The notes under the pieces were generated by a model, which saw only the letters and a list, made by a program, of their open reading frames with translations, made no database searches and had not been told where the DNA came from. Positions 1 through 64,000 of a DNA stretch of 64,000 bases are shown here, piece by piece (within the stretch, counting starts at the first letter, position 1; every line of letters begins with the position of its first letter). The stretch is from positions 508 to 64,507 of the forward strand of contig CAMTUI010000026.1 of NCBI GenBank assembly GCA_947084985.1. The letters run 5' to 3'. The translations under genes and the position numbers were made by a program. The stretch is from Methanobacteriota archaeon. GTDB lineage: Archaea; Thermoplasmatota; Thermoplasmata; RBG-16-68-12.

Positions 1-539
1 CATACGCCGGACAGCTGCTCGGCTGCGACTACCATACGGCCACGGTGATCGAGGAGGACGTCGACGGGTACCTGTACATCGGGACGGGGGACTTCCATCC
101 TCTGGGCATCGCGATCCTCGTCGACAAGCCAGTCATCATCGCGGACCCGGAGCGGGGCACGGCGCGGGACCTAGCGGAGGTCAGGGACCGAATCCTCCGG
201 CAGCGGCATGCCGCGATTGCGCGCTCGAAGGATGCGAAGGTCTTCGGGATCATCGTGTCGCGGAAGATTGGCCAGGTGCGGATGGAGCTCGCCAACGACC
301 TGAAGGCCCTCGCGGAGAAGCACGGCCGCCAGGCGAACATCTTCCTCATGGACCTCGTCTCGCCGGAGTTCCTCGAGGGATACCGCGTGGACGCGTGGGT
401 CAACACCGCGTGCCCGCGCATCGCGATCGAGGACATCCTGCAGTACAAGAAGCCCATGCTGACGCCACAGGAGTTCGAGACCGTCCTCGGCGAGCGCGAT
501 TGGAAGGACTACAAGTTCGACGAGATCCGCGCGTACTGA
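1..539 (+). CDS. dph2: Diphthamide synthesis protein Dph2 (2-(3-amino-3-carboxypropyl)histidine synthase), C-terminal part; the 5' end lies outside the window
   Basis: The frame is open from the window edge to the stop at 539. 'YLYIGTGDFHPLGIA...WVNTACPRIAIED' fits the conserved C-terminal region of archaeal Dph2. Confidence 0.8.
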   Translation, partial: YAGQLLGCDYHTATVIEEDVDGYLYIGTGDFHPLGIAILVDKPVIIADPERGTARDLAEVRDRILRQRHAAIARSKDAKVFGIIVSRKIGQVRMELANDLKALAEKHGRQANIFLMDLVSPEFLEGYRVDAWVNTACPRIAIEDILQYKKPMLTPQEFETVLGERDWKDYKFDEIRAY

Positions 540-548
540 CCGACGTCT

Positions 549-788
549 CTACGGCGCGCCTGCGATGGCCATCATTGTGGCCTTACGCATCTGCTCGAGA
601 TCCTGGACCGCTCGTGCGTAGTACGCCTCGCATCGCCGCCGGGCCTCCTCCCAGGTCCGAGACAGACTCGCTGGGCCCACGTACTCTTTCACCTGCACCC
701 GACGCCCCCCGCGGGTCTCGTAGTGCCAGAAGTACACGTACGCGCGACCTCGGACCGTGTGTTCGTACACGCCGCAGCCGACTTGCAT
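549..788 (-). CDS. Small hypothetical protein (79 aa)
   Basis: Listed ORF with a 'YVYFWHYETRGGRRVQVKEYVG' beta-hairpin-like motif and a helical tail. A palindromic AT-rich motif lies 14 nt upstream of its ATG. No family was recognised. Confidence 0.45.
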   Translation of the reverse strand: MQVGCGVYEHTVRGRAYVYFWHYETRGGRRVQVKEYVGPASLSRTWEEARRRCEAYYARAVQDLEQMRKATMMAIAGAP

Positions 789-801
789 GCACGTGGATCG
801 T

Positions 802-823
802 GTTATAGTTATTTAACTATAAC
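802..823. promoter_or_regulatory. Perfect palindrome GTTATAGTTA-TT-TAACTATAAC in a divergent promoter region
   Basis: Read directly from the sequence. It is a 10-bp inverted repeat with a 2-bp spacer, and it is the only AT-rich stretch between the divergent genes 549..788(-) and queC(+). A near-identical copy lies at 54208..54230. Confidence 0.5.
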
Positions 824-891
824 TCGGAGGTGTGCGGACGTACCCCGACCGGCCTCGCAAACCCTTTACCGCGCCCTGCGTTGTCCGGCGC

Positions 892-1599
892 ATGGACCCG
901 CTCGCGATCGTCCTCCTCTCCGGCGGCATGGACTCCGCCACGGCCCTCGCGATGACGAAGGCGGACGGGTTCGCCGTGATCGCGCTCACGTTCGACTACG
1001 GCCAGCGACATCGGAAGGAGATCGACGCGGCGAAGGCCCTCGCGAAGCACTACCGCGTCCGGGACCACCGGATCGTCTCGGTCGATCTGGCGGCGATCGG
1101 AGGATCCGCCCTCACGGACCGCTCGATCCGCGTGCCCGAGCAACGAAGTCTCGAGGAGATTGGCCAAGGGATTCCGCCGACCTACGTGCCCGCGCGGAAC
1201 TCGATCCTCCTGAGCTACGCGCTGGGCCTCGCGGAGGCAACGATCTCAAGGGCCATCGTCATCGGAGCCAATTACCAGGACAGTAGTGGCTATCCGGACT
1301 GTCGGCCGGAATTCTACAAGGCCTTCCAGGAGGTCGCCCGTCTCGGGACGAAACGCGGTGTCGCGGGGGACGTCATCGAGATCCGCACCCCGGTCATTCA
1401 CATGACGAAGGCGGACATCGTCCGGAAGGGTCAGGAACTCGGGGTGCCGTGGGAGCTCACATGGTCCTGCTACCTCGGAGGCGCGAAGGCGTGCGGCGTC
1501 TGCGATTCCTGCCAGCTCCGGCTCAAGGGGTTCCGTGAGGCCGGCGTGAAGGATCCGCTCCCGTACGCCTCGCCTCGAAGGCGAGCGGCGAACTCTTAA
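892..1599 (+). CDS. queC: 7-cyano-7-deazaguanine synthase QueC
   Basis: Contains the PP-loop 'LLSGGMDSATA' and the C-terminal zinc motif 'CGVCDSCQLR'. I chose the start at internal ATG 892 (MDPLAIVLLSGG) rather than the listed 832. Confidence 0.9.
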   Translation: MDPLAIVLLSGGMDSATALAMTKADGFAVIALTFDYGQRHRKEIDAAKALAKHYRVRDHRIVSVDLAAIGGSALTDRSIRVPEQRSLEEIGQGIPPTYVPARNSILLSYALGLAEATISRAIVIGANYQDSSGYPDCRPEFYKAFQEVARLGTKRGVAGDVIEIRTPVIHMTKADIVRKGQELGVPWELTWSCYLGGAKACGVCDSCQLRLKGFREAGVKDPLPYASPRRRAANS

Positions 1600-1625
1600 T
1601 ACGCGGCGCGGGCATCGGACGGATC

Positions 1626-2378
1626 ATGGAGGCCGAGGCCGGCGTCATCGCGCGGAAGGGGGAGGAGTTCCTCCTCAGCGAGCTCTACGTCTCCGTCCAG
1701 GGGGAGAGCTCCCTCGTCGGCCTTCCGACGATCTTCGTCCGCCTGTACACCTGCAACCTGCGATGCCGATGGTGCGACTCGATGCACGCCGTGGAGGGCG
1801 GGGATTTTACCCGAGTCTCCGTGAACGAGGTCGTTCAGCGGATCCTCGAACTCGCGGGACCGACGGAGGCTCGTGACTCGGGGATCCGGAACGTCTGCTG
1901 GACGGGGGGGGAGCCGCTCCTCCAGGCGGAGTCCATCGCGCGGGCAATCCGTCGGCTCCCGGACACGTTCATCCACTCCATCGAGACGGACGGCGAGGTG
2001 GACCTTCGCGCCTTCGACGACCTCGTGGCGGTCGACCGACCTAGCGGCCGCGTGCGGTACGTGATGGACGTGAAGTGTCCGGGATCCGGCATGAAGGCCG
2101 CGAAGGCGTTCGCGAACATGGCCTTGCTGCGCGACCACGACGAAGTGAAGTTCGTCCTGATGGACCGCGCGGACTACGAGTTCGCGAAGGACGTCCTCTC
2201 GAACCATTCCACGAAGGCCAAGACGGTCCTCTTCTCCCCCGCGACGCCGGCTCACAAGGTCTCGACGGGCCTCGAACCGGGCCAGCTCGCGGAGTGGATT
2301 CTGCGGGACCGCCTCCCGGTGCGCCTCCAGCTCCAGGTGCACAAGATCCTCTGGCCCGGGCGGGAACGTGGCATCTAG
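1626..2378 (+). CDS. queE: 7-carboxy-7-deazaguanine synthase QueE (radical SAM)
   Basis: Contains 'FVRLYTCNLRCRWCDS' (CxxxCxxC) and lies immediately downstream of queC. Confidence 0.85.
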   Translation: MEAEAGVIARKGEEFLLSELYVSVQGESSLVGLPTIFVRLYTCNLRCRWCDSMHAVEGGDFTRVSVNEVVQRILELAGPTEARDSGIRNVCWTGGEPLLQAESIARAIRRLPDTFIHSIETDGEVDLRAFDDLVAVDRPSGRVRYVMDVKCPGSGMKAAKAFANMALLRDHDEVKFVLMDRADYEFAKDVLSNHSTKAKTVLFSPATPAHKVSTGLEPGQLAEWILRDRLPVRLQLQVHKILWPGRERGI

Positions 2379-2435
2379 CCTTCGGGCGATCGCCGTCCAA
2401 AGAAGTTTCATCTACTCCCCGCCCTTGGCGTACGC

Positions 2436-2840
2436 GTGCGGTACGAGGAGATCGACCACACGGCGGACGTCGGCATTCGGGCGTTCGGGACGAACCTGAC
2501 GGAGCTGTTCGTGAACGCCGCGGAGGGCATGTTCAGCCTGATCGCGAACCTGGACGCAGTCCGGCCGGTCGGGGAAGTCGAGATCCGGCTCCGTGCGGAC
2601 GACATCCCGACCCTCCTGCTGCGATGGCTGTCGGAGCTCCTCTACCTCCATGAGACACAGCACTTTCTGTTCTCCTCCTTCGATGCGAGCGTGAGTGACA
2701 CGACCCTCCGCGCGCTCGCCCGGGGCGAGACAATCGACAAGACGCGTCACGAACTCAAGCTCGCGATCAAGGCCGTCACTCGACACCGGCTCGCGGTCGA
2801 CGAGCAGAAGGGCGTGGCCGAGGTGATCTTCGACATCTGA
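2436..2840 (+). CDS. Archease
   Basis: The N-terminal 'MRYEEIDHTADVGIRAFG' and C-terminal 'KAVTRHRLAV' patterns are typical of archease, and the length (134 aa) fits. Confidence 0.9.
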   Translation: MRYEEIDHTADVGIRAFGTNLTELFVNAAEGMFSLIANLDAVRPVGEVEIRLRADDIPTLLLRWLSELLYLHETQHFLFSSFDASVSDTTLRALARGETIDKTRHELKLAIKAVTRHRLAVDEQKGVAEVIFDI

Positions 2841-2848
2841 GGGGTCCG

Positions 2849-3583
2849 ATGGTCCGAGGCATCACGTTCGACTGGTGGCACACGATCGCCGAGACGCCGT
2901 GGCCCGACTACGACGACCGGATGAGGCACATCCGCGTGGAGCGAATCGGGGAGGCCCTCGCTGCCGCGGGCTCACCGGTCGGACGCGCGGCGCTCTACCG
3001 GGCGTACGACGCCCACACGGACCTGCTTGTCCGGTCCTGGAAGGACCTCGTCGATCTGACCGCCGAGGAGCAGATCCGAGCCTTCCTGGAGTTCGCCGGC
3101 CTGGGCGACCGGATCGAGGGTCTCGGACCGCGGATCGAGGAGGCGTTCGGCGCCGCGATCGAGTCCCGCATGCCGCGGCTCTACCCGGGAATCGAGGAGA
3201 CGCTGGCCCGCCTGCGCGACCTTGGATACCGGATCGGCCTGATCTCGAACACGGGTCGCACATGGGGCCGCTTCCTGCGACGCGTCCAGGACCGCCTCGG
3301 AATCGGCTCGTACTTCGATGTCCGTGTCTTCTCGGACGAGGTGCGGGTGCGGAAGCCCGACCCGAGGATTTTCCGCACGGCCATCGAGGCATTGCGCCTT
3401 GAACCGTCGGAAACGGTTCACATCGGCGACGACGCCACGGCGGACGTGGCGGGCGCGAAGCAGGTCGGGCTGCGCGCGGTCTGGTTCAACACGGGATTCT
3501 GGCCCGGCGCACGGGCGGACCGCGCGGACGCGGAGATCGGCGAACATCCGCGGCTCCTGAAGGTCCTGGAGGCGTGGGGATGA
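2849..3583 (+). CDS. HAD-superfamily hydrolase
   Basis: HAD motifs are present: 'ITFDWWHT' (motif I-like), 'LISNT', 'KPDPRIF' and 'HIGDDATADVAGA'. Confidence 0.8.
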   Translation: MVRGITFDWWHTIAETPWPDYDDRMRHIRVERIGEALAAAGSPVGRAALYRAYDAHTDLLVRSWKDLVDLTAEEQIRAFLEFAGLGDRIEGLGPRIEEAFGAAIESRMPRLYPGIEETLARLRDLGYRIGLISNTGRTWGRFLRRVQDRLGIGSYFDVRVFSDEVRVRKPDPRIFRTAIEALRLEPSETVHIGDDATADVAGAKQVGLRAVWFNTGFWPGARADRADAEIGEHPRLLKVLEAWG

Positions 3584-4539
3584 AGGCCACCGCAATCGCC
3601 CATCCGATCCAGGGGCTGATCAAGTACCACGGGCTCGCCGATCCGGTCCTGCGCCTCCCTTTCCACGACTCGATCAGTGTGTGCACGGCTCCGCTCACGA
3701 CCCGCACGACGGTCGAGTTCGGCTCGGTGCCTCGCGACACGGCGGAGATCGACGGTCGCACGGTGACGGCGAGGGACATGGAGCGGATCCGCGCGGTGGT
3801 CGACGTGATCCGGACGAAGGCTGGGATACGGGATCCGTTCCGGATGGCCTCCGTGAACGACTTCCCGTCGAACATCGGCCTCGGGGCGAGCGCCTCCGGA
3901 TTCGCCGCCCTCGCGATGGCCGCCAGCCATGCGGCAGGATTGCGGGTGAGCCTCGAGGAAGTCTCGAAGTTCGCACGCCGTGGCGCGGGTTCGGCGACGC
4001 GCTCCGTCACGGGCGGATTCAGCAAGTGGAAGATGGGCCTGACGGACGACGACTCGTACGCGGTCCAGCTTGCCGGCGAAGATCTCCAGATGGGGATCGT
4101 GGTCGCCCTCGTGCCCGCGTTCAAGCAGACGGAGGACGCGCACCGTGAGGCCCTCACGTCCCCGTTCTTCCACGCCCGCCTCGCGGAGATCCCGCGGCTC
4201 ATCGCGGAGATGGAGCTCGCGATTCGGAAGAAAGACATCGGGGCGATCTGCGCCTTCGCGGAGCGGGACACCCTGATGCTCCACGGCATCACGATGACCG
4301 GGACCGCCGAGATGGTCCTGTGGCAACCGGATACGCTGCGGGTCATCCTCGCGGTCCGCAAGTTGCGCGAAGCCGGCGTGCCCGCATTCTTCTCAATCGA
4401 CACGGGCGCCACCGTGTACGTCAACACATTCGCCGACCGCGCGGACGAGGTCCGGCGCGCCATCGGGGAGCTCACCATCCAGACGATCCCATGCCGCGTT
4501 GGCGGCCCCGCCCGCCTGAGCGAGGACCACCTCTTCTGA
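3574..4539 (+). CDS. Diphosphomevalonate decarboxylase-family enzyme (archaeal mevalonate-pathway decarboxylase/kinase type, GHMP fold)
   Basis: Contains 'HPIQGLIKYHG', 'GLGASASGFAALAMAA' (GHMP motif) and 'GAGSATRSVTGGFSKW'. The exact substrate cannot be decided from sequence. Confidence 0.8.
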   Translation: MGMKATAIAHPIQGLIKYHGLADPVLRLPFHDSISVCTAPLTTRTTVEFGSVPRDTAEIDGRTVTARDMERIRAVVDVIRTKAGIRDPFRMASVNDFPSNIGLGASASGFAALAMAASHAAGLRVSLEEVSKFARRGAGSATRSVTGGFSKWKMGLTDDDSYAVQLAGEDLQMGIVVALVPAFKQTEDAHREALTSPFFHARLAEIPRLIAEMELAIRKKDIGAICAFAERDTLMLHGITMTGTAEMVLWQPDTLRVILAVRKLREAGVPAFFSIDTGATVYVNTFADRADEVRRAIGELTIQTIPCRVGGPARLSEDHLF

Positions 4540-4548
4540 CCGGGGTCC

Positions 4549-5808
4549 TCAGAGGCTGACGCGGATCCGGCCCACAGGGCCCGCAACGACCATGGAACTC
4601 GCGGTGGGATCGAAGTACTTCTGGGAAACGGATCGAATGCGGTCTTCCGTGAGGTCGTTCATGATATCCGGGAAGCGCTCGAGGAAGTCCATCCCGAGGC
4701 CATAGTACTCCATGCGGTGCAGCTCCGTGGCGACCTCCGCGTTTCGCTCGAGGGACACGATCAACGCGCCAATCTGGTTGTCCTTGCCGTCGCGGATTTC
4801 GTCCGACGTGAGGGGCTCCCGCCGCAGGCGGTCCATCTCCGCGCGGATCGAGCGGATTGCCTGCGGGATGTTCGAGGGGTTCACGCCCGCGGCGATCGTC
4901 CACATCCCGCCCGCCGTCCGGGCCTCGAGGCTGCTGAACGCGTAGTACGCGAGGCCTTGCCCGTCCCGAAGGTTCTGGCCGAGTCGGCCGTACAAGCCGA
5001 TGCGACCGAAGAGGAGATTTGCGAGATGTAGCGCGTAGTAGTCGTCGTGGCAGCGCGAGATGGCAGGCGCGCCCACGGCGATGTCCGCCTGGGACTTGTG
5101 GGGCATCGGGATCCACAGGTTCCTCGGCCGGTATGGCGGGGGCACAGGGATGGCCGGACCGACGCGGCCGTTCCCCCGGAAGCGGGACAGGGGATTCGCG
5201 ATCGAGTCCTCGATGAACGCCCGGTCCACGTCGCCCGCGAGGGACAGGATGAGGCCTTCCGGACCGACGTGGGCCTCGTGGAACGCGACAACGTCGGCCC
5301 GGCGGATCCGCCTGATGCGGGTTTCGTTCCCCTTGGGATCCCGACCGTACGGATGGTCCTTCGGGAACACGCTCCGCGCGAGCTCGCGGGCCGCGCGGTG
5401 CCGCGGGTCGTCCGCTTCGATCCGCAGGTCGTTCCTCATCTCGCCCCGGACCCGCTCGACCTCCTTCGGAGGGAACGCGGGTTCCGAGAGACACTCCACG
5501 AGGATCCGGATCGTCTCCGCGGCGGTCTCCTGCGTGCATCGCCCTTGGAAGCCGAGGAGCTCCTCCGCGTTCCGGAATTCGAGGGTCGACCCGATCCCCT
5601 CGAGCCGATCCGCGAGCTTTGCCGCACTCCGGCGCTTCGTGCCGCTCAGCATCAGGCGGGCCATGAATTCCGCGATGCCGTGGTCGTCGGCTTCCGCCGC
5701 CATCCCGGCGGGCACGCTCCCGCGGAACGCGACGAACGGGTTCGCCGGCAGGGCTTGGGATACAAGGACTGCGCCGTTGTCGAGGACCGTGCGGTCCGGA
5801 AGGCTCAG
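4549..5808 (-). CDS. M16-family peptidase, non-catalytic subunit (degenerate zinc motif); the 5' end is uncertain
   Basis: The listed ORF 4549..5715 starts at a GTG, but the in-frame upstream translation 'LSLPDRTVLDNGAVLVSQALPANPFVAFRGS' looks like the conserved M16 N-terminus. 'HGIAEFMARLMLSGT' replaces HxxEH. Confidence 0.7.
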   Translation of the reverse strand: MSLPDRTVLDNGAVLVSQALPANPFVAFRGSVPAGMAAEADDHGIAEFMARLMLSGTKRRSAAKLADRLEGIGSTLEFRNAEELLGFQGRCTQETAAETIRILVECLSEPAFPPKEVERVRGEMRNDLRIEADDPRHRAARELARSVFPKDHPYGRDPKGNETRIRRIRRADVVAFHEAHVGPEGLILSLAGDVDRAFIEDSIANPLSRFRGNGRVGPAIPVPPPYRPRNLWIPMPHKSQADIAVGAPAISRCHDDYYALHLANLLFGRIGLYGRLGQNLRDGQGLAYYAFSSLEARTAGGMWTIAAGVNPSNIPQAIRSIRAEMDRLRREPLTSDEIRDGKDNQIGALIVSLERNAEVATELHRMEYYGLGMDFLERFPDIMNDLTEDRIRSVSQKYFDPTASSMVVAGPVGRIRVSL

Positions 5809-7085
5809 GAGGGGACCTCCTGGTGGTGGAATCGAACGACGGATCGATGCTCATCGACGAGGTACTTGCGCGCGACTCCGCGCACCTGCTCCGGCCGGAC
5901 CTTGAGGACCTCCGCGAAGAGGCCGTCCGTGAAATCCCAGGAGGCGAGGCCCTCGCTCACGCTCAGGAGCATCCCCTGGTATGTGACGCCATCCTGCTCA
6001 TAGCGGGACCAGGCGCGCACCTGCGCCTTAGCGCGCTCCATCTCGACCTTCGAGGGCGGGGCCTTGCGGAGCACGGCGACCTCGCGGTCCAGGACGTCCT
6101 CGACGCGGTCGAGGGACACGCCGCCCGCGAGGGTCACGTTCGCGATGAGCAGGGACGGATCGATCTTCATCTCGTGCCTCACGCCGACGTCCGTCGCGAG
6201 CTTCGTCTCCACGAGGGCGCGGTAGAGGCGGTTCGACCGCGGTCTCCACTCGCCCGCCGCGTAGGGGATGAAGCCGCGCCATCCGCCGAGGATCGTCGCA
6301 AGGAGGAGGATCGCCGGGGTGTCGTCGTGCGTGGCCGGCGGGATGTGCCAGCCCACGGAAAGGAGATCCGCGGCCCCCGGTCGGGACAGCTCGCCGCGCC
6401 GCTCCCCGTGCTGCTCCGGCTCCACGAGCGGCATGGGCTGCGGCGGCGCTTCCGGCCTGAGCGGCCCGAACGCCTCCCGGATGTGCTGCATCGCGACCGC
6501 CGCATCGAACCCTCCAACGAGAATCAGAGTCGCGTTGTTTGGCGCGTAGTACCGAAGGTAATGCTCGTACAGCGGGTCCCGCGCGAGCGCCGCGAGGTCT
6601 TGCTTGTACCCGATTGCGGTCCAATGATACGGGTGGACATGGAACGCAAGGCCCCACAACTCCTCCTCGACAAGGAACTCCGGTTGGTTCTCCGCCCCCT
6701 CCCGCTCGCTGATCACCACGGTCCGCTCCGCCTCGACCTCCTTGGGGTCGAAGGCCGCGTTTCGCATCCGCTCCGCCTCGACCATGAGGGCCGTGTCCAT
6801 CGCGCTCGCGGGGATCGTCTCGAAGTAAATCGTGTAGTCCGTGTCCGTGAACGCGTTGAATTTGCCGCCGAGGCGCGAGATGAGGCGGTCGATCTCCCCC
6901 TTGGCGAGCTTTCCTCCGCCCTTGAAGAGCATGTGCTCGACCCAGTGCGTCGAGCCCGTCATCCCGGGCCGCTCGTTCCGCGAGCCGATCCGGTACGTGA
7001 CCCACGTGGACAAGGCCTTCGTCTCCGGGATCGGTCGAAGGATGACCTTCAGCCCGTTGTCGAGGGACTCGACATGGGTGGCCAT
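5805..7085 (-). CDS. M16-family zinc peptidase (pitrilysin/insulinase-like), catalytic subunit
   Basis: 'GSTHWVEHMLFKGG' carries the inverted HxxEH zinc motif. I chose the start at ATG 7085 (MATHVESLDNGLKV) rather than the listed 7271. Confidence 0.85.
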   Translation of the reverse strand: MATHVESLDNGLKVILRPIPETKALSTWVTYRIGSRNERPGMTGSTHWVEHMLFKGGGKLAKGEIDRLISRLGGKFNAFTDTDYTIYFETIPASAMDTALMVEAERMRNAAFDPKEVEAERTVVISEREGAENQPEFLVEEELWGLAFHVHPYHWTAIGYKQDLAALARDPLYEHYLRYYAPNNATLILVGGFDAAVAMQHIREAFGPLRPEAPPQPMPLVEPEQHGERRGELSRPGAADLLSVGWHIPPATHDDTPAILLLATILGGWRGFIPYAAGEWRPRSNRLYRALVETKLATDVGVRHEMKIDPSLLIANVTLAGGVSLDRVEDVLDREVAVLRKAPPSKVEMERAKAQVRAWSRYEQDGVTYQGMLLSVSEGLASWDFTDGLFAEVLKVRPEQVRGVARKYLVDEHRSVVRFHHQEVPS

Positions 7086-7137
7086 ACGGGCCGCGGAAAC
7101 GGGCCCGATGGATAAAGAGTTGCGTGGGCGGCCCTGC

Positions 7138-7686
7138 TCACGGGCCCTCGGACGCTGACGTTCGCAGGACGAACTCGCAGACCGAATCGCCCGTGCCACG
7201 GCATGTCGTCTCGATGCAAGAGATGCCCTCGGCCCAGAAGAGGGCGCGGAAGAAACCCGCGAAGTAGCCACGCAGGAAGTGGCACGCCGGACGGTCCCAG
7301 GTCCCTTCCTGCCCGTACGTCTCCAAGGTCCGCGTGAGTCGGAGTCGGGCCTGTCGGCTCTCCCGGTCCACCTCGATCGACGACACGGCGAACCAGCCGC
7401 ACCGGGAGTACACGTCGCCCAGGTGGTCCACGATCTCCATCGGGTCCTGACTGCCGGTCCATCGAGCCATCGTGCCGACGAACGCTTCGCCCGCCTCGAG
7501 GCCGCTGCGGTACAGGAGGTCGTCCGCGGCGGGACCGAGCGTCGCCCGGACCTCCCGAAAGAACCGCCGCAAGGTGTCCCGCGAGATCACGACCACGGGG
7601 ACGGTCGAGAGACGCGTGTCCGCGGTCCTCGGCTTCGTCGTCAGCTGCCAGAACTCGTCGATGTCTCGGATCGCAGATCTCACCAC
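7138..7686 (-). CDS. V4R domain-containing protein
   Basis: The C-terminal pattern 'CHFLRGYFAGFF...CIETTCRGTGDSVCEF' is typical of V4R (4-vinyl reductase) small-molecule-binding domains. Confidence 0.65.
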   Translation of the reverse strand: MVRSAIRDIDEFWQLTTKPRTADTRLSTVPVVVISRDTLRRFFREVRATLGPAADDLLYRSGLEAGEAFVGTMARWTGSQDPMEIVDHLGDVYSRCGWFAVSSIEVDRESRQARLRLTRTLETYGQEGTWDRPACHFLRGYFAGFFRALFWAEGISCIETTCRGTGDSVCEFVLRTSASEGP

Positions 7687-7689
7687 GGC

Positions 7690-8820
7690 TGTGTGTTCAG
7701 CGCCAAAGCTCGGCTTAAACCGCGGGCCGCGAGAATCAGAGGTGATTACCGGCCTTGACGGGATCGATATTCACGGCCGGCGAGCTTGACCGACGATTAC
7801 CTCCCTGGCTTGTCTTTTGTGGCGCCGAGGCGCTGTCCCTTTGCATTCAGCTCCTTCATTCGTCTGTAGAGCGCCTCTCTGGTAGCCACGACCCTCCGCG
7901 AAAGAGGGGCGAAACCGTTTGCGTCGCGGCCCTGCCGCGTTCTCCTCTTGTGCCTTATGAATTGCAAGAGGACGACCGCCTGCCTCCGATTGACCTGGAG
8001 ATATGGCAAGGCCGACAACAAGAGCTGCTGGACCATTCGGTCGGACCACACCAATTGATAGGCATGCTTCCAACCGATTTTGACGGCAGGCTGGTTCACA
8101 AGGATCCCTCCAAAGGCTCGCTGCAGGTCCTCGAGTATGACCCTATCTGTGTTGCTGACACACACCCGCGCTCGGTACTGAAGTCCCCGATGCCTCCGAC
8201 TCTCCGATCGCGCAATCATCAGACAACCCTCCGCATCGATGAAACCGGCCAGGTATTCCGAGGAAATGGTCCGAGATTCTGATTTACGAGCAGTGTTGTC
8301 GTGACCCCTGGAAACTGAAACCGATCCCCTTTTGTTCAGGAGCTTAAGGCGCCTGTAGAAGGCGTCGCGGATTATCAACTCCCGCCCCGAAAGGGACAGA
8401 AGGCGTCCGAGTCGATCTCTCCTCCGGCGGGATCCTCGGACATGGAAAACGAACTCACGCAATGCTGCAGCCTGTTTCGACTTAACCCGCAAGAAGGGCG
8501 AAACCTTTGTCAGCAATCTTGCGGCGGCTGCGTTTGTCCAGACCAGAGCGTACTGGGGCTTCCATCCGGGGCTCCTCGGACCAACGCTCACAAAAATTCC
8601 ACCTGAGAACCTCTGGATTTGGTTCAAGATCGGTCGATTTGTATTGGTAATGGACACCCTGGCGCAATATTCGTGCGGTCGGTCGCGCCGAGGTATCCGT
8701 GCGATTGAGAGATGCCCCTCGCCGTCTACAAAACCGGCAAGGTATTCGACGGAGAGCACGGCCGACGGCCAGAGAGCATGGGGAAAGCCTAAGGTTCAGG
8801 GAGGGAGGTTGGTGAAAGTG
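7690..8820. mobile_element. Lower-GC island carrying the homing endonuclease gene
   Basis: Hand count gives 30/60 G+C at 8281..8340 versus 38/60 at 9001..9060. The island is bounded by the V4R gene and the Pup-like ORF. I found no terminal repeats. Confidence 0.45.
7797..8759 (-). CDS. Free-standing LAGLIDADG homing endonuclease (two-domain)
   Basis: Two LAGLIDADG motifs are present, 'YLAGFVDGEGHL' at the N-terminus and 'YLAGFIDAEGCL' mid-protein. The gene is visibly lower in G+C than its flanks. Confidence 0.85.
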   Translation of the reverse strand: MLSVEYLAGFVDGEGHLSIARIPRRDRPHEYCARVSITNTNRPILNQIQRFSGGIFVSVGPRSPGWKPQYALVWTNAAAARLLTKVSPFLRVKSKQAAALREFVFHVRGSRRRRDRLGRLLSLSGRELIIRDAFYRRLKLLNKRGSVSVSRGHDNTARKSESRTISSEYLAGFIDAEGCLMIARSESRRHRGLQYRARVCVSNTDRVILEDLQRAFGGILVNQPAVKIGWKHAYQLVWSDRMVQQLLLSALPYLQVNRRQAVVLLQFIRHKRRTRQGRDANGFAPLSRRVVATREALYRRMKELNAKGQRLGATKDKPGR

Positions 8821-8997
8821 CTAAGCGCGCCTGTCTCCCCCTTCCCCCTTTTGCGCCTTGAATCTTGCCGAGTCCAGGTCGAGTTCGAAGTCCTCTTCCT
8901 TGACTTCGCTCGGGGTAAAGACCTTGCCGGCCTCAAACTCTAGCTTCTTTTCCTGCTTCTTCCGCTTCTTCGGCTTTTCCTCAACCTGCTGTGGCAT
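8821..8997 (-). CDS. Pup/UBact-like small protein (58 aa), not in the ORF track
   Basis: Hand translation gives MPQQVEEKPKKRKKQEKKLEFEAGKVFTPSEVKEEDFELDLDSARFKAQKGEGGDRRA. The ATG at 8997 overlaps the stop of the upstream ligase gene by 17 nt. The acidic helix plus 'FKAQKGE' resembles the Pup C-terminus 'YVQKGGQ/E'. Confidence 0.6.
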   Translation of the reverse strand: MPQQVEEKPKKRKKQEKKLEFEAGKVFTPSEVKEEDFELDLDSARFKAQKGEGGDRRA

Positions 8998-10279
8998 AGG
9001 CCGCCTCCAGTTTCGTGGCGTATGGATCCAGAAGATCGATACGCCGCCGCGTCCCGTCGTTCACGATGACCATCGACCAATCAATCATCTCGATATCGAA
9101 GGTGTCGCACAGCTCCCGTCGCAGGTGTGCTCGGGTGTCTTCCGGCGGCTCGTGGATCGCGTCCTTGATCGCCTCGTCGTCCGTGATCCGGTCGATGAGC
9201 CCGGCCCGTTGTCGCTTGTAGAACAACGAGCGCTCCGCCCCGATCTCCGAATACTGCTTGCAGGCCATCATCTCGACGTCCGACCCGGACTTCTTCTCCA
9301 CGGCCTCCTGGATCGCGAAGTATCGATCGAGCCACTCGACGCGCCGCGCCGCGTCCTTCGAGCGCCGGTTCTCGAGATCGTCGAGGACCTCTTCGAGGAT
9401 TCGCAGCGCCCTGCGTTCGCGGTGATCCTCCGCAAGCGGCTCGATCTTCCCCAAGTAGTACCGCTGGATGTCGACCGGCGACACGACGGATCCGTCCTCG
9501 AGTTCCACCCGCCATTGCTCCGGGTTCCGCGTCTCGACATTGCGCCAGAGGTCCTTCACCGGGTCCTTCAGGCGAGGCACATCGTCGAGTTGTCCGGCCT
9601 CCATGAGCTGCAAGATAGCGGAAGTCGTGAAGTGGCGGAGCATGATGGCGGTTTCGTTCATCAGCGCGTCGCCGACGATCACGTGGAGCCGACGCCATAC
9701 GCGGCCATCCGCATGGGGCTCGTCCCGCGTGTTCAGGATCCCCGTGTCGTGCATTGTCTCTCCGCTGATCACCTGGGAGGTCAGGAACGCCATCGGCGAC
9801 AGCACGTACTTGCCGCGGACGATGTCCCCCGCGCCGGTGTAGATGAACCGCGTGGCGAGATGCGGAACGAGCTCGCGGATGAAGCGCTGCGGGAACGCGA
9901 CGTCCCGCGACACGCAGTAGTTCTCGTGGGATCCGTAGGACGTCCCGTCGGGTGAGGTGTTGTTCTTGAAGGCGTGGATCTTCGTCTCCGAGGAGATGTA
10001 CTTCTCCTCCATGACGCGCCGAAGCCAGTCCAGGACCTTCTCCCCGGCCTTCTCCCAGACCACGACGTCGTGGAAGTTCGTCGTCTCCGCCGTGCTGACC
10101 TCGAAGTGCCCGACGTCGTAGTAGACGCGGGAGCCGTTCGTGATGAACTCGCCCGCGAGGTGGAGGTCCGATTCCCGCAAGAGGTCGAGGGCCATCATGT
10201 GGGGATCGAACCCCATCGTGCCCATCTTGCGGCAGTACAGCGTGTACTCGTGCTCGGTCCCCTGGATCATCTTCTTCAT
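8981..10279 (-). CDS. PafA/Dop-family Pup ligase/deamidase homologue (carboxylate-amine ligase fold)
   Basis: Motifs line up with PafA: 'GTEHEY' (GIETEF), 'NGSRVYYDVGHFEVSTAE', 'FKNNTSPDGTSYGSHENY' and 'LNTRDEPHADGRVWRRLHVIVGDALMNE'. It is 432 aa, and I saw no long Dop-type loop. Confidence 0.85.
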   Translation of the reverse strand: MKKMIQGTEHEYTLYCRKMGTMGFDPHMMALDLLRESDLHLAGEFITNGSRVYYDVGHFEVSTAETTNFHDVVVWEKAGEKVLDWLRRVMEEKYISSETKIHAFKNNTSPDGTSYGSHENYCVSRDVAFPQRFIRELVPHLATRFIYTGAGDIVRGKYVLSPMAFLTSQVISGETMHDTGILNTRDEPHADGRVWRRLHVIVGDALMNETAIMLRHFTTSAILQLMEAGQLDDVPRLKDPVKDLWRNVETRNPEQWRVELEDGSVVSPVDIQRYYLGKIEPLAEDHRERRALRILEEVLDDLENRRSKDAARRVEWLDRYFAIQEAVEKKSGSDVEMMACKQYSEIGAERSLFYKRQRAGLIDRITDDEAIKDAIHEPPEDTRAHLRRELCDTFDIEMIDWSMVIVNDGTRRRIDLLDPYATKLEAAYATAG

Positions 10280-10282
10280 GCA

Positions 10283-11842
10283 TCACCCGACCATCGGATC
10301 CGCACCGGTCCGGAAGACCTCGCGCTGCCGCTTCTCGTACACGTACATCTCCGTGATCGCGTGCTCCTTGCACTCCTCGTCGATGGCCATCTCGAAGTCC
10401 CGCAGGCTCAGGCCCTCCTTCTTCCGGTCGGACTTCTTCAGGAGAATGACCCGCTTCACGAAGTTCTTCTTCGCCGTGGTGACGATGGCCTCGATGATCG
10501 CGCCCGAGATGATGTCCTTGCGCTTCACGGTCTTGATCGCTTCCTTCGCCTCGGCGTCGAGCTTCACCCTGACCCACTTGTTCTCTCCGTAGAGCTCGTC
10601 CAAGACGAACTTGCGGAGAGTGTCGATTGCCTCCGAGCGGCCGCCGTACTGCTGCTCCAGCTCGGATGCAACGGGGAGCTCCTCGTTCAGGTAGATCCGC
10701 AGGATCTCCTCGGCCGCCATGCGCTCGGGCCGCGGGATCTCGATGATCTCGTCGAAGCGGCCCGGCCGCAGCAGGGCGGGGTCCACGAGGTCCGCGCGGT
10801 TCGTCGCTCCAATCACGAAGACATCGTGGAGCTTGATGAGCCCGTCCATCTCGCTCAGGATCTGCGCGATGATGTTCTTGTGCACGCCCGACGTGTCCAT
10901 CATGCCACGCACGGTGAAGAGGGCCTCGATTTCATCGAAGAAGACGATGCTCGGCTTCTTCTCGTGGGCCTGGCGGAAGATCTCCTTGATGATCCGCTCC
11001 GACTCCCCGACCCACTTCGAGAGGACATCCGCGATGCTGACGTTGAAGAACGTCATGTCGTTCTCCGTCGCGATCGCCTTCACGAGCAGCGTCTTGCCGC
11101 AGCCCGGAGGACCGTACAGGAGGATGCCGCGTGGCGCCTCGAGATTGATCTGCTGGAACAGCTTGGCCTCCTGGTACGGGAGGACGACGACGTCCTTAAT
11201 CCGCTCGATCGCCTCCATCAGCCCTCCGATCTGGCCGTACGTCACGTTCGGCTTCTCGCCGAGCAGGAGGGATTTGACCTCGAGGTTCGGCAAGATATCG
11301 AGGACCTCCATCGTGGGAGGGAGGACGCTGATCTGGAATCCCGGCTTGAGCTTCTTGTAGACACCCTTCTCGCAATCGATCAGCCGCTTCTCCATGTCGC
11401 CCTCGACGGAGATCACGAGCTTGCCGTCCATCATGTCGGCGACCTTCGCGATCACGCCTTCGTTCCGCACGGGAGAGCCTTCGACGATCGCGTAGGTCTG
11501 CGGGTGGACCCACACATACTGACCGACCCCGAGCTGCGCCTTCTCGACGAGACCGGTGGAGACCTTGAGCAGTTCCGTCGCGCGCGCGACGACCACCTGG
11601 TTCCCGTCGAGGTCCGGTCCCTCCTTGCGCACGACGTACGCGTAGAGGAGCGGCGGCTGCTTGATCTTGTTGAACTTGTCCTCGTACGCCTTCAGGCGGT
11701 ACTCACGCTCCTCGATCTCGTATCGGAAGGAATGGAGATCGCGTTCGTACTGTCGGCGCAGGCGGTCCATTTTCTCCTCGAACTCGTCGCGCACTTCGTC
11801 CGCAGACTTCGACGCCTTTCCATCGCCTTCGTCGCTCGCCAT
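10283..11842 (-). CDS. Mpa/ARC-type AAA+ ATPase (proteasome-associated-ATPase-like)
   Basis: It has an N-terminal coiled coil and an OB-like region, plus Walker A 'GILLYGPPGCGKTLL' and Walker B 'IVFFDEIE'. The post-AAA segment 'ILRIYLNEELPV...ISGAIIEAIVTTAKKNFVKRVIL' parallels Mpa 'IYSKYLTEFLPV...[22 protein letters not shown]'. Its stop lies 3 nt before the ligase ATG. Confidence 0.85.
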   Translation of the reverse strand: MASDEGDGKASKSADEVRDEFEEKMDRLRRQYERDLHSFRYEIEEREYRLKAYEDKFNKIKQPPLLYAYVVRKEGPDLDGNQVVVARATELLKVSTGLVEKAQLGVGQYVWVHPQTYAIVEGSPVRNEGVIAKVADMMDGKLVISVEGDMEKRLIDCEKGVYKKLKPGFQISVLPPTMEVLDILPNLEVKSLLLGEKPNVTYGQIGGLMEAIERIKDVVVLPYQEAKLFQQINLEAPRGILLYGPPGCGKTLLVKAIATENDMTFFNVSIADVLSKWVGESERIIKEIFRQAHEKKPSIVFFDEIEALFTVRGMMDTSGVHKNIIAQILSEMDGLIKLHDVFVIGATNRADLVDPALLRPGRFDEIIEIPRPERMAAEEILRIYLNEELPVASELEQQYGGRSEAIDTLRKFVLDELYGENKWVRVKLDAEAKEAIKTVKRKDIISGAIIEAIVTTAKKNFVKRVILLKKSDRKKEGLSLRDFEMAIDEECKEHAITEMYVYEKRQREVFRTGADPMVG

Positions 11843-12128
11843 CTGTGGATCACCGCGTGCGTATGCCCGCGAGTCGGCTGGGAATCAGGAGCATCTGCTC
11901 TTCGGACGGAAGTCCATGGAACAAGATGCGGCCTCGTCCCATCCCTTGTTAGAAAGTGGCATCCTGAATTAAAGCTTTTGTTATCGGTATTGAGCCTGCG
12001 ACGAACCAAGTTCCGCTGCGCTCTGCTGACGGATGTGCGCCTCCGTTAAACGCCCGCGCGACATCCGAGCGCGCAGACGTGTTTGTAGTAGCAATAAGAC
12101 CAAAAAGGGAGGCGCCGGTCCGCGGAGC

Positions 12129-12710
12129 GTGGAAGGCCTCGTCCCCTTCGCGGCCGCGCTCGGTCTTATCGTCGTCCTAGAACTCGGGGACAAGACGCAA
12201 CTCGCGACGATCTCCCTCGCGTCGCGCCACCCGTGGCCGCCGGTCCTACTTGGCGCGGCGACCGGATTGATCCTCGTGACGGCGATCGGGTCGGCCGCTG
12301 GGCTCCTGCTCGCGGAGCTCCTGAGGGACTGGATCTTCGCGATCAAGATCGGAGGCGGTCTCCTCTTCATCGCGTTCGGCGTCGCGAGCTACCGGCACCA
12401 GGAGCGGGAGGCAGCCGACGAGAGGGCGAGACCGCGGGGTGCCTTCCTCACGGCGTTCACGATGAACGCCGTGGCGGAACTCGGCGACAAGACGCAGCTC
12501 GCCGTGATCATCCTGGTCGCGTCGACGGGGGCGCCCCTGAGCGTGTTCGCGGGCGCGAGCGTTGGTCTGACGGCCGTTGCCGGGGCGAGCGTTGCCATCG
12601 GCACGTGGCTCGCGCGAATCTTGCACACCGACCGCATGCGCGTCGCGTCCACGCTGCTGTTCATCGCGGCGGGGGTCCTCCTCATCGTCGAGGCGCTCAT
12701 CACAGGTTGA
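12129..12710 (+). CDS. GDT1/TMEM165 (UPF0016) family cation transporter
   Basis: Two 'ELGDKTQL' (E-x-G-D-K-T) motifs sit within hydrophobic segments. I chose the start at GTG 12129 (VEGLVPFAAALG), because the listed N-terminus is Arg-rich and non-membrane. Confidence 0.8.
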   Translation: MEGLVPFAAALGLIVVLELGDKTQLATISLASRHPWPPVLLGAATGLILVTAIGSAAGLLLAELLRDWIFAIKIGGGLLFIAFGVASYRHQEREAADERARPRGAFLTAFTMNAVAELGDKTQLAVIILVASTGAPLSVFAGASVGLTAVAGASVAIGTWLARILHTDRMRVASTLLFIAAGVLLIVEALITG

Positions 12711-13856
12711 TCACGCCAGACCGTGAATCGGGAAGAGCGTGCGGCGGATCTCATCGACCGTGCGCTTCGCCTGTCGGGGCACATGGGCGTCCTCGTCCGC
12801 TCGCTCATGGTCGCGGAGGGACTTGTCCGCCGGCACGGAGCCGACGAGCTGGTTGCACTCCCGCAGCCATTCCGCGGGGATCGCGTCCTCGAGGTTCGCG
12901 CCGACCATCTTGGAGAACAGGAGAGTCCAGACCCGGGGGACCGCGGTCAGGTCGTAACCGCCTCCCGCCACGGCGATCCAGCGTCCGCCGCACAGTTCCG
13001 TCGAGAGGCCGTCGAGGATCCGGCCCACGGCCTCGTACGTCTCCGTCGTGAGCATGAGGTGGGTGAGCGGGTCCATGTGGTGCCCGTCGGCCCCGAGCTG
13101 GCTCACGATGACTTCCGGTTGGAACGCGCGGGCAAGGGGCGGGACAATTTCTTGGAACGCGTAGAGATAGGATACGTCGCGCGTGTACGGCGGCAGGGGC
13201 ACGTTCACGGAGAAGCCCCGTCCGGGGCCCTCGCCGATTTCGTCCGCGAACCCGCTGCCGGGGAACAGGTAGTGGCCGTCCTCGTGGAGGGAAATCGTCA
13301 TGACGCGCGGGTCCTCGTAGAAGATCGCCTGGACGCCGTCGGCATGGTGCGCGTCGACGTCGACGTACAGGATGCGCTTGAGCCTGAATTCCTCCAAGAG
13401 GGATGCGATGCCGATTGCCACGTCGTTGAGGATGCAGAACCCGCTCGCCTTGTCGCGCATCGCGTGATGGAATCCGCCGCCGAGGTTGAACGCCCGCACG
13501 TGGCGGCCCGACACGACCTCTTCGCATGCGCGGGCCGTCGCGCCGACCTGGAGGGCCGCGGCCTCGTACATGCCCGCGAAAACGGGATTGTCCGCGGTCC
13601 CGAGTCCGTGCTCGTACGACGTGCCCGAAGGATCCGCGCTGAGCTTCCGCACAATCCCGAGGTATTCGGGCGAGTGAACGCGCAGGATCGCGGCGTCGCC
13701 GGCCGGCGCGGGCCGTAACTCGTCCACGCCGTCGCGAATCAAGCCGTACGAAGCGATTAGGTCCCGCGCGAGCTTGAGCCGGACCTCCCGCAACGCGTGC
13801 TCTTTCCCGAAATCGTATCGGAGAAACTCGTCGTGGTACAGGAGGGCGGCCCGCAC
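12711..13856 (-). CDS. Histone deacetylase-family enzyme (AcuC/acetoin utilisation or acetylpolyamine amidohydrolase type)
   Basis: Contains 'GGGFHHAMRDKASGFCILNDVAIG' and 'YVDVDAHHADGVQ'. Confidence 0.85.
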   Translation of the reverse strand: MRAALLYHDEFLRYDFGKEHALREVRLKLARDLIASYGLIRDGVDELRPAPAGDAAILRVHSPEYLGIVRKLSADPSGTSYEHGLGTADNPVFAGMYEAAALQVGATARACEEVVSGRHVRAFNLGGGFHHAMRDKASGFCILNDVAIGIASLLEEFRLKRILYVDVDAHHADGVQAIFYEDPRVMTISLHEDGHYLFPGSGFADEIGEGPGRGFSVNVPLPPYTRDVSYLYAFQEIVPPLARAFQPEVIVSQLGADGHHMDPLTHLMLTTETYEAVGRILDGLSTELCGGRWIAVAGGGYDLTAVPRVWTLLFSKMVGANLEDAIPAEWLRECNQLVGSVPADKSLRDHERADEDAHVPRQAKRTVDEIRRTLFPIHGLA

Positions 13857-13949
13857 GCATCCCGAAACGCGGTTGCGACACTTAAAAGGAACCGCGCGTC
13901 GCTCGGCGGCCGCGACTATTATCTGATTTCCTGAATGAAAGATGAGGGT

Positions 13950-14560
13950 TCAGAGCAGCCAGCCACCCGTGACGCCGATCACGTCGCCCGTGACGAACTC
14001 CGCCTCGTCGGAGACGAGGAACAAGACAGCCGACGCGACGTCTGCACCGGTGCCCGACCGACCAACGGCGGTCTGCGAATCCTTCCGCCGGCGTGCGGCG
14101 GAGGGACGGAGATCGGGATCCTCGATGATGCCGGGAGAGACGACGTTCACTGTGATGCCATGGCGGCCGACCTCCCGCGCGAGAGACTTCGTGAACGCGA
14201 CGATTCCCGCCTTTGCGGCGTAGAACGCGGACATGTCCGCGGACCCGTGGGCCCGGTAGGCGCCGGCGGCGCCGAGGTTCACGATGCGCCCCCACGCATT
14301 GCGGCGCATATGCCTCGCCGCGTATTTCGAGCAGAGGAACGTGCTTGTGAGATTCGAATCGAGGATGCGACGCCAGGTCGCGAGGTCCATCGTCTCGACC
14401 GGCTTGACGACTCACTCTCCCACGTTGTTCACGAGGATGTCGAGCCGACCGAAGGACCGTGGCCCGGCGTGCCGCCTGGAGAGCCGCCCGTCCAGCCGCC
14501 GTCTGAGCCTTCGCAGCCCCCGCCGCAGCCCCCGTCGGCACCCTAGCCGGGGCGACTCGA
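13950..14560 (-). pseudogene. Short-chain dehydrogenase/reductase remnant (in-frame TGA, N-terminal Rossmann motif missing)
   Basis: The C-terminal 146 aa are intact ('SADMSAFYAAKAG' carries S...YxxxK). Upstream, in the same frame, the sequence reads '...FGRLDILVNNVGE-TGA-VVKPVETMDLATW'. No TGxxxGxG appears in any of the three minus-strand frames I translated between 14415 and about 14650. Confidence 0.55.
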
Positions 14561-14880
14561 GGGCGTTCGCTCGGTCGTCGAGCAACGAAAAGAAGGGGCC
14601 ACCCGGCAGGCCGGGCGGATGGAATACTGGAAAAGAGGTTACTGGCGCTCGCTCGCGGTCAGGCGGACGGACTTGACGGAGACATCGTCGCGCCGGACGA
14701 GGAGACGCGTGAGACTGGGCAGGATGAGAGGCAGCATCGAAGCACCTCCTCCGGCTCAGCGGTTGAAGGAGAAGCGGGGCGCGACCGAATACCAGGCGAG
14801 CGCTCCGGGCGTCTCCTTCAGGACCTTCCGGGATTCCTTCACGATCTTCGTGAGTTTCACATTATCACATCGTTTTGATG

Positions 14881-14946
14881 CTATCGAAACGGACTAATTG
14901 GAGGGTTCTATTTAAATATATCGATGATGATAACACGTTTCGATAG
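14881..14946. promoter_or_regulatory. 11-bp perfect inverted repeat (CTATCGAAACG ... CGTTTCGATAG) flanking an AT-rich box upstream of the ArsR-family gene
   Basis: Read directly from the sequence. The arms are at 14881..14891 and 14936..14946, and 'TATTTAAATATAT' lies between them. The right arm ends 20 nt before the GTG at 14966. Confidence 0.5.
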
Positions 14947-14965
14947 AATCGAATGAGGCCGTCGC

Positions 14966-15553
14966 GTGCCTGACCAGGCACCGGAAGCGGCGGGGACCCC
15001 GCCGCATGTCGTCGTCACGATCGACCAGCTGAAGGTCCTCAGCGAGGCATCGCGCCTCCGGATCCTGACCCTCCTCATGGACCGCGACATGTCGATCTCC
15101 GGCATCGCCAAGGCCCTCGACCTGAGCCCGGCGACCGTCCACCACCACGTGACCCAGCTCCTCCAGGCAAACCTGATCGTGCCGACGAAGAGCGAGGTCC
15201 GCGGGAACCTCGTCGAGAAGTACTATCGCATCCCCGCGACGGGAATCGACTCGAGCACGATTTGGGACCAGCTGAGCGATGCGGACAAGGTGAACTATCG
15301 CCTCGCGGTCCTCGGCCTGCTGAAGGGGCTCGTGAACGAATCGATTAAGCGGATCCAGGCAAGGGGGACGGTCGACTTCGAGGTCGGGCGGCTATACTTC
15401 TACCACATCCCTTGGCGAAAGGACGCGATCCAGCAGGCGTGGGAAATCATCGAGGAGGCCCGCCGAAAGCTCGAGCGGCTGGAGGCGAAGGCGAAGACCC
15501 AAGGCGAACCGGGGGACGAAGTGATGGCCCTCTTCACCCTGTTACCCGTCTAA
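14966..15553 (+). CDS. ArsR/SmtB-family winged-helix transcription regulator
   Basis: Contains 'LKVLSEASRLRILTLLMDRDMSISGIAKALDLSPATVHHHVTQL'. Confidence 0.85.
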   Translation: MPDQAPEAAGTPPHVVVTIDQLKVLSEASRLRILTLLMDRDMSISGIAKALDLSPATVHHHVTQLLQANLIVPTKSEVRGNLVEKYYRIPATGIDSSTIWDQLSDADKVNYRLAVLGLLKGLVNESIKRIQARGTVDFEVGRLYFYHIPWRKDAIQQAWEIIEEARRKLERLEAKAKTQGEPGDEVMALFTLLPV

Positions 15554-16016
15554 GCGGTCGTCACGCGTAATCGCCGCGGATCAGCTTCGTGACATACGGC
15601 GTGAGGATGCGCGCAAGGCCCATGTCTCCGTCCCAGTCATCGAGCAGGTCCCAGTGGTGGTCCTCCATGTCATTGATGCAGCGCTCGATCTGCCCGGTCC
15701 AGGTCGCCGTCCCGTCCCCCTCGATCCGCGCTGCGAGGACGAGCCACTTGCCGCGGCTGCAGTTGGCGAGACAATCAGGAGCGTCGCATAGGACGACACG
15801 ACGATCGCCAGGCGAGGCCGAGGCTTCGCCATGGGCGGATCAGATGATGGGCGTGGATCGGCCAGGTGTAACTCCGAACGGTGCGCGTGCCGTGCTCAGT
15901 GGCGGTCCGGATTATATCTGGAGAAATCCCGCGCATGATTCCGTTATTGCCCGCGACAACGCATGCCACGGTCCTACCAGCCAACGTTCATTAGCTGAGC
16001 CGAAGTACGCCCCGCG

Positions 16017-18128
16017 ATGACGACAGATCCGCTCGATGCGATCTTCTCGCCATCCTCCATTGCCATCGTCGGCGCGTCCCGCAGCCGGGGCAAGATCGGT
16101 TACGAGATCCTGCACAACCTGATCCTGAACGAATACCAGGGGACGATTTACCCCGTCAACCCGAAGGCACGGAGCGTCCACGGGATCCCCGCGTATGCAA
16201 GCGTGCTCGCGATCCCCGACTCCGTGGACCTGGCGATCATCACGGTCCCCGTGGAGGTGGCCCTGGCGGCCGTCGAGGAATGCGGGAAGAAGGGCGTCCG
16301 CGGGCTCGTCGTGATCACGGCCGGGTTCCGGGAGGTCGGCGGCCCCGGGATCGAGCGGGAGGAACGCCTCCTCGCCTTGTGCCGGCAGTACGGGATGACG
16401 ATGATCGGCCCGAACTGCATGGGCGTCATCAACACGCACCCGGACGTCCGGATGGATGCGACGTTCGCCCCGACGCCGCCGTTGCGCGGCGGGATCTCCC
16501 TCGTCACGCAGAGTGGGGCGTTGGGCGTGGCGATCCTCGACCACGCGAAATCCCTCGGCGTAGGATTTGCGAAGTTCTGTTCCCTCGGAAACAAGGCGCA
16601 GGTCAGCCTGAACGATCTCCTCGCCGCGTGGAAGGACGATCCGGAGACGAGGATCATCCTCGCGTACATCGAGAACTTCGGGAACCCGAAGAACTTCGTG
16701 CGGATCGCGCGCGAGACGACGAAACGCAAGCCCGTCATCGCGATGAAATCCGGCCGCTCCGAGGCGGGAGGCCGAGCCGCCGCCTCGCACACGGGCTCCC
16801 TCGGAGGGTCCGACCTCGCGGCAGAAGCGGTGTTTAATCAAACGGGCGTCCTCCGGGCGAATTCGATCGAGGAGCTGTTCGACTACGCGATGGCGTTCTC
16901 ACTGCAGCAGCTGCCCAGAGGCAACCGGGTGGCCGTGGTCTCGGATGCGGGCGGACCTGCGATCATGTGCGTGGACGAACTCGTCGCGAATGGCCTTCGC
17001 CTCGCGGAGCTCTCGCCCGCCACGATCAGGTTGATGGAGACGTGGGCACCGCCTGAGGCCTCACTCCGAAATCCGATTGACCTGACGCCGCAAGGGAGCC
17101 TCGACGACTACCGCAACGCGCTCGATACGGTCCTCTCGGATGACGGCGTGGATGCGTGCATCGCGATCTATGTCCCTCCGGTCCGCGTGGACGAAGTGGA
17201 GGTCGCGCGAATCGTCTGGCAGACGGCCGAGAAGCATCACAAGCCGGTCCTCACAAACTTCCTCGGGCGGACGGAGGAGAGCCCGGGATTCGCGGAACTC
17301 GTGTCCCACGGGATCCCGTCCTATCTGTTTCCCGAGAGCGCGGCGCGAGCCCTCGCGGCGATGTACCGCTACGCTCGGTACCGCGAGCGGGAGGAAGGAA
17401 AGACGCGGATCTTCGAGGTGGACCGAGCACGTGCCGCCGAGATCCTCCGTCGCGCGCAAGCCGAAGGACGGCAGCGTCTCGCCGAAACGGAGGCGATGGA
17501 GTTCCTCGAGGCGTACGGCATCCGCACGGCGAAGTCGCGGATCGTCGCCTCGCGCTCGGAGCTGCCGGACGCCGCCCGCGAGATCGGATATCCGGTCGCC
17601 CTAAAAGCCGTCGGGAGCCAGCTCGTCCACAAGACGGATTTGAAGGCGGTCCTCCTCGACGTGCGCACGGAGCGCGAACTCGTTGACGGGGCACAGAAGA
17701 TGGAGCGGGGGCTGAAGGCACGCGGCGTCGCCCTCGACGGCTTCCTCCTCCAGGAGTACGTGGTGGACGGGAAGGAAGTCATCCTTGGGATGACGAGAGA
17801 CAAGGTGTACGGCCCCTTCCTCGTCTTCGGTCTCGGCGGCATCTACGTCGAATACCTCCAGGACGTCGCGTTCGGCCTGCCGCCGCTGACGGACCAGGAT
17901 GCGTCGAGGATGATCGAGTCGATCCGGACATATCCGCTCTTGACGGGCGTGCGCGGCGAGGCGCCGTGCGACGTCGACGCGCTCCGGGAGGCCCTCCTCC
18001 GCCTCGCGCAGGCGGTCCTCGATTTCGACGCGATCCAAGAGATGGACCTCAACCCCGTGATCGCGCTCGAGAAGGGAAAGGGATACCGCGCGGTTGATGC
18101 GCGAATCATCCTCGTTGGGCCGTCGTGA
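16017..18128 (+). CDS. ADP-forming acetyl-CoA synthetase (fused alpha-beta, CoA-binding + ATP-grasp)
   Basis: The CoA-binding N-terminus 'PSSIAIVGASRSRGKIGYEI', the 'GPNCMGVIN' and 'ASHTGSLGG' motifs, and the C-terminal ATP-grasp region all fit. It is 703 aa. Confidence 0.9.
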   Translation: MTTDPLDAIFSPSSIAIVGASRSRGKIGYEILHNLILNEYQGTIYPVNPKARSVHGIPAYASVLAIPDSVDLAIITVPVEVALAAVEECGKKGVRGLVVITAGFREVGGPGIEREERLLALCRQYGMTMIGPNCMGVINTHPDVRMDATFAPTPPLRGGISLVTQSGALGVAILDHAKSLGVGFAKFCSLGNKAQVSLNDLLAAWKDDPETRIILAYIENFGNPKNFVRIARETTKRKPVIAMKSGRSEAGGRAAASHTGSLGGSDLAAEAVFNQTGVLRANSIEELFDYAMAFSLQQLPRGNRVAVVSDAGGPAIMCVDELVANGLRLAELSPATIRLMETWAPPEASLRNPIDLTPQGSLDDYRNALDTVLSDDGVDACIAIYVPPVRVDEVEVARIVWQTAEKHHKPVLTNFLGRTEESPGFAELVSHGIPSYLFPESAARALAAMYRYARYREREEGKTRIFEVDRARAAEILRRAQAEGRQRLAETEAMEFLEAYGIRTAKSRIVASRSELPDAAREIGYPVALKAVGSQLVHKTDLKAVLLDVRTERELVDGAQKMERGLKARGVALDGFLLQEYVVDGKEVILGMTRDKVYGPFLVFGLGGIYVEYLQDVAFGLPPLTDQDASRMIESIRTYPLLTGVRGEAPCDVDALREALLRLAQAVLDFDAIQEMDLNPVIALEKGKGYRAVDARIILVGPS

Positions 18129-18130
18129 CC

Positions 18131-18559
18131 CTACGGAAGGAGCGCGAGCCGCGCCCGTTTCGAGGTCGACAGAGGTCCGATGATCTCGATCCATATCCCG
18201 TCAGGATCCCGGATGTAGGCCCAGGCGCTCTTGTGCGGCCCGACCGGTCCGGCTATGACCGGGATGCTGAGGCGGCGGAGCTCGCGGATCTTCTCCGTGA
18301 GGTTCCGTGTGCGGAAGGCGAGGTGGTCGAGCTGCTCCCCCTTTCGGTACGGAGTTGCGAACGGACTGTCCGCCGCATACCAATTGAGTTCGAGCCACTG
18401 CTTCCCGCGCGGACTCTTCAACAGGGCAACGGCTCCCTTCGTCTCCCGGATCCGCGTGCGGGACTGGAGCGTCATTCCGAGGACGCGCGTGTAGAAATCG
18501 ATGGATCGATCGAGGTCGCGTACGCGAATCCCCGTGTATGTAAAGGTCATCGGGACCAT
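18131..18559 (-). CDS. VOC-family protein (glyoxalase I-like)
   Basis: This is the C-terminal 142 aa of the listed 391-aa ORF: 'MTFTYTGIRVRDLDRSIDFYTRVLGM...DPDGIWIEII'. The start is ATG 18559 or 18550. Confidence 0.8.
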   Translation of the reverse strand: MVPMTFTYTGIRVRDLDRSIDFYTRVLGMTLQSRTRIRETKGAVALLKSPRGKQWLELNWYAADSPFATPYRKGEQLDHLAFRTRNLTEKIRELRRLSIPVIAGPVGPHKSAWAYIRDPDGIWIEIIGPLSTSKRARLALLP

Positions 18560-18600
18560 CGGCGCGGAACCGGAGCCGCCCCTATTTAGGGCTGGCGCCC

Positions 18601-19464
18601 TCAGCGGATCGCCAGGAGGGCCACGCCGACGAAGATCGCCGCGACGCCGGCGTACTGAGGCCAGGTCAGGCGCTCGCGGAGGATCGCGACGGCGAGTCCG
18701 ACGGTCACGGCGCTGAACAGCCCGCTCAAGGTGCCGACGACGGCCACGGATCCTCCTTGGATGCCGACGTTGTATGCGAGGAATGCGAGGCTGTCCACCA
18801 CGCCAATCGCGAGGAGCGAGGAGACGAGGCCTCTCGGAGGCCGACCGATCGACCGTCCGCCCACGGCGACGGCGAGGAGGATCATGACGCCGACAAGACG
18901 AGAAAAAGCGGCGGACGTCACGGGCCCGAGCTCTACGACGGGATACTTGAGGGCGAAGTAGAACACGCCGTAGCCGGCGAACGCGACGAACGCGCTCACG
19001 ATCCCAACCCGAGGATCCTTCGCCGCAGGATTGGCAGGGTGGACCCGGCTCCGAGAGAGCCATATAATCCCCGAGAGGACCGCGACGATTCCCAAGGACG
19101 CGAGGCCGCCGGGCCGATCCCCCAGGAAGACGATCGCGAGGGTCGCGGTGACCGCCGGATAGCTGGACGCGAGAGGCGAGACGACCGAGAGGACGCCGTA
19201 CTCGAAGGACTTGTAGAGGAACAGAGAGGCGACGAGATTGATCGATCCCAGGACGACGAGCCAGAGCCACATGGTTGTCGCCTCCCAACGGGACGACTCG
19301 AACCAAACCGCGACGGGAAGGAGGATCACCATCCCGATGAGCTCCATGTAGAACAGGACGGAGAGGTGCCCGATGCGGTGAGATGCCTGCCGCGCGAGGA
19401 AGTCCCCGGTCCCGTATCCGGCGGCGGTCGTCAGGCCGAACGCGAGGTCCGAGGCGGCAGTCAC
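18601..19464 (-). CDS. EamA/DMT-family transporter
   Basis: It is 287 aa with about 10 hydrophobic segments and a two-fold internal repeat pattern typical of EamA. Confidence 0.8.
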   Translation of the reverse strand: MTAASDLAFGLTTAAGYGTGDFLARQASHRIGHLSVLFYMELIGMVILLPVAVWFESSRWEATTMWLWLVVLGSINLVASLFLYKSFEYGVLSVVSPLASSYPAVTATLAIVFLGDRPGGLASLGIVAVLSGIIWLSRSRVHPANPAAKDPRVGIVSAFVAFAGYGVFYFALKYPVVELGPVTSAAFSRLVGVMILLAVAVGGRSIGRPPRGLVSSLLAIGVVDSLAFLAYNVGIQGGSVAVVGTLSGLFSAVTVGLAVAILRERLTWPQYAGVAAIFVGVALLAIR

Positions 19465-19523
19465 AGGATCGCCCGGCGGGATTCGGCCATGGAACTTATC
19501 ATTGCGGGTCCGGCACAGCCATT

Positions 19524-19907
19524 ATGGTAGCGCCCACCGATGCCGAGGCGGAGGAATGCCATCTGTCCGCCCCCATCTCGTGCCCGAAGTGTGGATCCGC
19601 GAACGCCCCCGACAACCGATTCTGCGCCAAGTGCGGTTTTGCCCTTGCACCCGCGCCGCCGACGTGGTCCGCTCCTCATGGCGCCCCTATTCCGTACCCG
19701 CTCCCTTCGCTCCCTTCGTCCGCCCGCGCTCCGACGAGCGTTCTTGGAGTCGCGGGGGCCGTGATGTCGATGCTGGGAGGAGTCCTGATCGGGATCGGAT
19801 GGATCCTTCCGATCGAGTCGTTCTACATCGTGATCGGCGCAGGATGGATCCTGTTCGCTCCCGGAATCGCGCTCGGCCTCCTCGCCGCCTCCCAAAGGAG
19901 CTCGTGA
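19524..19907 (+). CDS. Zinc-ribbon membrane protein
   Basis: I chose the start at ATG 19524 (MVAPTD). 'CPKCGSANAPDNRFCAKCG' (C-x2-C-x10-C-x2-C) is followed by a Pro-rich linker and two hydrophobic segments. Confidence 0.6.
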   Translation: MVAPTDAEAEECHLSAPISCPKCGSANAPDNRFCAKCGFALAPAPPTWSAPHGAPIPYPLPSLPSSARAPTSVLGVAGAVMSMLGGVLIGIGWILPIESFYIVIGAGWILFAPGIALGLLAASQRSS

Positions 19908-19919
19908 CGCCGCGCGCTC

Positions 19920-20321
19920 TCATCCCGGCAGAGGCCTAGCGAACAGCTCAATCCAGATCCCGTCCGGGTCCTGGACGAACGCGAGGACCGTCCCGCCCTC
20001 GAGGAACGGCGGAATCCCGGGGCGCGCTCCCTTCGAGAGGAGCTCGTGATAGGCCGATTCGACGTCGTCGCAAGCGAACGCGATGTGGTCGAGCTCGTGA
20101 CCGTTGCGGTACGGACCCTCGAAGTGCGTGGACCCTTCCGGATACCAGTTCAGCTCGAGCATCTGAGGAGACCCGTCGCTCTGCAATTCGGCCCACTCCC
20201 CGCCCGTCTCCGGGACGCGCGTCCGTCGGTGGACCGTCATCCCGAGCACGTCCCGGTAGAATGCAAGCGAGGTGTCCATGTCGCGCACCTGGATCCCGAC
20301 GTACGTGAGCGTATATCGCAT
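19920..20321 (-). CDS. VOC-family protein (glyoxalase I-like), paralogue of 18131..18559
   Basis: 'MRYTLTYVGIQVRDMDTSLAFYRDVLGM...DPDGIWIELF' aligns with the other copy along its whole length. Confidence 0.8.
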   Translation of the reverse strand: MRYTLTYVGIQVRDMDTSLAFYRDVLGMTVHRRTRVPETGGEWAELQSDGSPQMLELNWYPEGSTHFEGPYRNGHELDHIAFACDDVESAYHELLSKGARPGIPPFLEGGTVLAFVQDPDGIWIELFARPLPG

Positions 20322-20430
20322 AGTGACCGGGGGTCGGAACCGGGGGGCAGCCGATAAGGCCATCGCCGGAGAGGGACGGCGCGCAACGCTTGTAATCCGG
20401 GACGGCTATGCCCGTCCGAGGCGAGAGAGC

Positions 20431-20805
20431 GTGATACAGTTGGACGTCGAGCTACCTGATCGACCCGGAGAGCTCGCGAAGCTCGCGGCCATCCTCGGAG
20501 ACGCGCGCATCAACATCGATGCGATGAGCGCCGAATCTGCGGGCGGCGAAACGTACGTGAGCCTGATCGTGAACCAGCCGGTGCAGGCCCGCGACGCGCT
20601 GATGAAGAACGGCTACACGTGCTCCACCCGGACGGTCCTCGTCGTGCGAATCGAGGACCGACCCGGCGCCTTGGCCCAGCTGTCCCGGAAACTTGGCGAC
20701 GCCGGCATCGACATCGTGAGCATGATCCATCTCGGCACCGTCGCTGGACATGCACAGCTCGCGATCGGTGTGGACAATCTCGAGAAGGCGAGGGCCCTCG
20801 TCTAG
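20431..20805 (+). CDS. ACT domain-containing protein (two ACT repeats)
   Basis: Two repeats of the 'DRPGELAKLAAILGDARINI' / 'DRPGALAQLSRKLGDAGIDI' pattern are present. I chose the start at GTG 20431. Confidence 0.7.
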   Translation: MIQLDVELPDRPGELAKLAAILGDARINIDAMSAESAGGETYVSLIVNQPVQARDALMKNGYTCSTRTVLVVRIEDRPGALAQLSRKLGDAGIDIVSMIHLGTVAGHAQLAIGVDNLEKARALV

Positions 20806-20936
20806 ACGGTCCGCGACGCGCCGCAAGTCGCAGTATCACATTCGATATCGAGAACACCCGGTCCGGGATAGAAACACTCAAATCAGGCCGCACTCCTATC
20901 TTCTCACATCCGCCACACGGGTTGGGAGGACGGACC

Positions 20937-21623
20937 TTGAGAGACGCATCGGAAGAGGGGGCGCCCCGCGAGGGCTTGGGCGTCGTGCCGACGGGCTATG
21001 CAATCTTCGGACCGAAGACGGTCCCGCGGGTCGACCACGAGCGAATTTTCGTGCTAGACGGTCAGGCGAATCTGCTCGGGGAGTATGCCCTGCGGGACGA
21101 GTGCCCGCTCGAGTACGCCGACCTCAAACGGTCCATCCCGGCAAGCGGGATGCGGCACCTCGTGTCCTTCTACCAGGGGGAATACGCCTTCACGCCCTTC
21201 CGCGTGGATGACATCTGGTTCGTCGTCCTGACGCGGGGCGTGCCGCGGATCGAGGACCGCGGCTCGATCGGGACCCTCCTCGCGGCGATGCGGCTCCATC
21301 TCCCCACCGTCCTCGCTCCCGCACTCGCGGAGCGGGAGGCGGTCCTCCGCCGACTGGAGCGCGATCTCGACGAACGAGAAGCATCGCTCATCATGCGGGA
21401 GCAACGTGTCGCACTACGGGAGTCGGAACTCCACTTCACGAACGCGACGCTCCGGGAGTTGGAGGTCGACGTGCTGGCGCGGGAGAACAAACTGAACGCG
21501 CTCCGCGACTATGCGGTCCGGATGCAGATCGCGTTCCGGAATGGGGAACCCAAACCACCGATGCAAGACCCGAAGAAGCGCAGCCCACACGAGTCCGACG
21601 TATCCGCCGGCCCGTCCCCGTGA
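20937..21623 (+). CDS. Coiled-coil protein, paralogue A of the triad (228 aa): conserved alpha/beta domain + short coiled coil
   Basis: The listed ORF overlaps the ACT gene, so I chose TTG 20937, which is preceded by GGGAGG 7 nt upstream. The domain 'RIFVLDGQANLLGEYALRDECPLEYADL...IWFVVLTRG' aligns with the two downstream genes. Confidence 0.65.
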   Translation: MRDASEEGAPREGLGVVPTGYAIFGPKTVPRVDHERIFVLDGQANLLGEYALRDECPLEYADLKRSIPASGMRHLVSFYQGEYAFTPFRVDDIWFVVLTRGVPRIEDRGSIGTLLAAMRLHLPTVLAPALAEREAVLRRLERDLDEREASLIMREQRVALRESELHFTNATLRELEVDVLARENKLNALRDYAVRMQIAFRNGEPKPPMQDPKKRSPHESDVSAGPSP

Positions 21624-21628
21624 CGGTC

Positions 21629-21634
21629 TTTTTT
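21629..21634 (+). terminator. T6 run immediately after the stop of paralogue A
   Basis: TGACGGTCTTTTTTCAG is read directly. Oligo-T tracts are the usual archaeal termination signal. Confidence 0.4.
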
Positions 21635-21660
21635 CAGACTCGATAACGGGGTCCCGCCCC

Positions 21661-21668
21661 TTAAATAA
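21661..21668 (+). promoter_or_regulatory. TATA-like box (TTAAATAA) upstream of paralogue B
   Basis: This is the only AT-rich element in the 114-nt intergenic region, 70 nt before ATG 21738. Confidence 0.4.
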
Positions 21669-21737
21669 GCTGCCGCCCGCTCGATTCACGATCGAGGGAC
21701 CGCGAGGCATCGCCTTCGCGGCCGAGGCGGACAGCGC

Positions 21738-23141
21738 ATGCAAGGGCTGATCGAGTCCCTCCTGTCGGGCATCGTGATGCGAGGCCTCAGCCCGACGCTC
21801 GTCTCCGTCCTGATGTCCGCGCCCCTGAAGAAAGTCACGCGAGCGCAACTCAAGAAGATCTACGTGCTCGACGATCGAGGCGAAATGGCGGGCGAGTACA
21901 TCCTCGACGCCGACTGCCCAATCGACTACAACGATTTTCTGAAGGTACTCCCCAACGAAGGGATCGGCGATCGCGATTCCCTCTTCGTCGGGGAGTACGT
22001 GTTCACGGCATTCCAGAGCGGCAGGTTCGTGTTCGTCCTCCTGTCCCGGGGCCAGCTGGCCACGGAGGACTTCGACTGGACGGCACTCCTCCTGACCGCA
22101 GCGGACTCTCATCTCGCCCGTGGCGCGGCCCGTCCGGTTCCCGCGCGTCCTTCGGAGGCGACGCCCGAGTCCGACAAGGCCCTGGCCGAACGCGAGTCGC
22201 GGATCGAATCCCGGGAGAAGGCCCTCGCGGAACTCGAGGTGAAGCTGAAGGCCGAGCAGGCGAACCTCGCCGGTCGCGGCGAAGAACTCGACCGACAGAA
22301 GCAGCGGCTCGCGGCCCTGGCAGACTACTCCGCGAGGATGCAAGACACGGTCACGAAAGGCGTGAATCGAGCGCTCAAAACACTCGAACTCGCGGAGCAG
22401 ATCTCTGCGACCTCGCGCACGGAATCGACGAAGACCGACGCGAAGGCCGCACTGGAACTCCGACAACGGTTCGAGCGAGAGCGGCAGGAACTCCTCGCCG
22501 CGAAGGCGGGCCTCGATGGGAAGTACCGCGATGCCGTCTCCCGGATTTCCAGGCTTGAGCAGGAGGCGAAGGACGCCGTCGCCAAGCTCGAGAACGAACG
22601 GGCGGCGGCGTCCGTGCGCGTCGCCGAGGAAGAGAAGACCCGAAGGGAGATCGAGACTCGTGTCGCCGAGCTGAGCCAGAGGTTCGCGGCCATGGCGAAG
22701 GAGAGGCTCGTCGCATCCCACCGGACGACGGAGCCGTCCGAGGCCGTCAAGCGGGCCGAGGAAGGCGAGAAAGCGGAGCTCGCGCGGGAGCGGAAGTTCC
22801 TCCAGCGTCGAGCGATCGAACTCCTCGATCGCGAGGAGCGGGTCCGGGATCACGAGGCGAGGGCGGAGCAACGGGAGCGGGACGTCGCACGGCGGGAGGA
22901 CGAGGTCGTGGCTCGCGAGGCGGACCTCGAACGGCAGAAGGTGCTTCTCGCCCAGGCGAAACTCCAGCCCGCGGAGGTCCGGGCGGAGAGCAACGAGGCC
23001 CGGAAAGACATCGAACGGCGGGTGAAGATCATCCAGCAGAAGGCCCTCGAACTGCTCGACCGTGAAGAGAAGCTGCGGAAGCGCGCGGCGGAACTCGAGG
23101 CGATGGAAGCCCGTCTTGCGGGACGGGTACCGGCCGGATGA
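21738..23141 (+). CDS. Coiled-coil protein, paralogue B of the triad (467 aa)
   Basis: The domain 'KIYVLDDRGEMAGEYILDADCPIDYNDF...FVFVLLSRG' is followed by about 310 aa of E/R/A/K/L-rich heptad-like sequence. The C-terminal 117 aa are homologous to the C-terminus of the giant gene. Confidence 0.75.
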   Translation: MQGLIESLLSGIVMRGLSPTLVSVLMSAPLKKVTRAQLKKIYVLDDRGEMAGEYILDADCPIDYNDFLKVLPNEGIGDRDSLFVGEYVFTAFQSGRFVFVLLSRGQLATEDFDWTALLLTAADSHLARGAARPVPARPSEATPESDKALAERESRIESREKALAELEVKLKAEQANLAGRGEELDRQKQRLAALADYSARMQDTVTKGVNRALKTLELAEQISATSRTESTKTDAKAALELRQRFERERQELLAAKAGLDGKYRDAVSRISRLEQEAKDAVAKLENERAAASVRVAEEEKTRREIETRVAELSQRFAAMAKERLVASHRTTEPSEAVKRAEEGEKAELARERKFLQRRAIELLDREERVRDHEARAEQRERDVARREDEVVAREADLERQKVLLAQAKLQPAEVRAESNEARKDIERRVKIIQQKALELLDREEKLRKRAAELEAMEARLAGRVPAG

Positions 23142-23186
23142 GCGTCGCCCCCTGTGTAATCAAGGGAGATAACCACCGAACCGGAC

Positions 23187-23194
23187 TTATATAG
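23187..23194 (+). promoter_or_regulatory. TATA-like box (TTATATAG) upstream of the giant gene
   Basis: This AT-rich element lies 70 nt before ATG 23264. GGAGGA lies 9 nt before the ATG. Confidence 0.4.
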
Positions 23195-23263
23195 GTCGCT
23201 CAGGCCTCGATTCTTGCTTTCCGGAAGGGGGAGTCCAGCCCTCTCGACCGGAGGATATCCGAC

Positions 23264-26200
23264 ATGCGTCCAGCCCTCGCGGTCACGCTAGTTCTTGCCC
23301 TCATCGCCAGCGTGCTCGCGGCCCCGCTCATCGTCGCGCATCCGGCGTCCGCGGATCCGTGGCCGACGAACAACGGAGACGGCACGTCGGTGGTCCTTTG
23401 GAACTTCACGAATCCGTCCGACTACGCGCTCACGGACGCGGAAGTCATCGGCGGGAGCGCTGCCCTCAAACGGCAGCTCGGGTGGTGGAACAGCACGAGT
23501 GCGGCAGACTTCACGGGACCCGACAGCGCCACGAACGCGAACTGGACACGTTGGCCCGGGGACGTCGTCATGGATTCCGTGGCCGGGCCGTCGACCCTCG
23601 TCACGATCCAGCCCGATGGGGCGACGGGCCTCGATGCCTATCTGGATCGCGGCAACGCGGACACGAACCGTGGTGCCGACGCGAGCATGGTCTTCGAGCC
23701 CCGCGGGTCAACCACTCGGCGGCCGATCCTTCAGTTCAGCCTTTCGGCTATCCCTGCAGGCGCGCTCATCGACGACGCAAAGCTCAGCCTTTACATGAGC
23801 GGCGCAGCGGCGAATTCTCCGGTGGCGGAAGTCCATTCGGTGACCGCGGCCTGGAACGAGGGTCAGGTTACCTGGAACAACCGCCTGACTGCGACGCCGT
23901 GGGGGAGTGCCGGGGGCGACTTCGTTGCCCATGTCGTCGATCAGTTGAGCCTCAACGCATCGCTAGGATGGAAGACGTGGAACGTCACGCAGCTCGTCGA
24001 CCTGTGGTATCGTGGGCGCCTCTCGAGCAACGGCCTTATCCTCACGGGCCCCACGACTGGACCGAACTTCGACAAGACGTTCTGGTCCTCTGATTATGCG
24101 GTAGACCCCAGCCTCCGTCCGAAGCTCGAGGTACGGTACCGAGTCATCGGGGCCGCCGGTGAGTACGTTTCCCGCGTCGGGGGGCCCGGTTCCCTCGTCG
24201 CCTGGGACTCCATTTCCTGGAACATGACGGAACGATCCTTCGCGACGGATGAGTTCGCCGGATCGTCCCTGGATCCAAAATGGACGTGGACAAACCCGCC
24301 CACCTCGTACGACGTCGGCACGACGACACCGGGGAGCCTCCATGCGGTATCGACGACAGGCGGGGACCTCGACGGAGCCACGTTCTCGGGCAACGTGCTC
24401 GCGAACGAAGTGGCGGGCGACTTCACCGCAATCGCGATGATCAGCGGCGACCCGACCGTAAGCGGGCAAAAACACGGACTCATGGTCCTGCTCAACAGTC
24501 GCAACTGGTACGCAATCCAGAAGGTAAACGCTTCGGGGAGCGTCAACTGGCAGGCGAAGTCCACCGCCGATGCCGCCACCGTAATCCGCGCGAACGTCGC
24601 GAGCGGGAACCCCGTTCCGGCGTGGTACCGGATCGGGCGATCCGGGAACACCTTCACGGCGTCAACGAGCTCCGATGGTGTTTCTTGGACCACACGGGAC
24701 ACGTACACGCCCGCGTTCGAGTATCCCCTCGAGGTCCGGATTGCCGTTTTCCTGACCGACGGACTCTCCGGGACCGCCCACACGGTCGATGCTGACTACG
24801 TCCGCGTGAACATCAGCAACGACGCCACGGTCGCCGTGAGCACGAGGACGGGGAACACGAGCACGGTGGACGCCTCCTGGTCCGCGTGGTCCGCACCGTA
24901 TCCTGCTCCGTCCGGTTCCCCCATGTCGGGGCGCACGAACTATGCACAGTTCCGCCTGACCTTGTCCGTCGCGTATCCGGATCACACGCCAAACATCGGC
25001 GACGTGAACATCTCCTGGACGACGTACCCGGCCTCGGGGACCGTCGAGACCGCGGATTTCGCGCCGGGCGACTTGGCGGAGTGGGACACGTTCGACGCCG
25101 TCCACACACTCAATGGACAGACGGTTGCGTACGCCTACTCGACGGATTCCGGCGGAAACTGGACCCCGTTGACACCGCCGCAATTCCTCCTGGGGGTGAG
25201 TACCGCCAGCGGAACAATCCGCTTCCGCGCGACACTCTCAACGGCGAGCGCGACCCTCACGCCGGTTGTCCGCGAGATGCGCCTCACGTATCGGCACATG
25301 CTGGACCACTTCTACGTGACGGCGTCATCGACCGCGACAGCGGGCGCCTCCTTCTCCATGACGGTGACTGCCAAGGACGCGGGCAACGCAACGATGACCT
25401 GGTGGACGGGCACCGTCACCCTTGACGCGGTACTGCCGGACGGCGTCACCCCCGCAAGTGGGGTCCTCGGCGTGACGAGCCTCGCGATTTCCGCAGGTGG
25501 CACGGCCACCTTGACCACGGAAACGTACACGAAGGCCGAGGTCATCCGGATCCGCGCAAGCCTCGGAACCGTGTCGGGTCTGAGCGGCCCGATCGATGTC
25601 TCTCCGGGCTCACTGAATCGAATCGCCGTGACGCCGAACGACGTCACTCTCCTTCCGTTCGACGGCCAGATTCTCACGGCCACCGGCTACGACGCCTGGA
25701 ACAATGTGATCTCAGTCCTCCCCTTCGGTTGGTCCGTCACCGGGGGCGTCGGGAGTTTGAACCTCTCTACCGGACCGAGCGTGAATTTCACTGCGAGTCC
25801 CCCGCCCGCGAACGGGATCGTCGAGGCGTCCGTTGGCGCAATCGTGGGGATTGCGCAAATCCATGTTGTCTCGGGCATCCGGCCGTGGGTCACGATCTCA
25901 GCGCCGGCGAGCGGAGACCATCTGACCGGCGCCGCGTCAGTTGATTACACGAACAGTTCCGATGCGGTGTCGATCCGCTTCGAGTACGACGACGGATCCG
26001 GATGGACGCTCATCGGGATGACGGTGACACTCAATGGGACGTTCCTCTGGGACACGACGGGACTCGACTTCGCGGGCGGGAGCCTTCGGGCGATCGTCAC
26101 GAACAATCGGGCGACCACGAACACGACGACAGTGACTCCGATCGAGGTCGACAATACCCCGCCCACCATCACGGTTGGCTCGGCTGTCGATTCGCAGTCG

Positions 26201-29200
26201 ACGAGCGGGACAATCACGCTCACATACGCAACATCACCCGATGTCGTCCAGGTTAACTTCGCATACTTCGACGGGGCATGGAACTCCATCGGTTCCGACG
26301 TCACCGTTGACGGCTCCTACGTGTGGACGCCCGGCATCCCGATCAACGGAGTGACGGTCCGCGCAACCGCCGTGGACGAGGTGGGCCTATGGGGAACCGG
26401 CGAGAGACTAGGGATTGGCAACCGCACCGTGGGCACAAACCCGCCATCAATCCAAGGGATCCCGGCCCTCCACGTTCGCGTGGGCACGGCGTACGGCCTG
26501 AACCTCAGCTTCTACGTCTCCGATCCCGACACGGGTCTCGCGTCCCTCTCGATCACGGTCGCGGATCCTGCGAACGTCACGGTCCTCGGTGGCCCCTACC
26601 CGAGCCTGACGATCACCTACGGGACATCGGGCACCTTCGTGCTCACTGTGTGGGTGTCCGACGGTATCGACACCGCCTGGGCCTTCCTCACAATCATCGC
26701 CTCCGGCGTGAGCCCGCCTGTCGTCCTCCTAAATCCTCCGGCGGTGGCCTTCGATGAGGATACGACCTCGGTCAACGGATTCGGCGTACCGGCCGGAACG
26801 TTCATCGATGATCCCGACGGGGACCCCCTCACGTTCGAGGTCCTCGGAAACCGGACGGTACACGTCCGAGTGAACGCGGGAGGGACAATCGACTTTTGGG
26901 CCGATCCGAACTGGTACGGCTCCGAAGCGATGCGACTCCGCGCAACGGATCCCACCGGCGGATTCGCGGAGACCTCCTTCATCGTCCTCGTGCGGTCCGT
27001 CAACGACGCGCCCATCCTCGCTCTGATCCCGGACCTCTCAATCGACGCAGCTGTGACATACATCCTTAACCTCGGTCCGTTCCTTTCCGACGTCGACACC
27101 CCGCTTTCCTCCGTGACCGTGACGACGGACAGCCCATACGTCACGGTGAACGGACACATCCTCACCCTGGCGTTCCCGTCCGATTGGACGAACGCCGATA
27201 TCCAAATCACCGTCTCCGATGGCTCGGCGGTCGCGCTCCAGACCGTGCGGGTGGCGTTCCGCGTCACCCCGACCTGGTGGAGCTCCCCCTACGTGCTCGC
27301 AATCCCGCCTATCGGTGTATTCGTGGTGGTAGCCATGTTTGCGCAACGCGCGCGCTGGAGGCCGACGAAGGCCTTCCTTGTGGACGAACGCGGTCGAATG
27401 ATCAGGGAATTCACCCTGGATCCCTCCTGTCAGGTCACGTACGACGAGGCCGTGCAGGCGGGCGCCTTGGAGGCCGTCGAGAAGCCGATCAAGGTGGCCA
27501 AGTACCACGCCCAGACGGTCCGTGGGGACGCCCTCGCGGTCGTCCTCCTGGCCGTCGGCCCCGTGACCGTGGAGCAGGTCGAGTTCGCGCGGGAGATGCT
27601 CGTCCAGATTCAGGACAAGTTCGAGGACACGGTGAAGTCCCGCCTCGAGGAAGCGCGGGCGTACGAGGCGGAACTCGAGGGGCAGGCGAATTCGATCGGG
27701 GAGCAGCAGGCGGCCATGGAGGGACGAGCCACGGAAATCGAATCCATGATCCAGCAGGTCGAGGTCGCGCAGTCGAAGGTCTCGACGGAGACGGCGGCTC
27801 TCGCCACGCGAGAGCAATCTCTCGAGGCCCGCGAGCGGCAGGTCGCCGAAGACCGACGGGTCGTGGACGACTTGGCACGCCAGCTCGAAGAGCTTCGCGT
27901 ATCCCTCGAAAATAGAGGCGCGAAGATCCAGGAGCAGGCCGGAGAGGTCGTTCGGAGGACGGAGGCCATCGTCGCGAGGGAGAATGCGATCGCCCCGCAC
28001 GAGGAGGCCCTCGCGAAGCGGGAGGAAGGGATCGCCGCGGCGGAAGCGGCTCTGAAGGCCCAGGCGGAACTCATGGACAGGAAGGCATCCGACTTGGCGG
28101 CCCAGGAGCACGTCCTGGCCGAGCGCGGGGCCGTTGTGACAGACGAAGAGGAGGAACTCCGTGCCGCACAACAGGCGTTCGAAGATGACCAGAAGGAAGT
28201 GCTGGATTTCCGAGCGTCGATTGACTCCCGCGTTGCGGCCGTGGAAAAAGCGGAGTCGGATATCGCATCGAATCGCAAGGAACTCGAGGACCGCGAATCG
28301 CGCATCACGCCGAAAGAAAAGGAACTTCAAGAACGGGAGTCCGCCCTACTGGACAGGGAAACGGCCATCCAGGCGGAGATCGCCAAGCGCACGAAACATC
28401 TCGAAGACCGAGAGGCCCAGCTTTCCCAGGAGGCGGAGCAGCTCCAGACAAAGAGCCAGGAGATCGAACAGAGTCTCCGATCCATCGAGACCCAGTCGAA
28501 CGAGCTGTCCGCCGAGCGAACGAGCATCGACGAAGGTCGCGCGGCTCTGGAGCGCGAACGAGCCTCCTTGGAGAGACGCATTCAGACACTGGATGCCGAG
28601 CTGCGAACGCGAAAGGAGGACCTCGACGCTCAGGCACGAGCGGTGGCGGACGGACAGCTTCAGCTCTCTCAGGACAAGCAGACGTTTGACGGGCTGAGGG
28701 GCGAGAAATCCCATTGGATCGCATCGAAGGAGATTGAGCTCGAGTCGCTGGAACAGGCCCTCTCCGAAAAGGAGGCGGCCGTCCGCTCGCAGGCCGAGCA
28801 GAACGCGCAGCAGCTCGCGGACCTGGCCGCCCGAGAGGAGACCCTCGAAATCGAGGCGGATCGGCTCGAGAAGGACCACGCCGAACTCGACGCGCGCAAG
28901 GGCGAGCTCGACAAGCTCGCGAAGAACCTCGACGCGAAGGCCGTGCAGCTTCGCGAGGAAGAGGCCCGCAAAGCGGAAGAGTACCGCACGTGGCAGGCAA
29001 CCCTAGAGTCGGAGCAGACCCTCCTGCGGCAGCAGCGGGAGACCTTCGAGAAGGAAATGTCCGACCTCCGCGACTCCTGGGCCGCCCGAATGCTCCGCAT
29101 CCAGGAGCGCGAGGAGAATGTTGCGGCGCGCGAGGAAAAGGCAGGCGAGGGCATTGAATGGGCCGCGAAGGCCGAGGAAGAAGTAACGCGCCGCGAGAAG

Positions 29201-31582
29201 GCGGTTCAGACCGCGTCCGCCGAGGCGGACCGAATGAACGCCGAGGTCGAGGCGAAACGGAAGGAGGTCGAGCAGCGAGCCTTCGAGGTGGAAGCTCGTG
29301 AACGGTCCCTGCGCGAGGAGGCGGCCACGCATGCGGATGAACTCACACGACGCGACGCGGCCTTGCGGACCGCGGAGAGTCAGCTGGCCGAGAAGCGCGC
29401 GGAAATGGAACGGAATCTGACCGCCCGGTCCCTGAAGTTGCAAGAAGCCGAGACGGACATCACCCGTAAGGGGCAAGAGAACGATGCCAAGATCGCAGAG
29501 GTGACCGGCCGGGAAGTGCGGCTCGTTTCCCTCCAGGAGTCCCTGCGGCAAGAACAGGAACGCCTCGTCCGGGAGCGAAAGGACCTCCAGATCGCAGCCG
29601 AGCAGCTGGACGCGAAGCAGGTCGAGCTGGCCCAACAGAGGCAGCGTCACGCCGAAGAGGCCGTGCGCTTCCAGGCGGAAGCGGAGTCGATCCGCCATTC
29701 CCTCGCCGCGAAGGAAGCGGACCTGCAATCGGAGCGGGAACGGCTCGAGAGGGAGTCTACATCCCTGCAGGACCGTCTCGGAGCGAAAGCGCAGGAGTTC
29801 GTGTCCCGGGAACGATCAATCTCCGCGCGCGAGGACGAACTCCGTGCGGAAGAGCAAGATCTCGAAGGCCGCATCCGAGCCATCGAATCGCGAGAACGAC
29901 AGGTCGATGCGCAGGCGGGAGAAGTCGCCGCCCAGACCGCCGCTCTGTCGAAACGACAGGCCGAGGTCGACGCGCGAGCCGCCCAACTCGAGACGATGGC
30001 GCGGAAGTTGCTCGTCGACCAGGAGGAAAAGCAGAAAGAATGGGAATCCGTGCGGACCGCCCTCAAGTCGCAGGAAGCGAAAATCAGCGCGACGGCGGAA
30101 TCGCGGATGGCACAGATCACCGAGCAGGTCACGGAACTCGAAGCTCAAGAACGGTCCCTTGCCGTGACGGCAGCCCAGCTCGAGGCGGAAACGGCGCGGC
30201 TCGCAGATGCTGCGAAGGCCCAGTCGGCGAAGGACGCGGAGGCGTCCGCGGCGATGTCGCGGGCTGAGAAGCGGTTCCAGGAGATCCAGGCCCGTGAGGC
30301 GGAAGTCCTCCAGATGCGTCAGGCGTTCGAGTCGGAGCGATCCTCTTGGGCCAGCCGGCGGGCGGAGGAACTCAAGCAGCTCGAGGCGACCCGCGATGCG
30401 GCTGCGGAGCAGACACAGAAGGCGGAGCGGCTCACCCAGGACGCGCAGCGGCGCGCTCTCCTGGCGAGCGAAGCGGAACGGGCCGCGAGGCGCCAGGCGG
30501 ATGACCTTGCGGCCTTGCATGCCGATCTGGAGACGCGCCGCGCCGATCTCGATAAGCTCGAGCGGACGCTGAAGGCTCAGAACTCCCAATACCAGGAGAC
30601 CTCGCGCGGGCTCGCCGTGAAGGAAACGGAGCTCACCGCGCGCGGGAAGGATCTCCAGGCAGAGCAGGCGCGTCTCGTCGCAGCGGAGCAGGACCTCACA
30701 TCGAAGACGGAGGGCCTGAAGGCTCGCCAAGCGAATCTGGAGCGGGAGGCGGCCCGCGTCGCGGAACTCAACGCGAACACCGAAGCGCGCAAGGCTGACG
30801 CCCAGGCGCGCGTGAGCGCCGCGGAAGCGAAGATGGCCGAGGTCGCCCAGCGTGAGCGTGTCCTCACCACGGAGCTTCAGCGGGCGGAAAACCTGATGGA
30901 AGATCTCGGGCGCAAGCAAGATGAGATTCGCGCAAAGGAGAAGACGCTCGCATCCGTCGAGGCGGACTTCGGAATGCGTAAGTCCGCGGTGGCCCAAAAG
31001 GAGGCCGAGCTGAAGGAGGGCCTGAAAGTCCTCGAGTCGATGCGACGGGACCTAGAGGCCCGGCTCGGGGCCATCGACCAGGACCGCTCGGCGGCTGCGA
31101 CGGCTCGCGAAGAGGCCGTGGCCCTGAAGGCCGAGGCGGACCGGGCGAAGGCACAGGTCGAGACGATGGGGAAGGAGGTCGCCAAGAACATGAGGTTCCT
31201 CCAGAAGAAGGCCGTCGACGTCCTCGACCGCGAGGAGAAGGTCCGCGATCTCGAGCAGAACGCGCAGGAACGGGAAAAGACGCTGGAGGCCCGCGCGGAA
31301 ATCCTCGAGGCAAAGGAGAAGGCGATCGAGGAGGAGCGCACCCAGATGGTCGCCAAGATGGAACGGCTCCAGTCCGAGATCGACCGGTTCAAGGGGAAGC
31401 TCTCCGATGCTGAAAAGGCCGCGAAGCCGACCGCCGAGATGGAAGACTGGAAGAAGGACATCGACAACCGCGTGAAGATCATCCAGCGGAAGGCGATGGA
31501 CCTCCTGGACCGCGAGGAGAAGCTCCGGAAGAGGGAGGAAGAGCTCCAGGCGCTCGCACAGCAGCTCGGCGTGAAGCCCTAA
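23264..31582 (+). CDS. Giant single-pass membrane protein (2772 aa): secreted multi-domain ectodomain, one TM helix, cytoplasmic alpha/beta domain and very long coiled coil (paralogue C)
   Basis: This is an uninterrupted 8.3-kb ORF with a signal peptide 'MRPALAVTLVLALIASVLAAPLIVAHPASA'. It carries a DNRLRE-like module ('ADTNRGADASM...ILQFSLSAIPAGALIDDAKLSLY...VTAAWNEGQVTWNN'), a ConA/LamG-like module ('DEFAGSSLDPKWTW...') and Ig-like and cadherin-like ('SVNDAPIL') repeats. The TM segment is 'SPYVLAIPPIGVFVVVAMFA', followed by 'QRARWR'. Confidence 0.85.
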   Translation: MRPALAVTLVLALIASVLAAPLIVAHPASADPWPTNNGDGTSVVLWNFTNPSDYALTDAEVIGGSAALKRQLGWWNSTSAADFTGPDSATNANWTRWPGDVVMDSVAGPSTLVTIQPDGATGLDAYLDRGNADTNRGADASMVFEPRGSTTRRPILQFSLSAIPAGALIDDAKLSLYMSGAAANSPVAEVHSVTAAWNEGQVTWNNRLTATPWGSAGGDFVAHVVDQLSLNASLGWKTWNVTQLVDLWYRGRLSSNGLILTGPTTGPNFDKTFWSSDYAVDPSLRPKLEVRYRVIGAAGEYVSRVGGPGSLVAWDSISWNMTERSFATDEFAGSSLDPKWTWTNPPTSYDVGTTTPGSLHAVSTTGGDLDGATFSGNVLANEVAGDFTAIAMISGDPTVSGQKHGLMVLLNSRNWYAIQKVNASGSVNWQAKSTADAATVIRANVASGNPVPAWYRIGRSGNTFTASTSSDGVSWTTRDTYTPAFEYPLEVRIAVFLTDGLSGTAHTVDADYVRVNISNDATVAVSTRTGNTSTVDASWSAWSAPYPAPSGSPMSGRTNYAQFRLTLSVAYPDHTPNIGDVNISWTTYPASGTVETADFAPGDLAEWDTFDAVHTLNGQTVAYAYSTDSGGNWTPLTPPQFLLGVSTASGTIRFRATLSTASATLTPVVREMRLTYRHMLDHFYVTASSTATAGASFSMTVTAKDAGNATMTWWTGTVTLDAVLPDGVTPASGVLGVTSLAISAGGTATLTTETYTKAEVIRIRASLGTVSGLSGPIDVSPGSLNRIAVTPNDVTLLPFDGQILTATGYDAWNNVISVLPFGWSVTGGVGSLNLSTGPSVNFTASPPPANGIVEASVGAIVGIAQIHVVSGIRPWVTISAPASGDHLTGAASVDYTNSSDAVSIRFEYDDGSGWTLIGMTVTLNGTFLWDTTGLDFAGGSLRAIVTNNRATTNTTTVTPIEVDNTPPTITVGSAVDSQSTSGTITLTYATSPDVVQVNFAYFDGAWNSIGSDVTVDGSYVWTPGIPINGVTVRATAVDEVGLWGTGERLGIGNRTVGTNPPSIQGIPALHVRVGTAYGLNLSFYVSDPDTGLASLSITVADPANVTVLGGPYPSLTITYGTSGTFVLTVWVSDGIDTAWAFLTIIASGVSPPVVLLNPPAVAFDEDTTSVNGFGVPAGTFIDDPDGDPLTFEVLGNRTVHVRVNAGGTIDFWADPNWYGSEAMRLRATDPTGGFAETSFIVLVRSVNDAPILALIPDLSIDAAVTYILNLGPFLSDVDTPLSSVTVTTDSPYVTVNGHILTLAFPSDWTNADIQITVSDGSAVALQTVRVAFRVTPTWWSSPYVLAIPPIGVFVVVAMFAQRARWRPTKAFLVDERGRMIREFTLDPSCQVTYDEAVQAGALEAVEKPIKVAKYHAQTVRGDALAVVLLAVGPVTVEQVEFAREMLVQIQDKFEDTVKSRLEEARAYEAELEGQANSIGEQQAAMEGRATEIESMIQQVEVAQSKVSTETAALATREQSLEARERQVAEDRRVVDDLARQLEELRVSLENRGAKIQEQAGEVVRRTEAIVARENAIAPHEEALAKREEGIAAAEAALKAQAELMDRKASDLAAQEHVLAERGAVVTDEEEELRAAQQAFEDDQKEVLDFRASIDSRVAAVEKAESDIASNRKELEDRESRITPKEKELQERESALLDRETAIQAEIAKRTKHLEDREAQLSQEAEQLQTKSQEIEQSLRSIETQSNELSAERTSIDEGRAALERERASLERRIQTLDAELRTRKEDLDAQARAVADGQLQLSQDKQTFDGLRGEKSHWIASKEIELESLEQALSEKEAAVRSQAEQNAQQLADLAAREETLEIEADRLEKDHAELDARKGELDKLAKNLDAKAVQLREEEARKAEEYRTWQATLESEQTLLRQQRETFEKEMSDLRDSWAARMLRIQEREENVAAREEKAGEGIEWAAKAEEEVTRREKAVQTASAEADRMNAEVEAKRKEVEQRAFEVEARERSLREEAATHADELTRRDAALRTAESQLAEKRAEMERNLTARSLKLQEAETDITRKGQENDAKIAEVTGREVRLVSLQESLRQEQERLVRERKDLQIAAEQLDAKQVELAQQRQRHAEEAVRFQAEAESIRHSLAAKEADLQSERERLERESTSLQDRLGAKAQEFVSRERSISAREDELRAEEQDLEGRIRAIESRERQVDAQAGEVAAQTAALSKRQAEVDARAAQLETMARKLLVDQEEKQKEWESVRTALKSQEAKISATAESRMAQITEQVTELEAQERSLAVTAAQLEAETARLADAAKAQSAKDAEASAAMSRAEKRFQEIQAREAEVLQMRQAFESERSSWASRRAEELKQLEATRDAAAEQTQKAERLTQDAQRRALLASEAERAARRQADDLAALHADLETRRADLDKLERTLKAQNSQYQETSRGLAVKETELTARGKDLQAEQARLVAAEQDLTSKTEGLKARQANLEREAARVAELNANTEARKADAQARVSAAEAKMAEVAQRERVLTTELQRAENLMEDLGRKQDEIRAKEKTLASVEADFGMRKSAVAQKEAELKEGLKVLESMRRDLEARLGAIDQDRSAAATAREEAVALKAEADRAKAQVETMGKEVAKNMRFLQKKAVDVLDREEKVRDLEQNAQEREKTLEARAEILEAKEKAIEEERTQMVAKMERLQSEIDRFKGKLSDAEKAAKPTAEMEDWKKDIDNRVKIIQRKAMDLLDREEKLRKREEELQALAQQLGVKP
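27284..27343 (+). other. Predicted transmembrane helix of the giant protein (aa 1341-1360)
   Basis: This is the only long hydrophobic stretch after the signal peptide. The positive cluster RARWRPTK on its C-terminal side suggests the C-terminus is cytoplasmic. Confidence 0.7.
27629..31579 (+). repeat. Region encoding about 1317 aa of low-complexity E/A/R/K/Q/L coiled coil
   Basis: Heptad-like, almost Pro/Gly-free sequence with recurring 'xRExxL' units (for example 'DRESRITPKEKELQERESALLDRETAIQ'). I saw no exact nucleotide tandem repeats. The region generates long spurious antisense ORFs. Confidence 0.75.
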
Positions 31583-31629
31583 TCCGCACCCGCCGGGAGC
31601 CGGCGCAAAGGGCATATCCCGCACACGCC

Positions 31630-32106
31630 TTGCCCGGCCCAGGGAGAGAGATGATAGACCGCCGAGTCATCGAGACGCCGCTCGGGGGCGTCGAAGTCTT
31701 CACGGAAGACGGACGGCTGAAGGCCTTGAACCTCACACGGGCGCGACCCACACCGGCCGCGGACCGCGAGCTGATCGTCCGCGAAATTCAGCGGTACTTC
31801 GCTGGGGAACCCGTCCGATTCGAGAACCTGCCGCTCGATCTGAGCGATTCCACGGAGTTCGAGAAGAAAGTCTACGAGGCCACGCGGGCAATTCCGTTCG
31901 GCAATGTGGCCACATACGGCCAAATCGCGAAGGCGATCGGAAAACCGAAGGCCGCTCGGGCCGTTGGACAGGCTCTCGGGAACAACCCGATTGCAATCGT
32001 AATCCCGTGCCATCGGGTCGTTGCTTCGGACGGCGGCCTCGGGGGCTTCACGGGCGGACTGCACTGGAAGAGGAAGCTCCTCCGGCACGAGGGCGTGTTG
32101 CACTAG
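31630..32106 (+). CDS. ogt: Methylated-DNA--protein-cysteine methyltransferase
   Basis: Contains the active-site motif 'IVIPCHRVV' and 'ATYGQIAKAIGKPKAARAVGQALGNNP'. Confidence 0.9.
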   Translation: MPGPGREMIDRRVIETPLGGVEVFTEDGRLKALNLTRARPTPAADRELIVREIQRYFAGEPVRFENLPLDLSDSTEFEKKVYEATRAIPFGNVATYGQIAKAIGKPKAARAVGQALGNNPIAIVIPCHRVVASDGGLGGFTGGLHWKRKLLRHEGVLH

Positions 32107-32115
32107 CCGTGCGCG

Positions 32116-32720
32116 TCATCGTCGCGTCGCCTTTCGCATCGCCCGGTCGAAGTCCTCGAAGAGATCGTCGATGTCCTCGAGGCCTACGCTCACGTGCACG
32201 AGGCCTTCCGTGACCCCGCTCACGCGTCGCTCCTCGTCCGTCAAGGGTCCGTGAGTCATCGACGCGGGATGCTTGACTAGGGTCTCGACGCCGCCGAGGC
32301 TCACCGCGAGGGTGGCTACATCGACGGACTCGACGAACCGTTTCCCGGCGCGGTAGCCGCCCTTCAGCTCGAAGCTCACCATCGCGCCGAGGCCCGACAT
32401 CTGCTTCCGGGCGAGGGACCGCTGCGGGAACGACTTCAACCCGGGATAGTGCACGACCTTCACGGCGCGATGGTCCTCGAGGAACTCCGCAAGGGCTTGC
32501 GCGTTCGTCCCGTGAGCCACCATTCGCAGGGGCAGCGTCTTGAGTCCGCGCCGGAGCCGTTGCGACCGCGAAATCGGCACCTTGCTTCGCGGATTCTAGA
32601 ACCCAAGTCGACGTCGCGTAGATCGGCGTGACGATGGGGCGATGGCCCTTCCTCCGCCGTCCGTGGATCGCCTGCGTCTTGGGCCTCCGGCGCCGGGCCA
32701 CGGGGCCGGGCACTGCGACA
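32116..32720 (-). pseudogene. Cys/Met-metabolism PLP enzyme (cystathionine gamma-synthase/O-acetylhomoserine sulfhydrylase family) remnant with a large internal deletion
   Basis: The N-terminal motif 'TQAIHG...PIVTPIYATSTWVLESAKQGADF' is in one frame. It joins directly (about 32565..32580, with a frame change) to the family C-terminus 'LRRGLKTLPLRMVAHGTNAQALAEFL...SLGGVETLVKHPASMTH...VSVGLEDIDDL'. The PLP-lysine core is missing. Confidence 0.6.
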
Positions 32721-32880
32721 ACGACGTAATACGTTTCGCGAGGCCGCGGGCGATCGATCTGGACGCGCCGCGGCCCTCCCGAGTGAATTAAAACCGGAAA
32801 GGTCAAAAAGGGGACCCGCATTCGAGCCATTGCTCGGCCCCCGATCAAGGGCCGGGCCAAACGCCCTAGGAGGCGACCGG

Positions 32881-33309
32881 ATGTCGCGAGAAGTGGACTT
32901 CGCAGCCAAGCCGATCGATCCGGACTTCATGAACAAGCCCGACGAGTATCCGGAGACAGGCACCCATTTCGGTCATAAGGTCTTCGCCGAGGGCAAGGAA
33001 CGGCCGGACGCCGACGGCAACCCCTACCCCACGAAGTTGGGGATCCACGGTACCCACGTCGCTGTCGACTTCGACGGATGCATCGCAGACGGCGTCTGCA
33101 TGGACGTCTGTCCGGTCGACGTGTTCGAGTGGGAATTGGCGCCGGGAAAGAAGGGGACCGGGAATGATATCGGGCCCCTCGACCACAACAGCGAGGAGTG
33201 GCAGAAGTACCGGACGGACAAGTCCGATCCGATCCGGGAGTCGGACTGCATCGACTGCATGGCATGCGAGACGGCCTGCCCAACGAAAGTCATCAAGATT
33301 TCTCCATGA
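32881..33309 (+). CDS. Dicluster ferredoxin with N-terminal extension (archaeal zinc-containing ferredoxin type)
   Basis: Contains 'CIADGVCMDVCP' and 'CIDCMACETACP'. I chose ATG 32881, which is preceded by AGGAGG 7 nt upstream. Confidence 0.85.
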   Translation: MSREVDFAAKPIDPDFMNKPDEYPETGTHFGHKVFAEGKERPDADGNPYPTKLGIHGTHVAVDFDGCIADGVCMDVCPVDVFEWELAPGKKGTGNDIGPLDHNSEEWQKYRTDKSDPIRESDCIDCMACETACPTKVIKISP

Positions 33310-34282
33310 GTCCTCCTCCCCTTCGATTTCTGGCGTCCACAGGATAGCGGACCATCTCAGTCCTTCTGCGGCGTGGCGCGGTCGCCTTCCGCCCGAGAGA
33401 CCGAATCCGCGCGACGAACCCGGCCAGCAGGTCCGGACGTCGGTAGATCGCGATCACGAGGGGCAGGGCGACCGCGAGGTACGCGACGTGCGCGATGACC
33501 CGAGCCCACTCTGGGTTCTGGGAATATCCCAAGAGCACCGCGAAGACGGAGCCGACGTACCCCTTGTGGTGGAGAGGGTCGGGCGGGGTCGTGGCGTCGC
33601 CGCCGAACAGCCCGAGGTTGTACGCCGGTGTGGCCCACCATCCCAGGTCGTAAGCGCCCGTCTCGCCGCCGTACTCGATCAGCTCGTGGACGCCGTATCC
33701 GAGCAAGCCGCCTGCGACGAGGATGAGGAGGATGCTCGTGAAGTAGAAGAACCGGCGGAGGTCCAGCTTGATCCCGACGCGGAAGATCGCGTACGCGAGG
33801 CCGACGCCCGCGCCGATGCCGAGAGCCGCGCCGAGGAGCGTCATCCCGACTTCCTGCACGAGGAAAGGCGTCAGGAACAGGACGGTCTCGAGGCCCTCCC
33901 GGAATACGAGCACGAACGTCACGGACGATAGCCCGAGAATCGCGCCCTGGGTCACCGCGGCCTCGACCCGGGTCTCCACCTCGCGCTTGAGCGTCCGGCC
34001 CTTTGCGGCCATCCAGTAGATCATCGACGTGAGCACGGCGACCGCGATCAGGGCCGCGACGCCCTCGAAGAGAAACCGCTGGGAATCTGAGAGGGCACCG
34101 TAGGCGAGCCAGACCGCGGCCCCGAGGCCGAAGCTTGCGGCGATCGCCCCGTAAATGCCGTACCAGGCGTACCGGACCATGTTCTCTCGTCCCGTGCGGA
34201 CAAGGAAGGCGAGGATAATCGCAGAGAGCAAGGCGGCCTCCAACACTTCCCGGAACGTCAGGAGGTACTGGGCGACGACCAT
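33293..34282 (-). CDS. FTR1/EfeU-family high-affinity iron permease
   Basis: Two REXLE-type motifs ('FREVLEAALL' and 'FREGLETVLF') sit in a polytopic membrane protein. Confidence 0.85.
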   Translation of the reverse strand: MVVAQYLLTFREVLEAALLSAIILAFLVRTGRENMVRYAWYGIYGAIAASFGLGAAVWLAYGALSDSQRFLFEGVAALIAVAVLTSMIYWMAAKGRTLKREVETRVEAAVTQGAILGLSSVTFVLVFREGLETVLFLTPFLVQEVGMTLLGAALGIGAGVGLAYAIFRVGIKLDLRRFFYFTSILLILVAGGLLGYGVHELIEYGGETGAYDLGWWATPAYNLGLFGGDATTPPDPLHHKGYVGSVFAVLLGYSQNPEWARVIAHVAYLAVALPLVIAIYRRPDLLAGFVARIRSLGRKATAPRRRRTEMVRYPVDARNRRGGGLMEKS

Positions 34283-34297
34283 GGGATTCCTTCGCGG

Positions 34298-34368
34298 TTT
34301 TCGGTTAGCCTAAATTGGCGCCGTCGCGGCGAAAACGGCGTAATATTTAAGGTTTCGGTCAACCGAAA
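34298..34368. promoter_or_regulatory. Candidate DtxR/IdeR operator elements in the divergent FTR1 / DtxR-family intergenic region
   Basis: 'GGTTAGCCTAA' (34303..34313) equals the core of the classical DtxR box TTAGGTTAGCCTAACCTAA (14/19 overall). The perfect palindrome TTTCGGT-CA-ACCGAAA at 34353..34368 lies next to 'TAATATTTAA'. Confidence 0.45.
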
Positions 34369-34453
34369 TCCGGTGCATGCTGAAATCAAGCGCGGGTCGT
34401 CAAACACACGCAACTACAGTACGTACGATGGGAATCGCCCAGACGAATTCTTT

Positions 34454-34933
34454 ATGGCCCTCGTCCGGTTTGGGATGCCCGAAACGATGGCCCAGACCGT
34501 CCAGCTCACGGAGAACGTCGAGATGTACCTCAAGTACATCCACCTCCTCTCTCAGGCCCATGGCGGGCCCGCAAAGACCGGTGAGGTCTCCCACCACCTC
34601 CGGGTCACGCCGTCGAGCGTGACGGAGATGCTCGACCGGCTCCAGGCTGAGGGCTTCTTGAAGCACGAAAAGTACCAGGGGGCCTCCCTCACGAAAAAAG
34701 GGCGAGACGTCGCCGTGCGGATCCTCCGGCGACACTGCACGATGGAATACTTCCTCGCCCAGGCTCTTGGCGTTCCGGAGGGAAAGTACCACGACGAGGC
34801 GTGCGAGATGGAGCACGTCCTCAGCGACGACACGGCCCGGCGTCTACGGAAGCTGATCAAGCAGCCGGACACATGCCCTAACTGCTACGACCTCGAGAAG
34901 CTCCACTGCCGCCACCTGTCCGGGAAGCGCTAG
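34454..34933 (+). CDS. DtxR/IdeR/MntR-family metal-dependent repressor
   Basis: Contains 'VEMYLKYIHLL', 'VTPSSVTEMLDRLQAEGFL' and 'RRHCTMEYFL...HDEACEMEHVLS'. The start is uncertain (ATG 34454, 34475 or 34487). Confidence 0.85.
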   Translation: MALVRFGMPETMAQTVQLTENVEMYLKYIHLLSQAHGGPAKTGEVSHHLRVTPSSVTEMLDRLQAEGFLKHEKYQGASLTKKGRDVAVRILRRHCTMEYFLAQALGVPEGKYHDEACEMEHVLSDDTARRLRKLIKQPDTCPNCYDLEKLHCRHLSGKR

Positions 34934-35754
34934 CGGCCCTCGTTCATGGAGCCGCTGCGGTAGCCGAGCAGGTCGATCGTCACGTACACGAACCCCGCGT
35001 CGCGGACCGCCCGGGCAACCTTCTCGGCCATCGCGGGCTCGACGATCCTCGGGAGGTCCTCTCGGGGGACCTCGATCCGCGCGATTCCCTCGTGGGCGCG
35101 GACCCGCACGACCCGGAAGCCGAGCGCCCGAAGGGCCTCCTCCGCCGACTCCACTCGGTTCAGTTTCTCCAACGTGATCACCTCGCCGTACGCGATGCGC
35201 GACGACAGACAGGCGTTGCTCGGCTTATCGTGGAAGCTGAGGCCGATGTGCTTCGAGAGCGCTCGGACGTCCGGCTTCGTCAGGCCGAACTCCACGAGCG
35301 GGTGCCAGAACCCCTCCTCGTTCATCGCCTGGATCCCCGGACGGTGGTCGCCGAGGTCCGACACGTTCACGCCGTCGGCAATCGTCCGGATGCCGAGGTC
35401 CGCCGCGAGGGGCCGGAGCGCCGCGCCGAGCTCCTTCCGACAGAAGTAGCAGCGGTTCGAGGGATTTGCGACGTATTCGTCGTTCGCGAGTTCCGAGACG
35501 CGGATCACCCGCAGGTCAATCCCGATCTCGTCGGCCTCCTGCATCGCCTCCTCGAGCTCGCGTCGGGAGAGCGACTCCGCGTCTGCGATCACGGCGAGCG
35601 CACTCATCCCGAGGGCGTCGTGGGCCACGCGCGCCACGAGTCCGCTGTCGACGCCGCCGGAGTAGGCCACGAGCACGCGCCCCCGGTCCCGCATCGCCTC
35701 ACGCATGACGCGGTACGTCTCGTCGAGGTCGATCGCTCGCGCCTCTACCGCCAT
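34930..35754 (-). CDS. LarE-like PP-loop ATP pyrophosphatase (sulfur-transferase family)
   Basis: Contains the PP-loop 'VAYSGGVDSGLVA', 'RCYFCRKEL' and the LarE-type cysteine motif 'KPSNACLSSRIAYG'. I chose the start at ATG 35754. Confidence 0.75.
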   Translation of the reverse strand: MAVEARAIDLDETYRVMREAMRDRGRVLVAYSGGVDSGLVARVAHDALGMSALAVIADAESLSRRELEEAMQEADEIGIDLRVIRVSELANDEYVANPSNRCYFCRKELGAALRPLAADLGIRTIADGVNVSDLGDHRPGIQAMNEEGFWHPLVEFGLTKPDVRALSKHIGLSFHDKPSNACLSSRIAYGEVITLEKLNRVESAEEALRALGFRVVRVRAHEGIARIEVPREDLPRIVEPAMAEKVARAVRDAGFVYVTIDLLGYRSGSMNEGR

Positions 35755-35987
35755 CGTCCGCTTCGAACGCGCGACGCAAGATAAAGGCATCGCGGTTCGC
35801 AAAGCGTTTAGTCGGAACAACGCATCCTGCGTGCGAGCGGACAACCGATCCGAGTGCCCTACGGCCTGCGGAAGATCGAGTCGTGCCTCGTGCAGGTGTA
35901 CGGCCGGGACGACGTCGTGATTGCAGACGCGAGACATCTTGACCGCTACATCGACGACGACACAGAGGTCGTCTCGGCCTGCATTCA

Positions 35988-37262
35988 ATGGACCCGCTGG
36001 GCCTCGGCCCGGTAAGCATGTCCTTCACGATGGGCGGCACGTTGGCACCGTACACGAAGGCGATGTTCCTCGACCTGCTGCATCGCGCCGTGCGGCCGAA
36101 CCGGAAGTACAAGGTCGTGCTCGGCGGCCCCGGCAGCTGGCAGTTCGACTACCGCGATGGCCTGCAAGAGAGCCTCGGAATCGACCACATCGTTCACGGG
36201 GAGTGCGATCACATCGCCGGCGAGATCTTCGAACGCGTGAAGACCGGAGACGCGCCGTCCGTGCTGCGGTTCACGAACGCGACCGCGCCGTCCGTCGACA
36301 AGATCCCGAAGATCCTCGGGCCGACGATGCACGCGATGAACGAGGTCATGAGGGGGTGCGGCCGAGGCTGCGAGTTCTGCGAGGTGACCTTGCGTCGCCC
36401 GAGGTACTTCCCCATCGACTACATCGGCGACGAGATTGCGGTCAACGCGCAACGTGGGGCGAGCTCGATCCAGCTCCAGTCGGACGACATCTTCCTGTAC
36501 CGACTGGAGAATTGGAAGACAATGGAGCCGAACGAGGACGCCGTAGAGGAACTCTTCCGGTTCGTCATGGACCGGCCCGGGGTCAATCATTGCTATCCGA
36601 CGCACGGTACCGTCAGCGCGGCCGTGACGAACCCGGGACTCATCGAAGACCTCTCGGAGATCGGCCGCGCGAGACCGGACAAGTGGATCGGGATCCAGAG
36701 CGGGATCGAGACGGGGAGTCCGCGCCTGTCGAAGGCGGTCCTGCATCGCAAGGCCGCGCCCTTCACGGCGGAGGAGTGGCCCGACATCGTCGTCAAGGGG
36801 ACCGAGATCCTGAACCGCAACTACTGGTTCCCCACCTTCACGATTATCCTAGGACTGCCGGGCGAGACGCCCGAGGATGCGTGGATGACGGTCGACTCGA
36901 TCGACCGGATGGAGCAGATCCCGAACAACCACTTCATCACGGCTCCGCTCACCTTCGTGCCGATCGGCGTCTTGCGGGGCGAGGAATTCTACAACCTCGA
37001 CGAGATGATCGACGAGGCCCGGTTCAACGTCGCGTACCGCGCGTGGCGACACATCCTCCTCGAGATCGACAACGATCTCTGGCGACTGACGCGCCTCCCG
37101 GCTCCGGCAAAGGCGATGATCGTCGCGACGGCCCGCATCGGCGGTCGATACATCCTGGGCATCATGCACCGCTATGCACGGCACAAGGGTTTCCGGATCC
37201 GTGCGCCCGCGACGACGCGACGCCAAGCGGAAGGGCACACGGTCAGCTTCCCCGCCGCGTGA
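35988..37262 (+). CDS. Radical SAM protein (B12-binding-domain-like N-terminus)
   Basis: 'MRGCGRGCEFCEV' provides CxxxCxxC, and the downstream 'SGIETGSPRL' and 'FTIILGLPGET' are typical of class-B-like radical SAM enzymes. Confidence 0.75.
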   Translation: MDPLGLGPVSMSFTMGGTLAPYTKAMFLDLLHRAVRPNRKYKVVLGGPGSWQFDYRDGLQESLGIDHIVHGECDHIAGEIFERVKTGDAPSVLRFTNATAPSVDKIPKILGPTMHAMNEVMRGCGRGCEFCEVTLRRPRYFPIDYIGDEIAVNAQRGASSIQLQSDDIFLYRLENWKTMEPNEDAVEELFRFVMDRPGVNHCYPTHGTVSAAVTNPGLIEDLSEIGRARPDKWIGIQSGIETGSPRLSKAVLHRKAAPFTAEEWPDIVVKGTEILNRNYWFPTFTIILGLPGETPEDAWMTVDSIDRMEQIPNNHFITAPLTFVPIGVLRGEEFYNLDEMIDEARFNVAYRAWRHILLEIDNDLWRLTRLPAPAKAMIVATARIGGRYILGIMHRYARHKGFRIRAPATTRRQAEGHTVSFPAA

Positions 37263-37507
37263 ACCGAGCCAAGGAGACCGAGGATTGAGGCCGGGCGAGG
37301 TTGGCCCGCACACAGGGCTCGCCTTCATGCGCAATTTCCATTCAGAAGATTCAGGGGAGGTGTAGATGAGGAAATCCGAGCAAGTCGCTGGCGAGACGAT
37401 CGTGCACGCGAAGATCGAGGTGCCCATCCGGAAGAAGTGAGCAGCGGTCCGTCCGGACCCGCCACGCGCACAACCCTTATCCTTCCAAGGGCCCTCCCGT
37501 TCGGACG

Positions 37508-37957
37508 ATGACGGACGTTGAACGGGCCGTCTTCCCGCGGGCAGCCGGCCGCGCGTCGGGCGGACTCGAGCTGCGCTGCGTGATCTTCGCGCGTCGCGCC
37601 GACGCAGTGGTCCTGATCCGCCACCGTCGTCATCCGATCTTCGAAGACGCGTGGACGCTCCCCGGTGGTACCCTCGAGTATGGCGTGAACCCGCGGGAGA
37701 GCGCCGCCAGGATCCTGCGAGATCAGACGGGGATCGCCCCGGAATCCATGCGCCTGCTCGGGATTCATTCCTCGGTCGAAGGGGAATGGATTCTCACATT
37801 CCAGTTCGAAGCGACGGTCTCGACGGAACCCGCGCCCGGGAAAGGGGCCGCGGAAGTGCGGCTCGTCGGCCTCGAGAGGGCGCCGCCGGATGTGCATCCG
37901 CTGACGAGGAGCCTCCTAGAATCCTATCGGATCCACGAGCTGGCGAAGGCCCTCTGA
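37508..37957 (+). CDS. NUDIX hydrolase
   Basis: Contains the Nudix box-like 'GGTLEYGVNPRESAARILRDQTGI'. Confidence 0.8.
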   Translation: MTDVERAVFPRAAGRASGGLELRCVIFARRADAVVLIRHRRHPIFEDAWTLPGGTLEYGVNPRESAARILRDQTGIAPESMRLLGIHSSVEGEWILTFQFEATVSTEPAPGKGAAEVRLVGLERAPPDVHPLTRSLLESYRIHELAKAL

Positions 37958-37963
37958 TTCGGC

Positions 37964-38209
37964 TCACGCGGAGTCGTCGACCCACGCGAGGTACTGTCTC
38001 GCCTTCGCCTCCGCGCCCTCCTCGCCGATGACGGATGGGAGGGTGCGTTCCCGCAGGAGGTGCACAATCTTCACGAGATTATCCCGGGTCAACGTCCCGA
38101 GCTCCGCGTGGACGTCGCGCAGCCGCTTGCGGAGCATGGCGAGGGCCATGTCTCCCCAGACGGCGTGCATGTCCGTCGCGATGCGTTCGTACGCCGACTC
38201 CACGCCCAT
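37964..38209 (-). CDS. Hypothetical helical protein (81 aa)
   Basis: Listed ORF with codon bias like its neighbours. It is separated by 4 nt from the upstream membrane-protein gene. No family was recognised. Confidence 0.45.
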   Translation of the reverse strand: MGVESAYERIATDMHAVWGDMALAMLRKRLRDVHAELGTLTRDNLVKIVHLLRERTLPSVIGEEGAEAKARQYLAWVDDSA

Positions 38210-38213
38210 GATT

Positions 38214-38507
38214 TCACGCTTCGCTGTGCATCTGGTGTGCGCTGAGCCACGCGCTGTATCCGACGTAGAACAGCACGATGAGCGCTAGGATGAGGAAGAG
38301 ATCCGGGAACATCGTGTCCGTGACCAGGATGCGGGCCGCAGCGCTCAGACTGAGGGCGATTCCGACGGACGCCAGGCCGATGCTCAGGCGGTACAGGAGA
38401 CCACCGCGCATCATCCGTACACCGCGATGGGCGACGAGGAAGGCACCGAGGACACCGCACGAGATGCTCAGCACGAGTACAACGAACTGCTCAACATTGG
38501 GCAGCAT
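38214..38507 (-). CDS. Small membrane protein (97 aa, about 3 TM)
   Basis: It has three hydrophobic segments. No family was recognised. Confidence 0.5.
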   Translation of the reverse strand: MLPNVEQFVVLVLSISCGVLGAFLVAHRGVRMMRGGLLYRLSIGLASVGIALSLSAAARILVTDTMFPDLFLILALIVLFYVGYSAWLSAHQMHSEA

Positions 38508-38564
38508 GCGATCGACCGGCCGTTCGATGCAGAGCGGCGAGCCTTAAGTCTACGCCCGCTAGAC

Positions 38565-39491
38565 TCACCGCTGAGAATCGTCCGCGGACTCGAGACGAGC
38601 GGTGACGCTCTGTCCGCCCACCTGAGCAAAGCCCATGCTGCGGTACAGCGAAATCGCGGGGTCATTCCCCACGGTCACATACAGGGCAAGTCGCGATTCG
38701 CCGCGGTCCGCGAGGCGGTTCATCGCAGCCTGGAGGAGCGCTCGGCCGAGACCCCGACCTCGTCGTTCCTTCCAGACGCCCACCTCCGCAACGAGGGGCA
38801 TCCCCATCCAATGGGTGATGATGACCGCACCGACGATCTGCCCGTCGTCGAGAGACACGTAGGATGCATCGGGCATGTACTGGCCCGATTCTCCCTTGAA
38901 GATCGCGGCCACATACTCCCGCCACTCGTCCTCGGGACCGGAATGGAGGCCGAACTGCTGCTCCATGTGGCCGTCGTAGACGTCCATCAGGAACGAGGTG
39001 AGGCCGAGGATCTCACCCTCCTCGGGTGGCTGGAGGCTCACGCCGTCCGGCAGGGGAGCTTTGCGCGTCGGCGCCTCCATTCGCTTCCGCGCGAAGACAC
39101 GTCGGAAGCCGAGGGACGCGAACGCGTCCTCGTAGACGTCCTCGTAGTGCGCCGTGATCGCGGCCGATCCCGCCGCGCGGAGCATGTCGATCGCTCGCAG
39201 CACGGCAGCGGGCGCCTCGGTCGCGTGGGATGGGGCCATGGAGAATCCGGAGATCTCCCCCGGTTTCAGGTGGATCGTGCCGACGATGCGTCCGTCGCGC
39301 TTGATTGAAAAATGGGCGCGCTGTTCCTCCGCAGGCAGGGATAGGTAGCGGTCCAGGTGGACCGTCAGGTCCTTCGTCGGCAGGTCGGACCGACCCTCGA
39401 GGAAGACTTGCCAGTAGGAGTGGGCCTCCGTGGACGAGAGGGGCTCGAGGGACAGGGACGACACGTCGCCCACGAGGCCCTCGGGTGACAT
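38565..39491 (-). CDS. GNAT-family N-acetyltransferase (tandem GNAT-like halves)
   Basis: Contains 'VAEVGVWKERRGRGLGRALLQAAMNRL...LYVTVGNDPAISLYRSMGF'. Confidence 0.8.
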   Translation of the reverse strand: MSPEGLVGDVSSLSLEPLSSTEAHSYWQVFLEGRSDLPTKDLTVHLDRYLSLPAEEQRAHFSIKRDGRIVGTIHLKPGEISGFSMAPSHATEAPAAVLRAIDMLRAAGSAAITAHYEDVYEDAFASLGFRRVFARKRMEAPTRKAPLPDGVSLQPPEEGEILGLTSFLMDVYDGHMEQQFGLHSGPEDEWREYVAAIFKGESGQYMPDASYVSLDDGQIVGAVIITHWMGMPLVAEVGVWKERRGRGLGRALLQAAMNRLADRGESRLALYVTVGNDPAISLYRSMGFAQVGGQSVTARLESADDSQR

Positions 39492-39543
39492 GAACCTTCC
39501 CGCGCGTAGTCTTTATCCGCCGGAAGGGCGTTCGACGCACCGA

Positions 39544-40680
39544 ATGGACTTCGCGCTCACGGAGACGGAGGAGATCACGCGCAAGACCGTGCGGGACTTC
39601 GCGGAACAGGAGATCATGCCGCAGTCCATGGAGTACGACGAGAGGCAGGAATTCCCTCATGTGTGGGCGAAAAAGATGGGGGAGCTCGGCCTCATGGGCG
39701 TATTCGTCCCGGAGAAGTACGGAGGCGCGGGGCTCGACAACGTTAGCTATGCGATCACGATCGAGGAGCTGTCCCGGGCCGACGCGAGCGCCGGCGTGAT
39801 CGCGGCCGTGTGCAACGGCCTCGTGTGCGAGCCGATCCTCAGGTACGGCACGGAGGAGCAGAAGCAGACGTACCTCGCGCCCGTCGCACGTGGCGAATGG
39901 ATCGGGGCGTATGCCCTCACGGAATCCGGGAGCGGATCGGACGCCGCGGCGATGCGGGCGACCGCGGCCCTCGACGAGGACGAGTGGGTCTTGAATGGCA
40001 CCAAGGCGTTCGCGACGAACGGCGCGGCCGCGAGAATCGTGATCGCCTACGCACGGACCGGTCCGAAGAAACACGACATCTCCGCGTTCATCGTCCCGAC
40101 GGACACGAAGGGCTTCTCCGTCCTCAAGAAGGAGAATAAGATGGGGATCCGGGCGAGCGACACCGCGCTCCTGGGGTTCGACGATCTCCGACTGCCGAGG
40201 GAGAACCTCCTGGGCGAAGCCCACAAGGGTTTCACGATCGCGATGGCGACCCTCGATGGCGGCCGGATCGGGATTGCGGCCCAGTCGCTCGGCATCGCCC
40301 AGCGGGCTCTGGAGGAATCGCTGAAGTACGCGAAGGAGCGGGAGGCGTTCGGCCAGAGGATCGCGGACCTCCAGGCGATCCAGTGGAAGCTCGCGGACAT
40401 GGCTGTGGAAATCGAGGCCGCCCGGCTCTTGACGTACCGCGCCGCACGGATGAAAGACCAGGGGCAGCGGCACACGTACGAGTCGAGCGTCGCCAAGCTG
40501 TTCGCCTCGGAGGCGGCCCATCGGGCCGTCGACCACGCCGTGCAGATCCACGGCGGGTACGGCTTCATCAAGGACTATATCGTCGAGAAGTTGTACCGTG
40601 ACCAGCGTGTCACGGAAATCTACGAAGGGACCTCGGAGATCCAGCGCCTCGTCATTGCGCGTGCGGTTCTTGGGAAGTGA
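39544..40680 (+). CDS. Acyl-CoA dehydrogenase
   Basis: 'MDFALTETEEITRKTVRDFAEQEI', 'GAYALTESGSGSDAAAM' and 'YEGTSEIQRLVIAR' are all classical ACAD motifs. Confidence 0.9.
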   Translation: MDFALTETEEITRKTVRDFAEQEIMPQSMEYDERQEFPHVWAKKMGELGLMGVFVPEKYGGAGLDNVSYAITIEELSRADASAGVIAAVCNGLVCEPILRYGTEEQKQTYLAPVARGEWIGAYALTESGSGSDAAAMRATAALDEDEWVLNGTKAFATNGAAARIVIAYARTGPKKHDISAFIVPTDTKGFSVLKKENKMGIRASDTALLGFDDLRLPRENLLGEAHKGFTIAMATLDGGRIGIAAQSLGIAQRALEESLKYAKEREAFGQRIADLQAIQWKLADMAVEIEAARLLTYRAARMKDQGQRHTYESSVAKLFASEAAHRAVDHAVQIHGGYGFIKDYIVEKLYRDQRVTEIYEGTSEIQRLVIARAVLGK

Positions 40681-41518
40681 GCGCGGACAGGCCCATGAGG
40701 GTTGGTACCGCCTCGTTGCGGAGCATTACGACGACCTGCATGACCCCAGGCGAGCGTCGAAGGCCTATCCGTTCCTCCATGACCTCCTCCGCCGCCATGC
40801 GCCGGTACGCGACGTCATCGACTTCGCATGCGGGACCTTCGCGCTGGACTGGCCCCTACTCCGGCGCGGATATCGGGTCGTCGGCCGGGATCGATCGGAC
40901 GCGATGCTCCGCGTGGCGCGAGCTCTCGTGCGCCGCAGAAGTCGTCCTGCGGACGTGGCACGCGGCGACATGCGCACCGCGCGGGTGCCGGGGACCTTCG
41001 ACGCGGTGCTCTGCCTCGGGACCGCGTTCAACTATCTGACGATCCCCGTGGACATCCGGGCCGCGTTGCGGAACTTCCACCGCCATCTCCGGCCGGGCGG
41101 AATACTGGTCCTCGATCTCACGAACTTCGATGCGTGGATCCGCGAGCCCATGAACGCACGCGCGGAGGTGGACGTCCGCACGGCGGACGGCCGTCGGATC
41201 ACGATCTTCGCCTACAACGACCAGGAGCTTGAGAGGCGTATCCACCACGCGCGGTTCCTCACGCTCGTCGAACGAGGGGGACGAGTGGACGTCCTGTGGG
41301 CCGAGGCGCCACTCCGGATCTGGTCAAAGCGGGAGCTCGCGGACGAATTGGCCCGCAGCGGCTTCCAATCGGTCGAGTGGTGGGGAGACCTCCGGCTCGG
41401 CGCGAAGTATTCACCGAGGAAGAGCCCACGGCTCGTGTCCGTCTCCCGACGGACCGCGGGCCTCAGGTCGCAAGGCGATACGACCGGTACTCCGTCTCGC
41501 AAGGCGGGGAGCCGCTGA
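40661..41518 (+). CDS. Class I SAM-dependent methyltransferase
   Basis: Contains 'VIDFACGTFALDWPLLRRGYRVVGRDRSDAML' and 'LRPGGILVLD'. The start is GTG 40661 or TTG 40670, overlapping the ACAD stop. Confidence 0.75.
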   Translation: MRFLGSERGQAHEGWYRLVAEHYDDLHDPRRASKAYPFLHDLLRRHAPVRDVIDFACGTFALDWPLLRRGYRVVGRDRSDAMLRVARALVRRRSRPADVARGDMRTARVPGTFDAVLCLGTAFNYLTIPVDIRAALRNFHRHLRPGGILVLDLTNFDAWIREPMNARAEVDVRTADGRRITIFAYNDQELERRIHHARFLTLVERGGRVDVLWAEAPLRIWSKRELADELARSGFQSVEWWGDLRLGAKYSPRKSPRLVSVSRRTAGLRSQGDTTGTPSRKAGSR

Positions 41519-42554
41519 TGTATGCGACGCCCGAGGAGAGGTTCAGAATGGACCCGAAGAGGGTCTTCGTGCGTTCGTTCGCCGGGCCCCGCTCGTCCTC
41601 GTGGCGGCAGATCGAATCCGGCGCGGACCGGTGGTCCCGCTGGATTGCCATGATTGTCTCCGGCGTCACGCGGCCCAATGCGGACGTCAGCAGATGCTTC
41701 GCGCGGTTGTACCGCATTACGGAACAGAAGGTCCAGTTCGGGTTTTTCTCGAACGCCCACATCTTCGGCGAGACGTAGTGGTTCGTGTGGACGAGCCATC
41801 CGCCGTCGCCGTAGAGCGCGTCGAAGGACGTTGCGGAGCCTTCCATGGAGTACAGTTCGCCCTCGCGGCTGCAGACGATGTTGTTGAAGCTCGCCCCGCG
41901 ACCCTCCGGCATCGAGCTCTCGAGCGCCTCCAGGAGTGTCCGCGCCTCGAGCACGCGCCGGGGCGGATACATCTTCGGGATGCCGACGCGGGCGTCGTTG
42001 TGGCTCAAGGCGTTCCCGGTCAGGCTAATCCCGGCCGCGTTGAATCCGATTGTCGGGAAAAGCCCTTGATACGACATCGCGAAGAACGCGGGCTTTCCGT
42101 CCGCCGCAATGTGTACCGGGACGACGATGCCGTCGTACGCAGGCGTGTAGTCCTCGTTGTGGGCGACGAGGACGGACCCGTCCGCGGTCTGCTCCGGGCC
42201 GACTGCGAGGTCCGTGCATCCCTTCAGGCCGGCGGTCGGACTGTAGCCGGACCACTGGGCCACTAGGAGGTCGAACGGGACGCCGCTTCCGTCCGCATAG
42301 CCCCGCATCTCCTCCACGAAATCGGGGACCCATTTCTCGATGAGCGGGAGGACCTCCCGTCCGTACCGCTTCGCGCCGTCGAGCGTGGCCCCCCTCTCCC
42401 AGCCCAGCTCCATGCGGAAGATCTCGACGGCTCGATGGGCTTGTTCGGAGAAGTGCGCCCCGAGCTCCTCGCCGATCAGGCGGGGCGTCCCCTTCGCTCG
42501 GAACACCTTCAACGCGGGGTATCGCACGGACCCGGAATCCAGCGTGAGGGCCAT
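41463..42554 (-). CDS. C45-family Ntn hydrolase (acyl-CoA:6-aminopenicillanic-acid acyltransferase-like)
   Basis: The candidate nucleophile 'GLKGCTDLAV', together with 'VLVAHNEDY' and 'HTNHY', fits the C45/AAT pattern. Confidence 0.75.
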   Translation of the reverse strand: MALTLDSGSVRYPALKVFRAKGTPRLIGEELGAHFSEQAHRAVEIFRMELGWERGATLDGAKRYGREVLPLIEKWVPDFVEEMRGYADGSGVPFDLLVAQWSGYSPTAGLKGCTDLAVGPEQTADGSVLVAHNEDYTPAYDGIVVPVHIAADGKPAFFAMSYQGLFPTIGFNAAGISLTGNALSHNDARVGIPKMYPPRRVLEARTLLEALESSMPEGRGASFNNIVCSREGELYSMEGSATSFDALYGDGGWLVHTNHYVSPKMWAFEKNPNWTFCSVMRYNRAKHLLTSALGRVTPETIMAIQRDHRSAPDSICRHEDERGPANERTKTLFGSILNLSSGVAYISGSPPCETEYRSYRLAT

Positions 42555-42605
42555 CGACCCTGGGCAACGCCCGATTCCGCTATGAGCCTTCCGCGGGCCC
42601 GTCGG

Positions 42606-42797
42606 TCATCTCATGATGCGGGAGGCCATCGCGACGATGCCGAGGGTCAGGACGATGAAGATCTGGAACACGAGGCTCATCGGGCTCAGCCCAAAGAGCC
42701 ATGCGGAGCCCGCAAGGAGCACCATGAACGACGCGAGGTACCCGATGTAGATCGCGAGCTCGAGCGAGGACGATGGGGAGGTCTTCGATTCGGGCAT
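42606..42797 (-). CDS. Small membrane protein (63 aa, 2 TM)
   Basis: Listed ORF with two clear hydrophobic segments. Confidence 0.45.
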   Translation of the reverse strand: MPESKTSPSSSLELAIYIGYLASFMVLLAGSAWLFGLSPMSLVFQIFIVLTLGIVAMASRIMR

Positions 42798-42921
42798 GCG
42801 ATCGCGGCGACGAGACGGCCCTATCTAATTCTTGCGGTCGTATCCTCCGGAGTGCGAACGACGCAGGGCCGCACCATCCACGGCGAAACCCTTTATCGTC
42901 TCCCGTCGCATCCTCGACTGG

Positions 42922-43653
42922 ATGGCTACGCGGGTCCTCTACATGGAGGCACGACGGGGTCAGGAGCCGGACCCTTGCTACGCGCGGGAGTTCGACGGCC
43001 GCATCGTCGAGCGGGGCCCCGACTACGCCGTGCTCGACGAGACCCTCTTCTATGCGGAAGGGGGCGGACAGCCGTACGACACAGGCGTCCTCCGGTGGCC
43101 CGACGGCGATGCGAAGGTCCACCGGGTGACGAAAGAGAAGGGCATCGTGAAGCATTTCGTGGACCGAATGCCGCCCGTGGACTCGGTCCATGGGGTCATC
43201 GACTGGATCCGGCGGTACAAGCACATGCGGATGCATACGTCGCAACACCTCATGTCCGGGCTCGTCTTCCGGATCTACGGCGCGCGCACGGTCGGGAATC
43301 AGATACACACGGACTACAGCCGAGTGGATTTCCAGCCGGCGAACTTCTCCCCGGAGGACCTCAAGCGGATCGAGGACGAGTGCAACCGCGTGATCGAATC
43401 GGCGCAGGAGGTGAACATCTTCGAGGAGGATCGAGTGGTCGTCGAGAACACGATCGAGGACCGCTCCCTCCTGGATCTCATTCCCGCATCGATCCGACGA
43501 CTTCGGGTCATCCAGGTCGGGAGCGCAGACTACTGCCCGTGCGGCGGGACCCACCTCCGGAACACGTCGGAGATCGGTCGGATCCGGATCCTCGAGAAAC
43601 GATCGAAGGGCAAGGAGACGGACCGGATCGTCTACGAGCTGCAGCCGCCGTAG
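42922..43653 (+). CDS. alaX: Alanyl-tRNA editing protein AlaX
   Basis: Contains the zinc motifs 'MHTSQHL' (HxxxH) and 'CPCGGTHL'. I chose the start at ATG 42922. Confidence 0.85.
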   Translation: MATRVLYMEARRGQEPDPCYAREFDGRIVERGPDYAVLDETLFYAEGGGQPYDTGVLRWPDGDAKVHRVTKEKGIVKHFVDRMPPVDSVHGVIDWIRRYKHMRMHTSQHLMSGLVFRIYGARTVGNQIHTDYSRVDFQPANFSPEDLKRIEDECNRVIESAQEVNIFEEDRVVVENTIEDRSLLDLIPASIRRLRVIQVGSADYCPCGGTHLRNTSEIGRIRILEKRSKGKETDRIVYELQPP

Positions 43654-43723
43654 GCGCATCGCCCGTGAGTGGAAGCAGGACAGAGGCCTTATCCGGCCGG
43701 ACCCACGTGCCATCGGGGGCGGA

Positions 43724-44683
43724 ATGAAAGCAGGCGTCGTCGGGGTCGGCAAGCTCGGCGGGGCGATCGCCTTCGCCCTCGCGAGGGAGGGCCCGTGGGA
43801 CGAGGTCGTCCTCGTGGACGCGATCCCGGACCTCGCGTGGGCCCAGGCGCAGGACATCCGGCATGGTCTGCGGGAACCCGTTCGTCCCGTCGTCCGCGCG
43901 GGCGCAATCGAGGATCTCGAGGGATCGGACGTCGTCGTCCTGTGCGCGGGCCAGGGCCGCAAGCCGGGGATGACGCGCCTCGACCTGCTCCAATCGAACG
44001 CCGGTGTGGTCGCCGACACAAGCCGGGAGATTGCGCGAACGACGCCGGACGCGACCCTCGTTGTCCTGACGAATCCGATGGACGTGATGACGGCCGTCGC
44101 GTGGCGGTCGACCCGCTGGCCCCGCGAACGGGTTGTCGGCTCGGGGACGCTCCTCGACTCGATGCGGCTCCGCGCGATCCTCGCAGACCGTCACCGGATC
44201 CCCTTGGCCGACGTGGACGCCGTGGTCCTCGGAGAGCACGGAGAGCGGGCCGTGCCGATTTTCAGTCGGGTGACGATTCGAGGGAGCTTGGTAACCCTCT
44301 CCCCGGCGGACCGACAGGAGATCGGACAAGAACTCCGCGACATTAGCGGCCGCATCATCGAGGCGAAAGGCGGGACGGCCTTCGGACCCGCGGGGACGAC
44401 GACGGACCTTGTGCACGCCCTCGTCGCGTCGACCCCGAGCGTCGTGCCCTGCTCCGTGGTCCTAGATGGCGAGTACGGCGCGACGGGCGTCGCGATGGGC
44501 GTGCCCGCGCGACTCGGCAGTGGCCGTGTGAAGCGGGTCGAGGAATGGCCGCTCCCTGACGACGAACGGCGGGCGCTCGACGACGCGGCGCGGGATCTGA
44601 CAGCACACGCAGAGGACGCCGCGGTGGTCCTGGACCTCGTGCGGACATCTCGGAGCCCGGCGGGGACGCGCAGAACTTCTTGA
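43724..44683 (+). CDS. mdh: Malate dehydrogenase (LDH-like family)
   Basis: Contains 'MKAGVVGVGKLGGAIAF', 'VVLCAGQGRKPGMTRLDLL' and 'GEHGE'. Confidence 0.9.
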   Translation: MKAGVVGVGKLGGAIAFALAREGPWDEVVLVDAIPDLAWAQAQDIRHGLREPVRPVVRAGAIEDLEGSDVVVLCAGQGRKPGMTRLDLLQSNAGVVADTSREIARTTPDATLVVLTNPMDVMTAVAWRSTRWPRERVVGSGTLLDSMRLRAILADRHRIPLADVDAVVLGEHGERAVPIFSRVTIRGSLVTLSPADRQEIGQELRDISGRIIEAKGGTAFGPAGTTTDLVHALVASTPSVVPCSVVLDGEYGATGVAMGVPARLGSGRVKRVEEWPLPDDERRALDDAARDLTAHAEDAAVVLDLVRTSRSPAGTRRTS

Positions 44684-44692
44684 GGGCACGCC

Positions 44693-45940
44693 TCAAGGGT
44701 TCTCTCTTGGATCGGACGGTTCCGCCGTCCCCTTTGGAATCCCCAGTCGCCGCCGCTCGGCCACCGGATCCCTCGCCGCGAGCATTACGAGACCCGACAC
44801 GATCACCCACACGGACGCGACAAGGAACGGGACGATCGTCACGTGACCGGCGACCATCGTTGCCTCGAGGACCGCCGCTAGGATCACGGGCCCGAACAGG
44901 AAGCCGAGATCCGTGAGCGTCCGGTAGAGGCCCATCGACGTGCCCATGATATCCGTCGGCGTGAGGTCCGTCGCCCATGCGGCAAGGGGACCGTGGAGCC
45001 CCAGGGCCAGGCCATAGACGAACATCACGGGGATTGCGCTCGCGAGGTCGCGCGTGAAGAACAGGAACGGGGACACGAGGCCCGCGGCGATGAGGGAGAT
45101 GACGAACGGGATCTTCCGTCCGATCCGATCCGCAAGCCACCCGCTCGGGTAGAGGGTGAACAGACTCGCCAAGGCGTTCGTCGTGATCAGGAGTCCCGTG
45201 AACGTGATCGCTTCCGTCGGGCTGACGCCCCAGTTGAAGGCGATGAACAGCGGGATGACCGTCGTGATGAGACCCGACCGGACGAAGAACGTACCCATCG
45301 TCCCGATGTTTACGAGCACGTACGAACGGTCCCGCAACAGGCGGACGACCGCGGCCCGATCGACCCCCGCGCCCATCCCTGCCACGCGTGTCGTCTTCAT
45401 CCCGAACGTGATGAGGAGGAAGCCCACGACCGCGAGGGCGGAGTAGGCGGCGAAGGGCGCGCGGATGCCCGCGGCAAGGACGACGACCCCTCCAACGACG
45501 GGCCCGATGATCTGCCCGATCAGGAGCGCGTTCACGTAGATTCCCATGTAGCGGCCGCGTCGCTCCGCGGGCACCCGCTTCGCAAGGGCCGCGAGCGATG
45601 AGGTCACGTAGAAGGCGCTGCCGACGCCTTCCGCCACGCGGACCGCGAGCAGGACCACGTAGTGGAAGGCGAACACGGCCACGGCGGACGTCGTCGCGAT
45701 GATCAGCAATCCGAGTTGCATCATCCGCCGGTTCCCGAAGCGGTCCCCGAAGGCCCCGGATGGCAGGTCGAGCACGATCCGGGCCGCCGGCAGGGCGCCC
45801 ACAAGGACGCCGGCGAGGAAGGCGGTTGCGCCCAGCTCCAGCCCATACTGCGGGAGCGCGGGGACGATGATCGAGATGCCGATCATCACGAGGAACACGG
45901 TCCCGGAGAGGACCGCGACCGTCCGGCGGAGGGAATCCAT
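44693..45940 (-). CDS. MFS transporter
   Basis: It is 415 aa with about 12 TM segments and the MFS loop motif 'GAFGDRFGNRR'. Confidence 0.85.
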   Translation of the reverse strand: MDSLRRTVAVLSGTVFLVMIGISIIVPALPQYGLELGATAFLAGVLVGALPAARIVLDLPSGAFGDRFGNRRMMQLGLLIIATTSAVAVFAFHYVVLLAVRVAEGVGSAFYVTSSLAALAKRVPAERRGRYMGIYVNALLIGQIIGPVVGGVVVLAAGIRAPFAAYSALAVVGFLLITFGMKTTRVAGMGAGVDRAAVVRLLRDRSYVLVNIGTMGTFFVRSGLITTVIPLFIAFNWGVSPTEAITFTGLLITTNALASLFTLYPSGWLADRIGRKIPFVISLIAAGLVSPFLFFTRDLASAIPVMFVYGLALGLHGPLAAWATDLTPTDIMGTSMGLYRTLTDLGFLFGPVILAAVLEATMVAGHVTIVPFLVASVWVIVSGLVMLAARDPVAERRRLGIPKGTAEPSDPRENP

Positions 45941-45983
45941 AGGCCCGCGACGTGAGACGAATGACTGCCATAAAACTGGCGGC

Positions 45984-46271
45984 TCAGAGGTCGACGGCCT
46001 TCCCGCCGTCCCACACCTTCCTCGCGCCCTTCTCCGGGGCCGGGATGAGGAGGTCCCGCTTCGATTTCGTCGGGATGACGAAGTACTCCTCCATCCCGCC
46101 GTCGTCGGAGACGAGGACGAGCTTCACCTTGCCGCCCTCCATCGGTTCGCCCGTGTCTGGATGCAGGTAGTTGTACCGGACATAGCGGCCGCGGTCGATT
46201 AAGGAGCGGACCTCGATCTCGCCCTTCCTCGTTTTCGTGAGGACGTCCTCGGGAAACGGAGACATGAGCAC
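45984..46271 (-). CDS. Hypothetical protein (95 aa)
   Basis: Listed ORF with a coding-like composition. No family was recognised. Confidence 0.45.
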   Translation of the reverse strand: MLMSPFPEDVLTKTRKGEIEVRSLIDRGRYVRYNYLHPDTGEPMEGGKVKLVLVSDDGGMEEYFVIPTKSKRDLLIPAPEKGARKVWDGGKAVDL

Positions 46272-46322
46272 CCCGTTCCAGGAACCCTTGTCCGGGGAAA
46301 AGGTCTCCGCAAATCGTGGCGG

Positions 46323-46643
46323 TCAAGTCTGCCGCGAGCGGGGATGTCGGACAGCGGATCTGCGTTCGAACAGGATGTCGCCATCGCACTCGATCGTCTC
46401 GATCTTGTAGTACGGCAGGCGCGCGGTCGCTGTCGTGAAGTATCGCCGCTCGAGGCCCACGATTTCGGAACCGCGGACGACCCGATAGCCCTCGGGCCGC
46501 GCGCGGTCTCGATACCGGAGCACCGCGTCGGCGATGCGGCTCGGCTCCCGCCACCGGAGTTCATTGAGCACCTCGCGGGCGGTGCGCGCGGACGGACGCG
46601 ACATCGTTCGAGACGCGTCATCTCCGCTGGGCATAAAGGCCAT
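46323..46643 (-). CDS. DUF504/UPF0248-like small protein
   Basis: 'AREVLNELRW...VLRYRDR...LPYYKIETIECDGDILFERR' fits the pattern I recall for this archaeal family. Confidence 0.6.
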   Translation of the reverse strand: MAFMPSGDDASRTMSRPSARTAREVLNELRWREPSRIADAVLRYRDRARPEGYRVVRGSEIVGLERRYFTTATARLPYYKIETIECDGDILFERRSAVRHPRSRQT

Positions 46644-46669
46644 ATCGGCCCGGCCCGTTAGGAGGGGGC

Positions 46670-47992
46670 ATGAAATACCCGCCTCGGATCCGCGCGTTCC
46701 TCGACCCCGCGAAGGCGGACCAAGGCGACACGGTCGTCATCCGGGCGAGGGGCGAGCGATACTCGGGCATCCTCATGCCGCACCACGGGTTCAGCGGCGA
46801 GGACATCCTCACGATCAAGCTGACGAACGGCTACAACATCGGGATCGAGATCGCGGACATCGAGGCCGTGGAGGTAACCGGAAAAGGAGCCCCGGTCACC
46901 GTGGACCGGAAGCTGCCTCCCGCCACGGAGGACAAGCCGACGATCGCTGTGCTTGGTACGGGCGGGACGATCGCCTCCTACGTCGATTATCGCACAGGCG
47001 CCGTACATCCCGCGGTGACGGCGGAGGAGCTCGTCTTCAGCGTCCCCGAGCTTTTGGAGATTGCGAACGTCCGGGCGCGCGTGATCTACAGCATCTACAG
47101 CGAGAACCTGAAGCCCGAGAACTGGCAGCGTCTCGCGCGCGAGGCCGCAAAGGAACTGAACGCGGGCGCAGCCGGGGTGATCATCCCGCACGGGACGGAC
47201 ACGCTGCACTTTACGACGGCCGCCCTCTCGTTCATGCTGCGTGACCTGACCGGACCCGTGGTCATCGTGGGAGCCCAGCGATCGAGCGACAGGCCCTCGT
47301 CGGATGCAGCCGCGAATTTGCTGAGCGCCGCGCGCGTCGCGACCGCGAACCTCGGCGAGGTCGTCGCCGTGATGCACGGCGAGACGTCGGACACGTTCGG
47401 GGAGATCCATCGAGGCACGAAAGTCCGCAAGATGCATTCGTCCCGCCGGGACGCGTTCCGGTCCCTCAACGCCTCGCCCCTCGGACGGATCCTCGCGGAC
47501 GGAACCGTCGTGCTGTCCGAGCGCTCTCTCCCACGGTCGAAGGGGCCCGTGAAGGTTGACGACGCACTCGATCCCGACATCGGGCTCGTGTACTTCTACC
47601 CGGGCCAACGGCCCGCGGAGCTCGAGGGGGTCCTGAAGGGCCTCCACGGCGCTGTCGTCGCGGGGACGGGGCTCGGCCATGTGTCCCAGGAACTCGTGCC
47701 GATCCTGCACCGAGCGACCCGGGACGGCGCGGCAATCGTCATGGCGACCCAGACGCTCCAGGGCCGGGTGAACATGAACGTCTACGACACCGGCCGCGAC
47801 CTCCTCAAGGCCGGTGTGATCAGCGCGGAGGACATGCTGCCGGAGGTGGCCTACGTGAAACTGATGTGGGTCCTGGGGCACAGCCGCGAGCCCGCTGAGG
47901 TCGCGCTGTCCATGGCGACGAACGTGGCGGGGGAAATCAACGCCGCAATCCGCCTCGATGAATTTGCGGATGACTCGGCTGCGGCTCGTTAA
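46670..47992 (+). CDS. gatD: Glutamyl-tRNA(Gln) amidotransferase subunit D
   Basis: It has an asparaginase-like core ('IAVLGTGGTIAS', 'HGTDTL') and the GatD N-terminal domain. Confidence 0.9.
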   Translation: MKYPPRIRAFLDPAKADQGDTVVIRARGERYSGILMPHHGFSGEDILTIKLTNGYNIGIEIADIEAVEVTGKGAPVTVDRKLPPATEDKPTIAVLGTGGTIASYVDYRTGAVHPAVTAEELVFSVPELLEIANVRARVIYSIYSENLKPENWQRLAREAAKELNAGAAGVIIPHGTDTLHFTTAALSFMLRDLTGPVVIVGAQRSSDRPSSDAAANLLSAARVATANLGEVVAVMHGETSDTFGEIHRGTKVRKMHSSRRDAFRSLNASPLGRILADGTVVLSERSLPRSKGPVKVDDALDPDIGLVYFYPGQRPAELEGVLKGLHGAVVAGTGLGHVSQELVPILHRATRDGAAIVMATQTLQGRVNMNVYDTGRDLLKAGVISAEDMLPEVAYVKLMWVLGHSREPAEVALSMATNVAGEINAAIRLDEFADDSAAAR

Positions 47993-48025
47993 GCTTATCC
48001 CCGGGTTCGGGTTCGGCGCATCGGG

Positions 48026-48487
48026 ATGAAAATCGACCAGGTTGGGGAGGTCGGCGTCGTCCTTACCGAAGCGAACGAGCCCGTCCTCTCCGGCGGCGAC
48101 CAGATCATCGGCTTCCGCGAGCTGAGCTACGAGATCTACAGGTCCGTCACCGTTGCGAAGAAGACCCTCGTCGAGGGAAGGCGGGGATGGGTGTGGCAGA
48201 CGCGCCGCCGGCTCCTCCTGCTCGACTCCGAGTGGCTCGACCTGCCCGGCGGGAAGAAGGGGAAGCGATTCCACGAGATCCCCTTCGAGGAAACGATCGA
48301 CGTCGAGCACAAGAAGAAACGCGTCCTGCTACACGCGGAAGACGCGGAGCACGGGAAGGTCGTCATCGAATTCACCCCGTTCGGCGCCTCGTCCCGCCTC
48401 CTCGCGTGGCTCAAGAACGAGAAGCTACAACGTCGTATGCGAGACGACGGCACCCTGAAGTCCCCGTACGACCACAAGCTCCGCTAA
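48026..48487 (+). CDS. Hypothetical protein (153 aa)
   Basis: Listed ORF, with a possibly PH/GRAM-like beta-rich pattern. Not assignable. Confidence 0.5.
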   Translation: MKIDQVGEVGVVLTEANEPVLSGGDQIIGFRELSYEIYRSVTVAKKTLVEGRRGWVWQTRRRLLLLDSEWLDLPGGKKGKRFHEIPFEETIDVEHKKKRVLLHAEDAEHGKVVIEFTPFGASSRLLAWLKNEKLQRRMRDDGTLKSPYDHKLR

Positions 48488-48496
48488 CGGGTCTGC

Positions 48497-48736
48497 CTAC
48501 TTCTGTGCCGCACGCGCTTCGCGCTGTTTCCGCTTCATCCGCCGCGTGTAGGCCCAGGACATCGTGAGAGCGAACGCCAGCACGAACACCCAGGTGGCCT
48601 CCGTCGGGCGATCCCCATCATAGAACGTGTACACGACAAACAGGACGACGAGCCAGAAGACAACGTAGCCCGCGATTCGGCGCTTCGCGAAGTCCGTCGC
48701 CCGCCCCATCGCGGGGACGATGCACGCAAGGCGCAC
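48497..48736 (-). CDS. Small membrane protein (79 aa)
   Basis: It has two hydrophobic segments and a basic C-terminal tail. Confidence 0.45.
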   Translation of the reverse strand: MRLACIVPAMGRATDFAKRRIAGYVVFWLVVLFVVYTFYDGDRPTEATWVFVLAFALTMSWAYTRRMKRKQREARAAQK

Positions 48737-48812
48737 AAGAAGCCAGCGGTTCGAGTATCATCCGCGAGCACGCGGATAGGCAAAGGATAATCGAGGCGCG
48801 AGGCCTCTCGGG

Positions 48813-49277
48813 ATGGGGTTCTCGATGACCGCCCTCGAGGAATACGACCGCATGTGGGAGATGTGGATCGACACGCACAGGCAGATCCACGGAGAGGACC
48901 ACGTGCCCGTGAAGGACTTCAACTGCTGCGGCGAACACGCCCTCGTCATGGCACTCCGCGCGACGTCGGCCCTGAAGAGCGATTACCCGGCATACCTGGT
49001 CAAGCGGATGGCGGCGATGCCGGACCTAGACAAGGAGTTCTACGTGAAGAACCTCCTGTCGACGGACGGGGAGCCAGAGCCGTCCGATCCCGAGCCGTTG
49101 CGAGAGTACCGCGCCTCGCGCCGCTACCACATCCTCTGGTCGGAGTTGAAGGAGGCCGCCGCGCGCATCGAGGAACTCGAGAGGGAATCGGAACGATCCC
49201 GCCTGCGGATCGCGGAACTCCAGGAACACCTCGCGAAGGCAGGCATCGCTGTGGAGCCTTCGTCGGGAAAGGCTTAA
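48813..49277 (+). CDS. Hypothetical protein with C-terminal coiled coil (154 aa)
   Basis: Listed ORF, containing 'LKEAAARIEELERESERSRLRIAELQEHL'. Confidence 0.5.
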   Translation: MGFSMTALEEYDRMWEMWIDTHRQIHGEDHVPVKDFNCCGEHALVMALRATSALKSDYPAYLVKRMAAMPDLDKEFYVKNLLSTDGEPEPSDPEPLREYRASRRYHILWSELKEAAARIEELERESERSRLRIAELQEHLAKAGIAVEPSSGKA

Positions 49278-49304
49278 TCATCACCCCCGGGGTTTCCGAG
49301 CCGG

Positions 49305-51197
49305 ATGGACTACCGCGCGCTCGGCCTGAAGGTCGGTCTCGAGGTTCACCAGCAGCTCGCGACCCGCAAGCTCTTCTGCGAGTGCGCCTCCGCCCTCGTC
49401 GATGAGACCGGCGGAATGAGATTCCGTCGCCGGCTGCGGCCGACCCAGTCCGAACTTGGCGAGGTCGACGCCGCGGCGATCGAGGAGGCGCGACGCCGTC
49501 TCACGTTCGTCTACGAGACCACGCCGAACTCGTGCCTCGTCGAGGCGGACGAGGAGCCACCGCATCAGCCGAATCCGGAGGCGCTGGACATCGCGTTGGA
49601 GGTCGCCCTCCTCCTGGAGGCGAAGCCCGTGGGGGAGGCCCACTTCATGCGGAAGATCGTGATCGACGGCTCGAACACCGCCGGGTTCCAGCGGTCCGCC
49701 CTGATCGCCCTCGACGGACACCTCGAGGTCGCGGGGAAGCGGATCGGCGTGCCGACGATCCTCCTCGAGGAGGATGCCGCCCGCAAAGTGAGCGAGGCGG
49801 CGGGCGAAGTCGTCTACCGACTCGATCGCCTCGGAATCCCGCTCATCGAGATCGCCACCACGCCGAACATCGAGACGCCGGAGGAGGCCCGCGACGTCGC
49901 CTTGGCCTTTGGGTCCCTCCTGCGCGCGACTCGGAAGGTGATGCGCGGGATCGGGACGATACGCGAGGACCTGAACGTCTCGATCGCCGGCGGCGCTCGG
50001 ATCGAGATCAAGGGAGTGCAGGAACTGCGCCTCATCGCGACGTACGTCGAGAAGGAGGTCGAGCGACAACGGATGCTCCTTGACATCGCGGCGGAGCTGA
50101 AGGAGCGAAGTGTTTCGTCCGTCCCGCGGGCGATCCTGGACGTGACCGAGATCTTCGCGCGGTCCACATCGAAGGTCGTCCGAGCGGCGCTTGAAAAGAA
50201 AGGCAAAGTCCTCGCGTGGGCCCTCCCCGGATTCGCGGGCCTCCTCAAAGGCAAGCTCGGACCCGAGCTGGCCGCGCACGCCAGGATCGCAGGCGCGGCC
50301 GGGATCTTCCATTCCGACGAGCTGCCCGGATACGGCGTGGGCCAGGCTGAGGTGGAAGCTGTCCGCGCGTCCCTAGCGACGGGGCCGCAGGACGCGTTCG
50401 TCCTGGTCGCTGAGGGAGAGGCAAAGGCCCGCCATGCATTCGAAGAGATGTTCCCGCGCGCCGACGCCGCGCTCCTTGGCGTCCCCGAAGAAACGCGGGA
50501 GCCGCGGCCCGACGGGACTTCAGTCTACAGTCGCCCGCTCCCGGGGAAGGCGCGGATGTATCCGGAGACAGACGTCCCCCCGATCCGCGTGGCTGCAGAA
50601 CGGCTCGAACGGATTCGGGATGGTCTCCCGGAGAGACCTGAGGTCCGCACGGCGCGCATCGTCCGCGATTACGGGATCCACGAACAGCAGGCGCGACAGC
50701 TCGTTCAGGAGGGGAGCGACGACGCGTTCGAATTGATTGCGAAGGAATTCGGAGAGGCAAAGCTCGTGGCCACGGTCCTGCTCTACACCTTCCCGGAACT
50801 GCGGCGGGAGGGCCTCGCGGTGGATGGGATTCCCGTGGACCACCTGCGAGAACTGTTCTCGCTCCTCAAGGCGGGACGCTTCGCCAAGGAAGCGATACCG
50901 GACCTCTTGAGGGAGATGGCCCGGCGAAATGTCCGCGCGTCCGACGCGATGGCGACGCTGGGCGTGCGGGAGCTCAGCCCCGAGGAGCTCGAGAAGATCG
51001 TGGACGAGGTCCTTGATGGGTCGATCAATCTCATCGAGAGCCGCGGAGCCGCGGCGGAGAAGGCGATCATGGGACGGGTCATGGAGAAGGTCCGCGGGCG
51101 CGCGGATGGGAAGGTCGTCAGCGAGGCCGTCCGGAAACGGCTCGAGACGCGAGTCGGGAAGGGAAAAGCCTCGAAGGGAAAGAAATCGGAAAAGTGA
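49305..51197 (+). CDS. gatE: Glutamyl-tRNA(Gln) amidotransferase subunit E
   Basis: The 'MDYRALGLKVGLEVHQQL' N-terminus, the GatB/E core and the length (630 aa) all fit. Confidence 0.9.
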   Translation: MDYRALGLKVGLEVHQQLATRKLFCECASALVDETGGMRFRRRLRPTQSELGEVDAAAIEEARRRLTFVYETTPNSCLVEADEEPPHQPNPEALDIALEVALLLEAKPVGEAHFMRKIVIDGSNTAGFQRSALIALDGHLEVAGKRIGVPTILLEEDAARKVSEAAGEVVYRLDRLGIPLIEIATTPNIETPEEARDVALAFGSLLRATRKVMRGIGTIREDLNVSIAGGARIEIKGVQELRLIATYVEKEVERQRMLLDIAAELKERSVSSVPRAILDVTEIFARSTSKVVRAALEKKGKVLAWALPGFAGLLKGKLGPELAAHARIAGAAGIFHSDELPGYGVGQAEVEAVRASLATGPQDAFVLVAEGEAKARHAFEEMFPRADAALLGVPEETREPRPDGTSVYSRPLPGKARMYPETDVPPIRVAAERLERIRDGLPERPEVRTARIVRDYGIHEQQARQLVQEGSDDAFELIAKEFGEAKLVATVLLYTFPELRREGLAVDGIPVDHLRELFSLLKAGRFAKEAIPDLLREMARRNVRASDAMATLGVRELSPEELEKIVDEVLDGSINLIESRGAAAEKAIMGRVMEKVRGRADGKVVSEAVRKRLETRVGKGKASKGKKSEK

Positions 51198-51424
51198 AAG
51201 GCTCCACAACGAGGCTCACGCGCCGCGAATCATCAGCGCTTGCCTTTTTTCGCCTTCTTCGAGGTCTTCTTTGCCATGGTGGTCTGACTCCTCCTGGGGC
51301 CAGGCCCCGGTTAGTGACGTCCCCTGTTCTCGAATCACGGCTTGAACCTATGCGCGGAAATCCGGGATACCGCACGTGAGAAACGTTATGCCCTCGCAAC
51401 CGTTCCCGCGCGCTGGAGACGCGG

Positions 51425-52243
51425 ATGAAGGTCTTCATCTCCGTGGACATGGAGGGAATCTGCGGCGTCGTCGCGGTGCGTGAGACGGATCCCGAGAAAG
51501 GAGGCGAACGGTATCAGACGAGCCGACGCCTGATGACTGGGGAAGCGAACGCCGCAATCGAGGGATGTCTGAAGGCCGGCGCCAAGGAGGTCCTCGTCGC
51601 GGATTCCCATTGGAACTTCGACAATCTCCTCCCGGAAGAGCTGCATGAAGCCGCGGTCCTCCTGCGGGGACAGCCGAGGCCCTTCTCCATGGTCCACGGA
51701 CTCGACGGGACGTTCGACGCGGCGATGTTCGTCGGCTTCCACGCGATGGCCGGGACGCCCCGCGCGATCATCGATCACACGTTCACGGGTCGGATTCGTT
51801 CCGTCGAGGTGAACGGACGCGCGGTCGGGGAGACGGGCGTGAACGCATACCTCGCAGGCCATTACGACGTGCCCATCGTCCTCGTCACGGGCGACTCCGC
51901 GGTCGCGGCGGAGGCCCAGGGCCTCCTGAAGGGCGTTCACACGGTCGCGGTCAAGGAAGCGATCGGCGCGAGCGCGGCGAAGAACCTGCACCCGAAGCGC
52001 GCCCGGGAATCGATTCGGGCGGAAGCGGAGAAGGCTTTGCGCGAGGCCGCTAAGATTCCTCCATTGAAGGCCGCGAAGCCCGTCCGGATGGCGGTGGAGT
52101 TCCACGAATCCACGTCCGCGGACCGCGCGGAAATCGCGCCAAGCGTGACGCGCGTCGGCGCCACACGCATCGAGTTCACCGCGCCGAACTTCTTCGAAGC
52201 ATTCCGGATCTTCAACGCGGCCGAGACACTGTCCGGCGCGTAG
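51425..52243 (+). CDS. M55-family D-aminopeptidase (DppA-like)
   Basis: 'MKVFISVDMEGICGV' is the characteristic N-terminus. Confidence 0.85.
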   Translation: MKVFISVDMEGICGVVAVRETDPEKGGERYQTSRRLMTGEANAAIEGCLKAGAKEVLVADSHWNFDNLLPEELHEAAVLLRGQPRPFSMVHGLDGTFDAAMFVGFHAMAGTPRAIIDHTFTGRIRSVEVNGRAVGETGVNAYLAGHYDVPIVLVTGDSAVAAEAQGLLKGVHTVAVKEAIGASAAKNLHPKRARESIRAEAEKALREAAKIPPLKAAKPVRMAVEFHESTSADRAEIAPSVTRVGATRIEFTAPNFFEAFRIFNAAETLSGA

Positions 52244-52313
52244 GGCCTCCCGGGGTGCTGGACATGGGGTGCTGGACAAATAGACTTATACCGACAGGAT
52301 TCATTCGGCGCCG

Positions 52314-52949
52314 GTGAGAAGGGACTTGGCCATGGCGGCGAAGAAGGCCAAGGGGGATGACTGGTTCTCCTCCCTTGACGCGGAGCTCGAGAAGCGTACG
52401 AAGGAAATCGTCCAGGACGTCGGCGAACAGACTTCGACCCGAACGGACTTGAACCGCACGCTCATCGAGGACTTCTGGAAGGTCTGGAAGCGGTTCAACA
52501 AGATCAACGTTCACTTCGCCCTCGAGCCGTCGTACACGAACTGGGCCGTCTTCCCGGACACGTTCCCCGACGGGGAGTGGCACTGGCGCCCCGGCTTCAA
52601 CCCGGCGGTCGTGCAGACGATCCAGCTGCTCGACCGCTCGATGGACCAGGGCCGCGTCGGGGACGCCCTCAAGGTGAACTACGTCGAGGTGGACGGGAAG
52701 CCGCACCTCCGCATCACGTTCGAGTACTGCGAGGGCGAGCACTACTACAAGTACAGCGGATGGAAGCGGATCTGGACGATCCACACCCTGTACGACCGCG
52801 CGCTCGACCGCGTCGAGCTCGACGACATCCACAAGCTCCTCGCGGACCTCGTCCGCGTGTGGTACGAGAGCCACCTCCGCCGGAACCGGGACGTCTTGAT
52901 CAAATATCTCAAGCAGACGTACGAGAAGGTCGAGACGTTCAACCAGTGA
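52314..52949 (+). CDS. Hypothetical protein (about 205 aa, Trp/Tyr-rich)
   Basis: Listed ORF with third-position GC bias like its neighbours. The start is probably ATG 52332. No family was recognised. Confidence 0.55.
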   Translation: MRRDLAMAAKKAKGDDWFSSLDAELEKRTKEIVQDVGEQTSTRTDLNRTLIEDFWKVWKRFNKINVHFALEPSYTNWAVFPDTFPDGEWHWRPGFNPAVVQTIQLLDRSMDQGRVGDALKVNYVEVDGKPHLRITFEYCEGEHYYKYSGWKRIWTIHTLYDRALDRVELDDIHKLLADLVRVWYESHLRRNRDVLIKYLKQTYEKVETFNQ

Positions 52950-53030
52950 GCCGCGCGGGCGTCCACGAGTATCGTCCGTGATACGGAGCGGCCAGCCTAT
53001 ATTACGGGAAAGCGAGAATTCATTCGAACC

Positions 53031-53360
53031 GTGGACGACCTGCTGTCCGGCGCGGTGCTTCTCCTTCTCGTGGGCGGCGTCGTCTTCTCCTGGGTCGACT
53101 GGCGCATCCGGTCCCGCAAACTCCCGGCAAGGGTCCGCCCGAGCTGGGACTGCCCCCATTGCGGCATCGTGAACGAGGCGGACCGGACGATCTGCTGGAC
53201 CTGCCAGGCGGCGATCGCGCGGAATTCCCTCCGGGCGGAGACGGGTCCGGGGAGCGAGACATGGCAGTGCCGCCAGTGTCGCGCGTGGAACGGCCCCACC
53301 CGGCGATCCTGTTGGTCCTGTCAGACGGCGCCGGCGAGCCAGACGAAGCGGCACGCCTGA
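53031..53360 (+). CDS. Membrane-anchored protein with two RanBP2-type zinc fingers
   Basis: It has an N-terminal TM segment 'GAVLLLLVGGVVFSWV'. Both 'WDCPHCGIVNEADRTICWTC' and 'WQCRQCRAWNGPTRRSCWSC' fit W-x-C-x2-C-x3-N-x6-C-x2-C exactly. Confidence 0.6.
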   Translation: MDDLLSGAVLLLLVGGVVFSWVDWRIRSRKLPARVRPSWDCPHCGIVNEADRTICWTCQAAIARNSLRAETGPGSETWQCRQCRAWNGPTRRSCWSCQTAPASQTKRHA

Positions 53361-53369
53361 CCGGCCGGG

Positions 53370-54173
53370 TCAGTGGACCCCGCGGTACAGGCCTCCGTCG
53401 ACCTGGATGATGTCCCCCGTGATGTACGACGCCCGAGTGGACACGAGGTACGCGATCAGGTCCGCGACCTCCTCCGGCCGCCCGAAGCGCCCGAGGGGCA
53501 CCTCACCCGCCTCCGCGGACATCGCCTCGTCCGGGTTCCGGCCCTCCCGCTCCGCGCGCACGCGAATCACCTCGGCGAGCCGGTCCGTCGCGATCCAGCC
53601 TGGGGCGACAGCGTTCACGCGAATCCCGTCGGGGGCGAGCTCGCGTGCCAGGGTCTTCACGAGGCCCACGACGGCCGCTCGCATCGTGTTCGAGAGGAGG
53701 AGGTTCTCGATCGGCTGCTTCACGCTGATCGAGGTGATCGCGACGATCGCTCCGCCGCCGCGGGAGGCCATCGACGGCACGGACGCCCGGATCAGCCGGA
53801 CCGCGCTCTGCAACGTGAGATCGTAGGCTGTCGACCACTGCTCCTCCGTGAGCGAGCGGAACGTCCCGGAAGGAGGCCCGCCCGCGTTCGCCACGAGGAC
53901 GTCGATGCCGCTGAACGCGACCTCGACCTTCTCGATGAACGACCGGATATCGTCCGCCCGGCCGACGTCCGCCGCGACGGCGAGGACCTCCGCGCCCGTC
54001 TCCTGCCGGATCGCGGCTGCGGTTTCCTCGAGGGGGCCCGCGTTCCTCGCACAGACCGCGACCCTGCACCCTTCCCGCGCGAGGGCGAAGGCCGTGGCAC
54101 GGCCCATCCCCTGGCTCCCCGCCGAGACGACGGCCACCTTGCCCTCCAACCCGAGATCCACGGGAGGTCGCAA
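53370..54173 (-). CDS. Short-chain dehydrogenase/reductase (FabG-like)
   Basis: Contains 'VSAGSQGMGRA', 'LVANAGG' and 'NTMRAAVVGLVKTLA', with a full-length Rossmann fold. Confidence 0.85.
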   Translation of the reverse strand: MRPPVDLGLEGKVAVVSAGSQGMGRATAFALAREGCRVAVCARNAGPLEETAAAIRQETGAEVLAVAADVGRADDIRSFIEKVEVAFSGIDVLVANAGGPPSGTFRSLTEEQWSTAYDLTLQSAVRLIRASVPSMASRGGGAIVAITSISVKQPIENLLLSNTMRAAVVGLVKTLARELAPDGIRVNAVAPGWIATDRLAEVIRVRAEREGRNPDEAMSAEAGEVPLGRFGRPEEVADLIAYLVSTRASYITGDIIQVDGGLYRGVH

Positions 54174-54261
54174 CGCGGCCGCGGGTAAGAAGGATTCGGG
54201 CTCTCGAGGTTATAGTTGTTTAACCATAACGATGGCCATCCGATACGGAGGGGGGACAGGC

Positions 54262-55107
54262 TCACGGAGCGCGGCGAAGGAATCCCCGGAGTTCGCCGAC
54301 GGGCTCGAAGCCGAGGGTCTTGTACATCGCCTGCGGGGTCTCGAGCACGTTCGTCGTCAGGAGGGAGTACTCGCATCGTTCCTGGAGGGCCCTCTGGCAC
54401 GCGTCGAAGATCATCGTCCGGCCGACGCCCCGCATCCGGAACGCCGGGAGGGTGCCGACGGCGCCGATCATCGCGAAGATCCCGCGAGGCCATAGGGTGA
54501 ACGCCCCCGCCGGCTCCCCGCCCAGATAGCCGACAAACGCCCGGTCCCCGACCGCGCGGCGCCGCTCCGCCTCGACCTCGAGGAGCTGGCGCGATTCCTC
54601 CGTCGTGTAGCCTGACTCCGCATGGAGGGACGTCTGGACGAGGCGGTAGTGGGATTCCGTGGCGCCCGCGCCGACCTCGCGGACCTCGAGCTCCGGGTTC
54701 ACGATGCAGGACGGGAGGCCGACGCGCGCCATCCCGAGTTCGGCGAGGGGTTGGAAGCCTCGCCCGACGAAGGCTTCCTGCTGGTCGTATGCCACCTGGG
54801 CGTCGGCGAACAGCAGATTCCGATGGCGAACCGGCGTGCCCTCGAACACGCGGTCCATGTCGGCCACGATGGACGGCGGTCCGCCGGCAGGCGCGCGTTC
54901 AATCCACGCGAGGTTCGCCTCGTGGACGAGCGGGTGCCGCAGGTCCCGGACGATCGCCCCGTAGGCCGTCCGCTCCACCTCCACCCCGGTCTCGATCCAC
55001 GTCCGGACCAAGTCGATCAGGCCGCGATGAAGGTCCCCTACATTCACGGGTTCGCGAAGGGAGGCTTCGGGATGAAGTTTATGTCCGCATCCCGTACTTT
55101 CACGCAC
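54262..55107 (-). CDS. GNAT-family acetyltransferase
   Basis: Contains 'IGAVGTLPAFRMRGVGRTMIFDACQRA...AMYKTLGF'. Confidence 0.75.
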   Translation of the reverse strand: MRESTGCGHKLHPEASLREPVNVGDLHRGLIDLVRTWIETGVEVERTAYGAIVRDLRHPLVHEANLAWIERAPAGGPPSIVADMDRVFEGTPVRHRNLLFADAQVAYDQQEAFVGRGFQPLAELGMARVGLPSCIVNPELEVREVGAGATESHYRLVQTSLHAESGYTTEESRQLLEVEAERRRAVGDRAFVGYLGGEPAGAFTLWPRGIFAMIGAVGTLPAFRMRGVGRTMIFDACQRALQERCEYSLLTTNVLETPQAMYKTLGFEPVGELRGFLRRAP

Positions 55108-55177
55108 CCCGCCGAACCCCTTTATACCACGGACTGTTACCTAAAAATGAGGCGAGAAATCGACACGCCTCAGGAAC

Positions 55178-56530
55178 GTGACTTCTGTGAAGGAGGAACT
55201 CGCGCCCCATGTGCATGACATCACCCGGGCGCTTGGGAACAAGGTGAGTGAGCAAGAGATCGAGCGGGAGCTGTCGAGCTACCTGAATGTGTACCGCGTC
55301 TCGCTGGATACGGCGAAGCGGTCGATCGTCAAGAAGCACGGCGGGAATCCGGCGAGCCTGGCGGTCGGTGTGAGCAGGACCCTGCGGGAGCTGATCCCCG
55401 GGGAGCAGAGCGTGAACCTGCTCGCGCGGATCGTCAGCGTGAACGAGAAGGACGTCACCCCGGAAGGCCAGGGGACGAAGCGCATCCTGTACGGCATCCT
55501 CGGGGACCCGACCGCAACGGTCCCCTTCACCGCGTGGGAGCCCCTGAACGCGCCCCTCGCGAGGGGGGACGTCGTGCGGGTGCAGAACGCGTACACGAAG
55601 GAGTACCGCGGCCAGGTCCATGTGAACTTCGGGGTCCGCACGGTCGTCTCGAAGGAGGCGCCGGACGCTCTGCCGGAGTACAGGCCGGGCGCGGGGGTCG
55701 GAGCGACGTACGTCGGGAAGCCGACGCCCGTCCGCGTCGTCGACCTGCGGGAGGGCGCCTCGAACATCGCCGTCACCGCGCGCATCCTGTCCGTCGAGAG
55801 GCGGGAGGTCGAGGTCGAGGGCACGCCGAAGACCGTTTTCTCCGGCGTCCTCGCGGACGAGACGGGCAAGTCCCAATTCAGCGCGTGGAAGGACTTCGAC
55901 CTGAAGGAGGACGAGGTCCTGCGAATCGAGGGCGCCTACGTCAAGTCGTGGCGCGGGATCCCGCAGATCAGCTTCGACGAACGCGCGACGATCACGCGCC
56001 TCAAGCCGGATGTCCTGCCGCCCGCCGACCGGCTCGCGGCGAGCCCGCGGATGTGGATCGAGGACCTCGCGGAGCGGGGCGGCGGGGTCGACGTGTCCGT
56101 GCGGGGCATCCTGATCGACCTCCGGGAGGGATCGGGGCTCGTGTACCGCTGCCCGGAATGCCGACGCGTCCTGAGGAAGGGCGCCTGCCGCGTCCATGGT
56201 GAGGTCAAGGGGGAGCCGGACCTGCGCGTAAAGGCGGTCCTCGATGACGGCTCCGGCGCGCTGACCGCCGTCTTCGACCGCGAGCTCACGGAGGCCCTTC
56301 TGGACAAATCCCTCGACGACTGCATCGCCGCCGCGAAAGAGGCGATGTCCACGGACGTCGTGCGGGACGAGCTGTCGGACCTGCTCGTCGCCCAGCCGGT
56401 CGAGGCCCGAGGGAACGTGACCTCGGACGATTACGGGCTGATGATGATCGTGGAGTCGGCGAAGATGCTCAAGGTGGACGTGCAGGCGGAGGCGCGGGAG
56501 ATGCTCGAGGGCCTGGAGGCGTCCGAATGA
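55178..56530 (+). CDS. rpa: Replication protein A (ssDNA-binding, multiple OB folds + zinc finger)
   Basis: It has repeated OB-like units ('LARIVSVNEK', 'TARILSVERREV') and 'CPECRRVLRKGACRVHG'. Confidence 0.8.
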   Translation: MTSVKEELAPHVHDITRALGNKVSEQEIERELSSYLNVYRVSLDTAKRSIVKKHGGNPASLAVGVSRTLRELIPGEQSVNLLARIVSVNEKDVTPEGQGTKRILYGILGDPTATVPFTAWEPLNAPLARGDVVRVQNAYTKEYRGQVHVNFGVRTVVSKEAPDALPEYRPGAGVGATYVGKPTPVRVVDLREGASNIAVTARILSVERREVEVEGTPKTVFSGVLADETGKSQFSAWKDFDLKEDEVLRIEGAYVKSWRGIPQISFDERATITRLKPDVLPPADRLAASPRMWIEDLAERGGGVDVSVRGILIDLREGSGLVYRCPECRRVLRKGACRVHGEVKGEPDLRVKAVLDDGSGALTAVFDRELTEALLDKSLDDCIAAAKEAMSTDVVRDELSDLLVAQPVEARGNVTSDDYGLMMIVESAKMLKVDVQAEAREMLEGLEASE

Positions 56531-57411
56531 TGCGCGAGGTCGCGTGGCGCCTCTTCGCGTCGGAGTACAACGACGCGACCCTCGAGATGAACGGCGGCGG
56601 GGAACGCGCGCCGTCGTACCTCGTCACGCCGCTCGGCGCCCGCGTGAACCGCGTGTTCGTCGTTGGCGTAATCACGGACGTGGAGAACATCGGCACGGAC
56701 ATGCAGCCGATGTGGCGGGCCCGCGTGGCCGACCCGACGGGCACGTTCCACGTCTACGCGGGGCAGTACCAGCCGGAGGCTGCGGCGGCCCTGTCGAAGC
56801 TCAAGCCGCCCCTGTTCGGCGCGATCGTCGGGAAGAGCCGCGTCTACACGCCGGATTCCGGCGCGGTCTACACGTCGATCCGACCGGAGACGATCAAGGC
56901 GGTCGACGAGTCCGTGCGGGACTACTGGATCCTCGAGGCCTGCCGGTCCCTCCGGAAGCGCCTCGACGCGATGGCGGAAGCCCAGAAGATGGACCCCGTT
57001 ACGAAGGAGGGTCTCATGAAGATCGGCGTGAAGGAAGCGATCGCCGAGGGCATCGTGCAGGCCGTCGGCCATTACGGCAAGGTGGACCTGTCCCGGTACA
57101 TGGCGATGCTCGCGGAAGGCCTGCGGTACCTCTTGCCGGAATACCGAGAAGCGGGAGCCGGCGAGCCCGAGCCAGCTGTCGCCTCTCCCGAACCGGAGCC
57201 GAAGGCGTCGGAGCCGGACGCTGACGAGGAGGCCGTCCTCGAAATCATCGCGTCCCTTGACAAGGACGGACGCGGGGCTGCGTGGGAGGGGATCCTCGAC
57301 GCGGCGACCGCGAAGGGCGTGTCGAAAGACCGACTGGAGGAGTCGATCAACCGCCTTCTGGACAAGGGACTCGTCTACGAGCCGATCCTGGGCCGGATGA
57401 AGAAGATCTGA
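56527..57411 (+). CDS. RPA-associated OB-fold protein with C-terminal winged helix
   Basis: The gene overlaps the rpa stop by 4 nt. It has the OB segment 'VNRVFVVGVITDVENIG...VADPTGTFHVYAG' and the C-terminal 'LEIIASLDKDGRGAAW...LLDKGLVYEP'. Confidence 0.7.
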   Translation: MMREVAWRLFASEYNDATLEMNGGGERAPSYLVTPLGARVNRVFVVGVITDVENIGTDMQPMWRARVADPTGTFHVYAGQYQPEAAAALSKLKPPLFGAIVGKSRVYTPDSGAVYTSIRPETIKAVDESVRDYWILEACRSLRKRLDAMAEAQKMDPVTKEGLMKIGVKEAIAEGIVQAVGHYGKVDLSRYMAMLAEGLRYLLPEYREAGAGEPEPAVASPEPEPKASEPDADEEAVLEIIASLDKDGRGAAWEGILDAATAKGVSKDRLEESINRLLDKGLVYEPILGRMKKI

Positions 57412-57417
57412 CGCCCC

Positions 57418-57918
57418 TCATGTGGGCGGGAGGTACGCCTTGCAGTCCCAACACTTGCGTGCGGTGAGGCCGACCTTCGCGCCGCACTTGTGGCAGCGCC
57501 GGACCTTCGGAGTGTTCGCCGTCAGCCGCTCGAGGCGCCGCAAGCCGAGCTTCCCGGTCGCGAGGCCGCCGAGGCCGCAGGCGAGGGCGAACCCGACGTC
57601 AAGGAGGATCTCCCAACCGAGGGGCCACATGGGCCATCCGGCCGGCAGGAACAGGATCCGGAAGACGTAGGTCCCCGCGAAGGCACCGAGGGTGGCTCCC
57701 GCGAAGCCCATGAACCCGATGTAGCTCGACCGGCCCGCGAACATGCCGATGCCGAAGAGGGCGAACGGCAGGTAGAGCAGCGTGATCTCGGGCGCTGGCA
57801 GGAAGAGAATCGGCAGGCCGACGAGGAAGGAAAGCCCGAGGGCACTGAGGATCGTCAGGGCCAGCCCCGCGAGGGGGTTCCGAACGGCGGGCATCGTCCC
57901 TCCAGGTCCTGGCGCCAC
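57418..57918 (-). CDS. Polytopic membrane protein with C-terminal zinc ribbon
   Basis: It has four to five hydrophobic segments followed by 'CHKCGAKVGLTARKCWDC' (C-x2-C-x10-C-x2-C). Confidence 0.55.
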   Translation of the reverse strand: MAPGPGGTMPAVRNPLAGLALTILSALGLSFLVGLPILFLPAPEITLLYLPFALFGIGMFAGRSSYIGFMGFAGATLGAFAGTYVFRILFLPAGWPMWPLGWEILLDVGFALACGLGGLATGKLGLRRLERLTANTPKVRRCHKCGAKVGLTARKCWDCKAYLPPT

Positions 57919-57967
57919 GACAGGGAGGCCTTTTCAACGTGCCGTCGTGGCTATCGGGCCGTGATAA

Positions 57968-58825
57968 TCAGGCCGGGCCGCCGTCCATCACGGACAGGAT
58001 GGACTCCACCGCACGCAGGGACGCGAGGATCGTGTCCCGATCCGGCGCATCCGGGCGCCGAGCGAGGTAGAACCGCAGGTCGTCCCGGGCCAAGGCAAAG
58101 AGGTTCCGGCGATGCGCGAGGAGCCCGCGGTCCCGCCGGTCGATTGCGGATTCGGGGTCCAGGTGAACGAGCTTCTCAACGACGGGCCAGGCGCGGTCCC
58201 CGTCGCCCTCCGGCGAGTAGATCATCTTGAGGTTGTTCAACATCCGCGAGAGGATCTGCCTCTTCCCGACGGGTTCCAAGGATTCCTCGACAAACGGCAT
58301 CGCGCCGCCGTAGACATCGGACACGAGGCGCTCGCAATCCTCGAGGGTGAGGGGTTCCCCGCCGCAGAACGGGTCGAGGAGGACGGACTGCTCGTGCCCG
58401 CGAGCCTCGACGATGAAGTGGCCGGGCAGCCCGATCCCGACGACGTCGACCCCGAGCCGACGGGCGACCTCCATGTAGACGACGCTCAGCGTGATTGGGA
58501 TCCCGGTCCGGCGGTCGAGGACCTCGTTTAGATACGAGTTGCGCGGATCGTAGTAGTTCTCCGCGTTGCCCCGAAATCCCAGGTCGCCGAAGAGATGGCC
58601 GTTGAGCGCGTCTACCGCAGCGGGCAGGGACGTCGCCGAATCGACCCGGTCCCGAAGGGGTTCTGCGAACGCATCGAGCCGCCGCAGGTACGCCTCCACG
58701 TCGAGGTCACGATACACGTCCATGGCGATCGTGAGCGCAGCCTCACCAAGGTCGATGGAAGCCTCCGGACGGTCCACGGCCCTCGCGAACCGGGCAAGGG
58801 TTGACAAACCGCGTACCTCGACCAT
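57968..58825 (-). CDS. Transglutaminase-like/TPR protein (SirB1-like family)
   Basis: 'GIPITLSVVYMEVARRLGVDVVGIGLPGHFIV' is followed by TPR-like C-terminal helices. I chose the start at ATG 58825. Confidence 0.7.
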   Translation of the reverse strand: MVEVRGLSTLARFARAVDRPEASIDLGEAALTIAMDVYRDLDVEAYLRRLDAFAEPLRDRVDSATSLPAAVDALNGHLFGDLGFRGNAENYYDPRNSYLNEVLDRRTGIPITLSVVYMEVARRLGVDVVGIGLPGHFIVEARGHEQSVLLDPFCGGEPLTLEDCERLVSDVYGGAMPFVEESLEPVGKRQILSRMLNNLKMIYSPEGDGDRAWPVVEKLVHLDPESAIDRRDRGLLAHRRNLFALARDDLRFYLARRPDAPDRDTILASLRAVESILSVMDGGPA

Positions 58826-59038
58826 GTCGCCGAATGTTGGACGACCGCCCGGCCGGTTAAAGGTTTGCCGCCCGCTCGGATTCGTGAGGTCCCGACGGGC
58901 CCGCCATCGCGCGCGGGCGCGCCTGCGCGCGGCGGATTTCAATTACATCATGTCGATAAAAATAGATGCATTTGCTTGGACGGCCCACCCGCATGGCCGT
59001 CGGACCGCCATCCCTCCCACCTTTTACAAAAGTGCTTT

Positions 59039-59962
59039 ATGGTCACGGACCGGATTCGCGTCCCGATCGGGATGGCTCTAACGCGCGAGAGCATTTACCT
59101 CAGCGTCGACGCTCTCCCGGAACCGGCGGAGGCGACCCGGATCCGGAAGGTGCCTACGGGGATCGCGGATCTGGACAGCATCGTCGAGGGAGGCTTCCCG
59201 GGTGGCTCGACCATCCTCCTGTGCGGGGACATCGGCGCGGGCATGCAGGAATACGTGTACACGGCGGCGTCCAAGATCGCCCTCGTGAACGAACGGCCGG
59301 AGGCCCGTCACTACTACCTCGGGGACCACTGCGACGATTCGGATCTGCCAGCGCGCGTGTGCTACATCACCTTCTCCCGCTCGAGGGAGATCATCCTCCA
59401 GGAGCTCGCGACATCCTTCAACGGAGATTTCTATCGTGCGTTCCGCGAGCGGACCGTGTTCAAGGACTTCTCGAGCATCTACTTCCGACACAGCGTCGTA
59501 CCGGCATCGTGGACGCAGCAGGAGGAATGGTTCGACCTGCCGTCCACGAACATCCTCGAAGAACTCGTGACCTTCCTCGATGAGAACGCCCAGGACTCCA
59601 TGATCGTCATCGACTCCCTCACGGACCTGGCAATCTCGGATCTCGTCGAGATGAAGGACCTCGTGACGACAATCAAGGGGCTCCAGCGCGCGGCGAAGCG
59701 ATGGGACGGACTCGTGTACCTCATGCTGACGCGAAGCATCCTGGAGCGGCGTCACGAGCAGCTCCTGATGGACAGCACGGACGGCTGCCTCGTCTTCGAG
59801 TGGCGGACCTCCCCGCGGTCGAGCACCCGCCAGCGGTACATGTACCTGGAGAAGTTCACAGGAGTCCTGCCACACCTGCCGCGCGACAAGATTGCCCGGT
59901 TCCCGACGATGGTGTCTGCGAACAGCGGGCTCGTGGTCGTCTACATGGAACGGATTTCGTGA
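59039..59962 (+). CDS. KaiC/RadA-like RecA-superfamily protein with degenerate Walker A
   Basis: In 'VPTGIADLDSIVEGGFPGGSTILLCGDIGAGMQEYVY' the P-loop GxxGxGKT is replaced by GDIGAGMQ. The Walker-B-like 'MIVIDSLTDL' is retained. Confidence 0.7.
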   Translation: MVTDRIRVPIGMALTRESIYLSVDALPEPAEATRIRKVPTGIADLDSIVEGGFPGGSTILLCGDIGAGMQEYVYTAASKIALVNERPEARHYYLGDHCDDSDLPARVCYITFSRSREIILQELATSFNGDFYRAFRERTVFKDFSSIYFRHSVVPASWTQQEEWFDLPSTNILEELVTFLDENAQDSMIVIDSLTDLAISDLVEMKDLVTTIKGLQRAAKRWDGLVYLMLTRSILERRHEQLLMDSTDGCLVFEWRTSPRSSTRQRYMYLEKFTGVLPHLPRDKIARFPTMVSANSGLVVVYMERIS

Positions 59963-59971
59963 GGTGAACGG

Positions 59972-60724
59972 ATGGTCGAGACGGAAGTGTTGGAACCCCG
60001 TAGTGAGGACGGGTCGGGCGCCGCCCCGGACGGGCAGTTCGTGCTCACGGGGATCGATGGACTGGACGTGATGCTTGGCCGCGGCGTGCCGGCAGGGCAC
60101 ATCATCACGGTCATGGGGTCCTTCGGGACGGGGAAGACGACCTTCGCCCTTCAGTTCCTTATGCAGGGCCTGATCAACGGCGAGAAGGGGATCTTCATCT
60201 CCCTCGAGGAGGACGTGGAGTCCGTCCTCGCGAACGCCGCTTCGTTCGGATGGGACCTGCGTCCGTACATCAAGGACAAGAAGCTGCACATCGTGAAGCT
60301 CGAGCCCGCGGACGCGAAGTCGACCGTGACGAGGATCAAGTCCGAGCTGCCAGAGTTCATCAAGCGCAGCGGAGCCGCCCGCGTGGCGATCGATTCAATC
60401 AGCCTCCTGAACATGCTCTTCGCGGACGACAACGAGCGCCGCGCGAGGCTGTTCGCCCTGTGCAAGCAGCTCAAGTCCACCGGGGCGACGTGCGTCTTCA
60501 CGGCGGAGGTCAAGGACGACAACGCGCGCTCTTCCCGGGACGGCCTCGTCGAATACGTGTCCGACGGCGTGATCGGATTGAGGTTCAACGAGCGGGAGAA
60601 CGGGGATGTCCAGCTCGTGATCCAGGTCATCAAGATGCGACGGCTCAAACACCCGCGGTCCGTAAAGCCGTACAGCATCACGGACCAAGGCCTCGAGGTC
60701 CACGGGGACATGGAAGTCTTCTGA
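59972..60724 (+). CDS. KaiC-like single-domain ATPase (RecA superfamily)
   Basis: Contains 'TGIDGLDVMLGRGVPAGHIITVMGSFGTGKTTFALQFL', Walker B 'RVAIDSISLL' and 'VIKMRRLKH'. Confidence 0.85.
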   Translation: MVETEVLEPRSEDGSGAAPDGQFVLTGIDGLDVMLGRGVPAGHIITVMGSFGTGKTTFALQFLMQGLINGEKGIFISLEEDVESVLANAASFGWDLRPYIKDKKLHIVKLEPADAKSTVTRIKSELPEFIKRSGAARVAIDSISLLNMLFADDNERRARLFALCKQLKSTGATCVFTAEVKDDNARSSRDGLVEYVSDGVIGLRFNERENGDVQLVIQVIKMRRLKHPRSVKPYSITDQGLEVHGDMEVF

Positions 60725-60848
60725 AGGCCGGGCATTCCGGGGTCATGCGCCGGGCTTCGGGGGCGGGGAGCCACCCGCACGCTTCCGGAGGAAGACCTCA
60801 AATAGGGCTCCGTTTGTTCCGGATAAGGGCACTCAACTGAAGCTCATC

Positions 60849-61493
60849 GTGTTCGACCTCGAGAACACGCTGATTTTCAACGAATTCCTCCCGGAGCTCG
60901 CTGCGTTGGTCGGGAGGGAGGCCGAGGTGGCCTCGATGACCCAGGCCGGGATAGACGGTCGCATCGACTGGGAGGAGGGGTTCCGTCTCCGAGCCCGCTG
61001 CCTCCGGGGCCTCACACAAGCCCAGATTCTGCGGGCCGCTCGGCATCTGCGGCCGGTCCCCGGCGCCATGGACTTCGTCCACTGGCTGAGGTCCCAGGGA
61101 CACAAGGTCGTGCTGGTCACCGGCGGACCGCGCGAGGTCGCGGAATCCGCTCTCGCCCTCTTCGAAGCGGATGCGGCGTTCAGCAACGAGTTCCTGTACG
61201 AGGATGGCGTCTTCAACGGGGACGTGGTCGTCCGCGTGAGCCCCCGACTGAAGGGGGAGATCGTCCGGCAACTTGCGGCCAAATGGCGGGTCCGCCGCCA
61301 GGACATTGTAGCGCTCGGGGACGGACTGATGGACGTGCCCCTCCTCTCCGAGGCCGGGGTCCGGCTCGGAATCAACTCGAACGGGAAGCTGAAGGCCCAC
61401 GTGCACTTCGAGACGTCCGACTTCGAGGAGGCCCGGCGATGGCTCCAGGAACGGGGAGGCTTGCACTCCGCGAAGCCAGGCCGGAACGATTAA
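60849..61493 (+). CDS. HAD-IB hydrolase (phosphoserine phosphatase-like)
   Basis: Contains 'VFDLENTLI', 'LVTGGPRE' and 'VALGDGLMDVPLL'. The start is a GTG. Confidence 0.7.
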   Translation: MFDLENTLIFNEFLPELAALVGREAEVASMTQAGIDGRIDWEEGFRLRARCLRGLTQAQILRAARHLRPVPGAMDFVHWLRSQGHKVVLVTGGPREVAESALALFEADAAFSNEFLYEDGVFNGDVVVRVSPRLKGEIVRQLAAKWRVRRQDIVALGDGLMDVPLLSEAGVRLGINSNGKLKAHVHFETSDFEEARRWLQERGGLHSAKPGRND

Positions 61494-61518
61494 GGGGGCC
61501 CCGGCGAACATCCACCCC

Positions 61519-62085
61519 GTGCGGGTGGGCATCCTCCTCTTCGACGGGGTCGAGGAACTGGACGCCGTCGGGGTGTACGAGGTCCTCGCGAAGGCGAAGC
61601 AGATCCATCCGCGGCTCGACCTGACCGTGCGCTTCTGGGCGCTGAAAGAAGAAATTACGGGCGCACTCGGCATGAAATTCCTGGCCCATGACGTGCGTCG
61701 GGACTTCTCGGACTGCGACATGGTGATCGTGCCGGGAGGTCCCGGTCGGACGGAGATTCTGAAAGACGCGGCGCTGCTGCAGGCCTTGCTGGACTTCGGG
61801 ACGGAGAGGCCCATCGCGAGCGTGTGCACGGGTGCGATGGTCCTCAAGGAGGCGGGTCTGCTCGCGGGACGTCGCGTGACGACCCACCAAGGTGCCCTCG
61901 ACGACCTGCGGGACGTCGCGGAAGTGGTCGAGGAGCGGGTCGTCGAGGACGGACTCGTGACGACCGCTGCCGGCGTATCGGCGTCCATCGACCTGGGCCT
62001 CCATCTCCTGCGGAAGCACTTCGACCCAGAACTGGCCCGTGAAGTAGCGGACCGGATCGAGTATCAAGGATACCAAAATCCCTAA
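61519..62085 (+). CDS. DJ-1/PfpI-family protein
   Basis: Contains 'MRVGILLFDGVEELDAVG' and the nucleophile elbow 'IASVCTGAMVL'. Confidence 0.85.
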   Translation: MRVGILLFDGVEELDAVGVYEVLAKAKQIHPRLDLTVRFWALKEEITGALGMKFLAHDVRRDFSDCDMVIVPGGPGRTEILKDAALLQALLDFGTERPIASVCTGAMVLKEAGLLAGRRVTTHQGALDDLRDVAEVVEERVVEDGLVTTAAGVSASIDLGLHLLRKHFDPELAREVADRIEYQGYQNP

Positions 62086-62120
62086 GTGCGGCGACTCGCT
62101 TCCGTCAGCCGGGTGGGAGG

Positions 62121-63026
62121 ATGCGGTTCCTCCGGAAAGGGAAGGTCAAGGAGGTCTACGAGGTCTCCGAGGACGAACTCGAGTTCGTCTTCACGGATCA
62201 GATCAGCGTCTTCGATAAGGTGATCCCGACCCTCGTGCCCCACAAAGGTGAGACCCTCTGCCGCACCGCGGCGCACTGGTTCAAGGTCGTCGAGGATCTC
62301 GGCATCCGCACGCACTTCCAGGGGCTCACGGACGGGCTCCGGATGCGCGTACGGCGGGTCGAGGTGATTCCGGAGTACGACAAGATCGCGCCGAGCACAC
62401 GGAACTTCCTCATCCCGCTCGAGGTGATCGCCCGGTACTACGTCGCCGGATCGTTCCACGACCGGCTCAAGGCCGGGCGGATCCGCCCCCAGGACGCCGG
62501 GTTCCCGCGGGGTCATGTGCCCACGTACGGGGAACCGTTGCCACAGCCGTTCGTCGAGGTCACGACGAAGCTCGAGAAGGTGGACCGGGAGCTCACGACA
62601 CGGGAGGCTCTCGCGATCTCGAAGCTGAGCGGCCAGGAGTACGACGGGCTCGTCGAAGCGGTCCTGAGGATCGATGCCCGCCTCAACGCGGACGTCAGAA
62701 AGCGCGGGCTCATCCACGTGGACGGCAAGAAGGAGTTCGGGATGGACAAGGACCGCCAACTCATGCTCGTGGACACGTTCGGGACCGCGGACGAGGACCG
62801 CTTCTGGGACGCGGAGGCGTACGAGAGGGGCGAGCACGTGGAGCTCAGCAAGGAGTACGTTCGGCAGTACTACCGCGGGACCGGCTACCACAAAGCCCTC
62901 ATGGACGCCCGAACCGCGGGAAAACCGGAGCCGGACATCCCGCCCCTCCCGCCCGATGTCACGATGCGGGTGAGCGACCTCTACGTGGGCCTCTTCGAGC
63001 GGCTCACAGGGGAGAAATTCCGCTGA
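62121..63026 (+). CDS. purC: Phosphoribosylaminoimidazole-succinocarboxamide synthase
   Basis: Contains 'GKVKEVYEVSEDELEFVFTDQISVFD' and 'GLIHVDGKKEFG'. Confidence 0.9.
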   Translation: MRFLRKGKVKEVYEVSEDELEFVFTDQISVFDKVIPTLVPHKGETLCRTAAHWFKVVEDLGIRTHFQGLTDGLRMRVRRVEVIPEYDKIAPSTRNFLIPLEVIARYYVAGSFHDRLKAGRIRPQDAGFPRGHVPTYGEPLPQPFVEVTTKLEKVDRELTTREALAISKLSGQEYDGLVEAVLRIDARLNADVRKRGLIHVDGKKEFGMDKDRQLMLVDTFGTADEDRFWDAEAYERGEHVELSKEYVRQYYRGTGYHKALMDARTAGKPEPDIPPLPPDVTMRVSDLYVGLFERLTGEKFR

Positions 63027-63111
63027 TTCCCGCTGCGTATCGTCCACGGAGAACGCGGGAACAAAGTCTTTTACCGACGGCGGGAATACGTCGGCCGGTC
63101 GGGGGCCCCGG

Positions 63112-63993
63112 ATGGAGTTAAACGTCTACGTGAACGGCAAGTTTTACCCGCAATCCGAGGCGAAGGTCAACGTCTTCGACCATGGCCTCCTGTACGGAGA
63201 CGGGATCTTCGAGGGAATCCGCGCCTACAACGGTCGGGTCTTCAAGCTCGAACGCCACCTGGACCGTCTCTACGCATCCGCGAAAGCGATCGACCTCAAG
63301 ATCCCTCACCGGCGGGAGGACCTGATGGAGATCATCCTCGAGACGTGCCGGCGAAACAAGATCCAGGATGGATATATCCGCCCGATCATCACCCGAGGCC
63401 CGGGGGACCTCGGAATCGACCCGCGAAAGTGCAAATCTGGGCCAACGGTCGTCGTGATCGCGCAGCCGACGATCTCCCTCTATCGCGGCGATGTCTATGA
63501 ACGAGGGCTTCGCGTCGTCACGTCGTCGTACCGTCGCGTCCCGCCGCAGAGCCTGAGTCCGTCGATCAAGTCCCTGAACTACCTCAACAACATCATGGCC
63601 CGCGTCGAGGCGAACCAGTACGGAGCCGACGAAGCCCTGATGCTCGACATCCAAGGCTATGTGGCCGAGGCGAGCGCGGACAACTTCTTCATTGCACGCG
63701 ACTCGACGATTCTGACCCCGTGGACGTCCACGAACCTTCCTGGCGTGACGCGGGAAACGGTGATGGAGATTGCGGCGCAGATTGGCGTCACGGCGAAGGA
63801 GCGCCCCTTCACCCTCTACGATGTCTGGGCGGCGGACGAAGCGTTCATCACGGGCACGGCAGCGGAGATCGGGCCGGTTGTCGAGGTCGATGGACGGCCG
63901 ATCGGGGACGGCAGACCCGGCAAGATCACGAAGAAGCTCATGAAGGCCTTCCGGGACTTGGTCACAAGCACGGGCACGCCGATCTACGTGTGA
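63112..63993 (+). CDS. ilvE: Branched-chain amino acid aminotransferase (fold type IV)
   Basis: Contains 'VNVFDHGLLYGDGIFEGIRAYNGRVF' and 'SIKSLNYLNNI'. Confidence 0.9.
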   Translation: MELNVYVNGKFYPQSEAKVNVFDHGLLYGDGIFEGIRAYNGRVFKLERHLDRLYASAKAIDLKIPHRREDLMEIILETCRRNKIQDGYIRPIITRGPGDLGIDPRKCKSGPTVVVIAQPTISLYRGDVYERGLRVVTSSYRRVPPQSLSPSIKSLNYLNNIMARVEANQYGADEALMLDIQGYVAEASADNFFIARDSTILTPWTSTNLPGVTRETVMEIAAQIGVTAKERPFTLYDVWAADEAFITGTAAEIGPVVEVDGRPIGDGRPGKITKKLMKAFRDLVTSTGTPIYV

Positions 63994-64000
63994 GCGCCCG

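Follow-up and report, generated by a model that had tools for sequence, protein, structure and literature searches.

The segment 23264-27283 of the window (the whole 64,000-nucleotide stretch of DNA analysed here) probably encodes the N-glycosylated outer half of an envelope protein, conserved and single-copy, in which a glycan-binding head is carried on a stalk, tied to an internal scaffold and exchangeable between relatives. The new result is that the coordinates of this ectodomain coincide with those of an exchangeable cassette. Comparison of related loci indicates that the ectodomain is a cassette swapped repeatedly among related species, and from the domain families we infer a role in glycan binding or adhesion, tied to the internal scaffold. 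The protein is not a one-off but a member of a family with two interchangeable types of ectodomain, one of which it carries.

The gene, from an uncultured soil archaeon, is a stop-free ORF (23264..31582, plus strand) of 2772 aa. From N- to C-terminus it is laid out as a signal peptide, an ectodomain of ~1310 aa, one transmembrane (TM) helix, an alpha/beta domain of ~90 aa and a heptad rod of ~1320 aa (Table 1). Hydropathy maxima were found solely at aa 1-30 and aa 1341-1362. Among 41 orthologues the h-region of the signal peptide was variable, while conservation began at the invariant D31-P32 with the mature N-terminus 'DP..N.DGTS', which is itself invariant and directly follows the signal peptide. 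The sequence 'QRARWRPTK' immediately C-terminal of the TM helix fits the positive-inside rule, and the ectodomain is devoid of Cys. It holds 21 sequons, whereas shuffles that preserve composition gave 13.6 +/- 3.2 (p about 0.02). Twelve of the 21 are conserved in 31 or more of the 41 orthologues; the 1400-aa cytoplasmic part contains one sequon. Every sequence-level indicator (signal peptide, conserved sequons, domain types familiar from extracellular proteins, positive-inside residues and heptad rod) thus marks 23264-27283 as the predicted outer half. The initial annotation had proposed a signal peptide and an extracellular region of about 1310 aa rich in N-x-S/T sequons, which these data bear out. 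It had also proposed a coupling through one TM helix to a huge cytoplasmic coiled coil; this coupling is confirmed, and over 40 orthologues share it. No counterpart of an ectodomain joined by a TM helix to a huge intracellular coiled coil was found in the literature searched.

Table 1. Features of the gene and its upstream neighbourhood, in window coordinates.
Feature	Residues	Coordinates	Strand	Basis or remark
Upstream paralogues A (about 20937-21623) and B (21738-23141)		20937..23141	+	alpha/beta domain and coiled coil, no ectodomain
Promoter-like region		23188..23255	+	TATA-like TTATATA 23188-23194; SD-like GGAGG 23251-23255, 9 nt before ATG
Signal peptide	1-30	23264..23353	+	hydropathy; basic n-region, ~22 hydrophobic residues, 'PASA/DP'
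N-terminal beta region	31-123	23354..23632	+	predicted structure
DNRLRE/CBM96 domain	124-321	23633..24226	+	HMM match aa 124-290
ConA-like beta-sandwich (DUF1349/GH43_C2 type)	328-520	24245..24823	+	profiles and AF2/Foldseek
Beta-sandwich module 'X'	521-680	24824..25303	+	AF2; internal low-confidence loop aa 529-558
Five Ig-like beta-sandwiches	682-780, 781-870, 876-962, 969-1051, 1069-1147	25307..26704	+	AF2, Foldseek
Big_9/cadherin-like domain	1161-1250	26744..27013	+	carries 'FDEDT', 'DDPDGDPLTF', 'VNDAP'
Membrane-proximal Ig-like domain	1258-1335	27035..27268	+	paralogue of the aa 1069-1147 domain
'WWSSPY' juxtamembrane motif and single TM helix (aa 1341-1362)	1337-1362	27272..27349	+	hydropathy
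Alpha/beta domain	1367-1452	27362..27619	+	predicted order b-b-a-b-b-b-a; beyond 23264-27283
Heptad-repeat rod and conserved C-terminal module	1453-2690 and 2691-2772	27620..31582	+	beyond 23264-27283

The head consists of four modules in fixed order: the N-terminal beta region, the DNRLRE/CBM96 domain, the ConA-like fold and the 160-aa beta-sandwich 'X'. Profile searches returned no family match for aa 31-123, of which aa ~67-122 weakly resemble part of a DNRLRE domain. The next module belongs to the DNRLRE/CBM96 group both by profile cut-offs and by a beta-sandwich fold like that of CBM96 members. The profile DNRLRE_dom NF033679 matched aa 124-290 (nt 23633-24133; E 3.6e-27, 95.4 bits against a cut-off of 34), close to where a DNRLRE-type module had been noticed before (about 23600..24050). 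CBM96 (PF24517) scored 48.5-55.4 bits against a cut-off of 26 and the Disaggr_repeat profile also exceeded its cut-off; the eponymous motif here reads 'WNNRLTATPW'. Foldseek searches with the head model retrieved the phage CBM96 protein A0A0K2CP88 (194 columns, rmsd 3.4) and 8wab, a chondroitin-sulfate-binding CBM (TM 0.80 to one of the two jelly-roll domains of the head). TM6-N4, a characterised CBM96 member, binds alginate and has Lys27 and Arg36 as basic ligand-binding residues (PMC9971899).

The adjoining ConA-like module, within which 'DEFAGSSLDPKWTW' begins at aa 329 (nt 24248), matched GH43_C2 above its cut-off (aa 328-477; 31.5 bits against 22.7) and DUF1349 exactly at it (aa 373-478; 32.4 bits against 32.4). 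With its AF2 model Foldseek found the DUF1349 structures 3o12 and 3mep (TM 0.84-0.86, rmsd 2.2-2.6) as well as GH43 C-terminal domains, in keeping with the ConA/LamG-like module proposed earlier. Module 'X', for which no Pfam match was obtained, recurs in many other ORFs of 1000-2000 aa in the Thermoplasmata class; the initial annotation did not list it. In 39 of 40 aligned orthologues aa 31-780 show no large indels, and the remaining one loses the last ~30 residues.

Seven beta-sandwich domains make up the stalk (aa 682-1335; AF2 models with pLDDT 84 and 86), six of them in one model of aa 781-1335 (pLDDT 85.9) and one more at aa 682-780. Foldseek matched the stalk to titin Ig, DSCAM and cadherin ectodomains, with E-values down to 8e-19. 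The third and fourth domains are a tandem duplication, and across orthologues the length of the stalk varies in units of 98 aa and ~89 aa; orthologues carry two or four extra 98-aa Big_9-type units, giving three or five copies in total. Pfam detected one of the seven domains, Big_9 at aa 1160-1237 (25 bits on the whole protein against a cut-off of 23.6, and 37.8 bits on the fragment), whereas the Cadherin_5 profile stayed under its cut-off (18.3 bits against 26.5). Profile HMMs and structure prediction together support the module assignments made from the sequence, including the several Ig-like repeats. One earlier description holds in part: the calcium-site-like motifs exist, but this protein has one 'VNDAP' (aa 1246) and one 'DPDGDP' (aa 1183), both inside the single Big_9 domain, so that they are not repeats here.

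We found ~45 full-length orthologues of 2285-3058 aa, all in Thermoplasmata MAGs from soil or sediment, with identities of 53-68% in the ectodomain, 77% in the alpha/beta domain and 45% in the rod. Outside this group, ~1700-aa proteins of family f10 (L009 and others) share the same logic of head and stalk, with 29-34% identity across the whole 750-aa head. After the TM helix they continue into a different 135-aa cytoplasmic domain without a rod, and homology of this tail to the alpha/beta domain was not demonstrable by hhalign (probability 0.1%). The full-length four-module head was present in ~25 among the best 150 matches listed from 1.84 billion cluster representatives.

The boundaries of the ectodomain are also the boundaries of exchange. 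DNA homology to loci of the other type ends at ~23199 and resumes at ~27265 (27265-27275), in the juxtamembrane/TM region. In 15 of 31 related ORFs the alpha/beta domain was 70-85% identical to that of the window, whereas the ectodomain had no similarity. These type II ectodomains (L014, L016 and others) form one separate family of 1460-3300 aa, rich in S/T and dense in sequons, and no Pfam model matched them at or above its cut-off. Type II proteins have their locus and its flanking genes in common with the window protein, as well as the TM helix, the alpha/beta domain and the rod, and synteny with the window extends to both sides of these loci; the type II ectodomain is two to three times longer and unrelated in sequence. 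One gene copy was present in each of 19 of the 20 other genus genomes searched, and four genus members without the head type of the window still carry the cassette, in ORFs of 2603-4484 aa. A tree of 720 cytoplasmic residues required four switches of ectodomain type, at least three of which are forced by well-supported branches. The AU test rejected a single clade or origin for the other type (delta lnL 186, p 2.8e-44), as applied to groups named after the tree was seen and to an alignment whose coiled-coil columns are hard to align. Even so, this effect is very large, and the arguments from synteny and from single copy number are independent of the tree.

The cytoplasmic part has features of its own. 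Conservation within the protein is highest in the alpha/beta domain (the 77% above being its mean identity), which contains an invariant Cys1389; this domain gave no Pfam hit and no PDB sequence hit beyond chance. Heptad periodicity in the rod is strong (z = 28 against shuffles) and Pro is scarce (4 in 1320 aa); composition and periodicity are the sole basis of the predicted coiled coil and dimer state. SMC and archaeal SMC-related proteins, which are defined by an ATPase head and a hinge, were considered and rejected as relatives, with 63.7 bits against a cut-off of 567 and 40.1 against 729 from coiled-coil parts only. A weak coiled-coil match to PF27881 (CRWN_N) was also seen. The C-terminal module, aa 2691-2772, is common to this protein and upstream paralogue B, and paralogues A and B are syntenic in loci of both ectodomain types.

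These observations suggest a working model in which the head would bind a polysaccharide or glycoconjugate and the stalk would hold it at a height of some tens of nm over the membrane. The TM helix would covalently join this outer half to the alpha/beta domain and the ~1320-residue rod, whose length would be ~190 nm at the usual coiled-coil rise. The rod may dimerise and run beneath the membrane, where it would form or join a scaffold together with paralogues A and B, which have the same alpha/beta domain and rod. Ectodomains would be exchanged through recombination at two fixed junctions, one directly behind the promoter and one directly ahead of the TM helix. In its most specific form, which we put forward tentatively, the protein could be a one-polypeptide counterpart of an adhesion receptor linked to a cortical skeleton, the fixed chassis (TM helix, alpha/beta domain and ~190-nm rod) and the two paralogues forming a sub-membrane scaffold onto which cassettes are interchanged at two junctions.

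A mainly structural coat role is a less likely alternative. Here the glycosylated ectodomain would be a bulk component of an unordered exterior protein layer that stands in for an S-layer, with the internal rod as its anchor; the targets of the lectin-type modules would be glycans of the same cell or adjacent coat proteins instead of external ones, and swapping would reflect pressure from viruses whose receptor is the coat. The single copy in nearly every genus member, the gene's own TATA-like box and SD-like sequence and the dense, conserved sequons are consistent with this, as is the interchangeability of two ectodomain types at one locus, which speaks against any single ligand being indispensable. 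The wall-less Thermoplasmatales have no S-layer yet possess a ~20-nm unordered exterior protein layer whose constituent proteins have not been identified (PMC12448462), and DNRLRE domains were first described from archaeal S-layer and disaggregatase-type proteins (PMC9971899). However, abundance on the surface is an assumption of this explanation. The gene is absent from three families within the order (f2, f3 and f4) and is therefore not a universal envelope component, and the conservation of head domain order and sequence across families, as far as f10, suggests a specific conserved binding task.

A transmembrane receptor appears improbable. It would pass a ligand signal from the head through the TM helix to the alpha/beta domain, perhaps Roadblock- or longin-like; that domain would in turn regulate a partner, for instance a small GTPase, and the rod would serve as a platform. 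The strong conservation of the alpha/beta domain would fit, as would its element order, which presumably resembles that of longin or Roadblock domains, and the f10 proteins, in which head and TM helix are retained along with a small cytoplasmic domain while the rod is missing. Against this, the domain matched neither Roadblock, longin nor any other Pfam or PDB family in sequence, no GTPase family hit was found among the listed neighbour genes of three loci, the f10 tail is not demonstrably homologous, and signalling does not need a rod of 1300 residues. Very unlikely, in our judgement, is a membrane-anchored polysaccharide-degrading enzyme of disaggregatase-like or glycoside-hydrolase-like type: although the Disaggr_repeat and GH43_C2 profiles match and weaker Foldseek matches include GH16 glucanases, the matched profiles are non-catalytic accessory modules, Pfam and NCBIfam revealed no catalytic domain in the 1310 aa, no GH16-type ExDxxE motif was seen on reading aa 328-520, and the GH16 structures reached a TM of only about 0.5. 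That the gene is unreal, or the product of a mis-assembly fusion or sequencing error, is suggested by its unusual size and nothing else; we reject this, since the same uninterrupted architecture recurs in ~45 orthologues from independent assemblies and sources, and six-frame genome searches showed no internal stops.

The predicted glycan-binding, scaffold-tied envelope protein can be set beside several known systems. Giant bacterial adhesins (SiiE, LapA, MpIBP and Bap-type) are type I secreted or sortase-anchored and have no cytoplasmic part. The window protein shares with them a string of Ig-/cadherin-like domains, variable in number between relatives, and distal lectin-type ligand-binding modules, but is a predicted N-glycosylated type I membrane protein, half the mass of which would lie inside the cell. 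Eukaryotic cadherins and integrins reach the cortical cytoskeleton via short tails and adaptor proteins; they too are single-pass, with tandem beta-sandwich ectodomains joining the outside to an internal filament system (putative in our case), whereas here the rod is in the same polypeptide and no sequence relationship exists (Cadherin_5 below cut-off). In SlaB of Sulfolobales and tetrabrachion of Staphylothermus the coiled coil is extracellular and the cytoplasmic tail minimal. These likewise resemble our (predicted) archaeal envelope glycoprotein in having one TM helix on the C-terminal side and a long coiled coil, yet the latter would have beta-domains outside and the coiled coil inside. 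The DNRLRE/CBM96 proteins comprise archaeal surface proteins of disaggregatase-related and S-layer type as well as the alginate-binding TM6-N4 (PMC9971899). Common ground with them lies in profile scores well above cut-off, the beta-sandwich fold and an archaeal surface setting; in contrast to them, the window protein has one copy in a fixed four-module head, lacks a catalytic partner domain and continues across the membrane into a huge cytoplasmic rod.

The outer modules are individually familiar, and the fixed four-module head, with a 160-aa module that has no family assignment, is rare. A prokaryotic surface protein with half its mass in a conserved, predicted intracellular rod is a candidate for tying an outer protein layer to an internal support in archaea without a cell wall or S-layer. 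The exchange, several times over, of a cleanly bounded outer cassette resembles surface-antigen or capsule-locus switching, here inside one gene. If the scaffold interpretation is true, the envelope mechanics of wall-less archaea would become testable via a named gene; if cassettes are indeed exchanged on a fixed chassis, the cell surface would be switchable while the internal skeleton stays constant.

The stretch under study (window 23264-27283) is contained in a single uninterrupted open reading frame (23264..31582, + strand) that encodes a giant protein of 2772 amino acids and is preceded by a TATA-like TTATATA element at 23188-23194 and a GGAGG sequence nine bases 5' of the ATG as start signals of its own. 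The window is part of contig C26 of a 1.75 Mb assembly that is 87% complete, and the closest database proteins are MAG proteins labelled 'Thermoplasmata archaeon' or 'Methanobacteriota archaeon'; the related loci stem from MAGs of grassland soil, sediment and similar sources. A related soil contig preserves the order of the two upstream paralogues, A and B. Over its last ∼35 codons (window 31450-31552), the giant gene resembles the 3' terminus of gene B in loci L014, L016, L019 and L020 (78-82% DNA identity), a match across species that fits a conserved C-terminal module common to both genes. Elsewhere in the same genome, on contig C30 (about 2102-4156), a second open frame of 1546 aa contains DNRLRE sequence; matches to the first and second half of the domain model are separated by about 1.5 kb, which may reflect either a large insertion within the domain or the presence of two partial domains.

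Features of the giant gene, its upstream paralogues and the second ectodomain type
Feature	Coordinates	Basis or remark
N-terminal beta region	aa 31-123	AlphaFold2
DNRLRE domain	extends to about aa 321	AlphaFold2
ConA-like sandwich	aa 328-520	AlphaFold2
Module X, ∼160-aa beta-sandwich	aa 521-680	AlphaFold2; absent from the initial annotation
Seven beta-sandwich domains	between aa 682 and 1335	AlphaFold2
Upstream paralogue A	about 20937-21623	alpha/beta domain of the same kind and coiled coil, no ectodomain
Upstream paralogue B	21738-23141	alpha/beta domain of the same kind and coiled coil, no ectodomain
Type II (Ser/Thr-rich) ectodomains, examples	L014:800-10000, L016:2876-10000, L032:3146-10000 and similar	syntenic with window 23200-27265

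The initial annotation had proposed, from the sequence alone, a DNRLRE-type and a ConA/LamG-like module as well as Ig-like repeats. Profile HMMs and structure prediction both backed these assignments, and the profile positions of the first two modules fell within about 30-120 bases of those proposed. The NCBIfam model DNRLRE_dom matched aa 124-290 (E 3.6e-27, 95 bits against a cut-off of 34), with the Pfam families CBM96 and Disaggr_repeat on the same residues; further Pfam matches were GH43_C2 and DUF1349 at aa 328-478 and Big_9 at aa 1160-1237. Two AlphaFold2 models built on a 41-sequence alignment (aa 30-790, pLDDT 83.8; aa 781-1480, pLDDT 85.9) gave the domain limits listed in the table, and the modelled run of seven sandwiches bears out the several Ig-like repeats that had been described. 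Pfam returned no match for the isolated pieces aa 520-700 and 690-900, and the whole ectodomain had none among PDB sequences. When the models were compared with PDB structures by Foldseek, run on whole chains with result lists made up mostly of ConA-like and Ig domain matches, the first resembled GH43 C-terminal ConA-like domains and the DUF1349 structures 3o12 and 3mep (TM 0.84-0.86) as well as 8wab, a chondroitin-sulfate-binding CBM (TM 0.80), while the second resembled titin Ig arrays, DSCAM and classical cadherin ectodomains. Among predicted viral structures, the head (aa 31-780) resembled a CBM96-annotated phage protein and several LamG/ConA tail proteins. The assigned ectodomain modules belong to known families (DNRLRE/CBM96, ConA-like DUF1349/GH43_C2, Big_9 and Ig-like).

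The 'VNDAP' and 'DPDGDP' motifs, which had been taken for calcium-site-like repeats, are indeed present, yet there is one of each and both lie within the single Big_9 domain; the Cadherin_5 profile scores below its cut-off on the protein. The initial observation is confirmed with one overstatement, the motif repeats, and one missed module (aa 521-680); so far as sequence and predicted structure go, its interpretation is supported as well. Within the N-terminal beta region, aa ∼67-122 (window 23462-23629) resembled aa 229-299 in a small search (30% identity over 71 aa, E 2e-5), and this segment may be a degenerate partial repeat of the C-terminal part of the DNRLRE domain.

Kyte-Doolittle hydropathy of the giant protein revealed hydrophobic segments at aa 1-30 and aa 1341-1362 only, the latter directly followed by QRARWRPTK. 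In the 41 aligned orthologues the N-terminal hydrophobic stretch is freely variable, and conservation sets in directly behind a small residue, where an invariant 'DP' is followed by '(D/N)N.DGTS', which is the pattern expected of a cleaved signal peptide, as had been suggested. The many N-x-S/T sequons noted earlier are enriched in the ectodomain (21 observed versus 13.6 +/- 3.2 in shuffles); twelve of them are retained in at least 31 of the 41 orthologues, with N47, N76, N240, N320, N582, N708, N833, N953, N1080 and N1104 among the conserved sites, and the 1400 cytoplasmic residues hold only one. Cysteine is absent from the ectodomain in most orthologues. Hydropathy, the signal peptide pattern, the domains and the sequons together place aa 31-1340 outside the cell, as far as can be judged from sequence.

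The TM helix is followed by a domain of ∼90 aa with the predicted element order b-b-a-b-b-b-a. No other part of the protein is as conserved as this alpha/beta domain (aa 1367-1452), in which mean identity is 77% and Cys1389 is invariant; the domain had no Pfam match and no relative among PDB sequences, and the calmodulin and vinculin hits of its alignment profile against PDB sequences, at E 0.01 or weaker, represent chance. The remaining ∼1320 residues display strong heptad periodicity (z = 28 versus shuffles) and contain only four prolines. The proposed coupling of the ectodomain through one TM helix to a huge predicted coiled coil holds. Coiled coils rise by ∼0.15 nm per residue, and at this textbook value the predicted rod would be about 190 nm long. 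Matches to SMC and 'archaea-specific SMC-related' models were far below cut-off and were dismissed as coiled-coil noise, and a match of orthologues to PF27881 was rejected as a new domain, being a weak coiled-coil match to CRWN_N. The alpha/beta domain is also coded, at 73% identity, on DATEYD010000285.1 (1734 bases), which is binned as 'Candidatus Paceibacterota bacterium' and is probably a mis-binned Thermoplasmata contig.

A word-indexed search retrieved about 45 full-length orthologues of 2285-3058 aa. In 39 of the 40 that were aligned the head is free of indels of 40 or more residues; in the remaining one, the last ∼30 head residues are gone within a larger deletion of the stalk. The stalk itself varies among the aligned orthologues by whole modules, with two or four additional 98-aa units of the Big_9 type, 178-356 more residues after aa 794, or a loss of about 280 residues. 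Duplicates are recognisable in the stalk of this protein as well (third and fourth domains, fifth and seventh domains). A constant head on a module-wise varying stalk is how stalk-and-head adhesins are built.

An exhaustive HMMER search of 1.84 billion cluster representatives yielded 7140 proteins that match the head at E ≤1e-3. Among the 150 best matches listed, about 25 aligned with the whole 750-aa head in one stretch, and these were either of the giant type or of a ∼1620-1720-aa type at 29-34% identity; most other matches listed covered the DNRLRE part only (query residues ∼76-268). The ∼1700-aa proteins (L009:4024-9219 (-), L010 and L048-L057) come from a different family of the same class; in these proteins the same head is followed by cadherin-like repeats, a TM helix and a different, highly conserved cytoplasmic tail of ∼135 aa ('PFVIRDMMLIHNDGFLI...GMLTAVLNFVEDSM...FGF..Y.V.V.RG...AVVYEGD'), with no rod. 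Hence at least two distinct cytoplasmic parts are combined with this head. The ∼135-aa tail had no Pfam match and retrieved only designed proteins in a profile search of PDB sequences; since hhalign gave a probability of 0.1%, its homology to the alpha/beta domain found no support and is not claimed. Some genomes carry a tandem pair of the ∼1700-aa proteins. In two sister-family genomes there is a second, shorter paralogue of the giant protein (1909 aa; G114:C2:33477-38663 and G184:C86:9858-15041) with the same head (55% identity), the alpha/beta domain (48-53%) and a much shorter rod.

Searching species-representative genomes with the alpha/beta domain gave 35 loci, in 31 of which the ORF was readable. 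Sixteen of these encode the DNRLRE-type ectodomain, and the other 15 have zero BLAST similarity to it, despite alpha/beta domains 70-85% identical to that of the window. Their ectodomains (type II) are mutually related, measure 1460 to about 3300 aa where complete, consist of 27-32% Ser+Thr with 2.1-2.9 sequons per 100 aa (one short truncated fragment aside), and had no Pfam match at or above cut-off. The type II loci are syntenic with the window, with paralogue B and an ACT-domain gene upstream and the genes of window 32.1-36.3 kb downstream. DNA homology to them runs through gene B, ends at ∼23197-23199, just past the TATA-like box, and restarts in the interval 27265-27275 (78-81% identity); in the encoded proteins, the common sequence resumes with 'WW.SPY.LA.PPIG', directly before the TM helix. 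The exchanged part (about 23200-27265), here called the cassette, coincides almost perfectly with the stretch under study. At one type II locus, L019:1480-5621, about 4.1 kb separate the end of the upstream homology from the TM-helix/rod frame, which may mean a split or disrupted ectodomain gene.

Two ectodomain types at one locus could stem from an old paralogy with differential loss or from replacement. The TM-alpha/beta-rod part occurs in exactly one copy in 19 of the 20 other genus genomes searched, and four genus members lacking the DNRLRE-type head have it in reading frames 2603-4484 aa long. For 720 cytoplasmic residues taken from 28 loci, the maximum-likelihood tree needed four switches of ectodomain type, of which well-supported branches force at least three, and a tree with type II kept together was rejected by the AU test (delta lnL 186, p 2.8e-44; the groups were named after tree inspection, and the effect is very large). 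Old paralogy is rejected because there is one copy per genome, at the same locus, with the cytoplasmic parts of both types intermixed. The simplest explanation is that the ectodomain was replaced repeatedly, with the conserved flanks serving for homologous recombination. A recent foreign origin of the cassette is not supported, as the interval 23-27 kb does not differ from its flanks in G+C content (0.64-0.66), and the donors are thus probably close relatives.

The make-up of an adhesin or glycan-binding surface protein, as first suggested, is matched by a lectin/CBM-type head on an Ig-type stalk in both sequence and predicted structure. The head may bind a polysaccharide or glycoconjugate; alginate is a ligand of CBM96 members, and hyaluronate- and pectate-lyase proteins are further carriers of DNRLRE domains (PMC9971899). 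The stalk, with seven domains of ∼4 nm, would keep the head roughly 30 nm out, while the rod would dimerise in parallel and lie under the membrane together with paralogues A and B, whereby the outer layer would be anchored to an internal scaffold. We consider it reasonably probable, on sequence grounds, that the giant protein serves as an adhesin or binds glycans and is attached to such a scaffold. Relatives of the class have no S-layer; cultured Thermoplasmatales possess a ∼20-nm unordered exterior layer of proteins that were not identified (PMC12448462), and a rumen member of the Methanomassiliicoccales displays a bare membrane only (PMC5011839). That the protein is mainly a coat component seems a distinctly weaker candidate, and a receptor role is improbable. 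An enzymatic role is unlikely, because no catalytic domain was found by Pfam or NCBIfam and the GH16 ExDxxE motif was not seen.

In its outer architecture the giant protein is like bacterial giant adhesins, and in logic, not in sequence, it is like the links from cadherins or integrins to the cytoskeleton. In SlaB and tetrabrachion the coiled coils are extracellular, the reverse of the arrangement predicted here. Full-text literature searches retrieved no description of such a protein. The domain mix by itself is ordinary; its fusion to a cytoplasmic rod is out of the ordinary, and even more so is a precisely bounded, repeatedly exchanged ectodomain cassette.

Follow-up and report, generated by a model that had tools for sequence, protein, structure and literature searches.

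A predicted giant membrane protein of soil Thermoplasmata with a variable surface region, a longin-like module and a coiled-coil tail of about 1,300 residues

The 64-kb window, meaning the whole stretch of DNA that was analysed, contains three neighbouring paralogous genes, referred to here as A, B and C:

20982..21623, forward strand: paralogue A, about 213 aa (start codon uncertain), consisting of the module described below and ~85 aa of coil
21738..23141, forward strand: paralogue B, 467 aa, with an N-terminal helix, the module, a coil of ~300 aa and a C-terminal double motif
23264..31582, forward strand: paralogue C, whole gene, a 2,772-aa type I membrane protein in one unbroken ORF

The product of C is laid out as a signal peptide, an ectodomain of ~1,310 aa, one transmembrane (TM) helix, an 87-aa alpha/beta module and a 1,317-residue tail, with base 31582 being the final base of its stop codon:

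23264..23353, forward strand: aa 1–30, putative signal-peptide-like N terminus, MRPALAVTLVLALIASVLAAPLIVAHPASA, read from the translation
23354..27283, forward strand: aa 31–1340, extracellular region with Pfam and NCBIfam matches above cut-offs
27290..27343, forward strand: aa 1343–1360, single TM helix, YVLAIPPIGVFVVVAMFA, recognised from sequence and kept in all C-type relatives
27368..27628, forward strand: aa 1369–1455 (87 aa), predicted longin/roadblock-like alpha/beta module (AlphaFold2 and Foldseek)
27629..31579, forward strand: aa 1456–2772 (1,317 aa), coiled-coil tail, with a heptad period, an a/d core and heptad-quantised indels

The initial annotation of this locus was confined to bases 27284–31582, which represent the C-terminal 1,432 residues of ORF 23264–31582 (27284 opens codon 1341), and its coordinates leave out the signal peptide and the ectodomain of ~1,310 aa upstream. 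An exact look-up found no record of an identical 2,772-aa protein in public assemblies.

N termini similar to the signal-peptide-like start of C were found in two relatives (L017 and L003). The ectodomain contains a DNRLRE/CBM96 domain at aa 124–290, matched by both NF033679 (95.4 bits, cut-off 34) and PF24517 (48.5 bits, cut-off 26), followed by a ConA-like domain (aa 328–478) and Ig-like domains (Big_9, aa 1160–1237). The length of this region in relatives lies between 915 and about 3,260 aa, and its sequence is in some cases unrelated; in one of them (L010) it has been replaced by unrelated T/S/G/A-rich repeats. Directly after the TM helix lies the basic stretch QRARWRPTK, which fits the positive-inside rule with the tail on the cytoplasmic side.

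The module that follows was modelled by AlphaFold2 with a mean pLDDT of 91.7. The predicted order of elements is strand-strand-helix-strand-strand-strand-long helix (E6-14, E19-24, H33-38, E49-51, E54-60, E64-71 and H76-145 in the model), giving the five-stranded antiparallel sheet of the longin/roadblock fold. The globular part covers approximately aa 1366–1435, and the last helix begins at approximately aa 1436 and continues into the coil, extending more than 70 residues beyond the globular part. In a Foldseek search of the PDB the top 50 matches were all longin or roadblock proteins (AP mu/sigma, zeta-COP, sedlin, MglB, Rag C-terminal domains, LAMTOR and SRX) with probabilities of 0.94–1.0, E-values of only 6e-3 to 0.1 and TM scores of 0.30–0.50 when normalised to the query and at most 0.59 when normalised to the target. 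With the sequence, no match was obtained in Pfam (E ≤ 10) or NCBIfam (E ≤ 1) and no relevant one among PDB sequences. From the structural model, a longin/roadblock-type fold is predicted with high confidence. The module is also the most conserved part of C, with a majority fraction of at least 0.9. Domains of this fold, which is usually discussed for eukaryotic trafficking and Asgard archaea, characteristically dimerise and have a small GTPase as their usual partner. No ORF with G1, G3 and G4 motifs was found in the 64-kb window, an absence which is not decisive. Taken together, there is good support for an architecture in which a signal peptide and a large lectin-like/Ig-like surface region lead to a TM helix, a submembrane longin-like domain and an unbroken helix into the coil.

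The tail is composed mainly of A (17.3%), E (17.0%), R (11.1%), L (9.3%), Q (8.1%) and K (6.6%), with E, K, R and D together making up 40% of residues, and it contains 29 Gly and only four Pro (1578, 1683, 2722 and 2772). The Fourier power of LIVMFWY residues reached 35.6 at a period of 3.52, compared to a maximum of 9.2 in 50 shuffles, and the local heptad phase was coherent over the entire tail. When the register was assigned by dynamic programming, position a was found to be 56% hydrophobic plus 18% Ala and position d 49% plus 10% Ala, with 4–10% hydrophobic residues at b, c, e, f and g, a pattern of period and a/d core that is expected of a two-stranded coiled coil. The core is rather polar, with Arg/Lys accounting for 24% of position d. 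Approximately ten register discontinuities of the skip, stutter and stammer kinds were detected, which are compatible with a continuous coil. Conserved helix breakers are limited to three in the 1,317 aa, namely P1683 (near-invariant, present in 92% of sequences), the invariant G2173 and a loop at ~2720. These properties indicate that the tail is a genuine coiled coil of ~1,300 residues and not disorder, in line with the ~84% helix that AlphaFold2 predicts, at low confidence, from the single sequence. The single TM helix, the module at 27368..27628, the tail of 1,317 residues and its scarcity of Pro had all been put forward in the initial annotation, and the sequence it quoted and its coordinates were confirmed; disorder, which it had set against coiled coil as the matter for register prediction to decide, was not indicated. 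Its description of the coil as nearly uninterrupted holds for the phase, which is coherent throughout, and has to be tempered by the discontinuities.

A single alpha-helix (SAH) or a disordered charged region could be suggested for a tail so rich in E, R, K and Q, given that E/D(i)–K/R(i+4) pairs are enriched (83 compared to 52 ± 6) and that AlphaFold2 confidence is low. Both were rejected in view of the clear a/d hydrophobic seam and an E+K+R+D content of 40%, a composition and seam that do not describe an SAH, and together with a decaying or artefactual ORF, discussed below, they represent an explanation to which we give almost no credence. A chain of helical bundles of the spectrin or EzrA type, reversing every ~100–140 residues and giving a shorter and more flexible structure in which a 105-aa unit (see below) is one bundle, was judged very improbable. 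This unit, variable in copy number, has nearly the length of a spectrin repeat (106 aa), EzrA is likewise built of a TM helix at its N terminus and an extended helical portion in the cytoplasm, and the AlphaFold2 monomer model, run on the single sequence, splits the tail into nine long helices of 44–144 aa. However, that model has low confidence (pLDDT 57, pTM 0.26), and single-chain models of coiled coils often fold back artificially. Furthermore, the spectrin fold needs two loops per ~105 aa, whereas the tail has three conserved breakers in all; the heptad phase runs unbroken through the 105-aa unit with one conserved Pro per unit, no spectrin or EzrA match was found in Pfam, and no repeat of that type was recognised. 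Searches of the tail, the module and paralogues A and B against Pfam, NCBIfam and PDB sequences yielded nothing beyond coiled-coil noise below the thresholds (RNase_Y_N, SMC, Nucleoprot-TPR and VBS).

Comparison with orthologues divided the coil upstream of the C-terminal region into two zones:

27650..28498, forward strand: aa 1463–1745, proximal third of the coil, least conserved (0.47–0.68) and the hot spot for indels
28499..31099, forward strand: aa 1746–2612, distal coil, conservation 0.57–0.88 (mostly 0.65–0.85) and dN/dS 0.10–0.17

The proximal third is built from 105-aa (15-heptad) units, seen as the motif RE-x-x-I-x-P-x-E-x-x-L-x-x-RE at P1578 and P1683, spaced by exactly 105 aa. A 105-aa insert in one relative (L001) holds one more copy of this motif, and other lineages show changes of +105, −105 and −203 aa in the same third. 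Most of the register discontinuities (~1819, 1917, 2018, 2132, 2172 and 2276) lie in the distal coil, together with G2173. The 105-aa unit is diverged and was detected only by orthologue alignment and profile search: Tandem Repeats Finder reported only one 21-nt ×2 match, self-BLASTP of the tail with composition correction gave no internal repeats, and profile autocorrelation over the whole tail, with peaks at 113–127, 233–240 and 346–353, revealed no 28-aa or 105-aa super-period above other multiples of 7.

Orthologues of C were identified at 22 genome loci, identity among 14 complete orthologues was 35–66%, and the ORF was intact and free of frameshifts in all orthologous contigs of sufficient length. 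Eight orthologue tails are exactly 1,377 aa and free of indels at 58–60% identity between clades, and the remaining tails deviate from this set by 7 or 105 aa. Across the family, tail length measured from the MxREFTL motif to the stop ranges nearly two-fold, from 778 to 1,490 aa, with gain or loss of the 105-aa unit as the chief source of change. Indels were mostly multiples of seven (7, 14, 28, 70, 105 and 203 aa), as expected of a coiled coil, with exceptions of 155, 381 and 18 aa and of 1–3 aa in a loop. As dN/dS along the coil was 0.10–0.31, orthologues are intact and indels are heptad-quantised, a decaying or artefactual ORF was rejected; on this comparative evidence the C ORF is real and under purifying selection, and the length and register of the tail are clearly selected as well. 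The constancy within clades and the discrete steps across the family look like those of an adjustable spacer and not of one universal ruler, and the nearly two-fold variation implies that a single fixed distance is not essential. The suggestion in the initial annotation that length is maintained by selection is thus borne out by the eight identical tails and the multiples of seven, and has to be narrowed in view of the family-wide range; random length drift with frameshifts, its refuting case, was not seen. Its remark that there is no recent tandem array stands for the nucleotide sequence, where the longest repeat has 76% identity, with the diverged 105-aa unit to be added at the protein level.

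The end of the tail forms a region of its own:

31100..31579, forward strand: aa 2613–2772, conserved C-terminal region, conservation 0.84 (aa 2628–2648) and 0.94 (aa 2732–2772)
31171–31245 and 31453–31527, forward strand: two copies of the motif K-x-[LI]-Q-x-K-A-x-[DE]-L-L-D-R-E-E-K-[LV]-R (direct repeat D4)

D4 is the longest direct repeat (75 nt, 76% identity), and a loop around P2722 lies between its two copies. The C-terminal region of C matches the C terminus of paralogue B (tblastn E = 4e-8), and motifs of the LLDREEKLR type are also present in this soluble paralogue; every complete relative of the C or B type has the double motif. When the last 145 aa of C served as query in a word-indexed search for homologues, only seven fragments were returned. 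No TM helix was seen in B, which lies immediately upstream of C in related genomes too, and B-type proteins of 290–470 aa are the commonest form in the family. Paralogue A ends in the motif L-x-A-L-x-D-Y-A-x-R-M-Q, common to B, and is located upstream of B also in L001, L003, L009 and L017, the gene order A-B-C being conserved. In a more distant genome (L024), a protein of 1,237 aa has the TM helix, module (E = 5e-10), coil and C-terminal motif and is without an ectodomain, and it adjoins a separate gene for a 1,554-aa ectodomain and TM protein. An hhalign comparison of the cytoplasmic tail of the latter with the module profile was not significant (probability 2%), and a separate ectodomain-TM-module gene is therefore a visual lead only. 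The family is rare, with 98 clusters among 1.84 billion representative proteins, and its named members are all soil Thermoplasmata. It is undescribed, with no account of it found in the literature on archaeal giant coiled-coil proteins, on longin/roadblock domains with coiled coils in archaea or on PF27881, and is without a curated model in the libraries searched (Pfam and NCBIfam). The longin-like identity of the module, the two paralogues and the shared C-terminal domain offer the best clues to mechanism and were absent from the initial annotation.

The explanation we prefer, while rating its chances at somewhat under even, is that C, a lineage-specific protein of uncultured soil Thermoplasmata, forms a rod of two parallel strands, nucleated by the longin-like domain and up to ~195 nm long, between an exchangeable surface domain and a conserved docking end in the cytoplasm, its function being proposed from sequence. 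The longin-like domain would pair two C chains, or C with paralogue A or B, at the membrane, and this pairing would set the register of the parallel coil. The membrane-proximal third would then act as a spacer of 105-residue units (15 heptads, ~15.6 nm), the number of which varies by lineage and would change the length in quantised steps with the register left undisturbed. The distal two thirds and the C-terminal region of ~160 residues would represent the docking end, for C itself, the A/B paralogues or another partner. The ectodomain would be exchanged freely among relatives and the cytoplasmic part held constant, and as the surface region is swapped while the cytoplasmic part and docking end are constrained, the job is most likely mechanical or scaffolding. 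In such a role, C would fix both the distance and the geometry between a variable surface-binding module and a conserved coiled-coil assembly that lies in the cytoplasm or beneath the membrane. The ruler, the tether and the link to the nucleoid that the initial annotation put forward are likewise speculative.

Parallel pairing is suggested by the anchoring of both chains by an N-terminal TM helix beside the start of the coil, and by the fact that an in-register homodimer would automatically match discontinuities which are not periodic. Charges lend themselves to a less definite reading: attractive g–e′ pairs numbered 34 compared to 25.9 ± 3.9 expected (z = 2.1), and the charge score was 0.041 at a stagger of 0, 0.050 at 14 and 0.043 at 21, so the in-register arrangement is not singled out. 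Against the preferred explanation, the longin assignment is a matter of predicted structure and weak Foldseek E-values, without sequence-profile support, and the heptad phase of the tail has a significant mirror symmetry about aa ~2034 of the kind that an antiparallel fold-back would be expected to give. In such a fold-back, which we consider unlikely, a turn at ~aa 2034 would allow residues 2034–2612 to pack on 1456–2034, or two molecules would overlap in antiparallel fashion, giving a rod of ~86–100 nm, and the C-terminal region would be brought back to the longin-like domain, next to the membrane, in the way that the arm ends of SMC and Rad50 meet at the head. When the hydrophobic profile was cross-correlated with its reverse, a single peak stood out, at i+j = 4068, with a value of 61.2 over a background envelope of 6–30; shuffles of segment order gave 34.0 ± 5.1 and reached the observed value in 1 of 2,000, and all sixteen 35-aa windows along the arm (16/16) were in phase. 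In the +105 forms (L001, P0116, P0117 and P0123) the dyad falls at mid-coil, at 688–695 of 1,405–1,413 residues, and polar d positions are tolerated in antiparallel coils. However, gains and losses of 105–203 aa in the first arm are unmatched in the second, so that the partner of the coil start would wander from ~2285 to ~2752 (C numbering), and these uncompensated indels argue for parallel pairing instead, as does a candidate fold-back point without a conserved Gly, Pro or loop. In addition, g–g′/e–e′ charge complementarity at the matching alignments was zero or slightly negative, and the symmetry peak was weak in shortened orthologues (33–35 compared to 25–32 for the next best). The symmetry could also come from discontinuities clustered mid-tail (aa 1700–2360) between two canonical stretches grown by duplication. 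The initial figure of ~195 nm for the length of the coil is accordingly kept as an upper bound, given the discontinuities, P1683, G2173 and the shorter rod that a fold-back would produce.

A further arrangement, which could coexist with the parallel rod and to which we assign a small chance, is a filament or lattice in which dimers associate laterally with defined staggers in a sub-membrane skeleton, in the manner of intermediate-filament-type proteins (crescentin, FilP and Scy) or of myosin and paramyosin rods. Conserved distal b, c and f surface residues would be lateral contacts and paralogue B a soluble co-polymer. The conservation of the distal coil (majority fraction mostly 0.65–0.88, dN/dS 0.10–0.17) goes beyond the needs of a passive spacer, and skip-type discontinuities occur every ~100–115 residues, the autocorrelation peaks given above corresponding to one, two and three skips, much as skip residues follow one another at regular intervals along the myosin rod. 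A rigid wall is described as lacking in many Thermoplasmata, a description of the Thermoplasmata and not of the envelope of this lineage, and a membrane skeleton would be useful in such cells. On the other hand, no long-range periodicity of charge or sequence past the heptad was found in the tail, and no similarity to the IF or Ccrp families was detected in Pfam.

An extension of the parallel rod to all three genes is more speculative, and we regard it as doubtful: in soil Thermoplasmata, A, B and C would form one system in which longin-like domains come together on the cytoplasmic side of the membrane and the giant protein couples an exchangeable adhesin or lectin, through a length-quantised rod of ~100–200 nm, to a cytoplasmic coiled-coil skeleton. 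If true, archaea would have an equivalent of the linkers that join surface and cytoskeleton in eukaryotes, which would place a longin and coiled-coil chassis outside Asgard archaea; any surface-to-interior link or membrane skeleton, if confirmed, would bear on the organisation of the envelope in archaea possibly without a wall. Spacers, tethers and skeletons made of long coiled coils have been studied well in eukaryotes and a few bacteria, and to our knowledge almost nothing comparable has been described in archaea apart from SMC-type proteins. The comparative evidence is unusually clean, with heptad-quantised indels, identical tail lengths at ~40% divergence and a surface domain that is swapped freely, and the predicted position of a longin/roadblock-like fold right after a TM helix, nucleating a giant coil in Thermoplasmata, would be a new context for it. 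For protein engineering, the tail may offer a natural modular "molecular ruler" with steps of 15.6 nm, a function proposed from its sequence.

Among known systems, the prokaryotic long coiled-coil scaffolds EzrA, crescentin, FilP and Scy include one with an N-terminal TM helix (EzrA) and one of ~1,300 aa (Scy). All of them lack an ectodomain and a longin-like domain, none shares a Pfam match with C, and the 51-residue repeat of Scy and the spectrin-like bundles of EzrA are unlike what was found in C. NCBIfam models of SMC and of ASRP (archaea-specific SMC-related protein) match the tail in their coil regions only, with 64, 40 and 32 bits against cut-offs of 567, 729 and 300. The mirror symmetry of the tail phase would fit an antiparallel arm of the SMC/Rad50/ASRP kind. 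However, the longin-like module and the LLDREE motifs occupy the two ends of the tail, and indels are uncompensated between the putative arms. Neither an ABC head nor a hinge nor a Walker A accompanied by downstream motifs of the GTPase type was found in C, and as head and hinge are lacking an SMC-like identity was rejected. The rod of myosin II and paramyosin is two-stranded, exceeds 1,000 residues and has a conserved length, few prolines and skips at conserved positions; C differs in being membrane-anchored, without a motor domain and with no 28-residue charge repeat detected.

Longin SNAREs (Sec22, Ykt6 and VAMP7) combine a longin domain, a heptad coil and a single membrane anchor in one chain. 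The order in SNAREs is longin-coil-TM, whereas here it is TM-longin-coil, and the coil has ~20 times the length; C showed neither a SNARE motif nor a zero-layer, and no homology is suggested. Within the longin/roadblock superfamily (Robl-LC7, MglB, LAMTOR, AP sigma/mu N-terminal domains and SRX), the predicted fold and strand order of the module are alike, and its domains are typically platforms for homo- or heterodimerisation; three paralogous copies of the module lie side by side here. The module differs in its position right after a TM helix, in a last helix that passes into a coil of 1,300 residues and in having no small GTPase nearby. Giantin and other membrane-anchored golgins resemble C in their single-pass anchor, cytoplasmic coil of more than 1,000 residues, length of hundreds of nm and functional distal end. 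Coiled coils whose length is conserved serve as spacers between molecules or structures (PMC5082667). Golgins are eukaryotic, with a C-terminal tail anchor, no ectodomain and no expected sequence similarity to C, whereas in C the anchor lies N-terminal to the coil and is joined to a large surface domain.

The long coil lies within a single ORF encoding a 2,772-aa membrane protein (the giant protein, or C-type). The region described in the initial annotation, 27284–31582, forms the final 1,432 codons of this ORF, with base 27284 opening codon 1341. The following elements were recognized, all on the + strand:

23264..31582: giant protein, 2,772 aa, one long ORF
N terminus of the giant protein: signal-peptide-like segment, preceding the ectodomain
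Ectodomain of about 1,310 aa: domain matches to a DNRLRE/CBM96 domain (aa 124–290), a ConA-like domain (aa 328–478) and Ig-like domains
aa 1343–1360: hydrophobic transmembrane (TM) stretch YVLAIPPIGVFVVVAMFA, then QRARWRPTK
aa 1369–1455: module of 87 aa, after the TM helix

The hydrophobic stretch is followed by the basic QRARWRPTK, and the protein is therefore assigned an outside-in type I topology. The 1,317-aa tail (aa 1456–2772) is composed of 17% A, 17% E, 11% R, 9% L, 8% Q and 7% K with only 4 Pro and 29 Gly, so that the description of a TM helix followed by a coil-like tail of about 1,317 residues with few prolines was accurate.

The tail is a coiled coil. Its large hydrophobic residues gave a Fourier peak at a period of 3.52 with a power of 35.6, compared to a maximum of 9.2 over 50 shuffles, and the local heptad phase (35-residue windows) stayed coherent all the way between aa ~1460 and the C terminus, with slow drift only. 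When the register was assigned by dynamic programming, using an alignment of 14 sequences, about 10 discontinuities were needed in the 1,317 residues (at about 1492, 1704, 1819, 1917, 2018, 2132, 2172, 2276, 2642 and 2720), which equal insertions of 1, 3 or 4 residues, namely skips, stammers and stutters. In the assigned register, hydrophobic residues make up 56% of position a and 49% of position d, to which Ala adds 18% and 10%, respectively; an unusual 24% of d is Arg/Lys, and the remaining positions are 4–10% hydrophobic. A single-sequence AlphaFold2 model of aa 1573–2772 was helical over about 84% of its length and contained nine long helices. Due to its low confidence (pLDDT 57, pTM 0.26) this model counts only weakly against disorder and is unreliable for tertiary arrangement. 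As initially suggested, the tail is not a recent tandem array: none was found in its coding sequence at the nucleotide level, and no internal repeats were detectable by BLAST.

The strongest result of the analysis concerns the evolution of tail length, which was counted in complete orthologues from the motif M[LI]REFTL to the stop codon.

Tail lengths in the window and in related genome loci (L numbers)
1,482 aa: L001
1,394 aa: the window
1,377 aa: L002, L003, L005, L007, L008, L010, L011, L015
1,370 aa: L013, L017, L018
1,236 aa: L014

The eight tails of 1,377 aa align with 0 indels although their clades are only 58–60% identical. Compared to these, the 1,370-aa tails are exactly 7 residues shorter and that of L001 exactly 105 longer. 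After eight more diverged complete tails (35–59% identity) were added, indels relative to L005 were +105 (four sequences), −105 (two), −203 (two), −28, −70, several of +/−7 and −14 (three), the exceptions being −155, −381, +18 and 1–3 residues in the P2722 loop. The 105-residue events fall in the proximal third of the coil, in which the motif RE-x-x-I-x-P-x-E-x-x-L-x-x-RE occurs in the window at P1578 and P1683, exactly 105 residues apart, with another copy within the 105-residue insertion of L001.

Conservation along the coil is divided into two zones. The profile was at least 0.9 in the module, 0.47–0.68 in the proximal coil (aa 1463–1745), mostly 0.65–0.88 in the distal coil and 0.94 in the last 40 residues. 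The dN/dS values were concordant with this (module 0.06–0.22, proximal coil 0.19–0.31, distal coil 0.10–0.17). Helix breakers are conserved at just three places in the tail, namely P1683 (92%), G2173 (100%) and the ~2720 loop. Register and length are thus under selection; the earlier proposal that selection keeps the length of a real coiled coil holds, while the interpretation built on it is only partly supported overall. Upstream of M[LI]REFTL, the region (mainly ectodomain) varied from 915 to 3,099 aa in the loci, with a maximum of about 3,260 aa in the protein library. The L010 orthologue (803–14257) carries an ectodomain of ~3,070 aa made up of T/S/G/A-rich repeats and unrelated to the DNRLRE/ConA/Ig ectodomain of the window (23354–27283). 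These repeats recall beta-helix adhesins, and L010 retains the TM helix, module and tail in conserved form.

The module had no match in Pfam, NCBIfam or PDB sequences. Its AlphaFold2 model (46-sequence alignment, mean pLDDT 91.7) showed the order strand, strand, helix, strand, strand, strand and then helix, which is the longin strand order, with the last helix extending more than 70 residues into the coil. In a Foldseek search against PDB each of the 50 best matches belonged to the longin/roadblock superfamily, including the N-terminal domains of AP-complex mu and sigma, zeta-COP, sedlin, MglB, Rag C-terminal domains, LAMTOR, SRX and Asgard roadblock proteins. The probabilities were about 1, yet E-values were weak (6e-3 to 0.1) and TM scores 0.3–0.6, and for this reason the module is only called longin/roadblock-like, as a predicted fold and not as a demonstrated family member. 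It should also be noted that in some orthologue pairs dS was much lower in the module (tail codons 1–80) than in the adjacent coil, as in L005 versus L007 (0.28 against 0.86–0.96), which hints at recombination, gene conversion or extra nucleotide-level constraint.

The module is also common to two shorter paralogues, A and B, whose genes directly precede the giant gene:

about 20982..21623, + strand: paralogue A, ~213 aa, module then coiled coil
21738..23141, + strand: paralogue B, 467 aa, module then coiled coil

For A, the start codon is uncertain because the ORF as listed (20619..) overlaps with the gene of the ACT-domain protein. A and B have in common the motif L-x-A-L-x-D-Y-A-x-R-M-Q, and the C-terminal region of the giant protein is found in B (tblastn E = 4e-8), with K-x-[LI]-Q-x-K-A-x-[DE]-L-L-D-R-E-E-K-[LV]-R in two copies. 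A module profile search of 1.84 billion representative proteins returned only 98 clusters at E <= 1e-3, which form three groups: B-type proteins of 290–500 aa (the commonest), A-type fragments, and giant C-type proteins, which reach 4,767 aa. Wherever a source is named it is a Thermoplasmata MAG, in most cases from soil; among these are "EA_" bins of the Angelo grassland, MAGs of the SMAG catalogue and a single bin labelled Methanomassiliicoccales. The gene order A-B-C is kept in related genomes wherever the contig is of sufficient length. More distant relatives hold a lone B-type gene in the corresponding neighbourhood (ArsR-type regulator, ADP-forming acetyl-CoA synthetase, glyoxalase), and B therefore looks ancestral, with A and C as putative lineage-specific derivatives. 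In L024, one of these more distant Thermoplasmata genomes, two divergently transcribed neighbours were found:

16094–19807, + strand: 1,237-aa protein, N-terminal TM helix followed by the module (E = 5e-10), a long coil and the C-terminal motifs, without ectodomain
10955–15619, − strand: 1,554-aa protein consisting of ectodomain and TM with a short cytoplasmic tail

This pair may represent the unfused state of the giant protein. The cytoplasmic tail of the 1,554-aa protein resembled the module by eye only (hhalign probability 2%, not significant). A precomputed Pfam column assigned PF27881.1 to B-type library proteins (P0214, P0216, P0218–P0222, P0224, P0226, P0228 and P0235); part of the family may hence be already catalogued under this newer accession, probably as an uncharacterised domain. 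No description was found in literature on the family or on PF27881, and an ESCRT survey discussing Thermoplasmata makes no mention of the family (PMC11188069).

The genes flanking the giant gene (window 14966–20805 and 31630–35988) are syntenic with related MAGs and have no evident functional tie to it. Their products are an ArsR-type regulator, ADP-forming acetyl-CoA synthetase, glyoxalase, EamA-like transporter, zinc-ribbon membrane protein, ACT-domain protein, O6-methylguanine methyltransferase, 4Fe-4S ferredoxin, FTR1-like permease, DtxR-like repressor and PP-loop ATPase, the EamA, FTR1 and DtxR labels being readings of the sequence and not Pfam matches. No small GTPase was present anywhere in the 64-kb window. 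A 154-aa ORF (32116–32580, − strand) matched only positions 239–380 of the 381 of a Cys/Met-metabolism PLP-enzyme model (E = 2e-50). Just ~250 nt lie between this ORF and the next gene, so the N-terminal two thirds of the enzyme are missing. Since the same short piece is kept in related genomes at 72–80% identity, the ORF may encode a free-standing C-terminal domain rather than be a recent pseudogene.

When the hydrophobic profile of the tail was compared to its own reverse, one dominant alignment was obtained at i+j = 4068, with a dyad at aa ~2034 and 1456 pairing with 2612. The score there was 61.2, against an envelope of 6–30 elsewhere and 34.0 +/- 5.1 for segment-order shuffles, and 16 of 16 35-residue windows were in phase. 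Exactly this pattern is predicted if the coil forms an antiparallel fold-back or antiparallel dimer of ~86–100 nm, with the C-terminal region returning to the longin-like domain. The symmetry also follows from the clustering of discontinuities between 1700 and 2360, which leaves two clean heptad stretches on either side. A fold-back is considered unlikely: uncompensated gains or losses of 105–203 residues in the first arm leave the dyad at its homologous position, there is no conserved loop at the dyad, g-g'/e-e' charge complementarity is absent, and the symmetry peak is weak in shortened orthologues. A parallel, in-register dimer is suggested instead because both chains are anchored at the N-terminal end of the coil, irregular discontinuities match automatically in register, the large indels are uncompensated, the candidate turn has no conserved breaker, and attractive g-e' pairs are mildly enriched (34 versus 25.9 +/- 3.9).

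In such a parallel dimer, the longin-like domain would dimerise at the membrane and set the register of a two-stranded rod, with the proximal third serving as an adjustable spacer and the distal coil and C-terminal region as a specific interaction surface. The partner of that surface could most economically be the protein itself, A/B or another partner. Since the ectodomain is exchangeable, the giant protein may be a mechanical or scaffolding link from a variable surface-binding module to a conserved cytoplasmic coiled-coil assembly. With a rise of 0.1485 nm per residue, the 1,317 residues extend to at most ~196 nm (~15.6 nm per 105-aa unit), so that the ~195 nm first estimated stands as an upper bound; about 195 nm, or about 90 nm if folded back, are the candidate physical lengths of the rod.

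The giant protein is a real, selected and very long coiled coil, representing a new family with a distinctive architecture. SMC, Rad50 and ASRP families were excluded, there being no ATPase head or hinge and scores of 32–64 bits against cut-offs of 300–729, and the tail lacks the defining features of spectrin/EzrA-type bundles and of SAH domains. Longin SNAREs also combine a longin domain, a coil and a TM helix, though with the order reversed and a coil one-twentieth as long. The nearest analogues by function and architecture are membrane-anchored long coiled-coil spacers or tethers such as giantin and other golgins, together with myosin and paramyosin, whose rods are of conserved length; length-conserved coiled coils as molecular spacers have been reviewed (PMC5082667).
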